Origin: Chloroflexota bacterium
GTDB taxonomy: Bacteria > Chloroflexota > Dehalococcoidia > Lucifugimonadales > Lucifugimonadaceae
Direction of reading: 5' to 3'
Assembly: GCA_013204555.1 (NCBI GenBank)
Contig: JABMNO010000024.1
Span: 14,397-46,396 of the forward strand
Length of the DNA: 32,000 bases
Shown here: in pieces, positions 1 to 32,000 of the stretch
How positions within the stretch are numbered: position 1 is the first letter of the stretch
Layout of the letters: each line of letters begins with the position of its first letter
Notes under the pieces: generated by a model
The model's input: the letters and a program-made list of their open reading frames with translations, nothing else
Databases searched by the model: none
What the model was told of the DNA's origin: nothing
Position numbers and translations under genes: made by a program

Positions 1-1
1 G

Positions 2-547
2 ATTTTCGCCATCGCGCGGGGAATCGGTGCGATCGCTGGTTCGGAACGGAGTGGCGAGATGGAATTGCTGCTGTCGAATCCGATATCCCGACGCCACATT
101 TTGAGCCAGCGAGCGGCCGCGATGCTGCTCTCCACGTCGGCGCTCGGAGTGGTTATATGGGCGGTACTGGCAAGCGGCATTCCCCTTAACGTCTGGCCCG
201 AACTGTCGTTCTGGGCGCTGACGCAAGCGTCTATCAGCCTCATACTGCTGGGTTGGGCTTTCGGAACACTCGCAATCTGCGCGAGCGGCATCACAGGCAA
301 CACAGGCCTTAGTTACGGAGTCATTGGAGCCTTCGCTGTTGCCACCTATCTGATCAACGGCCTTGCGCAGAGCGTTACCGTGCTGGAGCCATTTCGATGG
401 CTGACGCCGTTCCATTACTACTTAGGCAACGACCCGCTGGTGAATGGAATCGAGATCTGGCACTCTCTAGTTCTGGTTGCGATCATCGTAGGTTCATACC
501 TGCTTGCCGTCCGGTCATTTGATCGACGAGACCTAAATTTGGCCTGA
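2..547 (+). CDS. ABC-2 type transporter permease, C-terminal part (5' end outside the window)
   Basis: The frame is open from the window edge (IFAIARGIGAIAGSERSGEMELLLSNPISRR...). The E-x-x-G-x-(M/L)-E-LLLS-P-SRR string followed by several hydrophobic spans is typical of ABC-2 exporter permeases. TGA stop at 545-547. Confidence 0.7.
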   Translation: MFAIARGIGAIAGSERSGEMELLLSNPISRRHILSQRAAAMLLSTSALGVVIWAVLASGIPLNVWPELSFWALTQASISLILLGWAFGTLAICASGITGNTGLSYGVIGAFAVATYLINGLAQSVTVLEPFRWLTPFHYYLGNDPLVNGIEIWHSLVLVAIIVGSYLLAVRSFDRRDLNLA

Positions 548-574
548 CTCTACCTGCAGACACAGCCCCTGCGA

Positions 575-1423
575 TCAATCGAACCAGTAGTCATCGACAT
601 CTGCCACCGCCCGATAGCCGATCGCTGCGTAAATGTGATTCGAGGTTGGATTCGCAAGATCAGTGAAAAGGCAACAGAAACGCTTTCCACGATCGATCAT
701 TGTCTGGCTCACTGAGGCCACAAGAGCGCTCGCGTAGCCGTTGTTTCGTCGATCCGGCGGGGTGTAGACGCCACGAATAGAGACTCCGTTCTCGGTCGCA
801 CGCCCATACAGGGTCATTGTGACAACCTCCCTATCCTCCCATAGGTATGCCTGTTCGTAAGCGATGGCGGTAGCTATCACGTCTGATGGCGATGAGTGAG
901 GCTTGGTACCGGCGTCCTTCGCAAAGGCCACCAACCATTCGGCCAAAAGGGGCACGTCCCGATCTGTGGCCGCGCGAAAGTGGCCCCGAGGTCGGACCGG
1001 AGGGATCACTTCCGTCAGCTCATGAATCCTCATCTTCATTCCGGCGCGACTTATTTTTCGTGACTTCCGGCACCAGCGCTCCGCAAATTCCCGCGCTGTT
1101 TCTGATTCTGCCTGTACCCCGGGGTTATCACCGTCCGCGCAGTGGATTCCATCAATCAGACAATCCAGTTCAGCTCCCGAGGCGCGTGTCATCAACAGCT
1201 TGTGTGGCGGGGTTCTGAGTGCTGCTATTCGTGGCCGACCATCTTCCCGCACCGCGTAGTAACCCGGATCACCCGTGTACGACTCCTGAGGAATCTCTCC
1301 AGTTGCCAACCCTCGGGCAATTCCCAGCAAAAGGCTATGTTCGGCCTCCCGCCGGCGCAACAGCGGATCAACGGTGGCCAGGAACTCAGCCGGGCCATCA
1401 AATATGACGAACTCCAATGGCAT
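575..1423 (-). CDS. GNAT family N-acetyltransferase
   Basis: The C-terminal region carries a GNAT motif-A-like acetyl-CoA site (RRNNGYASALVASVS) and NPTSNHIYAAIGYR. ATG at 1423 is preceded by GAGGG about 7 nt upstream. The TTG at 1441 from the ORF track is an alternative start. Plus-strand ORFs across this gene are antisense shadows. Confidence 0.75.
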   Translation of the reverse strand: MPLEFVIFDGPAEFLATVDPLLRRREAEHSLLLGIARGLATGEIPQESYTGDPGYYAVREDGRPRIAALRTPPHKLLMTRASGAELDCLIDGIHCADGDNPGVQAESETAREFAERWCRKSRKISRAGMKMRIHELTEVIPPVRPRGHFRAATDRDVPLLAEWLVAFAKDAGTKPHSSPSDVIATAIAYEQAYLWEDREVVTMTLYGRATENGVSIRGVYTPPDRRNNGYASALVASVSQTMIDRGKRFCCLFTDLANPTSNHIYAAIGYRAVADVDDYWFD

Positions 1424-1549
1424 TGTTTTGCCCTCGCTCAATAGCCGTGTCGAAATGAACGCAAAGCCTATCGGTAGTCACTACGCCCCGTGCGCTCACG
1501 CAATCTCACCGGACCCAATCCCCGCAGCCGTTAGGGATAATCAACACCG

Positions 1550-2473
1550 CTAGCCAGTGAACGTCAACACGCGCAACTCGTCAAAAGTACAACCTGAGTT
1601 CAGGAACGAGATCGACAGAGTGAACAGCAAAGGGTGATCTACTTTTTTGTCAATTAGAGCCTGAACGGCAAGGTGCGCGTTCTGGCAGACAGTAACTCCA
1701 GCCACCACCGTAAGCGCGAGATAATTCGGAACCGATTTCGCACTATTCTCCAGGCAGTATGTGGCAATACCAACCTGATAGTTAAGTGATCTGAGGTCGG
1801 TGGCCTTCCTGCTCAAATCACTCGTAAATTGACCGGCCCTTTCCGCCACGCAATCCAGATCGCTGTGAGCAAAGAATGGAGGTAGGCCTCCGACTGGTTT
1901 CTCCGCGGTTGGAGGCGCATCAACCGTTATTACAGGCTCTGCAACGCGAGGATCTGCGACGAATATCCCGCATTCCACAAAGGTGTCAATGAGTTCTTCC
2001 GATTCCTCCATTGACAGGTTCTGAAGCATCTCCAGACTGCCGTTATTGATCAGGCAATCGATCTGCTCGACCGTGAAATCAGGCGCATCACCTTGCTCAA
2101 GGCTCGTACTGCCAGTGCAAACCAAAAGGGAACGCAACGCCAAAAGACTGAGCACTTCCGTTCCTTCGATGGCCTTTGTTATCGCCTCAACATTACCGCC
2201 AAGCTCCGTTTGAAGACAGATCAATTCGTTGATGCTGAACAGGCCGCCTACAGGCTCAATGGTGGGAGCCAATCTCGCGGGTAGCGGCGACGCGGTGGGC
2301 GCTACGAAATCATCCTCTGGCTCGCCATCAACCATCAAAGGTGAGAACAATTCTGAGAGTTCAGGAGTCGGCGTGATGCCGCCGACGGGCTCCTCACTGT
2401 CCCCTCCTCCACATGCGACAAGGGCGAGCACAGCGAATAGCGTCACGATGGAACCGCGGGCGGAAACACTCAT
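1550..2473 (-). CDS. Putative lipoprotein with four Cys-pair repeat modules (unknown function)
   Basis: ATG at 2473 gives MSVSARGSIVTLFAVLALVAC-GGG, a classic lipoprotein signal with lipobox LVAC. The mature part contains four ~40-45-aa units, each bracketed by two Cys (INELICL...LLVC; VEQIDCL...FVEC; HSDLDCV...ATYC; VTVCQ...NSGC). The longer start at 2557 is possible. No family recognised. Confidence 0.6.
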   Translation of the reverse strand: MSVSARGSIVTLFAVLALVACGGGDSEEPVGGITPTPELSELFSPLMVDGEPEDDFVAPTASPLPARLAPTIEPVGGLFSINELICLQTELGGNVEAITKAIEGTEVLSLLALRSLLVCTGSTSLEQGDAPDFTVEQIDCLINNGSLEMLQNLSMEESEELIDTFVECGIFVADPRVAEPVITVDAPPTAEKPVGGLPPFFAHSDLDCVAERAGQFTSDLSRKATDLRSLNYQVGIATYCLENSAKSVPNYLALTVVAGVTVCQNAHLAVQALIDKKVDHPLLFTLSISFLNSGCTFDELRVLTFTG

Positions 2474-2663
2474 CGGGTGCGCCAAAGTCGCATCGCCGTT
2501 CGCCACACCACTCTTGAGATCAACGCCTGCACTCCACTCTTTTTGCCCACGGCTCATGTTCTATACCGCAGAATATCGACATCAGCGGATGCGTGCCAGA
2601 ATCGTTCTGGCACTACATGTACCGATTTCTCACAACTGTCGTAAATCTATTTCGGAGTCAACG

Positions 2664-3878
2664 ATGACGCACTGGAGTGACGGATTCAAGGATGCTAGTG
2701 GCAAAGGGCCGTTGGACGGGATTCGCGTGCTGGACCTTGGCCGGTACCAGGCTGGCCCACGCGCCGGACTCATCTTTGCACGGCTTGGCGCGGATGTGAT
2801 CAAGGTCGAGCCACCTGGCCGAGGTGACGAGAGTCGTTCAGGCAACCCAAAAGTTCGCGGTCAAAGCGCCTACTGGGTGCAGTACAACTCTGGAAAACGC
2901 AGCGTGACCCTCGATCTTCGATCTACTGTCGGCAAAGAAATACTCTCGGATCTCGTGAAACAGTCCGACATCTTGATTCAGAATTTCAGGCCGGGAGTCA
3001 TCGATGAAATGGGCTTCGGCTATGACGACCTCAGGTCAATCAACAAGCGCATCGTGATGATCAACGTCTCTGCCTACGGCCAGTATGGACCCTTGTCTGA
3101 GCAGATTGGGTTCGATCAGGTTGGCCAGGCAATGAGCGGCCTGATGTCGCTGAACGGTGAGCCAGAAGGAAGGCCCATGGTCGTTCCATTCCCAATTGTC
3201 GATCGGATCACAGCACTGCACGCAACCATCGGCGCGCTGGCAGCACTTAGAGAACGCGATATATCCGGTGAAGGACAGGCGATCGATGTCTGCCTCGCAG
3301 ACTCCGCCTACACAACAGTTGAGATTCCCGTGTCGGCATACCTTGACGATGGGCAGGAACCCCACCGAACCGGTAACGAGTATGAGCTGGCCAACATGTA
3401 TGAGACAAACGACGGGTTCGTCTACGTCGCGAGTTACGGTAGCGACAATATTTTCCCGCGTCTTGCGAAGGCAATCGGCCACGAAGATTGGAGTACAGAC
3501 TCGCGGTTCGACAGCGTATCGAGTCGCGCAGAGAACAACGGCATCGTTCAAGCAGCCCTCATCGGGTGGTGCGCAGCAAAAACTGCTGAGGCGGCCTCAT
3601 GCGAACTCAACGGCGCAGACATCCCAAGTTCGCCAGTGAACCAGATATCGCAGGCCGCAACGCACCCACATGTGACCGAAAGAGAGGTCATGGTTGAGGT
3701 GGAAGACGCCCGCGCTGGCTCCATGCACGTCACCGGCCGCGTGATCAAGTTCAGCCGGTCGGGGATGCCAGTCGGACCCGCACCTGAAATCGGGCAACAC
3801 ACGGACGAAGTCCTCTCCGATATCCTGGGCAAATCTTCAGATGAGATCACCGCTCTCAGAGACTCAGGCGCGGTCTAG
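2664..3878 (+). CDS. CaiB/BaiF family (class III) CoA-transferase
   Basis: MTHWSD...PLDGIRVLDLGRYQAGPRAGLIFARLGADVIKVEPP is the canonical N-terminal signature of family III CoA-transferases. GGAG lies 6 nt upstream of ATG 2664. The 2229-2663 extension in the ORF track is low-complexity and overlaps the opposite-strand lipoprotein gene, so I reject it. Confidence 0.9.
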   Translation: MTHWSDGFKDASGKGPLDGIRVLDLGRYQAGPRAGLIFARLGADVIKVEPPGRGDESRSGNPKVRGQSAYWVQYNSGKRSVTLDLRSTVGKEILSDLVKQSDILIQNFRPGVIDEMGFGYDDLRSINKRIVMINVSAYGQYGPLSEQIGFDQVGQAMSGLMSLNGEPEGRPMVVPFPIVDRITALHATIGALAALRERDISGEGQAIDVCLADSAYTTVEIPVSAYLDDGQEPHRTGNEYELANMYETNDGFVYVASYGSDNIFPRLAKAIGHEDWSTDSRFDSVSSRAENNGIVQAALIGWCAAKTAEAASCELNGADIPSSPVNQISQAATHPHVTEREVMVEVEDARAGSMHVTGRVIKFSRSGMPVGPAPEIGQHTDEVLSDILGKSSDEITALRDSGAV

Positions 3879-3898
3879 GTGGCATCAGCCCGACCAAG

Positions 3899-4168
3899 CT
3901 ACTCCAGAATTCCGTTGTGGGCCTCAAACCTGAGCGTTTGATCACCCACGTTTCTGTTGAACATGGGGGGTGCCCCGGCTATGCGCTCTGATGATCTGGA
4001 CTGAAATGCGTTGAGGGCGTCAGGATCAAAAAAGGCCGTGATTGTGAGACCGCAAGTTTGATCATTCAGAACATGTTCGCTTTTGAGCCGATCGAACGGA
4101 TATGTGAGGGATTCGTTGTCAGATTCAATCGTCAGCATACGCGCCGAGTATCTCCAGTTCCGGTACAA
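3899..4168 (-). pseudogene. DUF3179-like gene fragment (middle portion only)
   Basis: ...ESLTYPFDRLKSEHVLNDQTCGLTITAFFDPDALNAF...MFNRNVGDQTLRFEAHNGILE* fits my recollection of the DUF3179 pattern (aYP..L....vvND.vgg.p..vf...a....f.R.v.g..LtFe..dg). It lacks the N-terminal signal region and the C-terminal FWFAW tail. Confidence 0.4.
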
Positions 4169-4170
4169 CC

Positions 4171-4395
4171 TACCTGCGTGAGGCCAACGGACAGGTGCTC
4201 ATGTTTATTGGTAATTACGATGGAAGATTCCGTTATGAGCAAACGAATTCGATATGGGACCGCTTTGGCGAGGCGGTTGAAGGCGAGCTCGCCGGAACGC
4301 AACTCGATCCAGTCATCAACGGCGACCACTTCTGGTTCGCCTGGGCCGCGTTCCATCCAGACACAGAGCTAATCATCTCGCTGGATCAGATCTAG
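4171..4395 (+). pseudogene. DUF3179-like gene fragment (C-terminal portion only)
   Basis: YLREANGQVLMFIGNYDGRFRYEQTNSIWDRFGEAVEGELAGTQLDPVINGDHFWFAWAAFHPDTELI matches the DUF3179 C-terminal pattern (LtF...dg.f.d.eT.S.W...G.a..G.L.G..L.pv....FWFAWaaFhPdT). There is no plausible N-terminus; the in-frame stop is at 4105-4107. Confidence 0.5.
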
Positions 4396-4570
4396 ATAGT
4401 CGAGGCTCCATGTCCTCCGAAACTCCGACGGCACGCCCAATCGTCGGAGTTTCGCCTAATGCGCTCACTGTGGACTCATCGTCTACAATCCTCCCGCACC
4501 AGCAGACGCCTTGCCCACCCATCCGGCAGGGGTAGTCCATGCAACTACCTTCCTGGAAAAGAGGATACTC

Positions 4571-5995
4571 ATGACCACTCGCGGGACTGACGAACGCCCG
4601 AATTTCCTGATCATCATGTCCGACGAACACGGAGCCAAGTTCAGCGGCACGTACGGACACCCCCTGGTTAGCACGCCGAATATGGACCGCCTAGCGGCGA
4701 TGGGTGTGACGTTTGATAACGGCTACTGCAACTCCCCGTTGTGCGTCCCATCCCGAGCGTCATTCATGACCGGCCAGTACGTCAGCAACACAAAGACCTA
4801 TGACAACTCGACCCCGATGCGCGTCGATGCCGTCACGTGGCCGTATCTGTTGCGATCACAAGGCTACGACGCTGTTCTCGACGGGAAGATGCACCTCATT
4901 GGCCCTGACGCGCTGCATGGATTCGACCGTCAACTCGCTCACGATCCACATGCGGAGGAACTCGTACACGAGCATTATCAGTGGAAAGACGGATGTCCCA
5001 CATCAGACGCGCCATGGCCGTCGGTTTTTGAGGCAGGTCCCGGTACCACGCCCATGATCGAAGCTGACGACGAGATGGAGAAGGCCGCGCTCGAATACCT
5101 TCAGCAACCAGGCCGACACGATAATCCCTGGGCCATCTGTGTAGGTTTCATCGCTCCGCACTTCCCCTTCGTGGTCCCGGAGCCTTATTTCTCGAAATAC
5201 TATCCAGACAGCGTGGACATGCCAGATATCCCGGATGGACATCTCGACAATCTGCCCCCGGCGGCGAAACGCCTTGGAGGTATGTTTGGCGTCAACCATA
5301 AGTACACCGACGACGAGGTTAAACGGGCCCGCGCCGCGTACTATGGCCTTGTCGAATGGATGGACGCGAAGATCGGCCGTTTACTGGATTCGCTGGAGGA
5401 AAATGGACTCGCCGAAAACACCGTAATCATCTACACCTCTGATCACGGCGACGCCCTGGGTGAGCACGGTCTCTGGCGCAAAATGAGTATGTTTGAGGCG
5501 TCATCGCACATACCCATTCAGATCGCCTGGCCCGGACACCTTCCCGCAGGCAAACGGGTATCGCAGCCGATGTCTAACGTGGACGTCACTGCCACTATCG
5601 CAGACATCGCCGGATTCGATCCTGCTGAATGGCAGATGGACGGCGATAGTCTCGTGCCGTTGATGAACGGCGATGAGGCATCCTGGAAGAATTTCGCCCT
5701 CGTAGAACATCTCGCGCACGGAACCGAACGCGCACTAGTGATGGTTCGGCGCGGAAGCTGGAAACTAACCTACGGCCACGGCGACCCGCCAGAGTTGGAA
5801 CTCTACGATCTAGATACCGACCCCGGAGAGTTCAACAATCTGGCAAACGACCCTGCCCACGCCGCAAAGCAGCAGGAGATGATGGACCTCCTGATGCAGG
5901 AGTGGGGAGACCCCGCGGAGATCCAGAGTCAGGTCTTGCAAAGCCAGACGGATAGAGGCGTAATTCGTGCCGTGGACGGCGGAAAGATTTTCTAA
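4571..5995 (+). CDS. Cys-type sulfatase, choline-sulfatase (BetC)-like
   Basis: ATG 4571 is preceded by AAGAGGA. The protein starts MTTRGTDERPNFLIIMSDEHG (metal-binding SDxH). It has NSPLCVPSRASFMTGQ (C-x-P-S-R formylglycine motif, Cys type), TSDHGD and a C-terminal LYDLDTDPGEFNNLA string, all as in choline-sulfatase-like enzymes. Confidence 0.9.
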   Translation: MTTRGTDERPNFLIIMSDEHGAKFSGTYGHPLVSTPNMDRLAAMGVTFDNGYCNSPLCVPSRASFMTGQYVSNTKTYDNSTPMRVDAVTWPYLLRSQGYDAVLDGKMHLIGPDALHGFDRQLAHDPHAEELVHEHYQWKDGCPTSDAPWPSVFEAGPGTTPMIEADDEMEKAALEYLQQPGRHDNPWAICVGFIAPHFPFVVPEPYFSKYYPDSVDMPDIPDGHLDNLPPAAKRLGGMFGVNHKYTDDEVKRARAAYYGLVEWMDAKIGRLLDSLEENGLAENTVIIYTSDHGDALGEHGLWRKMSMFEASSHIPIQIAWPGHLPAGKRVSQPMSNVDVTATIADIAGFDPAEWQMDGDSLVPLMNGDEASWKNFALVEHLAHGTERALVMVRRGSWKLTYGHGDPPELELYDLDTDPGEFNNLANDPAHAAKQQEMMDLLMQEWGDPAEIQSQVLQSQTDRGVIRAVDGGKIF

Positions 5996-6023
5996 ATCTT
6001 TGGAGTTATGAGCGGATAATTCT

Positions 6024-6072
6024 GGGCGGAATTAGGTACCCTGGGGCTCTCGAAGGGCACCTAATTCCACCC
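6024..6072. terminator. Long imperfect hairpin between convergent genes (candidate bidirectional terminator or RNA-stabilising element)
   Basis: gggcggaattaggtaccct (6024-6042) pairs with agggcacctaattccaccc (6054-6072): 19 positions with 2 mismatches and an 11-nt loop. It lies between the sulfatase stop (5995) and the GRE stop (6151). No U-tract on either strand, so intrinsic termination is uncertain. Confidence 0.35.
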
Positions 6073-6150
6073 AGCAATTCTCTACATGCGGGCTCACGAT
6101 CCCCATGGGACCGTGAGGCCATCAGCTCAGCCATATTGATCCGCCAGGCG

Positions 6151-8562
6151 CTACACGAGCCCGTGTTCCACTTTGCCAATGTGGAGTAGCTGCTGTTCCC
6201 GACCCAGCATCACGAAGTAGGCGGACCACCCGCCCATCCGGACCCGAAGATGTCGATACTTCTCCGGTTCTTCCATGGCGGCCTTGAGTTCGTTGACGTC
6301 CGTGACGGTGACGGTCAACATGTTGCCTCGCATGGCAATAAATGCCCGGATAAGTCCGGCCAGACGGTCTGTACCTGTGTCGCCTTTGAGCCCACTTGAT
6401 GAGAATCGCAGGTCCAGTGGAGCGCCTGCCGCCAGGTCTGTGACCCGCATCTTGACGTACGAATTGATCGCTGAAGTTGGGCCGGAAATATCCGTTCCAG
6501 GGGCAGGTGAGAAATTCGGTGCTATCGGTTCGCCTGCATAACGTCCATCGGCAGAGGCACCCACCTCTTTGCCAATCATGGAGTACCAGGAGAATGTGCC
6601 GACCGAGCAGGGGAAGATTACGTCTGGGAACTGGGCGGAATGATGTCTGCTACGGTCCACAAAAAAGTCCATCATTTCGCGAGCGATGTCGTCAGCATAG
6701 GGGTCATTGTTGGCCCACTTCGGCGCCCGCGCCATAAGCCGCTGTCGCAGGATGTCGTGGCCTCCCCAATCAGAGTCAAGCGCCTCTTTGAGTGCAGACA
6801 TGGTCAGAGATCTGTCCTCGTAGACCATCTTTTTGATGGCGGACATGGAGTTGACCGCGTTGGAAACCGCCTCACCCATCACATGCCAGATGATGTAACG
6901 GGCGCCATTACGAATTACATCCTGTCTGTTTTCGATGCAGTCCAGCGTCATCGCCGATAGGAACGGATTCCAGTTGTACTTGCCGTGGCTACTGTGCTCT
7001 AGCGTGTCGTTCTTTATGGCGTTGCCGATGTACTCAATGCCCTGCCTGAGTTGCTCATCGGTTTGCGCTTTCCAGGCGTCCATCAGATCTTCAAAAGTTT
7101 CGAACTTGGACGGTGCCTCGGTCTCTACTCCCATCTTGCCGTGTACCTTCGATTCACCTTTGTTAAGGGCAAGCTCAAGGAACAGCAAGAAGTTCATGCC
7201 ACGGATCAACTCCTGGTCTGACCTGCCCTCGATCATCGTCTCCCAGCAGTTGGAATTCGCGTAGTCGCGGGCATCCTCAAGTTTTACGCCGAGGTCGACG
7301 TAGGCCTGGACGATTACGTCATCATTATTGACGTACGGCATGCCGCTTCCGGCCTTCAGAACCTGGGCCGTGCGCCGAATCAGCTCTGGAGGAGATCCGC
7401 CGTGAAGCCGGATGGTTACGACGGGGCTTGTGTAAGCGAACTTTTCCTGGGCGTTGAGGCAAAGGTACGTTAGTTCGTTGGTGCCGTCGGACCCGTTCGG
7501 CTTGATGCCACTCAGAAGTATGTTCTGACCAAAATGATTGATGGCGTCTGCATGGTCAGTTGCGTAACTGAACCGACGTCTGTGCCCTGCCTGCCAGGTA
7601 TCTGGACCCGTGTCGACAACGATTCCGGCCTTCCGTGATTCTTTGGCGTCACCGCTGTCTACGTCATCGGGAGAAACAAAGAAGATGTCACGATCAATCT
7701 GGGCGCGGTCGTTGAATCGCAGCCACAGGCAATCTACGAGTTCCTGGGCGGCCTCAAGAGTGATCGCGTTGCTGTCGAGATCACGCTTGAGGGCAGGGTA
7801 GAGGTACTGGTCGATGCGACCACAAGATATGTTCGTGCCGGTTGAGAACATGACGAAGTGCATGAACCAGAACGACTGGACCGCCTCTTGGAAAGTTCGG
7901 GGGGCGTGTTCAGGCACGCGTCGACATATCTCAGCTATTGATTTCAACTCTTCCCGGCGGGACGGATCGGATTCTTCGTGCGCTTTCGATTGAGCGAGAT
8001 CGGCGTAGCGATGGGCGTGTTCTATCACCGCTTCACACTCCAGCTTCATCGCCCTGAAGAAACCGATCTTCTCATCACGTTCGGAGCCTGACGGAAGGTT
8101 TTCAACGTCTTTGAGCCCTGCCTGGATACGCAGGAAAACCGCACCTATTCCGGTGTCCATCACATCGTAGTAATACGGAGTCTTATGACCCAGTTGCGAC
8201 GCGATACTTGCACCGCTATCGGCGGCATCCTGAAGTTCATGGTCAAGAGCGAATCCAGGCATACGCGTTCTTACGATTACACCGTCAAGAAGTGAGTTCC
8301 CAACGATCAGATCGTTGGCTTCCAACGCGATGGGCATTTCGCGAAGGGCACGAGTAAACGCCATTGCGTGACGAACAACGATGGGTTCACTATCTGCGCT
8401 GGATTCTGAGAGGATTGTGAGATCGCCACCCCAGGTGATCTGAGATTGGGTCATTCGTTTCTGCAGCACATCCTGCAGCCGTTGCACTCTCGCGCTGAGT
8501 ACGGTCAGCGCATCATCAGACAGCGTGGACGGTATATCTCGTGCACCAGCAATGGTCGCCAT
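6151..8562 (-). CDS. Glycyl radical enzyme, PFL2/glycerol-dehydratase-like family, divergent (substrate unknown)
   Basis: 803 aa. GGAG lies upstream of ATG 8562. Family-typical strings are present: PRTFQEAVQSFWFMHF...SCGRIDQYLYP, NELTYLCLNA, PVVTIRLH, GMPYVNNDDV and EDARDYANSNCWE (Cys codon 7246-7248 with Glu at +2). The C-terminal radical-glycine region is RHLRVRMGGWSAYF (Gly codon 6229-6231). It is immediately downstream of a GRE activase. Confidence 0.9.
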   Translation of the reverse strand: MATIAGARDIPSTLSDDALTVLSARVQRLQDVLQKRMTQSQITWGGDLTILSESSADSEPIVVRHAMAFTRALREMPIALEANDLIVGNSLLDGVIVRTRMPGFALDHELQDAADSGASIASQLGHKTPYYYDVMDTGIGAVFLRIQAGLKDVENLPSGSERDEKIGFFRAMKLECEAVIEHAHRYADLAQSKAHEESDPSRREELKSIAEICRRVPEHAPRTFQEAVQSFWFMHFVMFSTGTNISCGRIDQYLYPALKRDLDSNAITLEAAQELVDCLWLRFNDRAQIDRDIFFVSPDDVDSGDAKESRKAGIVVDTGPDTWQAGHRRRFSYATDHADAINHFGQNILLSGIKPNGSDGTNELTYLCLNAQEKFAYTSPVVTIRLHGGSPPELIRRTAQVLKAGSGMPYVNNDDVIVQAYVDLGVKLEDARDYANSNCWETMIEGRSDQELIRGMNFLLFLELALNKGESKVHGKMGVETEAPSKFETFEDLMDAWKAQTDEQLRQGIEYIGNAIKNDTLEHSSHGKYNWNPFLSAMTLDCIENRQDVIRNGARYIIWHVMGEAVSNAVNSMSAIKKMVYEDRSLTMSALKEALDSDWGGHDILRQRLMARAPKWANNDPYADDIAREMMDFFVDRSRHHSAQFPDVIFPCSVGTFSWYSMIGKEVGASADGRYAGEPIAPNFSPAPGTDISGPTSAINSYVKMRVTDLAAGAPLDLRFSSSGLKGDTGTDRLAGLIRAFIAMRGNMLTVTVTDVNELKAAMEEPEKYRHLRVRMGGWSAYFVMLGREQQLLHIGKVEHGLV

Positions 8563-8635
8563 GAATTAACTCCGTGTTGTCCGGTTGTCATGTTGGCGTC
8601 GTTGCTCTATTACGTCCGTGATCAGCGAGTGAGTC

Positions 8636-9574
8636 TCAACCGCCGATCTGTACTTCAAGACCGGCAGTTTTGCAGATGCCGGCCAGTACGTCCATGTATT
8701 CCTCCTCCTGGGTCGTCCGTCCACCAAGCGTATATGGGGTACCAATCCAATCGTATTTCGCCCCCGCTGCACTGTTGTACGGGAGTAACGCGATTCGCTT
8801 TACCCCACTGTCTGCGACCAGTCGCGAAGTACTGCGAATTTGATCAGCTGAGTCGTTTATGCCCGGAATGCAGGGCACGCGGACCTGGATATCGTGGCCT
8901 TCGGAAGCCAGCATTCGCAGGTTAGTGATAATCAATTCGTTTGGCACTCCCGCATATTTCATGTGGGCGGCAGAGTCCACCAGCTTCATGTCAAACAGAA
9001 GCAGATCGGCAACGCTAGCGAGCCGCTGCATCACTTCGGTGCGAGCGTAACCGGTGGTTTCCATCGCCGTGTGAATACCGCGCATCTGGCAGGCCAGCAG
9101 GAAATTGAAAGAAAAATCGGGCTGTCTGGCGGGTTCGCCACCGCTGAGAGTTACGCCTCCGCCGGAACTGATGAAAAACGGCGCATCCGCTTCTACCTGT
9201 TGCACCATCTCGCCCACAGATGTTGCGATACCGCCAATCCGGAGAGCTCCGGGATAACAGACCTCAACGCATTTGCCACAGACGGTGCATGCATCCCGAT
9301 CAAGTACGGCCACATGTCGTTCCCCGTTCATCCCCATAGACAGGGCATGCTCCGGGCACGTTTCGGGACAAAGACCGCATGCATCACATCGCTCGTCCTG
9401 GTACAGCAGTTCTGGATGGGCCCCACGGGACTCCGGGGAGTGGCACCAGACGCACGCAAGAGGGCAACCCTTCAGGAACACAGTCGTGCGAATACCGGGC
9501 CCATCATGCGACGCGAAACGGTCGACATCGAGGACAAGACCCTCAATACTCATATCCGGGCTTAGCCCCAACAT
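8636..9574 (-). CDS. Glycyl-radical enzyme activating protein (radical SAM)
   Basis: Contains FASHDGPGIRTTVFLKGCPLACVWCHSPES (CxxxCxxC radical-SAM cluster). Two ferredoxin-like motifs follow (CDACGLCPETCP, CTVCGKCVEVCY), then TLSGGEP, as in activases of PFL2-type GREs. Start is uncertain: ATG 9574 has AGGAAA 8 nt upstream; ATG 9553 and 9595 are alternatives. Confidence 0.9.
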   Translation of the reverse strand: MLGLSPDMSIEGLVLDVDRFASHDGPGIRTTVFLKGCPLACVWCHSPESRGAHPELLYQDERCDACGLCPETCPEHALSMGMNGERHVAVLDRDACTVCGKCVEVCYPGALRIGGIATSVGEMVQQVEADAPFFISSGGGVTLSGGEPARQPDFSFNFLLACQMRGIHTAMETTGYARTEVMQRLASVADLLLFDMKLVDSAAHMKYAGVPNELIITNLRMLASEGHDIQVRVPCIPGINDSADQIRSTSRLVADSGVKRIALLPYNSAAGAKYDWIGTPYTLGGRTTQEEEYMDVLAGICKTAGLEVQIGG

Positions 9575-9932
9575 TGCTGTATTTTCCTGTGACATCTGTC
9601 TCTGGCTCTGAGCGGATCGGGGTAATGGATCGCACTTATGACCGCAAGGGTATATCAGAGCGGAAGTCCCTGACGGATCACGAGCGGCCATCACTCCCAA
9701 CTCCGCGCCAGCCTGATCGTCGTCAGAATCGCGGGGATTTCATGTAAGCCCACACACAACGCCGCCCGAGGTCCGATTCCTATCGGGCCATCAGGTTTTC
9801 TGCCACACAGGAGTCGCAACGAGGTGTCTGTCCGACCACGATTGTGGACCGCAAAAGCACCGTGTGACGACGCCAAACATCGGCCACGTCGCGAGCATTA
9901 GCGTCTGCCCTGGATCAGAAATCGCGGGCGCC

Positions 9933-12900
9933 TTAGTTCCAATTTTGTGGCGACACAGCGCCAAAGTTAGACGCTGCGGCTGAAATGTCCAGGATGTCCA
10001 CGTTCCCACTACCGTTGAGATCAACAATGCGCCCTTGCGCGTCGAGTCGGTCCGTGAGACCGGTGACGCCAAACGACGCGGCGATTGCGCTGATGTCACG
10101 GATACTGACCACTCCATCGCTATCAACGAGGCCCGAACGCAACTCGAACGTGGACACCGTTGCGGTGGATTTCGCCACCGTAATTGAAGATGCTCGCACT
10201 CCTTGTACAAAACCAGGTGCCTGTACTGTCACCGAGTAAGCGCCGTCCGATAGTCCGGTGATCGCAAACGTCCCATCGGCATTTACCGCAACAGTGGTGC
10301 TCGTAGAGCCGTTATCGGCGGTCGCCGTCGGCCCTATTGACGTGATTGCCCCCTGATCCTTCACGCCCTGAAGCGAGATTTGTCCCGTGATGGTGGACGC
10401 GAGAATTCTGACGATGCTGCTGCGGTTGGCCGCCCCATCGTTGGCGAAGGCATGGACAGTAGATGACGCCCGAAGGTCCACGGTGAATGGGGCTGCGTAC
10501 GGGATGAAGCTGGCACCGTCCGTGGAGTAGTACAAACTCGCCACGCCTGACACGCTGTCAGTGGCTGCCAGAGTTACCTGAGTCAGTGCGCCCGTAGAAG
10601 TCGACGTCAGGGTAATCACCGGGCCTTCGGTGTCTGCCGCTGCCGCTCCAGTGAGGATCGCTGTTGGCGTGCTCGTGGCGTCGAATGAACCATTACCATC
10701 GCTATCGTAGGACAGATCCCTGGCCCCGGCGAGAGTGAATGAAAGTCGGGTGGCAGCGTTGTCAGGCAGGTTCACGTCCTGGTAGCGAATTGCCTCATCT
10801 GGCGTGCTACCGTCTCCAGTTAGAACCTCAATGAAGATTGGGCCAGTAGCGTTGAAGTCCAGATCGAATGTTTCGCTTGATTCCGCTGGCAGCAACACCA
10901 TGTATGCGTTGTCGCCAATAGCAAGAACGTCCACACCCGGGATTTTCTGGGCCAACACCTCGTTTGCCAGTGCAGTGGATCCGCCACTTCCAGAGAGAAC
11001 CGTAACGGTTGACGGTCCAATAATTTTTACGTAGCGATAGGCCGTTATATGCGAACTATCTATTGCAGGCTGTTGGGTTTCCGATAGCGCTGCTGCCGAA
11101 CTGCCAAATGGCTCAGTGCTGCCAAATCCGCTTCCTCCGGCCAAGAAATCAAGGAGTGCAGTGACCATCTCCGGGTTCCTCATCATGTGGTTATGGTCTA
11201 CAAGATCGTCGTTTGCATTGAAGAGCGGTCGCAATGTGGCGCCAGGAAAGTTGTAATCCGCGTTTCCTATCCTCTCAGCGCTAAGCCGGGGTACCGTTCC
11301 ATCGCCTATGGTAAATCCGGGATCAGCCACAAGCTGCTCACTACATGCGTAGTTGGAAATCAGGCACACCGTTTCCATTTTCATGGTGAAACCCTCAATG
11401 GTATTCGCCGCAGATTGCACTCCCAGTAGATGAAAAAACTCAATCCCTGAAGTGTCCGTCCGCCAGTCGTCCTGCTCTAGCGAGTGGAAGGTCTTTGCTG
11501 TTGTTCCAGGGAAGAATCCATTTCGGCCGTACCGAATGTCGGCAAGATCGTAGAGCTCCTGGCCGGAGAACGCATCGATTGTCACGCCGTTCCCGTCCAA
11601 ATCGACGCCGAACTCCTCGATTACCGGAGGGCCTCCAAGGTCGAAATAATCCTGGGACGGCAATAATTGATGCACAGCGTCAAACGACCCGAGAACGTCT
11701 TTCAGGACAGCCTTGACCGGCGGCACGTGCTTGATCTCCGGAACAAACTCCCCTGTCTCCAGTACGAAGGCTAACTTTGGAGCGCCGAGCCACGGCGCGG
11801 CAATTGATACCCAGCGGTCGATGTGATGGTCGGACATATGATCCAGGACATACCGTCGGCCAATGAGACCGCCCATGCTGTGGGTGACCAGATTGAAATC
11901 ACTATCAGGATAAATCTGCCGCATGCAGTCAACGTAGTCGTCCAACTTTGCGGCATTCACAGCATTATCCAGCCGCCAGTCGTACGGAAACAAGAACAGA
12001 TTTGGCTTCTTACCGTCGGCATCCTTCTGATCAACATCGCAACCAGATGAGGTCAGCCGGGAAGAGTCGAAGGTTGAGTAGTCTCCAACCGGCCCGGTAT
12101 TGAGGTCGTACTCTCGGAATCCTCTGGTTGCGAGACCTTCAAGGAATCCGCCGTAGACGTCGTCTTCATGCGATGTACCTTCCAATACCGCGCGCAGAAC
12201 GTCTGGAGCCACAATATCGTCGCCCTGACCGCCATCGAACAGGGTCATATCGTTAAGGTCAAACAGGAAGTTTGCCCCAGCTGGCATCCACAAAACATCA
12301 CTTCCGCCCAGGCCATTTCTGTCCATAAGCACACTCCCCGCAACACCAGGCACGAAGACCACCGGGAGCGGAGGTTCTGGCGGGACAACGGAGAACACCC
12401 AAGCGGCGCCCCATTCTGTTGGAGACTGGGTTAGGTCGATGCGACGGGTGGCGGTCACAACAGCGGTACTGCTGCTGATCGAAGCCGCCGATCCGAACCG
12501 GTCGCCCTCATTGCCGCCTGAAGGCGTGAGTCGCGCTTGGGGGCTCCATGAATCTCCGCTACGACCGAACACATATGCTGATCCCGTGCGAAGCGTACTG
12601 CCCACGTGGTCGGACTGAAAACCCACTACCGCCATGTCCCCGCTAACAGAAACAGAAGTGGCGAAGCCATCAAGCGCTTCGCCATCCGTGGCTGTCAAGT
12701 GAGCCTGCTGACTCCAGTCGGTACCGCTTCGGGCAAATACATAGGCCGATCCCTGGTTAACGTTGCTGCCTATATCGTCGCGAGGATCACCCACCACAAT
12801 CGTGTCTCCGTCCAAGGAGACAGAGTTGCCAAATTCGTCGAATTCTTCGCCATCCGCGGCTATCAAGTGAGCCTGCTGGCTCCAGACACCCTCACTACGC

Positions 12901-13646
12901 AGAAATACATAGGCTGATCCTTGGTAGGCGTTCGTCCCAACCGCGTCGTTTGGCACGCCGACGACTATCGTTTCACCGCTGATAGCGATGGCCGAGCCGA
13001 ATTCATCATTCGCTGCGCCATCCGAAGCCACGATCTTGGCCTGTTGGGTCCAGGAGGCCCCGTTCCCCGCGAAAACGTATACCGACCCCTGAGTGCTATT
13101 ACCACCCACAGTCGTCCACTTGGCGCCTACCGCGAGCGTATCCCCACTTATCGATACGCTCCCGCCGAAACCTGCGCCATCGGCGGCAATGAGTTTGGCC
13201 TGTTGGCTCCAGCTAGTCCCGCTGCGCACGAATACGTAGGCTGCCTCTTTGCCAGTAGCGCCCACCACAACCCTGTCTCCGCTTATGGAAACAGATCCAC
13301 CGAAATTGTCGTTCTCGCCATCATCAGCAGCGAGAACTGCCTGCTGGCTCCAGGTAGCCCCGCTGCGCACGAATACATGTACCAATCCTGTACGGATGCC
13401 ATCCACTTTCGTTGCGGGAGCGCCAACAACCAGGGTATCGCCATCAATCGCGGTTGCCGTTCCAAAACCACCTCCAAAAAGAGTGTCGTTCGGTACCGGA
13501 TCAAGTTTCACTAATTCAGTGAGATCGGGGATACTCGCCTGCACCCGAGGAGTTACGACCAGATGAGAAGCCCTCCCAACACCCCAGATAATGACTATCA
13601 GTAGCAACACGGTCAAAATTCTGGTGGAGGTGTTCCGGTGTGTCAT
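9933..13646 (-). CDS. Large secreted/anchored multidomain protein: 7x FG-GAP propeller + LCAT/PGAP1-like lipase + beta-sandwich modules + C-terminal dockerin-like repeat
   Basis: ATG 13646 gives MTHRNTSTRILTVLLLIVIIWGVG (signal/anchor); ATG 13766 is an alternative. Seven blades follow of the form FGxSVSISGDTxVVGA...GSAYVF.RSG..WSQQA.L.A.DG. The alpha/beta lipase region has VVFVPGVAGS, FPYDWRLD and the VTHSMGG nucleophile elbow. Next come SLYYSTDGASFIPYAAPFTV (chitobiase/Fn3-associated-type module) and DGTFAITGLSDGAYSVTVQAPGFV (CarboxypepD-reg-like). The C-terminus has a dockerin-like pair, DSDGVVSIRDISAIAASFG / DLNGSGNVDILDISAAASNFG. Confidence 0.85.
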   Translation of the reverse strand: MTHRNTSTRILTVLLLIVIIWGVGRASHLVVTPRVQASIPDLTELVKLDPVPNDTLFGGGFGTATAIDGDTLVVGAPATKVDGIRTGLVHVFVRSGATWSQQAVLAADDGENDNFGGSVSISGDRVVVGATGKEAAYVFVRSGTSWSQQAKLIAADGAGFGGSVSISGDTLAVGAKWTTVGGNSTQGSVYVFAGNGASWTQQAKIVASDGAANDEFGSAIAISGETIVVGVPNDAVGTNAYQGSAYVFLRSEGVWSQQAHLIAADGEEFDEFGNSVSLDGDTIVVGDPRDDIGSNVNQGSAYVFARSGTDWSQQAHLTATDGEALDGFATSVSVSGDMAVVGFQSDHVGSTLRTGSAYVFGRSGDSWSPQARLTPSGGNEGDRFGSAASISSSTAVVTATRRIDLTQSPTEWGAAWVFSVVPPEPPLPVVFVPGVAGSVLMDRNGLGGSDVLWMPAGANFLFDLNDMTLFDGGQGDDIVAPDVLRAVLEGTSHEDDVYGGFLEGLATRGFREYDLNTGPVGDYSTFDSSRLTSSGCDVDQKDADGKKPNLFLFPYDWRLDNAVNAAKLDDYVDCMRQIYPDSDFNLVTHSMGGLIGRRYVLDHMSDHHIDRWVSIAAPWLGAPKLAFVLETGEFVPEIKHVPPVKAVLKDVLGSFDAVHQLLPSQDYFDLGGPPVIEEFGVDLDGNGVTIDAFSGQELYDLADIRYGRNGFFPGTTAKTFHSLEQDDWRTDTSGIEFFHLLGVQSAANTIEGFTMKMETVCLISNYACSEQLVADPGFTIGDGTVPRLSAERIGNADYNFPGATLRPLFNANDDLVDHNHMMRNPEMVTALLDFLAGGSGFGSTEPFGSSAAALSETQQPAIDSSHITAYRYVKIIGPSTVTVLSGSGGSTALANEVLAQKIPGVDVLAIGDNAYMVLLPAESSETFDLDFNATGPIFIEVLTGDGSTPDEAIRYQDVNLPDNAATRLSFTLAGARDLSYDSDGNGSFDATSTPTAILTGAAAADTEGPVITLTSTSTGALTQVTLAATDSVSGVASLYYSTDGASFIPYAAPFTVDLRASSTVHAFANDGAANRSSIVRILASTITGQISLQGVKDQGAITSIGPTATADNGSTSTTVAVNADGTFAITGLSDGAYSVTVQAPGFVQGVRASSITVAKSTATVSTFELRSGLVDSDGVVSIRDISAIAASFGVTGLTDRLDAQGRIVDLNGSGNVDILDISAAASNFGAVSPQNWN
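12387..13466 (-). repeat. Seven tandem coding repeats (~135-168 bp each) encoding FG-GAP-like propeller blades
   Basis: The repeat units of 54/45/56/56/56/56/37 aa can be aligned by eye. They also generate the cluster of spurious plus-strand ORFs at 12606-13566. Confidence 0.8.
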
Positions 13647-14002
13647 GAATTCCGTATCCGTAATAAGTGACGAATTTGGCGGGGCGTCGATATTGGAGCA
13701 AGCCGTAGAGTTTGGTGGGTCCGGGAAGACACAGTCAACCAGAACATTTCCAGAGTTGACCAGCATCTCCGTAACTCAGAAAGCGGGCAGTATATACGCT
13801 CTGTCCTGATGTCCGATTCCGTTTGCTCCGTGAAGGTATCTGGGCCATCGGATCACGAGCGTCTAAGGGTTCGGCGGCGAAAGATGAGATTCTCACGTCG
13901 TTCGCTGAGCCTCACTCCTCAGAACGACGGAGGAGCGTGAGGATCTTTCCCCCAGCATCAGACGTCCGCACGATTTGCTAAAAAAGCAGCAGCGCGCGCC
14001 CG

Positions 14003-14686
14003 CTACCGCCCCGCTTCGACCTGTTCTTTCTGCCAACTGTAGTCAACATCCCCGGCGTAGAACTTGTCCGGGTTCTCGATGGCCCAGAGCTGCTTTCGCA
14101 TGTTCCAGTTCTGGGGATCCAGGACAATGCCATCTCTCCAGATCTGACTAGCTCCGTCTATGTCACCTGATCGGAAGAGGCTAAGACCGCGCTCGAAATG
14201 ATCCGACACGGGCGCATCAGCGGCCTTTGAACCGTCTGGCGATACGTTGCCACTTTCTGCGAACGCTGTGACCAGCTGAGCCATATCGTCCTTCTTGACG
14301 TTGAATCCACCGTAGTACTGGAACCTGAGAATGCCGTCCTCATCTATGAACACCCCGTTAGGTATGGCGTTGTAGCCGAACACCCGTGCGAGCGCATTCT
14401 CCTCATCCACGATGGTCGTGAACTCCGCCCCCGCGGCCTCGTGATACGGGCGAGCCTTGTCTGGACCCTGAAGGTCCACCGCAATTGAAAGCAACTCTGT
14501 GCCGTTGACCTTCAGGTCGGAGTACATCTGCTGCCACACGGGCAACTGTTCTCGGCACGCTCACCACGATGCCCAGAAAAACAGGATCAATCGACGCCCC
14601 CGATAGTCCGACAGGCTGACCTCATCACCATCCAGCGATGTCAGCGTGAAGTCTGGAACTACCTCACCGGCGTTGATATTTGGCAT
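14003..14686 (-). CDS. TlpA/ResA-like thiol-disulfide oxidoreductase with in-frame UGA at the catalytic position: candidate selenoprotein (alternative: nonsense-disrupted pseudogene)
   Basis: ATG 14686-14684 is preceded by GGAGG (14700-14696, 9-nt spacer). 41 sense codons follow: [41 protein letters not shown]. Then comes TGA (14563-14561), then [13 protein letters not shown]... in the same frame down to TAG 14005-14003. The TGA occupies the position of the first Cys of the FWASWCxxC redoxin motif. The C-terminal tail reads [18 protein letters not shown]. The ORF track shows only the 180-aa piece starting at an internal TTG. Confidence 0.6.
14528..14548 (-). promoter_or_regulatory. SECIS-like hairpin downstream of the in-frame UGA
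   Basis: mRNA sense is CAGUUGCC-CGUGU-GGCAGCAG: a 6-bp contiguous stem (one G.U pair) plus a closing C-G after an A.A mismatch, with a 5-nt apical loop containing GU. The stem begins 12 nt after the UGA and the loop about 20 nt after it. This is compatible with what I recall of bacterial SECIS geometry. Not validated by folding. Confidence 0.35.
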
Positions 14687-14711
14687 GCTATTAATCCTCC
14701 CCAAGGGGGTT

Positions 14712-15527
14712 CTACGTGCTCAGGAACTTGTTGATGATTGCCGCCACTTCGCCGGGCTTTTCCACGTGGACCATGTGCGCCGCGCCCGGAACGATCTGCG
14801 ACGACGCATTGCTGAGCGCAGCAGCGAAATACTCGGCGTATACAGGCGGACATATTCCGTCGCCTTCGCCCCAAATCAGTAGCGTTGGCTGGGTGACGCG
14901 ATGCAGGCGTTTCGAAAGACCCTTGTTTGGAATGGGCCACAGGTACTTGGCGGCCGTCGACATCGACTTCGCCCGCTCGACGTAGTAGTCGATTATCTCT
15001 TTGCCTTCGTCGGTCTCGGGATCAACTTCCGGCAATTTCGACTGAGGGGCGGTCGCTATTGCCAGCGCCGCTTCAGACTTCTGATCTGTGTACATCGCCT
15101 CCGCGAATTCGGCAGGCGGAACTGTGAAGAAGTCCAGCACGGGATTATCCTGATCCCACAGGCCAAGTGACCCAATCAACGCCACCTTTGAGAAGCGCTC
15201 CGGCTGAACTGCTGCAAGCTCTGCAGCCAGCATGCCGCCCAGCGAGTGGCCAACCACGGGCAGGTCTCGCAACTCCAACTCATCCAACAGATCAAGATAG
15301 AGGTAGATGAGGTCGTGAAAATCCGCTATCTGCTCGGAGCCGGTCGAACTACCGAACCCGGGAATCCACGGCGCGATGACTCTGTGACTGGTCGCAAGCT
15401 CCGCTATGAAATCGCCCTCTTGTTTGCCAGCGATTCCATGCAGATAAAGGAGCGGATCACCGGAGCCTGATTCCGCGACATCGATCTGAAACTGGCCGCC
15501 ATTCACATCCAAGATGCGACTGCTCAT
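14712..15527 (-). CDS. Alpha/beta-fold hydrolase
   Basis: Has HGIAG (oxyanion region), [15 protein letters not shown] (GxSxG nucleophile elbow), GEGDGICP (Asp) and [11 protein letters not shown] (His). Its start overlaps the upstream LLM stop (ATGA at 15524-15527), so the two are probably translationally coupled. Confidence 0.85.
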
Positions 15528-16753
15528 GATGCGACGCCTTCACCTGCACGAGTGACCGCTCCGGACGGCCACCACTTGTCTACGTACTCCGGCTTGTCAT
15601 CCCAGATGTGGCGCAGATTTGGCACTACTTCCGTCGCCGTCCGCCGGATGTTTTCCTTCGCCAGTTCGTGTGGCATTGAGCCAATCTGGTTGAGGAGCAT
15701 CAGGTGTCCAATGTGCAGGTCGCTTACGACCGACTTCAGCTGCTCCGTGACCTGTGAAGGCGTGCCGGCAACTACGTTGCCCTGCTCAATGAGGGTATCC
15801 CACGTCTGGTACTCAGCACCGGCTCGACCAAACGTCGAGGTCTGGGCCATCAGCCCTGCCTTAATGGTGTCGATTGTCCTGTAGCCCGGTGAGTCGGAGA
15901 AGCCGGGATACACGTGCAGCATCTTGTTGAAGAAGTACTCAATGTGCGGCCCGTAGGTCTCTTTGACTTCGGACTCGGAATCGCCGACGCAGACCAGTTG
16001 CAGGAACCCCGCCTGGTACGGATTATCGTTACCGGCCGCGTTCGCGACCTTCCAGAAGCCGTCCATGACTGTCTTACCGCGCTTGAAGCCGCTGTAAGAG
16101 AGGTATGCGTACATGAAATCTTTATCGATACAGTGTTGCCACGTCTCGATTGAGCCGGCGCCCGGCACCCAGACTGGCGGATGCGGATCCTGCATTGGAC
16201 GGGGCCAGATGTTCACGTAGCGAAGTTGTGTGTACTTCCCATCGAACGAGAACATTTCTTTTTCAGTCCACGCCCTGATAATGAGGTCTTCAGCCTCGGC
16301 GTACTTCTCGCGAATGGTCGATGGATTCGCTCCGTATGCGTAGGTAGTGTCCATGCTCGTGCCAACGGGAAACCCGGCCACCAGTCGCCCGCCGCTGATA
16401 CAGTCCAGCATCGCGAACTCCTCAGCCACCCGAATCGGCGGGTCGTAGAGCGCTATTGAGTTGCCCATCACGATGATGGCGACATCTTTGGTCTGTCGCG
16501 CCATCACAGATGCCATGAGGTTTGGCGATGGCATGATGCCGTAGGCGTTCTGGTGGTGCTCGTTGACGCAGATACCGTCATAGCCCATCTCAGCGCCGTA
16601 GACCAACTCATCCAGCGTCTCGTTGTAGTACTGGTTTGCCAATTTCGGGTCGAACAGATGGCTGGGCACATCGACCCAGACGCTCCTGTACTTCTCGCGA
16701 AAATCCTCAGGCAGCCCTCTATACGGGGCCAGATGGAACATCTCCAACTTCAT
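15524..16753 (-). CDS. LLM-class (luciferase-like) flavin-dependent oxidoreductase/monooxygenase
   Basis: AGGAG lies 8 nt upstream of ATG 16753. The MGYDGICVNEHHQNAYG string and overall TIM-barrel LLM pattern are present. 409 aa. Confidence 0.85.
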   Translation of the reverse strand: MKLEMFHLAPYRGLPEDFREKYRSVWVDVPSHLFDPKLANQYYNETLDELVYGAEMGYDGICVNEHHQNAYGIMPSPNLMASVMARQTKDVAIIVMGNSIALYDPPIRVAEEFAMLDCISGGRLVAGFPVGTSMDTTYAYGANPSTIREKYAEAEDLIIRAWTEKEMFSFDGKYTQLRYVNIWPRPMQDPHPPVWVPGAGSIETWQHCIDKDFMYAYLSYSGFKRGKTVMDGFWKVANAAGNDNPYQAGFLQLVCVGDSESEVKETYGPHIEYFFNKMLHVYPGFSDSPGYRTIDTIKAGLMAQTSTFGRAGAEYQTWDTLIEQGNVVAGTPSQVTEQLKSVVSDLHIGHLMLLNQIGSMPHELAKENIRRTATEVVPNLRHIWDDKPEYVDKWWPSGAVTRAGEGVAS

Positions 16754-16853
16754 GGCGTCTACTCCTGCGGCCGATCAGCATATTTCCGATTGCGAGCACG
16801 GTACACTCTGTGCGATTGCATGGAAAGTAAGGGACTGGAAATTGTGAAGGCGA

Positions 16854-17864
16854 TCAGGCCGATTTCACCCTCTTAACGAGCTCGGCAACCTGGTCGTCCG
16901 AGCCAACAGTCGCCGGCAGTGACACCCGACTCGCGTACTGAAATCGGTTGGAAATCGTCTCTGCCATCGTCTCAAACGTTCCGTGGGCGGTGAACTCGCG
17001 GACCACGTCGGGTGATATCTCGTCTGGCATCTGCTCCCACTGCCCGTTCACGGACATCTCGTGCAGCTTCACTCCCAGGTCTTCCAGGCCATGCGCGGCG
17101 AACACGCCGTGATAAGTGCGCGTTGAACCGTAGAACGCCACCCGCGAGCGCAGCGAGTGAAGCTCCTGCTCCACCGCGTCCTCGTCCATGCCCAGTGCCA
17201 TCAGTCCTCCCGCCGATATCTCGATTTCAGATGGATCGCGCCCCTCTGAAATCGCGGCAGCGCGTAGCGTTGGAAGGGTGACATCGTGCACGTATTTCGA
17301 CGTAGTGAATGCGTGCGGCAGCAGGCCATCAGCTACGCGGCCAGCCACTTTAGTCATCTCGGGTCCGACCGCCGCAAGATATACCTTCGGCGTGGGTTCA
17401 TCGTTCGGTCCCATATTAAATGCTGGCGGACAAAGCGTGAAGTTATAGAACTCGCCCTCATATGGCACAAGTTCGCCCGACTGGAACGTTGCCCAGACTG
17501 CACGCATGGTCCGTATGTAATCTTCCATCCGCCGCGCAGGTGACCGCCACATTCCAGTGCTGAACCGCCGCTCGTTATGTCCCTTGACCTGCGAGCCGAG
17601 GCCGATAGAGATCCGTCCGCCGGTCATCCGCTGAAGCTCCCACGCCATCTGCGCCAGCACGAACGGGCTTCGTGGAAAGGCAATGATGACGTGCGTGCTG
17701 ACTTCAATGCTGGTGCTGACGTGCGCTGCAAGCGTCCACCGCATCGTCGCCTCATTCATCACCTCGGAGGTGGCGGCTACATCAAAGCCCAATCGTTCAA
17801 GGCGCTTTACCTGCTCCGGAACCTTCTCAAGAGGACCATCACCAAAATGCCCGACAACTTTCAT
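16854..17864 (-). CDS. LLM-class oxidoreductase, F420-dependent-like subgroup
   Basis: GGAG lies 6 nt upstream of ATG 17864. MKVVGHFG...VKRLERLGFDVAATSEVMNE...RISIGLGSQVKGHNERRFS resembles the F420-dependent LLM subgroup. The cofactor call is inference. Confidence 0.8.
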   Translation of the reverse strand: MKVVGHFGDGPLEKVPEQVKRLERLGFDVAATSEVMNEATMRWTLAAHVSTSIEVSTHVIIAFPRSPFVLAQMAWELQRMTGGRISIGLGSQVKGHNERRFSTGMWRSPARRMEDYIRTMRAVWATFQSGELVPYEGEFYNFTLCPPAFNMGPNDEPTPKVYLAAVGPEMTKVAGRVADGLLPHAFTTSKYVHDVTLPTLRAAAISEGRDPSEIEISAGGLMALGMDEDAVEQELHSLRSRVAFYGSTRTYHGVFAAHGLEDLGVKLHEMSVNGQWEQMPDEISPDVVREFTAHGTFETMAETISNRFQYASRVSLPATVGSDDQVAELVKRVKSA

Positions 17865-17981
17865 CGATTACTCCGATCCCCCGGGTTCACTGCATAGAAC
17901 CCCCAACTTAAGTTCCGCCTGCGGTATATTCGACCCACACACGATTACTCGCAAGTTCAGCATCGGGACTCAAACACAATC

Positions 17982-19031
17982 TTGAAACTTTCCATCCTCG
18001 ATCAATCGCCAATTAGCTCAGGTAAAACGGCGCATGAAGCCGTGCAGGCGACACTCGATCTTGCCGAAGCGGCTGATCGACTTGGCTACACCCGCTACTG
18101 GCTTGCCGAGCACCATAGCTCCGGCACCCTTGCCGACGCCAGCCCGGAAATCCTCCTTGCAGCGGTTGGCGCACACACGAAAAACATCAGGATTGGATCC
18201 GGTGGTGTGATGCTTTCGCACTACAGCCCACTCAAAGTGGCTGAAGTGTTCCGAATGCTGGAGGCGCTCTACCCTGGCCGTATCGACATGGGCCTTGGAC
18301 GGGCGCCCGGATCAGATCAGGTTGCTACGTACGCCCTGCAGCCAGGCCCCAACGCCTACCCGCTTGAGCAGTATCCGCAGCAGGTGTACGACCTGATGCG
18401 CTATCTCAGCGAGACGTTCCCGGACGAGCATCCGTTTAGCAACCTGCGTGCAATGCCCGCCGCACCGGACTGGGCAGTGCCCTGGCTGTTGAGTTCTTCA
18501 ATGGGTAGCTCGCGAATCGCGGCCGAGTTGGGGCTCCCGCTGTCCTTTGCACACTTCATCTCTCAGGATGGGGGACCGGGCTGCGTCAAGTGGTATCGGG
18601 ATAACTTCAAGCCGTCCCGATGGTTCGATGAGCCACGCGTAAACATTGGAATCTCAGCGATCACGGCCGATACCGCAGCGCGAGCCCATGACCTCGCAAC
18701 CTGCCGACACGTAATGCGCTTGATGCGCAACAAAGGGCAGGAGATGAAGGGCATCCCGTCCGTCGAAGCTATCAAGGCGATGAGTTTCAGCGGCGCTGAT
18801 GAAGGATTCATTGAGCAGCAACGCGCGAAGTCGATTGAAGGCGACCCGGAGACGGTCAAAGGACTGATCGAAAACCTCGCTGAGCGGTACGAAACAGACG
18901 ATGTAATCGTCCTGACAATCACCCACGACTACGCAGAACGCCAGCGCTCATACGAGTTGCTGGCCGAGGTGTTCGGTCTGAACGGCGAAGGCCGCGTCGA
19001 CAACTCCATACTGAAGGTAGAAGCAGAATGA
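17982..19031 (+). CDS. LLM-class flavin oxidoreductase, 'luciferase family oxidoreductase group 1' (YhbW-like)
   Basis: (TTG)KLSILDQSPISSGKTAHEAVQATLDLAEAADRLGYTRYWLAEHHSS...GGVMLSHYSPLKVAE is the canonical N-terminus of this subgroup. That supports the TTG start at 17982. Confidence 0.85.
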   Translation: MKLSILDQSPISSGKTAHEAVQATLDLAEAADRLGYTRYWLAEHHSSGTLADASPEILLAAVGAHTKNIRIGSGGVMLSHYSPLKVAEVFRMLEALYPGRIDMGLGRAPGSDQVATYALQPGPNAYPLEQYPQQVYDLMRYLSETFPDEHPFSNLRAMPAAPDWAVPWLLSSSMGSSRIAAELGLPLSFAHFISQDGGPGCVKWYRDNFKPSRWFDEPRVNIGISAITADTAARAHDLATCRHVMRLMRNKGQEMKGIPSVEAIKAMSFSGADEGFIEQQRAKSIEGDPETVKGLIENLAERYETDDVIVLTITHDYAERQRSYELLAEVFGLNGEGRVDNSILKVEAE

Positions 19032-19059
19032 GCGACCGACCCAACAAATTGTTTATCGT

Positions 19060-19746
19060 TCAGGAACCGTAGTACCGATCCAGACGTTTGAATTCTTCTC
19101 GGACCGACTTGAGTGCCCGCCCCTCAGACTGAAGTAGCAGTACTCCTCTCATCTGCTCAACATCCGTTATTGATCCAGTCGTCAAATACTGAGCCTTGTT
19201 GAATCGAATTTGTTTGTATGAGTCAGAAAGCGCGATGAAATGGTCCAATTGGAGACGATGCAACAATGCGGTTTCTGTTGAGATTTCCAATTGCTGCAAT
19301 TGCTCAATCGACGTGTCCAACTTAGACAAGGCACTATCAAGGACTGATATGGCGCCTTGAAGCGCCGACTGCAATGCCTCTGGAATGTAGATATCGGAAG
19401 GAGTGGAAAGATTTGCTAAGATTTGCTCGACGCTCAGATCATCAAGAAAGACGACTTTAGGGGCAACGGGCCCTACCATCTCGCCAAGAGTACGATCAGG
19501 ATTGTTAGGATCTGCTTGACCGGTCACCAATTGAAGATACTGAAGCGCCTGAATGACCTTCCCATCAGTATTCAAAGTCCGTTCTACAATCGGGTCCGCT
19601 GCGATGACGTAAGCATTGACTTCGGTACGAGCGACTTGAAATGACGTCGCTTGAGCGGTTGCCGAGACCGATACCGCATCCAACTCAGAATTGCAGCCAA
19701 ATGCAATAGATATTGCTATCGCGCTAAGGATCAATTGTCGGTACAA
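19060..19746 (-). CDS. Hypothetical lipoprotein (coiled-coil-rich)
   Basis: TTG start (no in-frame ATG upstream). (M)YRQLILSAIAISIAFGC-NSE has a lipobox (AFGC). The gene is visibly more AT-rich than its neighbours. No family recognised. Confidence 0.55.
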   Translation of the reverse strand: MYRQLILSAIAISIAFGCNSELDAVSVSATAQATSFQVARTEVNAYVIAADPIVERTLNTDGKVIQALQYLQLVTGQADPNNPDRTLGEMVGPVAPKVVFLDDLSVEQILANLSTPSDIYIPEALQSALQGAISVLDSALSKLDTSIEQLQQLEISTETALLHRLQLDHFIALSDSYKQIRFNKAQYLTTGSITDVEQMRGVLLLQSEGRALKSVREEFKRLDRYYGS

Positions 19747-19875
19747 AATCGTTACCCATCGGATGGTGATGTATCGCCAATATTATCAACTGGGAGAGCG
19801 GTGCCAATATGTTGGAGTAATTGATCCGGCCACGAAACTTGCAATAATGGATGGATATCCTGACTCGAGAATCTC

Positions 19876-21372
19876 ATGAATAGCGACCGACCAAACATAC
19901 TTTTCATCCAGTCAGACCAGCATAGCCCGTTCGTGTCGGGTTGCTACGGCGATGACGTGGTTGAGACGCCGACGCTTGATGCGCTTGCCTCGCGCGGCGT
20001 GATCTTCGATAACGCATACTGCGCCTCGCCAATCTGCGTCCCATCGCGGATGTCGATGCTGTCTGGGCGGATGCCGCATGAGAACGGCGTCTGGACCAAT
20101 AGCCACATCCTGGACTCCGGCATTCCCACCTTCGCCCACTCTCTGGGGGCCGCGGGATACCGGCCGGTGCAGATTGGCCGCATGCACTTTGTTGGTACCG
20201 ACCAGCTTCATGGGTTTGCGGAGCGCTATATAGGTGATCACAGCCCAAATTTCATGGGCGGGAATCCGGTCGATCATGGCGACCTTGAGGGCACCGCAGG
20301 CCCGTCCCGTATCAGCCTGGAGAAGTCTGGACACGGCCAGAGCGCCTATGAGGTTCACGATGAATCTGTCGCCGCGACAGCGGTCGAATATCTCGAAAAA
20401 TACGCTAGCGCGCTTGATTCAGGCGAGACTGAAGAGCCGTTCTGTGTAGCCGTCGGCCTGATGCTCCCTCACCAGCCGTTCGTGGCCCGAAAGGAAGATT
20501 ACGAACACTTCAAAGGACGCGTCCCTCCGCCGGATCATCCCGAGGCAGTCACGGACTCAACCCATCCGTACCTCGCTTGGTGGCGCCGCCACACTGGCAT
20601 TGAGGAGGTGACGGAGGCGGAGATTGAGCGATCACGTACCGCCTACTGGGCACTGGTCAGCAGTCTGGACCGCATGCTGGGTCAGATCATAGAAGTCCTG
20701 GAACGGAATCAATTGCTGGATGACACGCTGATCATCTACACAACCGATCACGGCGAGCAGGTCGGAGAACACGGCCTGTGGTGGAAGCAGACCTTCTACG
20801 AGGAAGCCGCTCGTGTCCCAATGATCGTCTCGTGGCCGGACCAATTGCCACAGGGAATGCGCACTGAACGCGTCGTGAGCCAGATCGATCTCAACGCCAC
20901 GATGCTCGACCTCGTCGACGCGCCCGCGCTGCCCGGATCAAGTGGCCGCACGATGAACGGCATCATCAACGGTCAGGGCGCCGACTCCTGGGACGACACG
21001 ATATTCGTCGAATACTGCACCGAATCCGGTGACCCCTCCCACTCCGATGGTGATCGCGCCTGGCAGAATCGGATGGTCCGGAAAGGCGATTGGAAACTCA
21101 GCTACTACCACGGCTTCGAGCCGCAGCTCTTCAACCTCGGCGACGACCCACATGAGATGACCGATCTCGCCGCCAACCCGGACCACGCAGAAAAGCGTGA
21201 TGAACTAATGAGACTGGTCCTACAGGACTGGGATCCCGAAATAGTCAAAGAACAGATCCAACAATTGACCGCCGAGGGCGAAGTACTGAAATCATGGGCA
21301 AGCGCCGTCAAGCCAGATGACACGCACCGCTGGGACCTGAGACCAGAAATGGACCACGTGGACGGGGGATAG
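19876..21372 (+). CDS. Cys-type sulfatase, choline-sulfatase-like paralog
   Basis: MNSDRPNILFIQSDQHS, ASPICVPSRMSMLSGR (C-x-P-S-R), TTDHGEQVGEHGLWWK and LFNLGDDPHEMTDLA. Same architecture as the 4571-5995 gene but clearly diverged. Confidence 0.9.
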   Translation: MNSDRPNILFIQSDQHSPFVSGCYGDDVVETPTLDALASRGVIFDNAYCASPICVPSRMSMLSGRMPHENGVWTNSHILDSGIPTFAHSLGAAGYRPVQIGRMHFVGTDQLHGFAERYIGDHSPNFMGGNPVDHGDLEGTAGPSRISLEKSGHGQSAYEVHDESVAATAVEYLEKYASALDSGETEEPFCVAVGLMLPHQPFVARKEDYEHFKGRVPPPDHPEAVTDSTHPYLAWWRRHTGIEEVTEAEIERSRTAYWALVSSLDRMLGQIIEVLERNQLLDDTLIIYTTDHGEQVGEHGLWWKQTFYEEAARVPMIVSWPDQLPQGMRTERVVSQIDLNATMLDLVDAPALPGSSGRTMNGIINGQGADSWDDTIFVEYCTESGDPSHSDGDRAWQNRMVRKGDWKLSYYHGFEPQLFNLGDDPHEMTDLAANPDHAEKRDELMRLVLQDWDPEIVKEQIQQLTAEGEVLKSWASAVKPDDTHRWDLRPEMDHVDGG

Positions 21373-21466
21373 CGGCTGCGCCGTGCACTGAGTGTAGCCA
21401 CCACTGAGTTCGGTTGATGACACGTTGCCGTCTACCACCATGAGCATGTCCACCCACCAACCGTAA

Positions 21467-21500
21467 TCCCGGAATCGGAGGCCCGCTGAGATGTCCAGGA
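21467..21500 (+). repeat. Left copy of an imperfect direct repeat containing a conserved hairpin
   Basis: TCCCGGAATC-GGAGGCCCGCTGA-GATGTCCAGGA. The arms pair (9 bp plus 1 mismatch and a 1-nt bulge). It resembles 22944-22978; weaker similarity extends about 20 nt further upstream (from ~21447). Confidence 0.5.
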
Positions 21501-21588
21501 CCCAGCGCCGCGTTGCGCGTGGGAGCACCTGACACTGGCGTTCCCACACATGACTACCAATCGTTTTTAGTAGATGATAGGTAGTGGC

Positions 21589-22908
21589 ATGAGAAATTCA
21601 TTGGTGGCATTCAGAAGCACAATCACGCCCATGGCTATGCTTGGGCTTGCCCTTACGCTCGCCTGCGGCACCGAACCCGCGAGTACATCCAACGTCGATG
21701 TGGCATTTCCCCCGGTCGCCACTTTGCCAGTCGCCGCTCCGGCCGATCCTGGCGAGGTTGAAATAGTGGTCGCCGAATCAATAGTCTCCGTCACCCCCTA
21801 CAAGCTGGGAGAAGGAGAGCTTTTTCTATCGGCGCCCTCCGATTACTACGAGCCTTACGATTGGGAAACCTCACCAACCACCGAGCGCCCCGCATTCCTT
21901 GACGGTGTGGTGCAGCATCGGACGCTGTCTCCCAATGTTGGAATACGTGGACTCTCGAACACGACCACTGCACCTCGAGGCGGGGGCGAAAAGTCTCTGG
22001 GGATTAGTTCCAGCTGGCTCTGGTCTCAGGATGCTGATGCAACACCAATCGGCGCTACTCAACCATTCCCCCTGAGTGATGCAGACGAAGTTTCACTGGA
22101 AGTTGGGCAGGAGTTCATTCCCTACCTGTTATTTGGCACACATTCAGCTTTCGAGGGAACTGTGTTGGTAACCGCCATCGTGGATTATGAGCAAGTCGAA
22201 TTCGAGATGGACGGGATTAGTGGTCTACTCCACGAGTTCAAAACACTGCCCGGGCGCATGCTGGCCATCCCAATCAACTTCGGCAGTTTCGGGCCAGGTG
22301 CGCACGATATTGAGGTGATAGCGATCAACGACCCCTACAGGGGATACGGCCGGGATGACGGTGAGATGGCGATTCGCTCAATGAACGACTATGACAGGTA
22401 TAACGTGCTCTCGATTCATCCGCTCGCCTATCGAACCAGAGTCGTTGTGGGCGGCGATGAGACTCCGGCTCGCGCCTTCTCGATAGACGGCGTCGTTGGT
22501 CCGCCGCCGCCCGACATCCAATTAGGGCGGCCTGCCTATTTCGCTCAATCAGGCGCAAGCAGGCCCTGGGGCGCCGAAAGCGATCTCAGAGTTGGTGAAG
22601 GAGAGGCGGGCGAAGAGTACAACTTCAGTACCTGGTCGAGTCGGTGGGACTCCATTGGCGACGGCACGCAAGTCCTCATGCTCTTCATGGACTACAAGAT
22701 GATCCCGTTCAACGGCGACACTGTGCATTTCGCGGATTTGGCAGCCGGGGAGATGATCTCAATTGACACCACCATCGCGCTCCCCGATGAGCCAGGAGAT
22801 CACCAGTTGATCGGAATGGTGATGTACGAGCCGTATCGCAGCATGGTGGATGCGCGATTCGAAAAGTTTGAAACGTCGAACCAAAAACTGGTCATCAACG
22901 CCCGGTAA
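21589..22908 (+). CDS. Hypothetical lipoprotein with two internally duplicated beta-sandwich-like modules
   Basis: MRNSLVAFRSTITPMAMLGLALTLAC-GTE has a lipobox (TLAC); ATG 21574 is an alternative start. Two related segments are present: VLVTAIVDYEQVEFEMDG...GAHDIEVIAINDPY and VLMLFMDYKMIPFNGD...GDHQLIGMVMYEPY. No family recognised. Confidence 0.6.
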   Translation: MRNSLVAFRSTITPMAMLGLALTLACGTEPASTSNVDVAFPPVATLPVAAPADPGEVEIVVAESIVSVTPYKLGEGELFLSAPSDYYEPYDWETSPTTERPAFLDGVVQHRTLSPNVGIRGLSNTTTAPRGGGEKSLGISSSWLWSQDADATPIGATQPFPLSDADEVSLEVGQEFIPYLLFGTHSAFEGTVLVTAIVDYEQVEFEMDGISGLLHEFKTLPGRMLAIPINFGSFGPGAHDIEVIAINDPYRGYGRDDGEMAIRSMNDYDRYNVLSIHPLAYRTRVVVGGDETPARAFSIDGVVGPPPPDIQLGRPAYFAQSGASRPWGAESDLRVGEGEAGEEYNFSTWSSRWDSIGDGTQVLMLFMDYKMIPFNGDTVHFADLAAGEMISIDTTIALPDEPGDHQLIGMVMYEPYRSMVDARFEKFETSNQKLVINAR

Positions 22909-22943
22909 CCAGCGCCGGAGTTTTGTGCCCGCCCCCACCGTCG

Positions 22944-22978
22944 TCCCGGAATCGGAGGCTTCGCGGAGATATCCGGGA
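22944..22978 (+). repeat. Right copy of the imperfect direct repeat/hairpin
   Basis: TCCCGGAATC-GGAGGCTTCGCGGA-GATATCCGGGA. The 10-bp stem has a 1-nt bulge. It lies 36 nt after the stop of the 21589-22908 gene. Confidence 0.5.
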
Positions 22979-23143
22979 TCCAGGCACTCACACCTAACGT
23001 CGGCGCACACACCTCATCACCCGAATTGGTCCAGGCTGATCACACTTGGCCGTCACAGCCGATGGTCGCCCACACTCGATAGACGCGCCATACACGCCCC
23101 GCACTCGCATGGGCTGAGATGTCCATGCTACGTAGAACGCCCC

Positions 23144-24100
23144 CTAATACTGCAGATCCAGATCCACCACGTTCCGCAGCGGCTCGTCGTTCACGAACCG
23201 GCGCAGGTTCCACTCGAAGATCTCACACGTGCGTTCGTCAAGCTCCGGCGAGTTACCTGCAATGTGCGGCGTGATGATTACATTGTCGAGTCCCCACAAC
23301 TCGTTGTCCGCAGGAAGTGGCTCTGTAACAACCGCGTCCAGTCCAGCGCCTGAGATTCCACCGCTCTTGAGCGCCCTCACAAGCGCGCTGTGCTCCACGA
23401 TGCGTCCACGAGAGGTCACGATTAGATACGAGGTCGGCTTCATCAGCTCCAACTCTTCGGCGCCAATCATGTTCTCGTTTTCAGGCGTATACGGCACCGT
23501 CACGACGACGAAATCGGACGCCTCCAGCAACTCGTCCAATCGACTCAGCGGCCAGACGTCATCCAACACCGGCTCAGCTTCAACATCGTGCGCGTCAACT
23601 GCAATTACTTCCATGCCAAGTGCCTGGCAACGCCAAGCAATCTCCATGCCAGACTTCCCAAGCCCAATGATGCCAACAGTCTTTCCCATCGCCATCTGCA
23701 CAATCGTCAGACCGTAATCCTGCGCCCACTCCCGCTTCCGCTGCTTCGCCATGAAGCGCTCCATACCCCGGGAGAACATCATAATCATCGTTATCGCGTG
23801 CTCACCAATCTGCGGTGCACCGGCGCCCTGGGCGTTGGTGACTATGACGTCAGAATGAGCTATCCCCGGAATGGCGTTGAACAGGCCCTCCATCCCGGCG
23901 TCAAGCGTCTGTATCCATTTGAGCTGCTCGGCCGCTTCAAACTGGCTGCCGGTCAGGTAACCAAACACCACGTCGGCGTCGCGCACCTCGCGTTCAATCT
24001 GGTCAGGCTCGTACGCCTCTACGAAATCGACCCCCGGAAACTGTTCTTCCAGCGCCGGGTAGAACGGCTTTCCAAATTCCGGCAGCAGCAGAACTTTCAT
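23144..24100 (-). CDS. D-isomer-specific 2-hydroxyacid dehydrogenase (NAD-binding)
   Basis: GIIGLGKSGMEIAWRCQALGMEVIAVD (GxGxxG Rossmann motif), TSRGRIVEHSALVRALKSGGISGAGLDAV...EPLP and NVIITPHIAG (catalytic His). Confidence 0.9.
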   Translation of the reverse strand: MKVLLLPEFGKPFYPALEEQFPGVDFVEAYEPDQIEREVRDADVVFGYLTGSQFEAAEQLKWIQTLDAGMEGLFNAIPGIAHSDVIVTNAQGAGAPQIGEHAITMIMMFSRGMERFMAKQRKREWAQDYGLTIVQMAMGKTVGIIGLGKSGMEIAWRCQALGMEVIAVDAHDVEAEPVLDDVWPLSRLDELLEASDFVVVTVPYTPENENMIGAEELELMKPTSYLIVTSRGRIVEHSALVRALKSGGISGAGLDAVVTEPLPADNELWGLDNVIITPHIAGNSPELDERTCEIFEWNLRRFVNDEPLRNVVDLDLQY

Positions 24101-24143
24101 ACGGTGTTAAATCTCCTCTTATTCAGCGTTTTTTGATGCCGTA

Positions 24144-25493
24144 TCAGGCAAGTTTTTTCAGGAGCGCAATCGACTCCGCGACGAGCATCTCTCCCGCCTC
24201 TGGTGCGAATGGGCTTGTGGTGGTTCCGTAGTATCTGCGGAACCGGGTCTGATCGACAATCTCCACCAGCGGAATGACCGCGGTTTCTTCGTGCGGCAAC
24301 CGAGTGGATATGTAGCCGATGTAGTTGCCGGTGTAGCTGGCAACCCACGTCCGTTCCGCTCCCCCGCCCTGTTTTATCTGGGAGCCCAGCTCATTGAAGA
24401 GCTCACCGGGGCTGGCTGAGATCAACAGGTCGCCAATCTGGAACGCCTGCAAGTCGGCACGAATTGGCGGCATGTCCTGCCGTTCAGCCATCAGCAGTTG
24501 AGTCATACCGTTACCGTAGATGGCCGGATTCAGCATCCCTGCATTCGCGGTGTTCGTCCCCACCGCCCACGTCTCTCCCTGATAGACGCCAAGCTCTTCT
24601 ACCAGCACTTCATGCTGCTGCCGCGCCGCCTCAACGGTCCACGATGGCTTCTGACGCGGCAGGTTCACCATCGAAGTCGCAACATTCAGAGGCACATCAC
24701 TCACGGGCTCGATCTTCTCGATGATCCCAAGAGCTACATCACCGAGCGCTGTGCCCAACTCCGCTGCGTCTTCAAACGTCTCCATGTGCTCCGAGTCAGT
24801 GTTTCCGAACCACCAGTCGAATGGATGAATATCTCCACCCGCGCCGGAAATAAACATGCACACCGCGCCGGGATCATCGACCTCCACCTGGCCGGTTGCG
24901 ACTCCGGTGAAGTCAGCGCTCCAGTCCAGGTACTGCCCGCCAACGCACAGGTTGTGGCACGCAAAGTTGATGACACGCGCAAGCGGCGCCCCATCGGCAT
25001 GATCGACCCGCAGCACGCCCACGGATGTGTCGATCGGCTGCTCTTTGTACTGCCGATTTATCGTCATCCCCGGCAGGTCGCCCCACCCGTGCCCGGCCGT
25101 AGCTGGCGACATGTGCGCGGACGCTTCAAGGACTGCACCTGCCACGTTATCTGCGAAAACCTTCGCGTACGTCTCAAGTTCCTCGGGAATCGCGTTGATG
25201 AAATCTGGCGTGGTGTGGTTGTGCGTGGAGTTGACCAGCAGATGGCTCGCCGGGATGCCCGTGAGCTCCAGGACACGATCCTGAATGTGCTCAAGGATTT
25301 CCCGCGTGATCCCCGCCACGTCCATCGCAACAATCGCCAGCCGAACGTCGTCGTTCTCCAGCACCAGTGCCTTCGCAAACAGATCGTCATGCACGCCAGT
25401 CGAACGACCCTGCCGCAACCCCCACGCGCCCATCCGATACCCGACGGGCGGCGTAACTACTGCCGACGCAGCTCCTGCCAAAAGACTACCCAT
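24144..25493 (-). CDS. Neutral/alkaline ceramidase-like N-terminal-domain family protein (hydrolase of unknown specificity)
   Basis: MGSLLAGAASAVVTPPVGYRMGAWGLRQGRSTGVHDDLFAKALVLENDDVRLAIVAMDVAGI...NSTHNHTTP fits the bacterial ceramidase-like family pattern as I recall it. The 332-aa plus-strand ORF at 24498-25496 is its antisense shadow. Confidence 0.75.
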   Translation of the reverse strand: MGSLLAGAASAVVTPPVGYRMGAWGLRQGRSTGVHDDLFAKALVLENDDVRLAIVAMDVAGITREILEHIQDRVLELTGIPASHLLVNSTHNHTTPDFINAIPEELETYAKVFADNVAGAVLEASAHMSPATAGHGWGDLPGMTINRQYKEQPIDTSVGVLRVDHADGAPLARVINFACHNLCVGGQYLDWSADFTGVATGQVEVDDPGAVCMFISGAGGDIHPFDWWFGNTDSEHMETFEDAAELGTALGDVALGIIEKIEPVSDVPLNVATSMVNLPRQKPSWTVEAARQQHEVLVEELGVYQGETWAVGTNTANAGMLNPAIYGNGMTQLLMAERQDMPPIRADLQAFQIGDLLISASPGELFNELGSQIKQGGGAERTWVASYTGNYIGYISTRLPHEETAVIPLVEIVDQTRFRRYYGTTTSPFAPEAGEMLVAESIALLKKLA

Positions 25494-25609
25494 TAGCTAG
25501 TCGCTCCTCGCGCGCTGTAGTGAGATTTTTCTCCCTCTCCCAGTTCGGGAGAAGGTTGGGGTGAGGGGGCTGTTCGTCGCCCCGCGGCCAATGCCTGCAT
25601 GGCAGATGT

Positions 25610-26002
25610 CTAGCCCCAGTCCTTGTATTCGCCGCGTCGAGTCGACTTCGCGAACTGAATCTGCACGCCGTCTGGATCGAGCATATTCACCACTCGCCGG
25701 CCGGACTGCATGTTCTGCAAAGGCTCAAACAGGAAATCTATACCCGCATGCTTGCCCGCAGCGAAGGCGTCATCGGTATCCTCAACTTCAAGTGCAATGT
25801 GATCCACACCCGTCTTCTGGTCGTCCACCTTCTGATGCAGCTCCACCCTCACCGGAGAGTCGGAATCGCCATTGAACATAAACACAGTCGTGCCACCGTC
25901 AATCGTCCCCTCAGGCGTAAGCCCCAGCTTCCGATAAAACGCCACCGACTCCGCCAGATCCTCGCACACAATATCGATGTGCTCCAACCGAATCATCTTC
26001 AT
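25610..26002 (-). CDS. VOC (glyoxalase/bleomycin-resistance/dioxygenase) family protein
   Basis: MKMIRLEHIDIVCEDLAESVAFYRKLGL...VDHIALEVEDTDDAF. AAGGAGA lies upstream of the ATG. 130 aa. Confidence 0.85.
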   Translation of the reverse strand: MKMIRLEHIDIVCEDLAESVAFYRKLGLTPEGTIDGGTTVFMFNGDSDSPVRVELHQKVDDQKTGVDHIALEVEDTDDAFAAGKHAGIDFLFEPLQNMQSGRRVVNMLDPDGVQIQFAKSTRRGEYKDWG

Positions 26003-27121
26003 GTTTTGTCTCCTTGAATGGTAGGGGCACGTTGCGACGTGCCCGCAGGCGCACGATAAACCTGTGGGGAGCCGCGGGCAAGCGCCTAAAGTCGTCGCCC
26101 ACGGCTGAAAAACATCAACACCACCCCGTCATTCCGGCGCAGACGCTGGAAGCCGCATGAGCATCCAAACGCAATTTGGTGCCATCCGCCCCTCGACAGA
26201 TCCCGCAATCCGCCAGAAACTCAACCCATGAGAGACGTGCACACCTCTCGCAAATAACTATTTCGCTAATGCACTACCCGAGGGGCTAAGGAGCACCATA
26301 CCCAATCCCGCCGAACGGTGACGGCAGCCCGCCTCAGGCGGACGGTCCCACGACGCGGGAACAAAACCTATACCGTCCCCCAGAGACCGCACACATCCCG
26401 ATTTCATCGGGTTGGTAGACAGCTCCGGCAATGCTGCATGCGGTGACCCAGCATGGGACCAGATTCACGACCCTGCCAGAAAATCGTCAAGGACGATTTG
26501 GGCCGTGCCAAACCGGGACGCCACCTGCCGTAGCGTCGTCAGAAGTCCCCAAAAAAAGACGTATAACCGGAGTGAGCGCAATATCTGGTCGTCCCCCCTC
26601 GTAGCGGCAACCCCCCGTGGTTGCCTGATGCAAACGACCACTGTTAGCTCCTCGTACCCTCGGGTCTGTGTCACGCACGTTCACCGCGACCAGGCGAGCC
26701 GCCCAGACGAAACTGAGGCACTCGCCTATCGTCGCGTGGCGATTCGTCTCGTCGCCGTTGTACCCCCAACGGCAGTTCATGCCGGCACGGCGCTCGCCCA
26801 GCGCAATGTCATCCAGAGCGGAGGCAGCTCTGGGCCGTAGTCGAAGGATCTGCAATGGTTCGATGTTCGAAGCCGGTTGATGTCGTACGCGCGGTTGGTT
26901 GTTGCTCCTCCTGGCGGACGACTACTTGAGATCCTTCAACTGCGTTCCGTCCGCCTGCGACGGACTCCAGTCGAAGGGCTCGAAGGGCACTCTTGTTTCG
27001 ATTTCGGAACACCAGCATCAATCGTAAGTCGCCGCATTATCCCGCGACAGCCAAACCGGCTATACAATGCCGCAACAAATCCAACCTCTGCCCGGCCTTA
27101 TTCAACCCACAGAAACAGCAG

Positions 27122-28090
27122 ATGCCCAAGATCGTCGCCTACGTTCCAGAATCCACCCCGGTCCATGGCTTTACCGAGGACTATTTGCCAGTTGGATGGG
27201 AACTTGATCGCGTCGACCCAATCGTCGGCGGTATCGAAGCCCTGAACGCGACCGTTGCGGATGCCGACTATCTGATGATCTACTCCGCGAATATCGAAGC
27301 CGACACCCTACGCGCAGGACCCAATCTGAAGCTGGTTCACCTCTTGTCAGCCGGATTTGATCGCTTCCCACTCGTGGAAGCAGGCGAGCTGGGAATACCC
27401 GTCTGCAACGCCAGCGGAACCAACGCTCAGGGCGTGGCTGAAATGTCGCTGACGCTGATGCTTGGGCTCTACCGCCACCTCACGTGGGTGAACGAAGAGC
27501 TCAGGGACGGCGGCTGGAAGCTCAAGAGGGCCAACGGCGACGATTCGTATGAGATCCAGGACAAGACGGTTGGCATTATTGGGCTTGGCAACATTGGCCA
27601 GATCACGGCGCGAATAATCCAGGGCTTCAACCCGACGATTCTCTACACCGACATCGAAGCGAAGCCGGAGGCCGAGAAAGAGTTTGGCGCCAGGCGAGTC
27701 GATCTCGATGAGTTGCTGTCAGAATCAGACATCATCACGATCCATACCCCGCTAGATGACTCCACCCGCGGAATAATCGGCGCTCCTGAACTCTCGATGA
27801 TGAAATCAACGGCCATCCTGATCAACACATGCCGGGGCCCGGTGGTCGATGAGGCGGCGCTTTACGACGCGCTCAAGGGTCGGAGCATCTGGGGTGCGGG
27901 GCTAGACGTTTTCGAGCAGGAGCCAACGCCTGACGATAACCCCATTCGCCAGCTCGACAATGTGGTGATGGCACCGCACATCGCAGGACAAACGGCCGAG
28001 AGCTACCCTCGCCGCACACACTACGCAATTGATAATTTCGTTCGAGTTTCGCGCGGCGAAACTCCCACTAACCTGATCACCCCCGGCTAG
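27122..28090 (+). CDS. D-isomer-specific 2-hydroxyacid dehydrogenase, tandem paralog 1
   Basis: MPKIVAYVPE...; GIIGLGNIGQITA; NTCRGPVVDEAALYDALKGRSIWGAGLDVFEQEP; VVMAPHIAG. The 43-aa basic, low-complexity extension from 26993 in the ORF track is rejected. Confidence 0.85.
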   Translation: MPKIVAYVPESTPVHGFTEDYLPVGWELDRVDPIVGGIEALNATVADADYLMIYSANIEADTLRAGPNLKLVHLLSAGFDRFPLVEAGELGIPVCNASGTNAQGVAEMSLTLMLGLYRHLTWVNEELRDGGWKLKRANGDDSYEIQDKTVGIIGLGNIGQITARIIQGFNPTILYTDIEAKPEAEKEFGARRVDLDELLSESDIITIHTPLDDSTRGIIGAPELSMMKSTAILINTCRGPVVDEAALYDALKGRSIWGAGLDVFEQEPTPDDNPIRQLDNVVMAPHIAGQTAESYPRRTHYAIDNFVRVSRGETPTNLITPG

Positions 28091-28130
28091 CAGGCCTGAG
28101 TGCACACAATCACCTGGCAAGGACAAAGGT

Positions 28131-28183
28131 GTTTTGTAGAGAAAGTGCCCTTCGAGAGCCTCAGGAAACCTTCTCTACAAAAC
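28131..28183. promoter_or_regulatory. Near-perfect 14-bp inverted repeat between tandem dehydrogenase paralogs
   Basis: gttttgtagagaaag (28131-28145) pairs with cttctctacaaaac (28170-28183), with a 1-nt bulge and a 24-nt spacer. It lies between the stop at 28090 and the AGGAGG/TTG start at 28206. No U-tract. Confidence 0.4.
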
Positions 28184-28205
28184 ATCGAAACATTAGGAGG
28201 AACAT

Positions 28206-29219
28206 TTGGCACAGATCAAAGGACTTTTCGTCACCGCTCGCGGCGGGGTAGAAGAAGTAAAGCAGGCGTTTGACGCTGTTGGCGGCGAGTTGATCGTCCT
28301 GGAAAATCCAGATGAAGGCCAGATCATCGAGGCGGTCAAGGACGTTGACGTTGCGATGACCTTCGGTTCTGCGGGGACCCGGTCCATCTTCGAATCGATG
28401 GATCGCTGCCAGGGCTGGGTGGGCTTCGGCCACGGATTCGATGGCGCTGACCTTGATGCAGCGGTCGATAATGGCATCATTCTTGCCAACACAGCGTCGT
28501 TTGGCACCGACGAAGTGTCGAACCAGGCCATAATGCACCTCCTGATCTGCTCGCGAAAGTTCGTGCTGCATGACAAGTTGGTCAAAAACGGGACCTGGAC
28601 CCGGGAGCACCTCGCACCAATGGGGCATCTGCCGTTCCAGACCCTCGGCATAATCGGGACCGGCAACATCGGCCGTGCTGTGGGCCGGAAGGCGAAGGCA
28701 TTCGGCCTGCGTGTGGTCGCGTACGATCCGTACGTCAGCTCCTGGGACACCAAGGAGATGGGGTTCGAACGAGCGGCCAGTATCAATGAGGTGTGCGAGC
28801 AGGCCGACTACCTGACGCTGCACACCATGCTCAATGAAGATACGTTCCAGATGATTGGCGACCCACAGTTCAAGATCATGAAACCTACGGCGTACCTGAT
28901 CAACGTTAGCCGAGGTAAGTGCGTGGATGAGGCAGCGCTGATTCGGGCACTCAACGACGGCGAGATCGCCGGTGCAGGGTTGGATACGTTCGAACAGGAG
29001 CCAACGCCCGCCGATAATCCACTGTTGAAGATGGACAACGTGTCAGTTACGTCCCACTATGCCAGTTACTCGGAGGTGGCCTTCACCCGCGGACTCACGC
29101 AATTGGGCGAGGAGGGCGTGCGGATTGCCCTCGGACAGTGGCCAATGTCATTGATTAACCCGACTGTTCAGGCCACAATTCCGCCACGCGATCCGGCTCG
29201 GGCATGGGGGACTTTCTAA
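28206..29219 (+). CDS. D-isomer-specific 2-hydroxyacid dehydrogenase, tandem paralog 2
   Basis: TTG start with AGGAGG 6 nt upstream. GIIGTGNIGRAVG; NVSRGKCVDEAALIRALNDGEIAGAGLDTFEQEP; VSVTSHYAS. Confidence 0.9.
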   Translation: MAQIKGLFVTARGGVEEVKQAFDAVGGELIVLENPDEGQIIEAVKDVDVAMTFGSAGTRSIFESMDRCQGWVGFGHGFDGADLDAAVDNGIILANTASFGTDEVSNQAIMHLLICSRKFVLHDKLVKNGTWTREHLAPMGHLPFQTLGIIGTGNIGRAVGRKAKAFGLRVVAYDPYVSSWDTKEMGFERAASINEVCEQADYLTLHTMLNEDTFQMIGDPQFKIMKPTAYLINVSRGKCVDEAALIRALNDGEIAGAGLDTFEQEPTPADNPLLKMDNVSVTSHYASYSEVAFTRGLTQLGEEGVRIALGQWPMSLINPTVQATIPPRDPARAWGTF

Positions 29220-29282
29220 AAACGTCACCCCTGTGGTGCCACCAAAATAAGTTTTAGCTAAAAAGGCAGCGGAGAGAGAAAA

Positions 29283-30299
29283 ATGTCCAAATACAAAGTA
29301 CTGGTACTCGGCGCAGAGAATGAGGCGCTTGAGGCGGAACGAGAAGAACTCGCAGACATCGATTGTGAAATCGTGCAGGCCAAGCCCACCAGCGAAGGTG
29401 AGGCAATGGAACTGGTTCGAGACGCCGACGCGATCCTGATGCGCGGGCCCTGGGGCACCGAGCAAGTGATCAACGCCACCCAGAATTGCCAGGTGCTCGC
29501 CGTCTACTCCCACGGCTTCAACCACATCGACTCCGAAGCCTGCACCGACAAGGGCATCATCGTCACCAACGGCGCTGGTATGTGTTTCGAAGAAGTCTCG
29601 GACCAGGCATGCGCCTACATCATGTCCCTCTACCGCCACATCGTCCCCGCCAATATCGCGGTGAAAGCTGGCGCGTGGCGAGATTCGACCGTTCTTCCAA
29701 TGAAGCCTCTTGATGAGTCCACAATTGGCATCATCGGCTTTGGCAACATTGGCAAAGCCATCTCCCGCAAAATGAGCGGGTGGAGGCCAGAGCAGATCGT
29801 GTACGACCCCTACGTTGGCCCCTGGGTCTTCAAGGAGTACGGCGTTGAGCAGGTGTTCGACCTGAAGGACCTTTTCTCCCGGTCCGACTATGTCGTTACG
29901 ATCCTCCCGCTCAACAACGATACGTACCACATGATTGGCAAAGAGCACTTCGACGTAATGAAGCCCACCGCCTACTTCATCAACGTATGCCGTGGTTCCA
30001 TTGTCCGTGAGCCAGAGCTCATCGATGCCCTCAACGCAGGCAAGATGCGCGGTGCAGGCCTCGACGTGTTCGAGCAGGAGCCGGTCGACCCCAACAACCC
30101 GCTGCTCAAGATGGACAACGTGATCGTTTCGCCCCACCTCGCCGGCGGTTCAACCCGGTCATCGGTACTCGCACCGCATCGAGCAGCCGCACAGGTGGCA
30201 GCAGTCCTCCGAGGCCAGTGGCCAATGGCGGGCCAGAACCCCGAAGTTCGGGCCAATATTGCGCTCCGAAAGAACGCCACGATGGTAGCGCCAAACTGA
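29283..30299 (+). CDS. D-isomer-specific 2-hydroxyacid dehydrogenase, tandem paralog 3
   Basis: GGAGAGAGAAAA precedes the ATG. GIIGFGNIGKAIS; NVCRGSIVREPELIDALNAGKMRGAGLDVFEQEP; VIVSPHLAG. The 329-aa minus-strand ORF at 29148-30137 is an antisense shadow. Confidence 0.9.
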   Translation: MSKYKVLVLGAENEALEAEREELADIDCEIVQAKPTSEGEAMELVRDADAILMRGPWGTEQVINATQNCQVLAVYSHGFNHIDSEACTDKGIIVTNGAGMCFEEVSDQACAYIMSLYRHIVPANIAVKAGAWRDSTVLPMKPLDESTIGIIGFGNIGKAISRKMSGWRPEQIVYDPYVGPWVFKEYGVEQVFDLKDLFSRSDYVVTILPLNNDTYHMIGKEHFDVMKPTAYFINVCRGSIVREPELIDALNAGKMRGAGLDVFEQEPVDPNNPLLKMDNVIVSPHLAGGSTRSSVLAPHRAAAQVAAVLRGQWPMAGQNPEVRANIALRKNATMVAPN

Positions 30300-30351
30300 T
30301 AACGGTGCGCGTAGCGGACCCCAATGCTGACGCACTGTAGCTAGCAATTTT

Positions 30352-30397
30352 GTCGGCAGGGGCAGGATTCAATCCTGCCCCTGCCGACGTTTTCTCT
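30352..30397 (+). terminator. Rho-independent terminator after the dehydrogenase cluster
   Basis: Perfect 17-bp GC-rich stem: gtcggcaggggcaggat (30352-30368), loop tca, atcctgcccctgccgac (30372-30388). It is followed by gttttctct. It lies between convergent genes (stops at 30299 and 30417). Confidence 0.8.
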
Positions 30398-30416
30398 GAG
30401 GACTACTCACGCCGCA

Positions 30417-32000
30417 CTATTCCGGGGTTAGCTGACTCTCCAGCCATCCGAACACCCGGGTGAAATATTCTTCCCGCATCGCCAGGTTCTTGTTGGCAAA
30501 AAGGCCGTGGGAGGTGTCCGGCAGTCGGACGAATTCCACTTCTTTCGCCAGCCGACGGAGCGCAGTGAAGTACTGCTCGCCTTGCTCTATTGGCACACGG
30601 TCGTCGTCTTCGCCGTGGAGGATGAGAATTGGCGTATTGACGTTGGGTACGTAGAAGATGGGTGAGTGCTTGACGTACTCTTCAAAGCTCTCCAATCCGG
30701 CTCCATTGCCCAACTCGATCTCAGAGAAGTGGACGCCGATGTCAGACGTGCCCCAGAAGCTGATCATGTTGGTGACCGGTGCGGCGACTGCTATGGCCCT
30801 GAAGCGGTCGGTGTGTCCAGCCATCCACGTTCCCATGTAGCCACCGTAGCTGGAGCCGTGCATCACGACAGCGTTTTCATTGATGTACGGCCGCGTGGCG
30901 ATCAGCTCCACCCCGGCCATCAGATCCTCGTACGGCCCATCACCCCAATCCTTGTGCGCCGCGCAGGCGAAGTCACGACCGTAGCTCGATGATCCGCGCG
31001 GGTTGATAGCGAGCACCACGTAGCCTCGGTTCGCACCGATCTGGTGTATCGGCAGGAAGGTATCAGCGAAAACGCCGTGTGGTCCTCCGTGAACATCCAG
31101 AAACAACGGATATTTCGCGGTCTCGTCGAATCCAGGCGGGAAGTAGATACGAGCTTCCAGATCGACCCCATCTCGCTGGTACATCAGCTTCTCGATGTGA
31201 GCCGTCTCGTGCGCAGCGAGCCATTCGGAGTTGAAATCAGTGATGGTCTCCCTGGTGCTGGCCGAAATTTCGTGGACTACCAGGTCTGAGATGCGATCTG
31301 GACTTCCAGCCGCGACCGCGACTCTGCCTGCATCCGCCGTGGCTGACCAACCGGTGATCGAGACGCCGCCCTCAGTGAGCCGATGCACGTCAACCGAGTT
31401 CACATCTGCTGAACAGATGTAGCTCTGCCCCGCGTCCGCTGCGGAGAAGATAATCCGGTCGTCTTCCGTCCACAGCATCGCACCGGCTGCGTAATCGTAG
31501 TAGCCGTCGAGGTGCGGGTAGATGCTGTCATCCGTAATCGACCTCACGGGAACGTTATTTTCGATGATGTAGATCCACGATTGACACATCGGCGAACATG
31601 AGCCGCCATCGTCCAGTGAGGCGGTTGCGAACACCGCCAGCTTCGATCCATCTGGCGACCATGTGACTCCACCGACGGCGTATAGCCCGTCAGTGACAGA
31701 ACGAGCAAGGCCGGTGTCGATCTTCATCGTGTACGCCTCAGTACGCGATTCAAACTCCCTGTTCACGTTTTTCGCTGCGATGAACGCGATTCGAACGCCG
31801 TCAGGCGACCACGTTGGCGCGTAGTGATCAATGTCGCCGTGCGTGAGTTGTGTTGCGTCCCCTCCGTCCGACAGAATCGTGAACAGGTGCGATCGTCCGG
31901 CGCCGTTGAGACCGGATCCGTCAGATTTATATCGAAGTTGATTGACCACGACCGGTTTCTTGTGGGAGTCGGGGTCCTCGTCCCGTGGATCAACGGTGGA
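30417..32000 (-). CDS. S9 family serine peptidase (prolyl oligopeptidase/acylaminoacyl-peptidase-like), N-terminus outside the window
   Basis: The frame stays open from 31949 to the window end (...STVDPRDEDPDSHKKPVVVNQLRYKSDGSG). N-terminal WD40/TolB-like propeller strings are present (YAPTWSPDGVRIAF, WSPDGSKLAV). The C-terminal catalytic domain has VMHGSSYGGYM (GxSxGG), HGEDDDRVP and DTSHGL (Ser-Asp-His order). Confidence 0.85.
   Translation of the reverse strand, partial: STVDPRDEDPDSHKKPVVVNQLRYKSDGSGLNGAGRSHLFTILSDGGDATQLTHGDIDHYAPTWSPDGVRIAFIAAKNVNREFESRTEAYTMKIDTGLARSVTDGLYAVGGVTWSPDGSKLAVFATASLDDGGSCSPMCQSWIYIIENNVPVRSITDDSIYPHLDGYYDYAAGAMLWTEDDRIIFSAADAGQSYICSADVNSVDVHRLTEGGVSITGWSATADAGRVAVAAGSPDRISDLVVHEISASTRETITDFNSEWLAAHETAHIEKLMYQRDGVDLEARIYFPPGFDETAKYPLFLDVHGGPHGVFADTFLPIHQIGANRGYVVLAINPRGSSSYGRDFACAAHKDWGDGPYEDLMAGVELIATRPYINENAVVMHGSSYGGYMGTWMAGHTDRFRAIAVAAPVTNMISFWGTSDIGVHFSEIELGNGAGLESFEEYVKHSPIFYVPNVNTPILILHGEDDDRVPIEQGEQYFTALRRLAKEVEFVRLPDTSHGLFANKNLAMREEYFTRVFGWLESQLTPE

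Follow-up and report, generated by a model that had tools for sequence, protein, structure and literature searches.

A glycyl-radical enzyme and its activase from a marine Chloroflexi bacterium belong to a large conserved branch that fits no named family

A 32,000-nucleotide stretch of Chloroflexota DNA (GCA_013204555.1, JABMNO010000024.1:14397-46396; the window) carries the gene of a glycyl-radical enzyme (GRE), which is oxygen-sensitive, next to that of a GRE-activating radical SAM enzyme, which raises the question whether this pair is functional, to which family it belongs, and what it does in the company of LLM-type flavin genes and sulfatases. The original prediction described a divergent pair with non-canonical radical motifs in an aerobic-type neighbourhood. 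The analysis presented here, in which the genome is taken as that of a marine, SAR202-type member of the Chloroflexi, supports the GRE module as a real lead, but not as an aerobic paradox.

The two-gene minus-strand module proved intact as predicted, with both open reading frames at their expected positions and a spacer of exactly 73 nt (Table 1). A Pfam search detected PFL-like (PF02901, 5e-135) and Gly_radical (PF01228, 3e-18) domains in the GRE, and its AF2 model displays the GRE fold (pTM 0.83), but is poor at the Gly loop (low pLDDT at 773-781) and at residues 681-695. The protein is 100% identical to the NCBI entry 'MAG: hypothetical protein HQ478_05400 [Chloroflexi bacterium]', and the identical sequence is encountered on four contigs from independent JGI and Logan assemblies. 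Comparison with orthologs of 81-82% identity yielded a pN of 0.12 versus a pS of 0.72, and dN/dS amounted to approximately 0.04-0.13, indicating strong purifying selection. The maximal open reading frame of the activase spans 8636..9700 (-), with an alternative TTG start at 9700; the ATG at 9574, giving 312 aa, is the start picked by gene callers on four independent assemblies. The activase passes TIGR02494 (307 bits, cut-off 174) and contains GGE at residue 145. Moreover, all three of its predicted cluster motifs could be located, i.e., CxxxCxxC as CPLACVWC (9443-9466) and two ferredoxin-type CxxCxxCxxxC motifs (9356-9388 and 9257-9289). Within the spacer a GGAG is positioned 7 nt ahead of the GRE ATG, and promoter- or terminator-like sites above background were not detected there. 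Among 66 related loci, the activase adjoins the GRE in 52.

Table 1. Positions of the GRE module and neighbouring features in the window.
Feature	Coordinates	Strand	Basis or remark
Convergent Cys-type sulfatase	4511..5995	+	Pfam Sulfatase, 3.5e-51; context only
GRE, 803 aa, member of the 'YANSNCWE' clade	6151..8562	-	ORF and Pfam domains
Gly loop R773-L786 (RVRMGGWSAYFVML)	6205..6246	-	Radical Gly778 at 6229-6231
Cys loop Y434-I444 (YANSNCWETMI)	7231..7263	-	Thiyl Cys439 at 7246-7248; general-base Glu441 at 7240-7242
Clade-specific insertion, residues 292-338, relative to GD/CutC	7549..7689	-	Alignments
His126 in S/A/G-H-K-T-P-Y-Y	8185..8187	-	Alignment; counterpart of glycerol dehydratase His164
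Spacer, activase stop to GRE start, 73 nt	8563..8635	-	Sequence
GRE-activating radical SAM enzyme, 312 aa	8636..9574	-	TIGR02494, Radical_SAM, Fer4_12 and Fer4 domains

All motif strings that had been quoted for the GRE are present (RMGGWSAYF at 775-783, SNCWE at 437-441, QNILLSG at 346-352, and the FFVSPDD...HRRRF stretch), and the assignment of Gly778 and the SNCWE Cys as radical residues was borne out by alignment. The counterpart of Gly778 is G763 in C. butyricum glycerol dehydratase (GD) and the RVAGY Gly in propanediol dehydratase (PD), HypD and CutC; Cys439 and Glu441 correspond to C433 and E435 in GD. Conservation was assessed in 120 homologs with 55-100% identity to the GRE: Gly778 is invariant (119/119 aligned), as is C439-W-E441 (120/120), and the Cys-loop positions Y434-I444 are each kept in 115-120 of the 120. 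Retention of Cys439 and Glu441 places the pair among the C-x-E (eliminase/dehydratase-like) kind, as had been proposed; C-x-E is kept in all characterised eliminases and isomerases, in which the Glu is hydrogen-bonded to a substrate hydroxyl (PMC13450708). His126 is invariant in both the Chloroflexi-type and the Firmicutes-type subclades, and its GD counterpart has been proposed to protonate the hydroxyl as it departs (PMC13450708). Relative to the published GRE fingerprint, RVxG[FWY]x6-8[FL]x4Qx2[IV]x2R (PMC13450708), the enzyme reads R775-M-G-G778-W-x6-L786-x4-Q791-x2-H794-x2-K797, matching the Gly, [FWY], [FL] and Q positions and departing at V (M776), [IV] (H794) and R (K797). The first two departures are clade-wide, and position 797 is R in 104 of 118 relatives. 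The notion of non-canonical radical motifs is overstated, as Trp779 is canonical, with [FWY] following the radical Gly in the fingerprint, and the Cys loop keeps C-x-E. The odd motifs YANSNCWE and RVRMGGW, both maintained throughout the 120 homologs, are conserved clade hallmarks, and not decay.

Of the GD/PD substrate-binding set His164/Ser282/Asp447, only the His is kept (H126). The counterpart of Ser282 is N244, and the wide variability of position 244 within the clade suggests several substrates; Asp447 is replaced by Ile453 in the alignment. Trp440, Trp659 and Arg454 are clade-invariant, the last adjoining the Asp447 position; these residues would suit a substrate that is sugar-like or anionic. 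For the strand near GD Tyr640 the alignment is ambiguous, with mafft and phmmer placing it 5 residues apart.

A search with the pattern YANSNCWE identified relatives in 60 GTDB genomes, belonging to SAR202/Dehalococcoidia, other Chloroflexi, Spirochaetes, Bathyarchaeia, and strictly anaerobic gut Firmicutes. In an NJ tree of residues 346-795, a distance method applied with few and in some cases partial references, this clade was monophyletic (100/100) and fell outside the group of GD, PD, PflD, YbiW, HypD and CutC, approximately as far from characterised eliminases and isomerases as from PflB. The GRE shares 28-32% identity with each characterised GRE compared, and it scored below the cut-off of every NCBIfam GRE equivalog, as well as that of the PFL2 subfamily: 433.9 bits versus 678.2 for TIGR01774 (PFL2/glycerol-dehydratase; six other clade members scored 371-438 bits, all under this cut-off), 392 versus 1000 for HpsG, the best-scoring equivalog, 382 versus 1100 for NF043068 (HypD), 334.5 versus 1050 for TIGR04394 (CutC), and 314.7 versus 1109 for PRK09983 (YbiW/PflD). 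With its own monophyletic clade, these scores and these identities, the GRE does not cluster with any characterised enzyme; it belongs to a large conserved branch that fits no named family.

The extra acidic/basic insertion that had been noted is real relative to GD and CutC, where approximately 40-50 residues are inserted between NDRAQ and DAINH, and it consists of two parts. Residues ~296-320 form a variable, unconserved loop (pLDDT <50 at 304-311), and they are accompanied by a conserved, clade-specific AGHRxRF...DAxDA flank. The insertion measures 20-66 aa in the CWE/GGW superclade versus 0-13 aa in the canonical GCVE/RVAGY families.

The oxygen-exposed lifestyle read from the surrounding genes is not supported. 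For the three LLM genes, which had been taken as flavin monooxygenases, use of O2 is not demonstrable: at least one is an F420-dependent oxidoreductase, passing TIGR03617, and another passes the family model for MsnO8. Both sulfatases in the window are of the Cys-type as predicted (C-V-P-S-R). Clade members derive from OMZ SAR202 metagenome-assembled genomes, sediment, groundwater and strictly anaerobic gut Firmicutes, i.e., mostly low-oxygen or anoxic habitats. Moreover, a GRE in a facultative host, such as E. coli, is ordinary. In published work, PFOR and genes for anaerobic respiration are reported from SAR202 genomes (PMC5864207, PMC6946804). The refutation offered with the original prediction, origin from a strict anaerobe in which such modules are routine, applies in half, namely for the family, which is common in anaerobes. 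The window contains no microcompartment shell or aldehyde dehydrogenase genes, in agreement with the original prediction, and its sole transporter gene, a truncated ABC-2 permease (ORF 59-547), lies ~5.6 kb from the GRE.

Together, GRE and activase are somewhat more probably than otherwise a functional two-gene radical module with 1,2-eliminase/dehydratase activity, or a closely related ring-opening isomerase variant, acting on what would probably be a hydroxylated, carbohydrate-derived substrate. In such a module the activase, with three [4Fe-4S] sites, would split S-adenosylmethionine under anoxic or micro-oxic conditions, and the 5'-deoxyadenosyl radical would take a hydrogen from Gly778. 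The stored glycyl radical could then generate a thiyl radical on Cys439, which would abstract hydrogen from the substrate at a carbinol carbon, after which deprotonation of the hydroxyl by Glu441 would give a ketyl radical. The substituent of the adjacent carbon would then depart, most likely as a hydroxyl or O-linked group to which His126 supplies a proton, and the product radical would regain hydrogen from Cys439 to release an aldehyde or ketone.

The reaction type and substrate class are suggested in part by relatives; no sugar or aldehyde genes adjoin the GRE in the window. Clade members of the Firmicutes and Spirochaete type, which share 42-47% identity and the active-site signature with the GRE, reside in operons that run from a CUT1 sugar ABC transporter through DhaK/DhaL, a histidine kinase/AraC regulator, activase and GRE to an aldehyde-processing enzyme. 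The last is found beside the GRE in most of these loci, usually directly downstream: 8 loci have an aldo-keto reductase, 5 have a CoA-acylating methylmalonate/malonate-semialdehyde dehydrogenase that passes TIGR01722, and others have a member of the 3-hydroxyisobutyrate-dehydrogenase family. Further loci contain genes for galactonate-type dehydratases, a PfkB kinase, a UxuA-like protein, GH5, Gfo/Idh/MocA, mannitol dehydrogenase and class II aldolase, and URO-D/corrinoid methyltransferase genes beside the GRE of some relatives point to other chemistry. Transfer of context from these relatives is weak, because GRE flanks differ even between orthologs of >80% identity. The best specific candidate for the substrate, albeit a rather unlikely one, is a 2,3-dihydroxy acid, e.g., glycerate, which would be dehydrated to malonate semialdehyde.

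Among the rival readings, one that is unlikely is a ring-opening isomerase like YbiW/PflD that acts on an unphosphorylated, ABC-imported anhydro-sugar or cyclic polyol. The C-x-E found in isomerases is kept, the conserved Trp may be of the kind typical of sugar-binding sites, and relatives encode sugar ABC transporters, DhaKL and an aldo-keto reductase, which would suit products such as a deoxy-ketose cleaved to a triose and hydroxyacetone; the low PRK09983 score, the tree position outside both enzymes, an identity of 29-31%, and the lack of a consistently adjacent aldolase argue against it. About equally unlikely, or marginally more so, is a divergent small-diol dehydratase doing the GD/PD job in another lineage, on 1,2-propanediol, glycerol or ethylene glycol from deoxy-sugar breakdown. 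Both in sequence and in fold, the top PDB matches are GD and PD (5i2a/5i2g, 9rco); His126, Cys439 and Glu441 are kept, some related loci encode class II aldolase and rhamnonate/galactonate-type dehydratases, and the GRE has an aldehyde reductase or CoA-acylating dehydrogenase next to it, in most cases downstream. However, the GRE is 29-32% identical to GD/PD versus 60% between those two, Asp447 is Ile and the Ser282 position is variable, microcompartment genes and a PduP-type or Fe-ADH partner are lacking, the adjoining dehydrogenase is of the semialdehyde (MMSDH) type, and small diols need no dedicated sugar-type ABC importers.

The proposal of a C-S or C-N lyase for an organosulfur or quaternary-amine osmolyte, possibly desulfated first by the neighbouring sulfatase, fared poorly and is improbable. 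HpsG is the top equivalog, the neighbouring sulfatase has choline-sulfatase as its best NCBIfam match (384 bits, below the cut-off of 433), GRE, MFS and sulfatase genes are co-stranded in two loci (L017 and L019), and corrinoid/URO-D methyltransferase genes occur near some relatives. Every equivalog score is nevertheless far under its cut-off, residues 108-126 and 645-665, the sulfonate-anchor segments of IslA/HpsG, lack Arg, and what we take to be the choline-binding Asp and Thr/Tyr of CutC are not kept: the Asp position is variable (Q123) and the Thr-x-x-x-Tyr segment reads L-I-R-G-M. Moreover, a sulfatase lies beside the GRE in only 4 of 66 loci, those in L017-L019 are non-orthologous to that of the window (28% identity), and SAR202 shows a massive expansion of sulfatases (PMC6946804). 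As improbable is a reaction class new to GREs, e.g., radical sulfate or methanol elimination from an O-substituted sugar, with the enzyme as founder of a new functional class that spans the CWE/GGW superclade. The deep branching outside all characterised eliminases and isomerases, the distinct and invariant signature (N-C-W-E, GTFSW, R454 and the insertion) and the heterogeneous contexts, including sulfatases and corrinoid methyltransferases, would fit such a class, but the Cys/Glu/His set is the ordinary eliminase set and the most coherent operons indicate plain aldehyde-forming chemistry. Finally, an inactive or decaying homolog in an aerobe, as the O2-exposed neighbours and the three fingerprint departures might suggest, is effectively refuted by intact open reading frames with an adjacent activase, invariant catalytic residues, purifying selection, an identical protein on several independent assemblies, and the clade-wide sharing of two of those departures.

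Among known systems, CutC shares fold and C-x-E with the GRE, and the window sulfatase resembles choline sulfatase, whereas the TIGR04394 score (334 versus 1050) and the choline-binding positions set CutC apart. YbiW and PflD (anhydroglycolysis) have the C-x-E Cys loop, carbohydrate substrates and action outside microcompartments in common with the proposed enzyme; they form a separate clade and their substrates are PTS-derived sugar phosphates, whereas relatives of the GRE adjoin ABC importers. The closest sequence and fold matches are GD (C. butyricum DhaB1, 1r8w/1r9d) and PD (Roseburia inulinivorans, 5i2a/5i2g; 9rco), with HypD also among them: Foldseek placed PD and GD on top (GRE barrel fold, TM ~0.73), both are the best PDB sequence matches (1e-97 and 2e-93), and the radical Gly, thiyl Cys, C-x-E Glu, His164-equivalent and dedicated, adjacent three-cluster activase are shared. 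Differences from GD/PD comprise the low identity, calculated over the catalytic half, N-C-W-E rather than G-C-V-E in the Cys loop, Ile453 for Asp447 beside the invariant Arg454, the 40-50 residue insertion, the missing Fe-alcohol dehydrogenase or microcompartment partner, and the TIGR01774 score (434 versus 678). From the DHPS enzymes HpsG (sulfolyase) and HpfG (dehydratase) and from isethionate sulfite-lyase IslA/IseG the GRE differs in scoring far under the cut-off of 1000, in lacking a counterpart of the Arg/Gln/Arg sulfonate anchor, and in the absence of sulfite-handling genes nearby; it shares their C-x-E chemistry, and the conversion of 2,3-dihydroxypropanesulfonate to 3-sulfopropionaldehyde by HpfG is the closest analogue of the proposed formation of malonate semialdehyde from glycerate.

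The original prediction had described two adjacent minus-strand genes encoding a glycyl-radical enzyme (GRE) and its radical SAM activase, and this organization was confirmed by the ORFs, the Pfam domains and the activase score above the cut-off of the curated GRE-activase model TIGR02494 (307 versus 174 bits); all motif strings quoted at that time were found in the two proteins. The activase contains CPLACVWC, two CxxCxxCxxxC motifs, and the SAM-binding motif GGE. Its longest ORF begins at a TTG at position 9700, and the 312-aa form was chosen by gene callers on four contigs from public assemblies, across which the 803-aa GRE is 100% identical. The two genes are separated by a 73-nt spacer, with GGAG located seven bases 5' of the GRE ATG, and scanning of the window for promoters and terminators yielded none above shuffled background. 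The NCBI record lists the GRE as 'MAG: hypothetical protein HQ478_05400 [Chloroflexi bacterium]'. Comparison with orthologs of 81-82% identity gave pN 0.12 and pS 0.72 (dN/dS of approximately 0.05, with dS saturated), which indicates strong purifying selection.

Features of the window, with positions and the models or properties on which their description is based
Feature	Position	Strand	Description
ORF, 335 aa	1550-2557	-	no Pfam or NCBIfam match
Family III CoA-transferase	2229-3878	+	549-aa maximal ORF overlapping the 335-aa ORF; 404-aa form used by gene callers; Pfam match from residue 162
Cys-type sulfatase	4511-5995	+	C-V-P-S-R; best NCBIfam model choline-sulfatase, 384 versus cut-off 433 bits
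GRE	6151-8562	-	803-aa ORF; Pfam PFL-like (5e-135) and Gly_radical (3e-18)
Activase	8636-9574	-	312 aa from ATG at 9574; upstream of GRE
FG-GAP protein	9933-13766	-	1277 aa; directly upstream of activase; seven FG-GAP repeats, LCAT/alpha-beta-hydrolase lipase domain, CarboxypepD_reg
AhpC/TSA-like ORF	14003-14545	-	matches C-terminal part of Pfam profile only
LLM	16854-17864	-	above F420-dependent LLM oxidoreductase model TIGR03617, 321 versus 278 bits
LLM	17982-19031	+	above MsnO8 family model, 377 versus 167 bits
ORF, 228 aa	19060-19746		no Pfam or NCBIfam match
Cys-type sulfatase	19876-21372	+	C-V-P-S-R; best NCBIfam model choline-sulfatase, 328 versus cut-off 433 bits
ORF, 444 aa	21574-22908		no Pfam or NCBIfam match
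2-Hydroxyacid dehydrogenase	23144-24100	-	glycerate/hydroxypyruvate/phosphoglycerate dehydrogenase family
2-Hydroxyacid dehydrogenase	26993-28090	+	same family
2-Hydroxyacid dehydrogenase	28206-29219	+	same family
2-Hydroxyacid dehydrogenase	29283-30299	+	same family

The gene of the Clostridium butyricum glycerol dehydratase (GD) was retrieved and its published numbering verified (GVGH164, GC433VE435, AG763Y). In a 53-sequence alignment, Gly778, Cys439, Glu441, and His126 of the window GRE correspond to GD G763, C433, E435, and H164, respectively, and HMMER alignments to the structures of propanediol dehydratase (PD), hydroxyproline dehydratase (HypD), and choline TMA-lyase (CutC) gave the same correspondence of the Cys and Gly loops. 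The possibility of an inactive homolog with misaligned radical residues was therefore rejected, as the GRE contains the full catalytic set.

The radical motifs had been considered non-canonical, which holds only in part. The GRE fingerprint RVxG[FWY]x6-8[FL]x4Qx2[IV]x2R published in a June 2026 review (PMC13450708) allows [FWY], so that Trp779 is canonical, and the Cys loop retains the C-x-E that marks all GRE eliminases and isomerases (PMC13450708). The sequence departs from this fingerprint in having Met776 in place of Val, His794 in place of [IV], and Lys797 in place of Arg (position 797 being Arg in 104 of 118 relatives), and its Cys loop reads N-C-W-E versus G-C-V-E. Among 120 homologs (55-100% identity), Y-A-N-S-N-C-W-E-T-M-I, R-V-R-M-G-G-W, H126-K127, R454, and G-T-F-S-W (655-659) show little or no variation, and the deviant motifs are, as judged from these alignments, conserved features of a 'YANSNCWE' clade and not noise. 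Compared with GD and CutC, the extra acidic/basic stretch is a real insertion that adds 40-50 residues, in which a variable loop (residues 296-320 approximately; poorly conserved and of low pLDDT) is combined with the conserved clade-specific flanks WLRFNDRxQIxRxxF and AGHRxR...DAxDAINHFGQN. In the AF2 model, pLDDT is also <50 at the Gly loop and at residues 681-695.

In agreement with the original prediction, the GRE clusters with no characterised GRE among the references compared. Scores for all NCBIfam equivalogs remained below cut-off (HpsG, 392 versus 1000; HypD, 382 versus 1100; CutC, 334 versus 1050; HpfG, 317 versus 1000; PRK09983, 315 versus 1109), as did that for TIGR01774, the model of the broad PFL2 subfamily (434 versus 678 bits), which six further clade members likewise failed to reach. 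The closest solved structures share approximately 30% identity with the GRE, and PD, HypD, CutC, and GD are nearly tied as best sequence and fold matches. A neighbour-joining tree was constructed from residues 346-795 with GD, PD (partial), HypD (partial), CutC, YbiW, PflD, an Enterococcus GRE, and PflB as references; the characterised GREs IslA, HpsG, HpfG, HplG, HpyG, HpzG, HPAD, IAD, and XSS are absent from this tree. The clade was monophyletic in 100 of 100 bootstraps and lies outside the group formed by GD, PD, HypD, CutC, YbiW, and PflD, and the window GRE is 28-32% identical to each reference, while the references share 33-60% among themselves.

An exhaustive HMMER search against 1.84 billion cluster representatives revealed graded sister groups at 33-45% identity, characterised by Y-x-N-D-G-C-W-E, G-T-F-E-x, and R-V-R-[MV]-G-G-[WLF...], and by an insertion of 25-66 residues versus 0-13 at that position in the canonical G-C-V-E / R-V-A-G-Y families. 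These graded groups place the window GRE as the N-C-W-E branch of a larger, uncharted CWE/GGW superclade. The sister clades represented by P0133, P0139-P0143, P0162, and P0174 have the radical Gly followed by Leu, Ser, or Asp (RVR[ML]GG[L/S/D]), which falls outside the published [FWY], so that motif-based GRE searches would miss them. The clade itself comprised >680 clusters at 90% identity in one search. No characterised clade member was found in the literature, including work on SAR202, Chloroflexi, and Hungatella GREs, similarity networks, and 2024-26 preprints, and the June 2026 review contains no matching enzyme (PMC13450708); an earlier sediment metagenome study reported GREs that grouped with no known enzyme (PMC6258724). 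The GRE is best assigned to an uncharacterised, widespread clade that is distinguished by a Cys-loop signature and an insertion of its own.

When the pattern YANSNCWE was searched in GTDB species genomes, 60 loci were detected. Carriers include SAR202/Dehalococcoidia MAGs, some of which are named for the oxygen-minimum zones of the Eastern Tropical North Pacific and Arabian Sea, as well as Chloroflexia, Caldilineales, Spirochaetaceae, Bathyarchaeia, and one Gemmatimonadaceae MAG. Carriers at 42-47% identity include strictly anaerobic Hungatella, Lachnospiraceae, Oscillospiraceae, Ruminococcaceae, Christensenellales, and Treponema from human, mouse, and termite guts. This distribution weakens the paradox that had been seen in an O2-labile enzyme within an aerobic-type neighbourhood, as do the F420-dependent and MsnO8 assignments of two LLM proteins, which, judging from these model matches, should not be taken to indicate O2-dependent chemistry; no curated family was assigned to the third LLM in the window. 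SAR202 genomes have been reported to encode PFOR, tetrathionate and nitrate reductases, and facultative anaerobic potential, besides large sulfatase and enolase-superfamily expansions (PMC5864207, PMC6946804), and a GRE in such a facultative SAR202-type host is in principle unremarkable. No respiratory genes were encountered in the extended contig view, which contains thioredoxin/AhpC-type genes, an ABC transporter, and LepA only. On the JGI contig, the AhpC/TSA-like ORF is annotated as two ORFs, a peroxiredoxin fragment of 41 aa and another of 174 aa, and it may represent a peroxiredoxin that is truncated or frameshifted.

Among 66 related GRE loci, the activase adjoins the GRE in 52, and the activase-GRE pair is the sole constant of neighbourhoods that vary even between orthologs of >80% identity. 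In the window, the pair is flanked by a sulfatase and the giant FG-GAP protein, which probably acts as an esterase that is secreted or located at the surface; no similar protein was found beside the GRE in related loci of other organisms. Sulfatase adjacency recurs only in the loci L017-L019, and the sulfatase was ruled out as a conserved orthologous partner, because those enzymes are just 28% identical to that of the window and not orthologs; the two window sulfatases are 34% identical to one another. Three other orthologs of >80% identity have a convergent galactonate-dehydratase-like MR_MLE gene beside them, and such a neighbour occurs in 10 loci. SAR202 groups I and II encode 4-75 MR_MLE paralogs (PMC6946804), and as a functional link this neighbour is suggestive only. 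Four paralogous D-isomer-specific 2-hydroxyacid dehydrogenases are located within 7 kb, at 15-24 kb from the GRE, and could bear on a hydroxy-acid substrate or reflect SAR202-style paralog expansion.

The informative operons, found in Firmicutes and Spirochaetes, contain in order two CUT1 ABC permeases, a large solute-binding protein, and DhaK/DhaL, followed by a YesM/YesN-type kinase and AraC regulator, the activase, the GRE, and an aldehyde-processing enzyme that adjoins the GRE, mostly directly 3'. In 8 loci the latter is an aldo-keto reductase, in 5 a CoA-acylating methylmalonate/malonate-semialdehyde dehydrogenase above the TIGR01722 cut-off, and in others a 3-hydroxyisobutyrate-dehydrogenase-family enzyme. 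Further carbohydrate genes, in other loci, encode an AXE1 esterase, a PfkB hexose kinase, a UxuA-like protein, a bona fide galactonate dehydratase, GH5 hydrolases, Gfo/Idh/MocA, mannitol dehydrogenase, and class II aldolase. In a termite-gut Treponema MAG (L042), paralogs of approximately 430 aa without a Pfam match lie on both sides of the pair (521-1825 and 5267-6544), followed by a LarA-like protein (lactate racemase N-terminal domain). A third context, in Dehalococcoidia and Bathyarchaeia, combines the GRE with URO-D-family and B12-binding proteins and sometimes a second, different GRE. In two Dehalococcoidia loci (L002, 1-12442; L005, 1946-14410), two different GRE-activase pairs are interleaved with several of these corrinoid proteins, which hints at a combined radical-cleavage and methyl-transfer pathway.

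The reaction is probably a radical 1,2-elimination or dehydration, or a related ring-opening isomerisation. The Gly778 radical would generate a thiyl radical at Cys439, which would take a hydrogen off the substrate carbinol carbon; Glu441 would deprotonate the substrate hydroxyl to give a ketyl radical, the vicinal O-linked group would depart aided by His126, and return of the hydrogen by Cys439 would yield an aldehyde or ketone. The active-site signature common to the subclades argues for one reaction type, and the variable residue 244 (GD Ser282) for several substrates. The malonate/methylmalonate-semialdehyde neighbours, together with the invariant Arg454 beside the position of GD Asp447, suggest a carboxylate-bearing 2,3-dihydroxy substrate. 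Among specific reactions, the favoured candidate is conversion of glycerate into malonate semialdehyde, a carboxylate counterpart of what GD and HpfG catalyse; extrapolated from relatives of 42-47% identity, this assignment has a low probability.

The C-S or C-N lyase activity suggested originally as a speculation is disfavoured, for sulfonates as for choline. IslA and HpsG anchor the sulfonate by Arg (PMC13450708), and the GRE has no Arg in the corresponding segments. Placement of IslA Arg678 and of GD Tyr640 on the GRE by alignment is ambiguous due to a 5-residue indel, and the absence of any Arg in the segment was used instead. A choline-lyase reading, derived from the choline-sulfatase-like neighbour, was ruled out on active-site residues, as the choline-binding Asp and Thr/Tyr positions of CutC are not conserved in the clade. 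Overall, the original prediction stands in its recognition of a divergent GRE that clusters with no characterised GRE, and it had overstated both how far the motifs deviate and the oxygen paradox.

Anaerobes cleave unactivated C-O, C-N, C-S, and C-C bonds mainly by means of GREs, and, to our knowledge, each newly assigned GRE clade has so far led to a new pathway (choline to TMA, hydroxyproline, isethionate/DHPS to H2S, anhydroglycolysis). It is conceivable, if somewhat doubtful, that the deep superclade with its C-W-E Cys loop, G-G-[W/L/F] Gly loop, and 25-66 residue insertion, which spans oxygen-minimum-zone SAR202 plankton, sediment archaea, and gut Clostridia, performs a GRE reaction not yet described. 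Candidate reactions may then be a dehydration that turns glycerate-type hydroxy acids into semialdehydes, or a radical elimination by which O-substituted sugars lose sulfate or methanol, and either would provide abundant marine Chloroflexi with an anaerobic route into carbohydrate-derived dissolved organic matter (DOM). SAR202, which models commonly depict as degrading recalcitrant DOM by oxidation, would also carry strictly oxygen-sensitive radical catabolism. The clade, which is under strong purifying selection and for which no named family or paper was found, is worth pursuing, and is common to SAR202/Dehalococcoidia of the oxygen-deficient ocean, Bathyarchaeia, Spirochaetes, and human, mouse, and termite gut Clostridia. 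For experimental work, the operons from gut bacteria and spirochaetes, among them those of the isolates Oscillospiraceae 42-9 and Spirochaetia MS495-87, provide starting points that can be cultured or expressed, and they suggest an aldehyde or semialdehyde as a concrete product. Many GRE clades lack an assigned function; the present clade is large, ecologically broad, and experimentally tractable through these operons.

What the first reader, a model, noticed from the sequence alone, without database searches (positions are those of the whole stretch)
14003..14686. In-frame UGA at the catalytic-Cys position of a TlpA/ResA-like redoxin: candidate selenoprotein hidden by the ORF track
Seen directly in the sequence:
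- The 180-aa ORF in the track begins at an internal TTG and lacks any redox motif.
- Reading the same frame upstream crosses a single TGA (14563-14561). It then continues for 41 sense codons to an ATG (14686) with a textbook GGAGG Shine-Dalgarno 9 nt upstream.
- The restored N-terminus, [35 protein letters not shown]-[UGA]-ACREQLP, is the canonical redoxin lead-in. The UGA sits where the nucleophilic Cys of FWASWCxxC would be.
- A hairpin with a GU-containing apical loop starts 12 nt after the UGA (14548-14528).
- Other genes in the window terminate with TGA (545-547, 19029-19031, 30297-30299). TGA is therefore a normal stop here, not a reassigned sense codon.
The resulting motif is W-A-S-W-U-A-C, with U-x-C spacing rather than CxxC. 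From memory, unverified, a ResA-like 'WAxxUGC' selenoprotein family has been catalogued, and this spacing fits it. The gene is the last member of an apparent LLM / LLM / hydrolase operon. Standard annotation would call it a truncated thioredoxin-fold protein or a pseudogene.
Basis: partly seen in the sequence, partly recalled or inferred. Interest (0 to 1): 0.8.

Follow-up and report, generated by a model that had tools for sequence, protein, structure and literature searches.

The report
Unannotated selenoprotein gene in marine Chloroflexi
The apparent stop codon inside this thioredoxin-like gene almost certainly encodes selenocysteine, so annotation pipelines cut a real 227-residue redox enzyme in two; however, the protein family has been catalogued as a selenoprotein family since 2005-2008.

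Summary
On the minus strand, ATG 14686 opens a 227-codon frame with one in-frame TGA (14563-14561), giving [16 protein letters not shown].

The selenoprotein reading is strongly supported:
- The same codon is TGA in 85 of 86 homologous genes from at least 80 Dehalococcoidia/SAR202 species, at 44-93% identity. It is never TAA, TAG or Cys.
- Both sides of the TGA show the same coding-type substitution pattern.
- More distant homologues carry a real Cys there (W-C-x-C-R).
- The L-P-V/G-W-Q codons form a 5-6 bp hairpin with a conserved loop G 22 nt after the UGA. It shows repeated, independent compensatory changes at synonymous sites.
- TGA ends 8 of 18 other genes in the window.
- An independent assembly carries the identical gene.

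The family is not new. It aligns end to end with "Prx-like (UGC-containing)" selenoproteins of Zhang & Gladyshev 2008. Its best NCBIfam hit is NF041054 "ResA-like WAxxUGC", at 150 bits against a cut-off of 300.

I could not look for Sec machinery in the source genome. The LLM/hydrolase "operon" link is conserved only in close relatives.

Verdict: a real, mis-annotated new member of a known kind. Interest is modest.

The parts
14003..14686 (-). Complete selenoprotein coding sequence: 227 codons (Met1, Sec42, Cys44) plus the TAG stop at 14005-14003. It comprises an N-terminal TlpA/ResA-like thioredoxin fold and a C-terminal helical (TPR-like) domain that ends in the conserved tail [30 protein letters not shown].
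   Evidence: Translation. Pfam AhpC-TSA and Redoxin hits. AlphaFold model of homologue P0026 with pLDDT 91, and Foldseek matches to DsbE/ResA/TlpA structures. End-to-end alignment with a published GOS selenoprotein. An identical gene in two other assemblies.
14561..14563 (-). In-frame UGA, read as selenocysteine-42. It occupies the position of the nucleophilic first Cys of the redox motif.
   Evidence: TGA in 85 of 86 homologous sequences. Real Cys codons at this column in more distant homologues L091, L092 and L093. TGA is an ordinary stop elsewhere in the window.
14555..14557 (-). TGC codon for Cys44, the presumed resolving cysteine of the U-x-C centre.
   Evidence: Invariant TG[CT] in 78 of 79 aligned relatives (alignment A2). 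One genome, L076, has a second TGA here.
14530..14546 (-). Bacterial SECIS-type hairpin formed by the codons for (Q)-L-P-V-W-Q-(Q). The 5' arm is 14546-14541 (GUUGCC), the loop is 14540-14536 (CGUGU), and the 3' arm is 14535-14530 (GGCAGC). The loop G at 14539 lies 22 nt after the A of UGA.
   Evidence: RNAalifold finds the 5-bp core unaided. The Leu1:Gln3 pair is CG 64, UA 7, UG 7, with 1 broken. The loop-flanking positions covary. On a tree, the two covarying pairs need at least 13 (stem-closing pair) and 22 (loop-flanking pair) state changes. The Leu codon is NTG in 79 of 79 sequences, against 53% G-ending Leu codons elsewhere in the same genes. The layout was compared with the real E. coli fdhF SECIS.
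14696..14700 (-). Shine-Dalgarno GGAGG, 9 nt upstream of the ATG at 14686-14684.
   Evidence: Read directly from the sequence. An SD-like motif lies upstream of the first in-frame ATG in 62 of 86 relatives, and that ATG is typically 42-47 codons before the TGA.
13985..14007 (-). Terminator-like GC-rich hairpin followed by a T run, immediately after the stop codon. It is probably the end of the transcription unit.
   Evidence: Consensus scan. This is a single match, no more than shuffled sequence gives, so it counts as positional support only.

Best explanation
The gene at 14003-14686 (-) encodes a 227-residue selenoprotein of the 'Prx-like (UGC-containing)' / UGC-type TlpA-ResA-like family.

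**Recoding step.** During translation, UGA-42 is not read as stop. The hairpin formed 15-31 nt downstream by the L-P-V-W-Q codons acts as a bacterial SECIS. It recruits SelB-GTP-Sec-tRNASec, so selenocysteine is inserted.

**Protein.** The product is a thioredoxin-fold thiol/selenol oxidoreductase. Its active centre, W-U-A-C, sits at the N-terminus of helix alpha-1. Sec42 is the attacking nucleophile and Cys44 the resolving residue. Together they form a U-x-C selenenylsulfide, one residue shorter than the classical CxxC. A C-terminal TPR-like helical domain with an almost invariant tail (RKQxWAxENPDKFY...WQKEQ) is probably a partner- or substrate-binding module.

**Localisation.** This short form has no evident signal peptide, so it is probably cytoplasmic.

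**What is shown and what is inferred.**
- Shown: conservation of the UGA, the Sec/Cys pair, the hairpin covariation, the fold, and homology to a published selenoprotein family.
- Inferred: actual Sec insertion, the catalytic roles of U42 and C44, the localisation, and the substrate.
For: 1. **Conserved TGA.** It is present in the window and in 84 of 85 related sequences from Dehalococcoidia/SAR202/Chloroflexota genomes and metagenomes, at 44-93% identity. It is never TAA, TAG or a Cys codon.
2. **Coding on both sides.** Codon-position divergence is 0.295/0.251/0.559 in the 33 codons upstream and 0.345/0.278/0.548 downstream.
3. **Cys homologues.** More distant homologues have W-C-x-C-R with real TGT/TGC codons.
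4. **Hairpin.**
   - RNAalifold predicts the 5-bp stem.
   - Compensatory CTG..CAG to TTG..CAA changes occur; CTG..CAA is never seen.
   - Standard pairing is 87.8% against 80.0% in shuffles (0 of 500 shuffles reach it), and the covariation score is 0.154 against 0.058.
   - The U-A state arises at least 5 times on the tree, and the loop-flanking pair changes state at least 22 times.
   - The Leu codon is NTG in 79 of 79 sequences, against 53% G-ending Leu codons elsewhere in these genes.
   - Loop position 2 is G in 77 of 78 sequences.
   - This G lies 22 nt after the UGA. That matches the published description of a 6-8 bp stem with a conserved loop G about 20 nt downstream (PMC4605307). It also resembles the real E. 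coli fdhF element.
5. **TGA is a normal stop.** It ends 8 of 18 other genes in the window.
6. **Not an assembly error.** The gene is identical in a JGI contig and in an independent Logan/SRA assembly.
7. **Fold.** Pfam AhpC-TSA hit. The AlphaFold model has pLDDT 91, and its best PDB matches are DsbE-like 3gl3, ResA and TlpA.
8. **Homology to published selenoproteins.**
   - 36% identity, E = 2e-48, over residues 4-224 with a published GOS 'Prx-like UGC-containing' selenoprotein that shares the C-terminal tail.
   - The best NCBIfam hit is NF041054, ResA-like WAxxUGC.
9. **Lineage background.**
   - Dehalococcoidia MAGs are among the ten bacteria richest in selenoproteins, with 49 and 46 genes (PMC13326102).
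   - SelA and SelB are common in sponge-symbiont bins (PMC5649159).
Against: - No tRNA-Sec, selA, selB or selD was found in the window or in about 1.6 Mb of flanks of related loci. This is expected by chance, but it means the machinery was never shown in any genome that carries this gene.
- The hairpin is short. Four of its five core pairs are fixed by the L-P-W-Q amino acids, and two of three Cys-form genes examined keep a similar stem.
- The region's folding energy is unremarkable (z = -0.38), and no Rfam family matches.
- About a quarter of sequences have G-G rather than G-U in the loop, and 23 of 79 have A.C or A.A at the covarying loop-flanking positions.
- There is no biochemical evidence of Se incorporation or of enzymatic activity.
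Confidence: 0.9

Rival explanations
1. Pseudogene: a TlpA-like gene inactivated by a nonsense mutation (or by a 3-nt deletion that converted W-C-x-x-C into W-TGA-x-C) and now decaying.
For: A single in-frame stop at the active site is what a null mutation would look like. The motif is one residue shorter than the canonical CxxC. One distant relative, P0069/L006, does show a frameshifted C-terminus.
Against: - The same TGA is present in 85 of 86 sequences across about 80 species.
- There are no additional stops or frameshifts in those sequences, and the third-position-dominated substitution pattern is equal on both sides of the TGA.
- The shorter C-x-C spacing is ancestral to the whole family, including the Cys forms.
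Confidence: 0.01
2. Sequencing or assembly error: the true codon is TGC or TGT.
For: A single-base difference separates TGA from TGC/TGT, and metagenome assemblies do contain errors.
Against: The 684-nt gene, including the TGA, is identical in a JGI metagenome contig and in an independent Logan assembly of SRR28106091. TGA also recurs in dozens of independently assembled MAGs, including closed long-read chromosomes.
Confidence: 0.01
3. UGA is recoded, but not as selenocysteine. Examples would be near-cognate read-through inserting Trp or Cys, or a lineage-wide reassignment of UGA.
For: Some gene callers translated this codon as Trp (P0026 and P0128 show W at the position). The Sec machinery was not demonstrated in these genomes.
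Against: - The W is an artefact of an alternative-code translation. The DNA is TGA, and the locus does not translate to the database protein under table 11.
- TGA terminates 8 of 18 well-supported genes in the window.
- The position is the catalytic Cys column of a redox motif, with Cys in homologues. A SelB-type hairpin with synonymous-site covariation sits at the canonical distance.
- The family is published as a selenoprotein family.
Confidence: 0.05
4. Two separate products: a 41-aa peptide ending at UGA, and an independently initiated protein of about 180 aa (TTG 14545 or a nearby start) that lacks the redox centre.
For: This is what the ORF track and all public gene calls show.
Against: - The split would cut the thioredoxin fold between strand beta-1 and helix alpha-1.
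- The internal start that gene callers choose differs from genome to genome. It falls at V, M or L of VWQQ / MY / MDAQ, with no conserved start or SD.
- The 41 upstream codons stay in frame with the rest and are conserved with it in every genome.
Confidence: 0.03

Closest known systems
'Prx-like (UGC-containing)' selenoproteins of the Global Ocean Sampling selenoproteome (Zhang & Gladyshev 2008, PMC2398784). [quoted passage not shown] A single 'Prx-like, UXC' sequence appears in the 2005 Sargasso Sea study (PMC1088965).
   Same: - Same fold family (pfam00578) and same W-A-S-W-U-x-C-R-x-x-L-P-x-W-Q active-site block.
- Same C-terminal tail, [28 protein letters not shown].
- The window protein aligns over residues 4-224 with JCVI_READ_1095901167516 at 36% identity, E = 2e-48.
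- Cys homologues exist in both.
   Different: - The window protein has U-A-C rather than U-G-C. Among 78 relatives, x is Ala in 39, Gly in 30 and another residue in 9.
- It is a short form with no N-terminal extension; the GOS example and L090 carry about 80-140 extra N-terminal residues.
- It comes from a SAR202/Dehalococcoidia lineage in which the Sec form is nearly universal.
NCBIfam NF041054 'WAxxUGC_long', ResA-like WAxxUGC motif-containing protein (equivalog model used by PGAP).
   Same: It is the best NCBIfam hit (E = 9e-44). The redoxin domain matches, including the WAxxU-x-C motif, at profile positions 83-194.
   Different: - The score is 150.2 bits against a curated cut-off of 300.
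- Only about a third of the 354-position profile is matched.
- The profile's N-terminal 82 positions are absent from the window protein, and most of the C-terminal half does not align.
- Even a long-form relative with a signal peptide (L090) scores only 152.9 bits.
- The window family is therefore a sibling of this equivalog, not a member.
Canonical extracytoplasmic thiol-disulfide oxidoreductases ResA, TlpA and CcmG/DsbE (PDB 1st9, 1jfu, 2b1k, 3gl3).
   Same: The thioredoxin-like fold is the same, with TM-scores normalised to the target of 0.84-0.88 for the best hits, DsbE-like 3gl3 and ResA. The hydrophobic F-W-A-S-W lead-in and the C-R-x-E/Q-L-P segment after the motif are also shared.
   Different: - The active site is U-x-C or C-x-C rather than C-x-x-C.
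- The nucleophile is Sec instead of Cys.
- No signal peptide or membrane anchor is evident in the short form.
- There is an extra C-terminal TPR-like domain of about 80 residues.
- There is no conserved association with cytochrome-maturation genes.
Bacterial SECIS elements, for example in E. coli fdhF.
   Same: - Both are a hairpin inside the coding sequence, immediately downstream of the UGA.
- Both have an apical N-G-U-N' segment whose flanking bases are complementary. E. coli has G-GU-C; here the forms are C-GU-G, U-GU-A, G-GU-C and A-GU-U.
- The GU lies at nt 23-24 from the U of UGA in fdhF and at nt 25-26 here.
   Different: - The stem is shorter (5-6 bp) and there is no conserved lower stem.
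- The loop is a pentaloop with a trailing U.
- 21 of 78 relatives have G-G instead of G-U.
- No Rfam model matches.
- SelB binding is untested.

Membership tests
Bacterial selenoprotein gene (SelB/SECIS-dependent UGA recoding) | An in-frame UGA is conserved at the same column in orthologues, with an intact reading frame on both sides. | tested here: met
   TGA is present in 85 of 86 sequences. Codon-position divergence upstream is 0.295/0.251/0.559 and downstream 0.345/0.278/0.548.
Bacterial selenoprotein gene (SelB/SECIS-dependent UGA recoding) | Homologues carry Cys at the Sec column. | tested here: met
   W-C-x-C-R occurs in P0125, P0126, P0160, P0165, P0182, P0250, P0254 and others. TGT/TGC codons were verified in L091, L092 and L093.
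Bacterial selenoprotein gene (SelB/SECIS-dependent UGA recoding) | A SECIS hairpin lies just downstream of the UGA, with a conserved G in the apical loop about 20 nt away. | tested here: met
   The hairpin occupies 14546-14530. The loop G is 22 nt after the UGA and is present in 77 of 78 relatives. The criterion is taken from PMC4605307.
Bacterial selenoprotein gene (SelB/SECIS-dependent UGA recoding) | tRNA-Sec, selA, selB and selD are present in the same genome. | not testable with these tools
   None was found in the 32-kb window or in about 1.6 Mb of flanks of related loci. Whole genomes could not be read. The only support is at lineage level, from the literature (PMC13326102; PMC5649159).
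Bacterial selenoprotein gene (SelB/SECIS-dependent UGA recoding) | Selenium is physically incorporated at the UGA position. | not testable with these tools
   This requires 75Se labelling or mass spectrometry.
'Prx-like (UGC-containing)' / UGC-type TlpA-like selenoprotein family (GOS 2008; 2026 review) | An AhpC-TSA / TlpA-like thioredoxin fold. | tested here: met
   Pfam PF00578 at 7.9e-22. The AlphaFold model has pLDDT 91, with best PDB matches to DsbE, ResA and TlpA structures.
'Prx-like (UGC-containing)' / UGC-type TlpA-like selenoprotein family (GOS 2008; 2026 review) | A U-G-C redox motif, with Sec and Cys separated by one residue. | tested here: inconclusive
   The U-x-C spacing is met, but the middle residue is Ala in the window (U-A-C). 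Among close relatives it is Ala in 39, Gly in 30 and another residue in 9, so the literal 'UGC' is not a strict family feature.
'Prx-like (UGC-containing)' / UGC-type TlpA-like selenoprotein family (GOS 2008; 2026 review) | Full-length sequence homology to a published member. | tested here: met
   BLASTP against JCVI_READ_1095901167516 from Dataset S1 gives 36% identity, E = 2e-48, over residues 4-224, including the Sec column and the C-terminal tail.
NCBIfam NF041054 WAxxUGC_long (equivalog) | A whole-protein score at or above the curated cut-off of 300 bits. | tested here: not met
   The score is 150.2 bits, and the best stretch covers profile positions 83-194 of 354. Relatives P0026 and L090 score 157.7 and 152.9 bits.
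NCBIfam NF041054 WAxxUGC_long (equivalog) | The W-A-x-x-U-G-C motif. | tested here: inconclusive
   The window has W-A-S-W-U-A-C. The pattern is kept except for Gly replaced by Ala.
Canonical TlpA/ResA/CcmG thiol-disulfide oxidoreductases | A C-x-x-C active site. | tested here: not met
   The whole family has U-x-C or C-x-C, one residue shorter.
Canonical TlpA/ResA/CcmG thiol-disulfide oxidoreductases | Extracytoplasmic location, through a signal peptide or membrane anchor. | not tested
   No predictor was run. By inspection, the N-terminus [13 protein letters not shown] runs straight into the fold. Long-form relatives such as L090 and P0125 do start with a hydrophobic, signal-like segment.

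The most novel reading that the evidence does not exclude
The SAR202 short form may be a functionally distinct cytoplasmic selenoenzyme that is almost obligately Sec-dependent: 85 of 86 sequences carry UGA, and no close Cys orthologue was seen. On this reading, its strained U-x-C selenenylsulfide centre, together with the invariant TPR-like tail, carries out a reaction that classical CxxC TlpA proteins do not. Examples would be a peroxidase or an oxidising/isomerase activity tied to the oxidative, monooxygenase-rich metabolism of these bacteria.

A corollary is that the conserved peptide Q-L-P-V/G-W-Q is held in place at least partly by the RNA requirement of the SECIS rather than by protein function.

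A U-G-U variant with two UGA codons (L076) hints that a diselenide form may also exist.
Probability: 0.2. Interest if true: 0.5.

Novelty: new member of a known kind. Interest (0 to 1): 0.3.

Why it matters
- **Annotation.** The gene is split or truncated in every public record I saw. It appears as a 41-aa fragment plus a 174-180-aa fragment, labelled 'hypothetical protein', or with a spurious Trp at the Sec position. The scan of one genome per species found a relative in 219 genomes; the 80 retrieved are almost all Dehalococcoidia/SAR202/Chloroflexota. The curated NCBIfam model does not capture this form, so a sibling model would repair many annotations.
- **Biology.**
  - It adds a near-universal selenoprotein to SAR202, one of the most abundant bacterial groups of the dark ocean. 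That implies a selenium requirement for the group.
  - It is a clean natural example of a U-x-C / C-x-C centre in a thioredoxin fold, and the biochemistry of that centre is unstudied.
- **Method.** It shows that a SECIS can be recognised from synonymous-site covariation even when it is short and largely dictated by a conserved peptide.

It does not change what is known about selenoprotein families as such.

Tried and rejected
- **Folding energy.** I dropped energy as evidence and used comparative analysis instead.
- **Rfam.** There was nothing at gathering thresholds for the whole window. At permissive E-values around the site, only noise hits appeared.
- **Sec machinery.**
  - ARAGORN on the window and on 81 related loci found no tRNA-Sec.
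  - tblastn with E. coli SelA, SelB and SelD against the window and all flanks found nothing.
- **Other selenoprotein genes.** I looked for other conserved UGA-containing ORFs with a nearby Cys in the window and flanks. Only the target family and off-frame shadow ORFs were found.
- **Conserved operon partners.** The LLM/LLM/hydrolase context is limited to the closest relatives. No neighbour is shared by more than 14 loci, apart from one 48-locus cluster of low-complexity ORFs overlapping the target gene on the opposite strand, which I take to be a shadow ORF.
- I used the full-length homologue P0026 instead.
- **Apparent Trp at the Sec position.** P0026 seemed to have Trp there. This is a translation artefact, because the DNA has TGA.
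- **Moorella SECIS.** I recalled a similar sequence but could not verify it in the library. I do not rely on it; the comparison uses the E. coli fdhF sequence read directly.
Full report
**1. The observation**

The minus strand of 14003-14686 reads [52 protein letters not shown]... and continues to a TAG at 14005-14003.
- The only internal stop is TGA at 14563-14561, 41 codons after ATG 14686.
- GGAGG sits at 14700-14696, 9 nt upstream of the ATG.
- The ORF list shows only the 180-aa TTG-started piece, 14003..14545.
- With U replaced by C, the protein hits Pfam AhpC-TSA (7.9e-22) and Redoxin (1.2e-16) from residue 6 onward. The 41 'upstream' codons are therefore the first strand and active-site approach of the fold.
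- TGA is the stop of 8 of 18 Pfam-supported genes in the window, so it has not been reassigned.
- The gene is identical, TGA included, in a JGI metagenome contig and in an independent Logan assembly of SRR28106091. An assembly error is therefore excluded.

**2. Comparative evidence for recoding**

- A protein search returned more than 60 clusters at 46-93% identity. Nearly all are 174-180 aa long and cover only the last 77% of the query, so they are truncated at the same point.
- One apparently full-length hit, P0026, shows Trp at the critical column. Its DNA has TGA, and it does not translate to the database protein under table 11. The Trp is an artefact of an alternative genetic code.
- A scan of one genome per species found 219 genomes with a relative. 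The best 80 are almost all labelled Dehalococcoidia, SAR202 or Chloroflexota, and several are closed chromosomes.
- Across these loci, earlier loci and the window, the codon after W-A-S-W is TGA in 85 of 86 sequences. It is never TAA, TAG, TGC or TGT.
  - The exception is a distant metagenome sequence with GAG (Glu) and a frameshifted C-terminus.
  - One further genome, L076, has TGA at both the Sec and the Cys positions, giving W-TGA-GGG-TGA.
- The 33 codons upstream of the TGA diverge at codon positions 1/2/3 by 0.295/0.251/0.559. The 33 downstream diverge by 0.345/0.278/0.548. Both sides are equally coding.
- These data rule out a pseudogene and a two-gene arrangement.

**3. The Sec/Cys pair**

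An exhaustive representative search with P0026 reached more distant homologues that span the active site.
- Many carry W-C-x-C-R: P0125, P0126, P0130, P0154, P0160, P0165, P0182, P0193, P0197, P0206, P0243, P0250 and P0254.
- Others are degenerate at the motif (S-x-S, D-x-S, E-x-C, D-x-C).
- For three Cys forms I read the DNA, and the codons are genuine TGT/TGC.
- The UGA therefore aligns with Cys in homologues, which is the classical signature of a selenoprotein.
- The one-residue spacing (C-x-C / U-x-C) is the family's own feature, not a deletion peculiar to this gene.

**4. The hairpin**

The codons Q-L-P-V/G-W-Q read CAG-CUG-CCN-GUN-UGG-CAG.
- In the window the stem is 14546-14541 paired with 14535-14530, and the loop is CGUGU.
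- RNAalifold run on 79 distinct sequences predicts the 5-bp core without guidance.
- Four of the five core pairs are fixed by the amino acids. The test therefore rests on synonymous sites:
  - The closing pair is C-G in 64 sequences, U-A in 7 and U-G in 7, and is broken in 1. CTG..CAA is never seen.
  - The Leu codon is NTG in 79 of 79 sequences, although only 53% of Leu codons elsewhere in the same genes end in G.
  - The two loop-flanking third positions covary. They are C-G in 22, U-A in 15, G-C in 10, A-U in 8 and G-U in 1; the other 23 have A opposite C or A.
- On a neighbour-joining tree built with the hairpin codons masked, the U-A state of the closing pair needs at least 5 gains or losses, and the flanking pair needs at least 22 state changes. 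These are repeated events, not one inherited change.
- Shuffle and slide controls agree: 87.8% of cells are paired against 80.0% in shuffles, with 0 of 500 shuffles reaching the observed value.
- Loop position 2 is G in 77 of 78 sequences and lies 22 nt after the UGA. This fits the published description of bacterial SECIS elements: a 6-8 bp stem with a conserved loop G about 20 nt downstream (PMC4605307).
- The layout resembles the E. coli fdhF element, which I read directly from NC_000913.3: GCA-GGUC-UGC, with GU at nt 23-24 against 25-26 here.
- Caveats:
  - The element is short, and its folding energy is unremarkable.
  - No Rfam model matches.
  - 21 of 78 relatives have G-G rather than G-U in the loop.
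  - Two of three Cys-form genes keep a similar stem and one has lost it (CTA).

**5. What the protein is**

- An AlphaFold model of the full-length homologue P0026 is confident (pLDDT 91.1, pTM 0.88).
- Residues 1 to about 150 superpose on DsbE-like 3gl3, on ResA (1st9, 1su9) and on TlpA and CcmG structures. TM-scores normalised to the target are 0.84-0.88 for DsbE-like 3gl3 and ResA, and lower (0.64-0.77) for TlpA and CcmG.
- The Sec column lies at the N-terminus of the first helix, where the attacking Cys of CxxC proteins sits.
- Residues about 164-233 form a helical, TPR-like domain. It ends in the nearly invariant tail NWxxRKQxWAxENPDKFYxGDVDYxWQKEQ.
- The short form has no obvious signal peptide. 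Long-form relatives carry a signal-like N-terminus and an extra domain, and they also have the TGA (L090).
- No neighbour gene is conserved across the family.
  - The LLM/LLM/hydrolase context is found only in the nearest relatives.
  - The commonest other neighbours (for example a CopA-like ATPase, in 14 loci) are minority associations, apart from one 48-locus cluster of low-complexity ORFs on the opposite strand overlapping the target gene, which I take to be a shadow ORF.
  - A tRNA-Asp gene lies just downstream in about 20 loci.
- The inferred mechanism is a selenol/thiol redox cycle between Sec42 and Cys44. The substrate is unknown.
- From memory, and not verified here: C-x-C disulfides are strained and comparatively oxidising. 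If so, this would suggest a peroxidase-like or oxidant/isomerase role rather than a strongly reducing one.

**6. Comparison with what is known**

- NCBIfam's best hit is NF041054, 'ResA-like WAxxUGC motif-containing protein'. The score is 150 bits against a cut-off of 300, and only profile positions 83-194 of 354 are matched. Relatives do no better. The window protein is a sibling of that equivalog, not a member.
- The literature already lists the family:
  - 'Prx-like protein, UXC', one sequence, in the Sargasso Sea study (PMC1088965);
  - 'Prx-like (UGC-containing)', pfam00578, with 46 selenoproteins and 855 Cys homologues in GOS (PMC2398784);
- The GOS sequence file contains members with ...MWASWUGCRGQLPGWQ...[30 protein letters not shown].
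- The window protein aligns with one of them over residues 4-224 at 36% identity, E = 2e-48. This is the same family.

**7. What remains open**

- I could not test for tRNA-Sec, selA, selB or selD in any genome that carries the gene. None lies in the window or in about 1.6 Mb of flanks, which is what chance predicts.
- Support is at lineage level only.
  - BSepDB lists two Dehalococcoidia MAGs among the ten bacteria richest in selenoproteins (PMC13326102).
  - SelA and SelB are common in sponge-symbiont bins (PMC5649159).
  - Sec-containing formate dehydrogenases are predicted in other Dehalococcoidia (PMC5736913).
- No other selenoprotein gene was detectable in the window or flanks.

**8. Verdict**

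This is a genuine selenoprotein gene that annotation pipelines truncate.
- It is a new, unannotated member, and a short U-A-C form, of a selenoprotein family known since 2005-2008. It is not a new kind of system.
- Interest is 0.3. Its value lies in repairing annotation across SAR202 and in offering a clean natural U-x-C centre for biochemistry.

Noticed in passing
L076:10115-10123 (Dehalococcoidia MAG, contig CBDCXW010000001.1): One relative has TGA at both the Sec and the Cys positions: TGG TGA GGG TGA AGG, giving W-U-G-U-R. This is either a double-Sec (diselenide) variant or a sequencing error in that assembly. The downstream hairpin is intact.
   Followed up: partly
L006:256-321 (JGI metagenome 3300041025; protein P0069) and P0070: A distant relative has GAG (Glu) at the Sec column, giving W-E-S-C-R, yet keeps the hairpin (UUGCC-GGUUU-GGCAA). 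Its C-terminus looks frameshifted. Other distant homologues have Asp or Ser at this column (P0124, P0123, P0153, P0234), which suggests repeated loss of redox activity.
   Followed up: partly
Proteins P0026 and P0128 (database translations); L004:199-909: Public gene calls show Trp at the Sec position because the contig was translated with a genetic code in which TGA means Trp. The DNA has TGA. Such entries could mislead alignments into suggesting a Trp variant.
   Followed up: yes
L090:1481-2758 (ENA ERZ27256803): This is a long form of the family. It has a signal-peptide-like N-terminus plus an extra domain of about 130 residues, then SWASW-TGA-GCRNDLPVWQ, a longer TPR linker and the same C-terminal tail. 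The family therefore appears to have both exported and cytoplasmic Sec forms.
   Followed up: partly
window 6151-9700 (-): A glycyl-radical enzyme (PFL-like plus Gly_radical domains, 803 aa) sits next to its radical-SAM activating enzyme (354 aa). This oxygen-sensitive system lies beside several luciferase-like monooxygenases and sulfatases, which is an unusual mixture for a presumed aerobic SAR202-type genome.
   Followed up: no
window 9933-13766 (-): The gene immediately downstream of the selenoprotein gene encodes a 1277-aa protein. It has six FG-GAP repeats, an LCAT/alpha-beta-hydrolase segment and a CarboxypepD_reg domain. It is not found next to the selenoprotein gene in the related loci.
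   Followed up: no
L022, L026, L029, L030, L034, L035, L037, L040, L046, L048, L049, L056, L061, L080, L083 and others, about 50-200 nt after the gene: A tRNA-Asp(GTC) gene lies directly downstream of the selenoprotein gene in about 20 of the related genomes. It is the most frequent conserved neighbour, and it is absent from the window.
   Followed up: no
L017 and 13 other loci, about 2.5 kb upstream of the gene: A heavy-metal (CopA-like, HMA-domain) P-type ATPase lies upstream on the same strand in 14 loci. This may be a hint of a link to copper handling, as is known for TlpA/ScoI, but it is a minority association.
   Followed up: no
window 15524-19031 and 4511-5995, 19876-21372: The window holds three luciferase-like monooxygenase genes and two sulfatase genes. 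The stop of the LLM gene 15524-16753 overlaps the start of the hydrolase gene 14712-15527 by 4 nt. The gap between the hydrolase gene and the selenoprotein gene is 25 nt. Co-transcription is therefore plausible locally, even though the arrangement is not conserved.
   Followed up: partly
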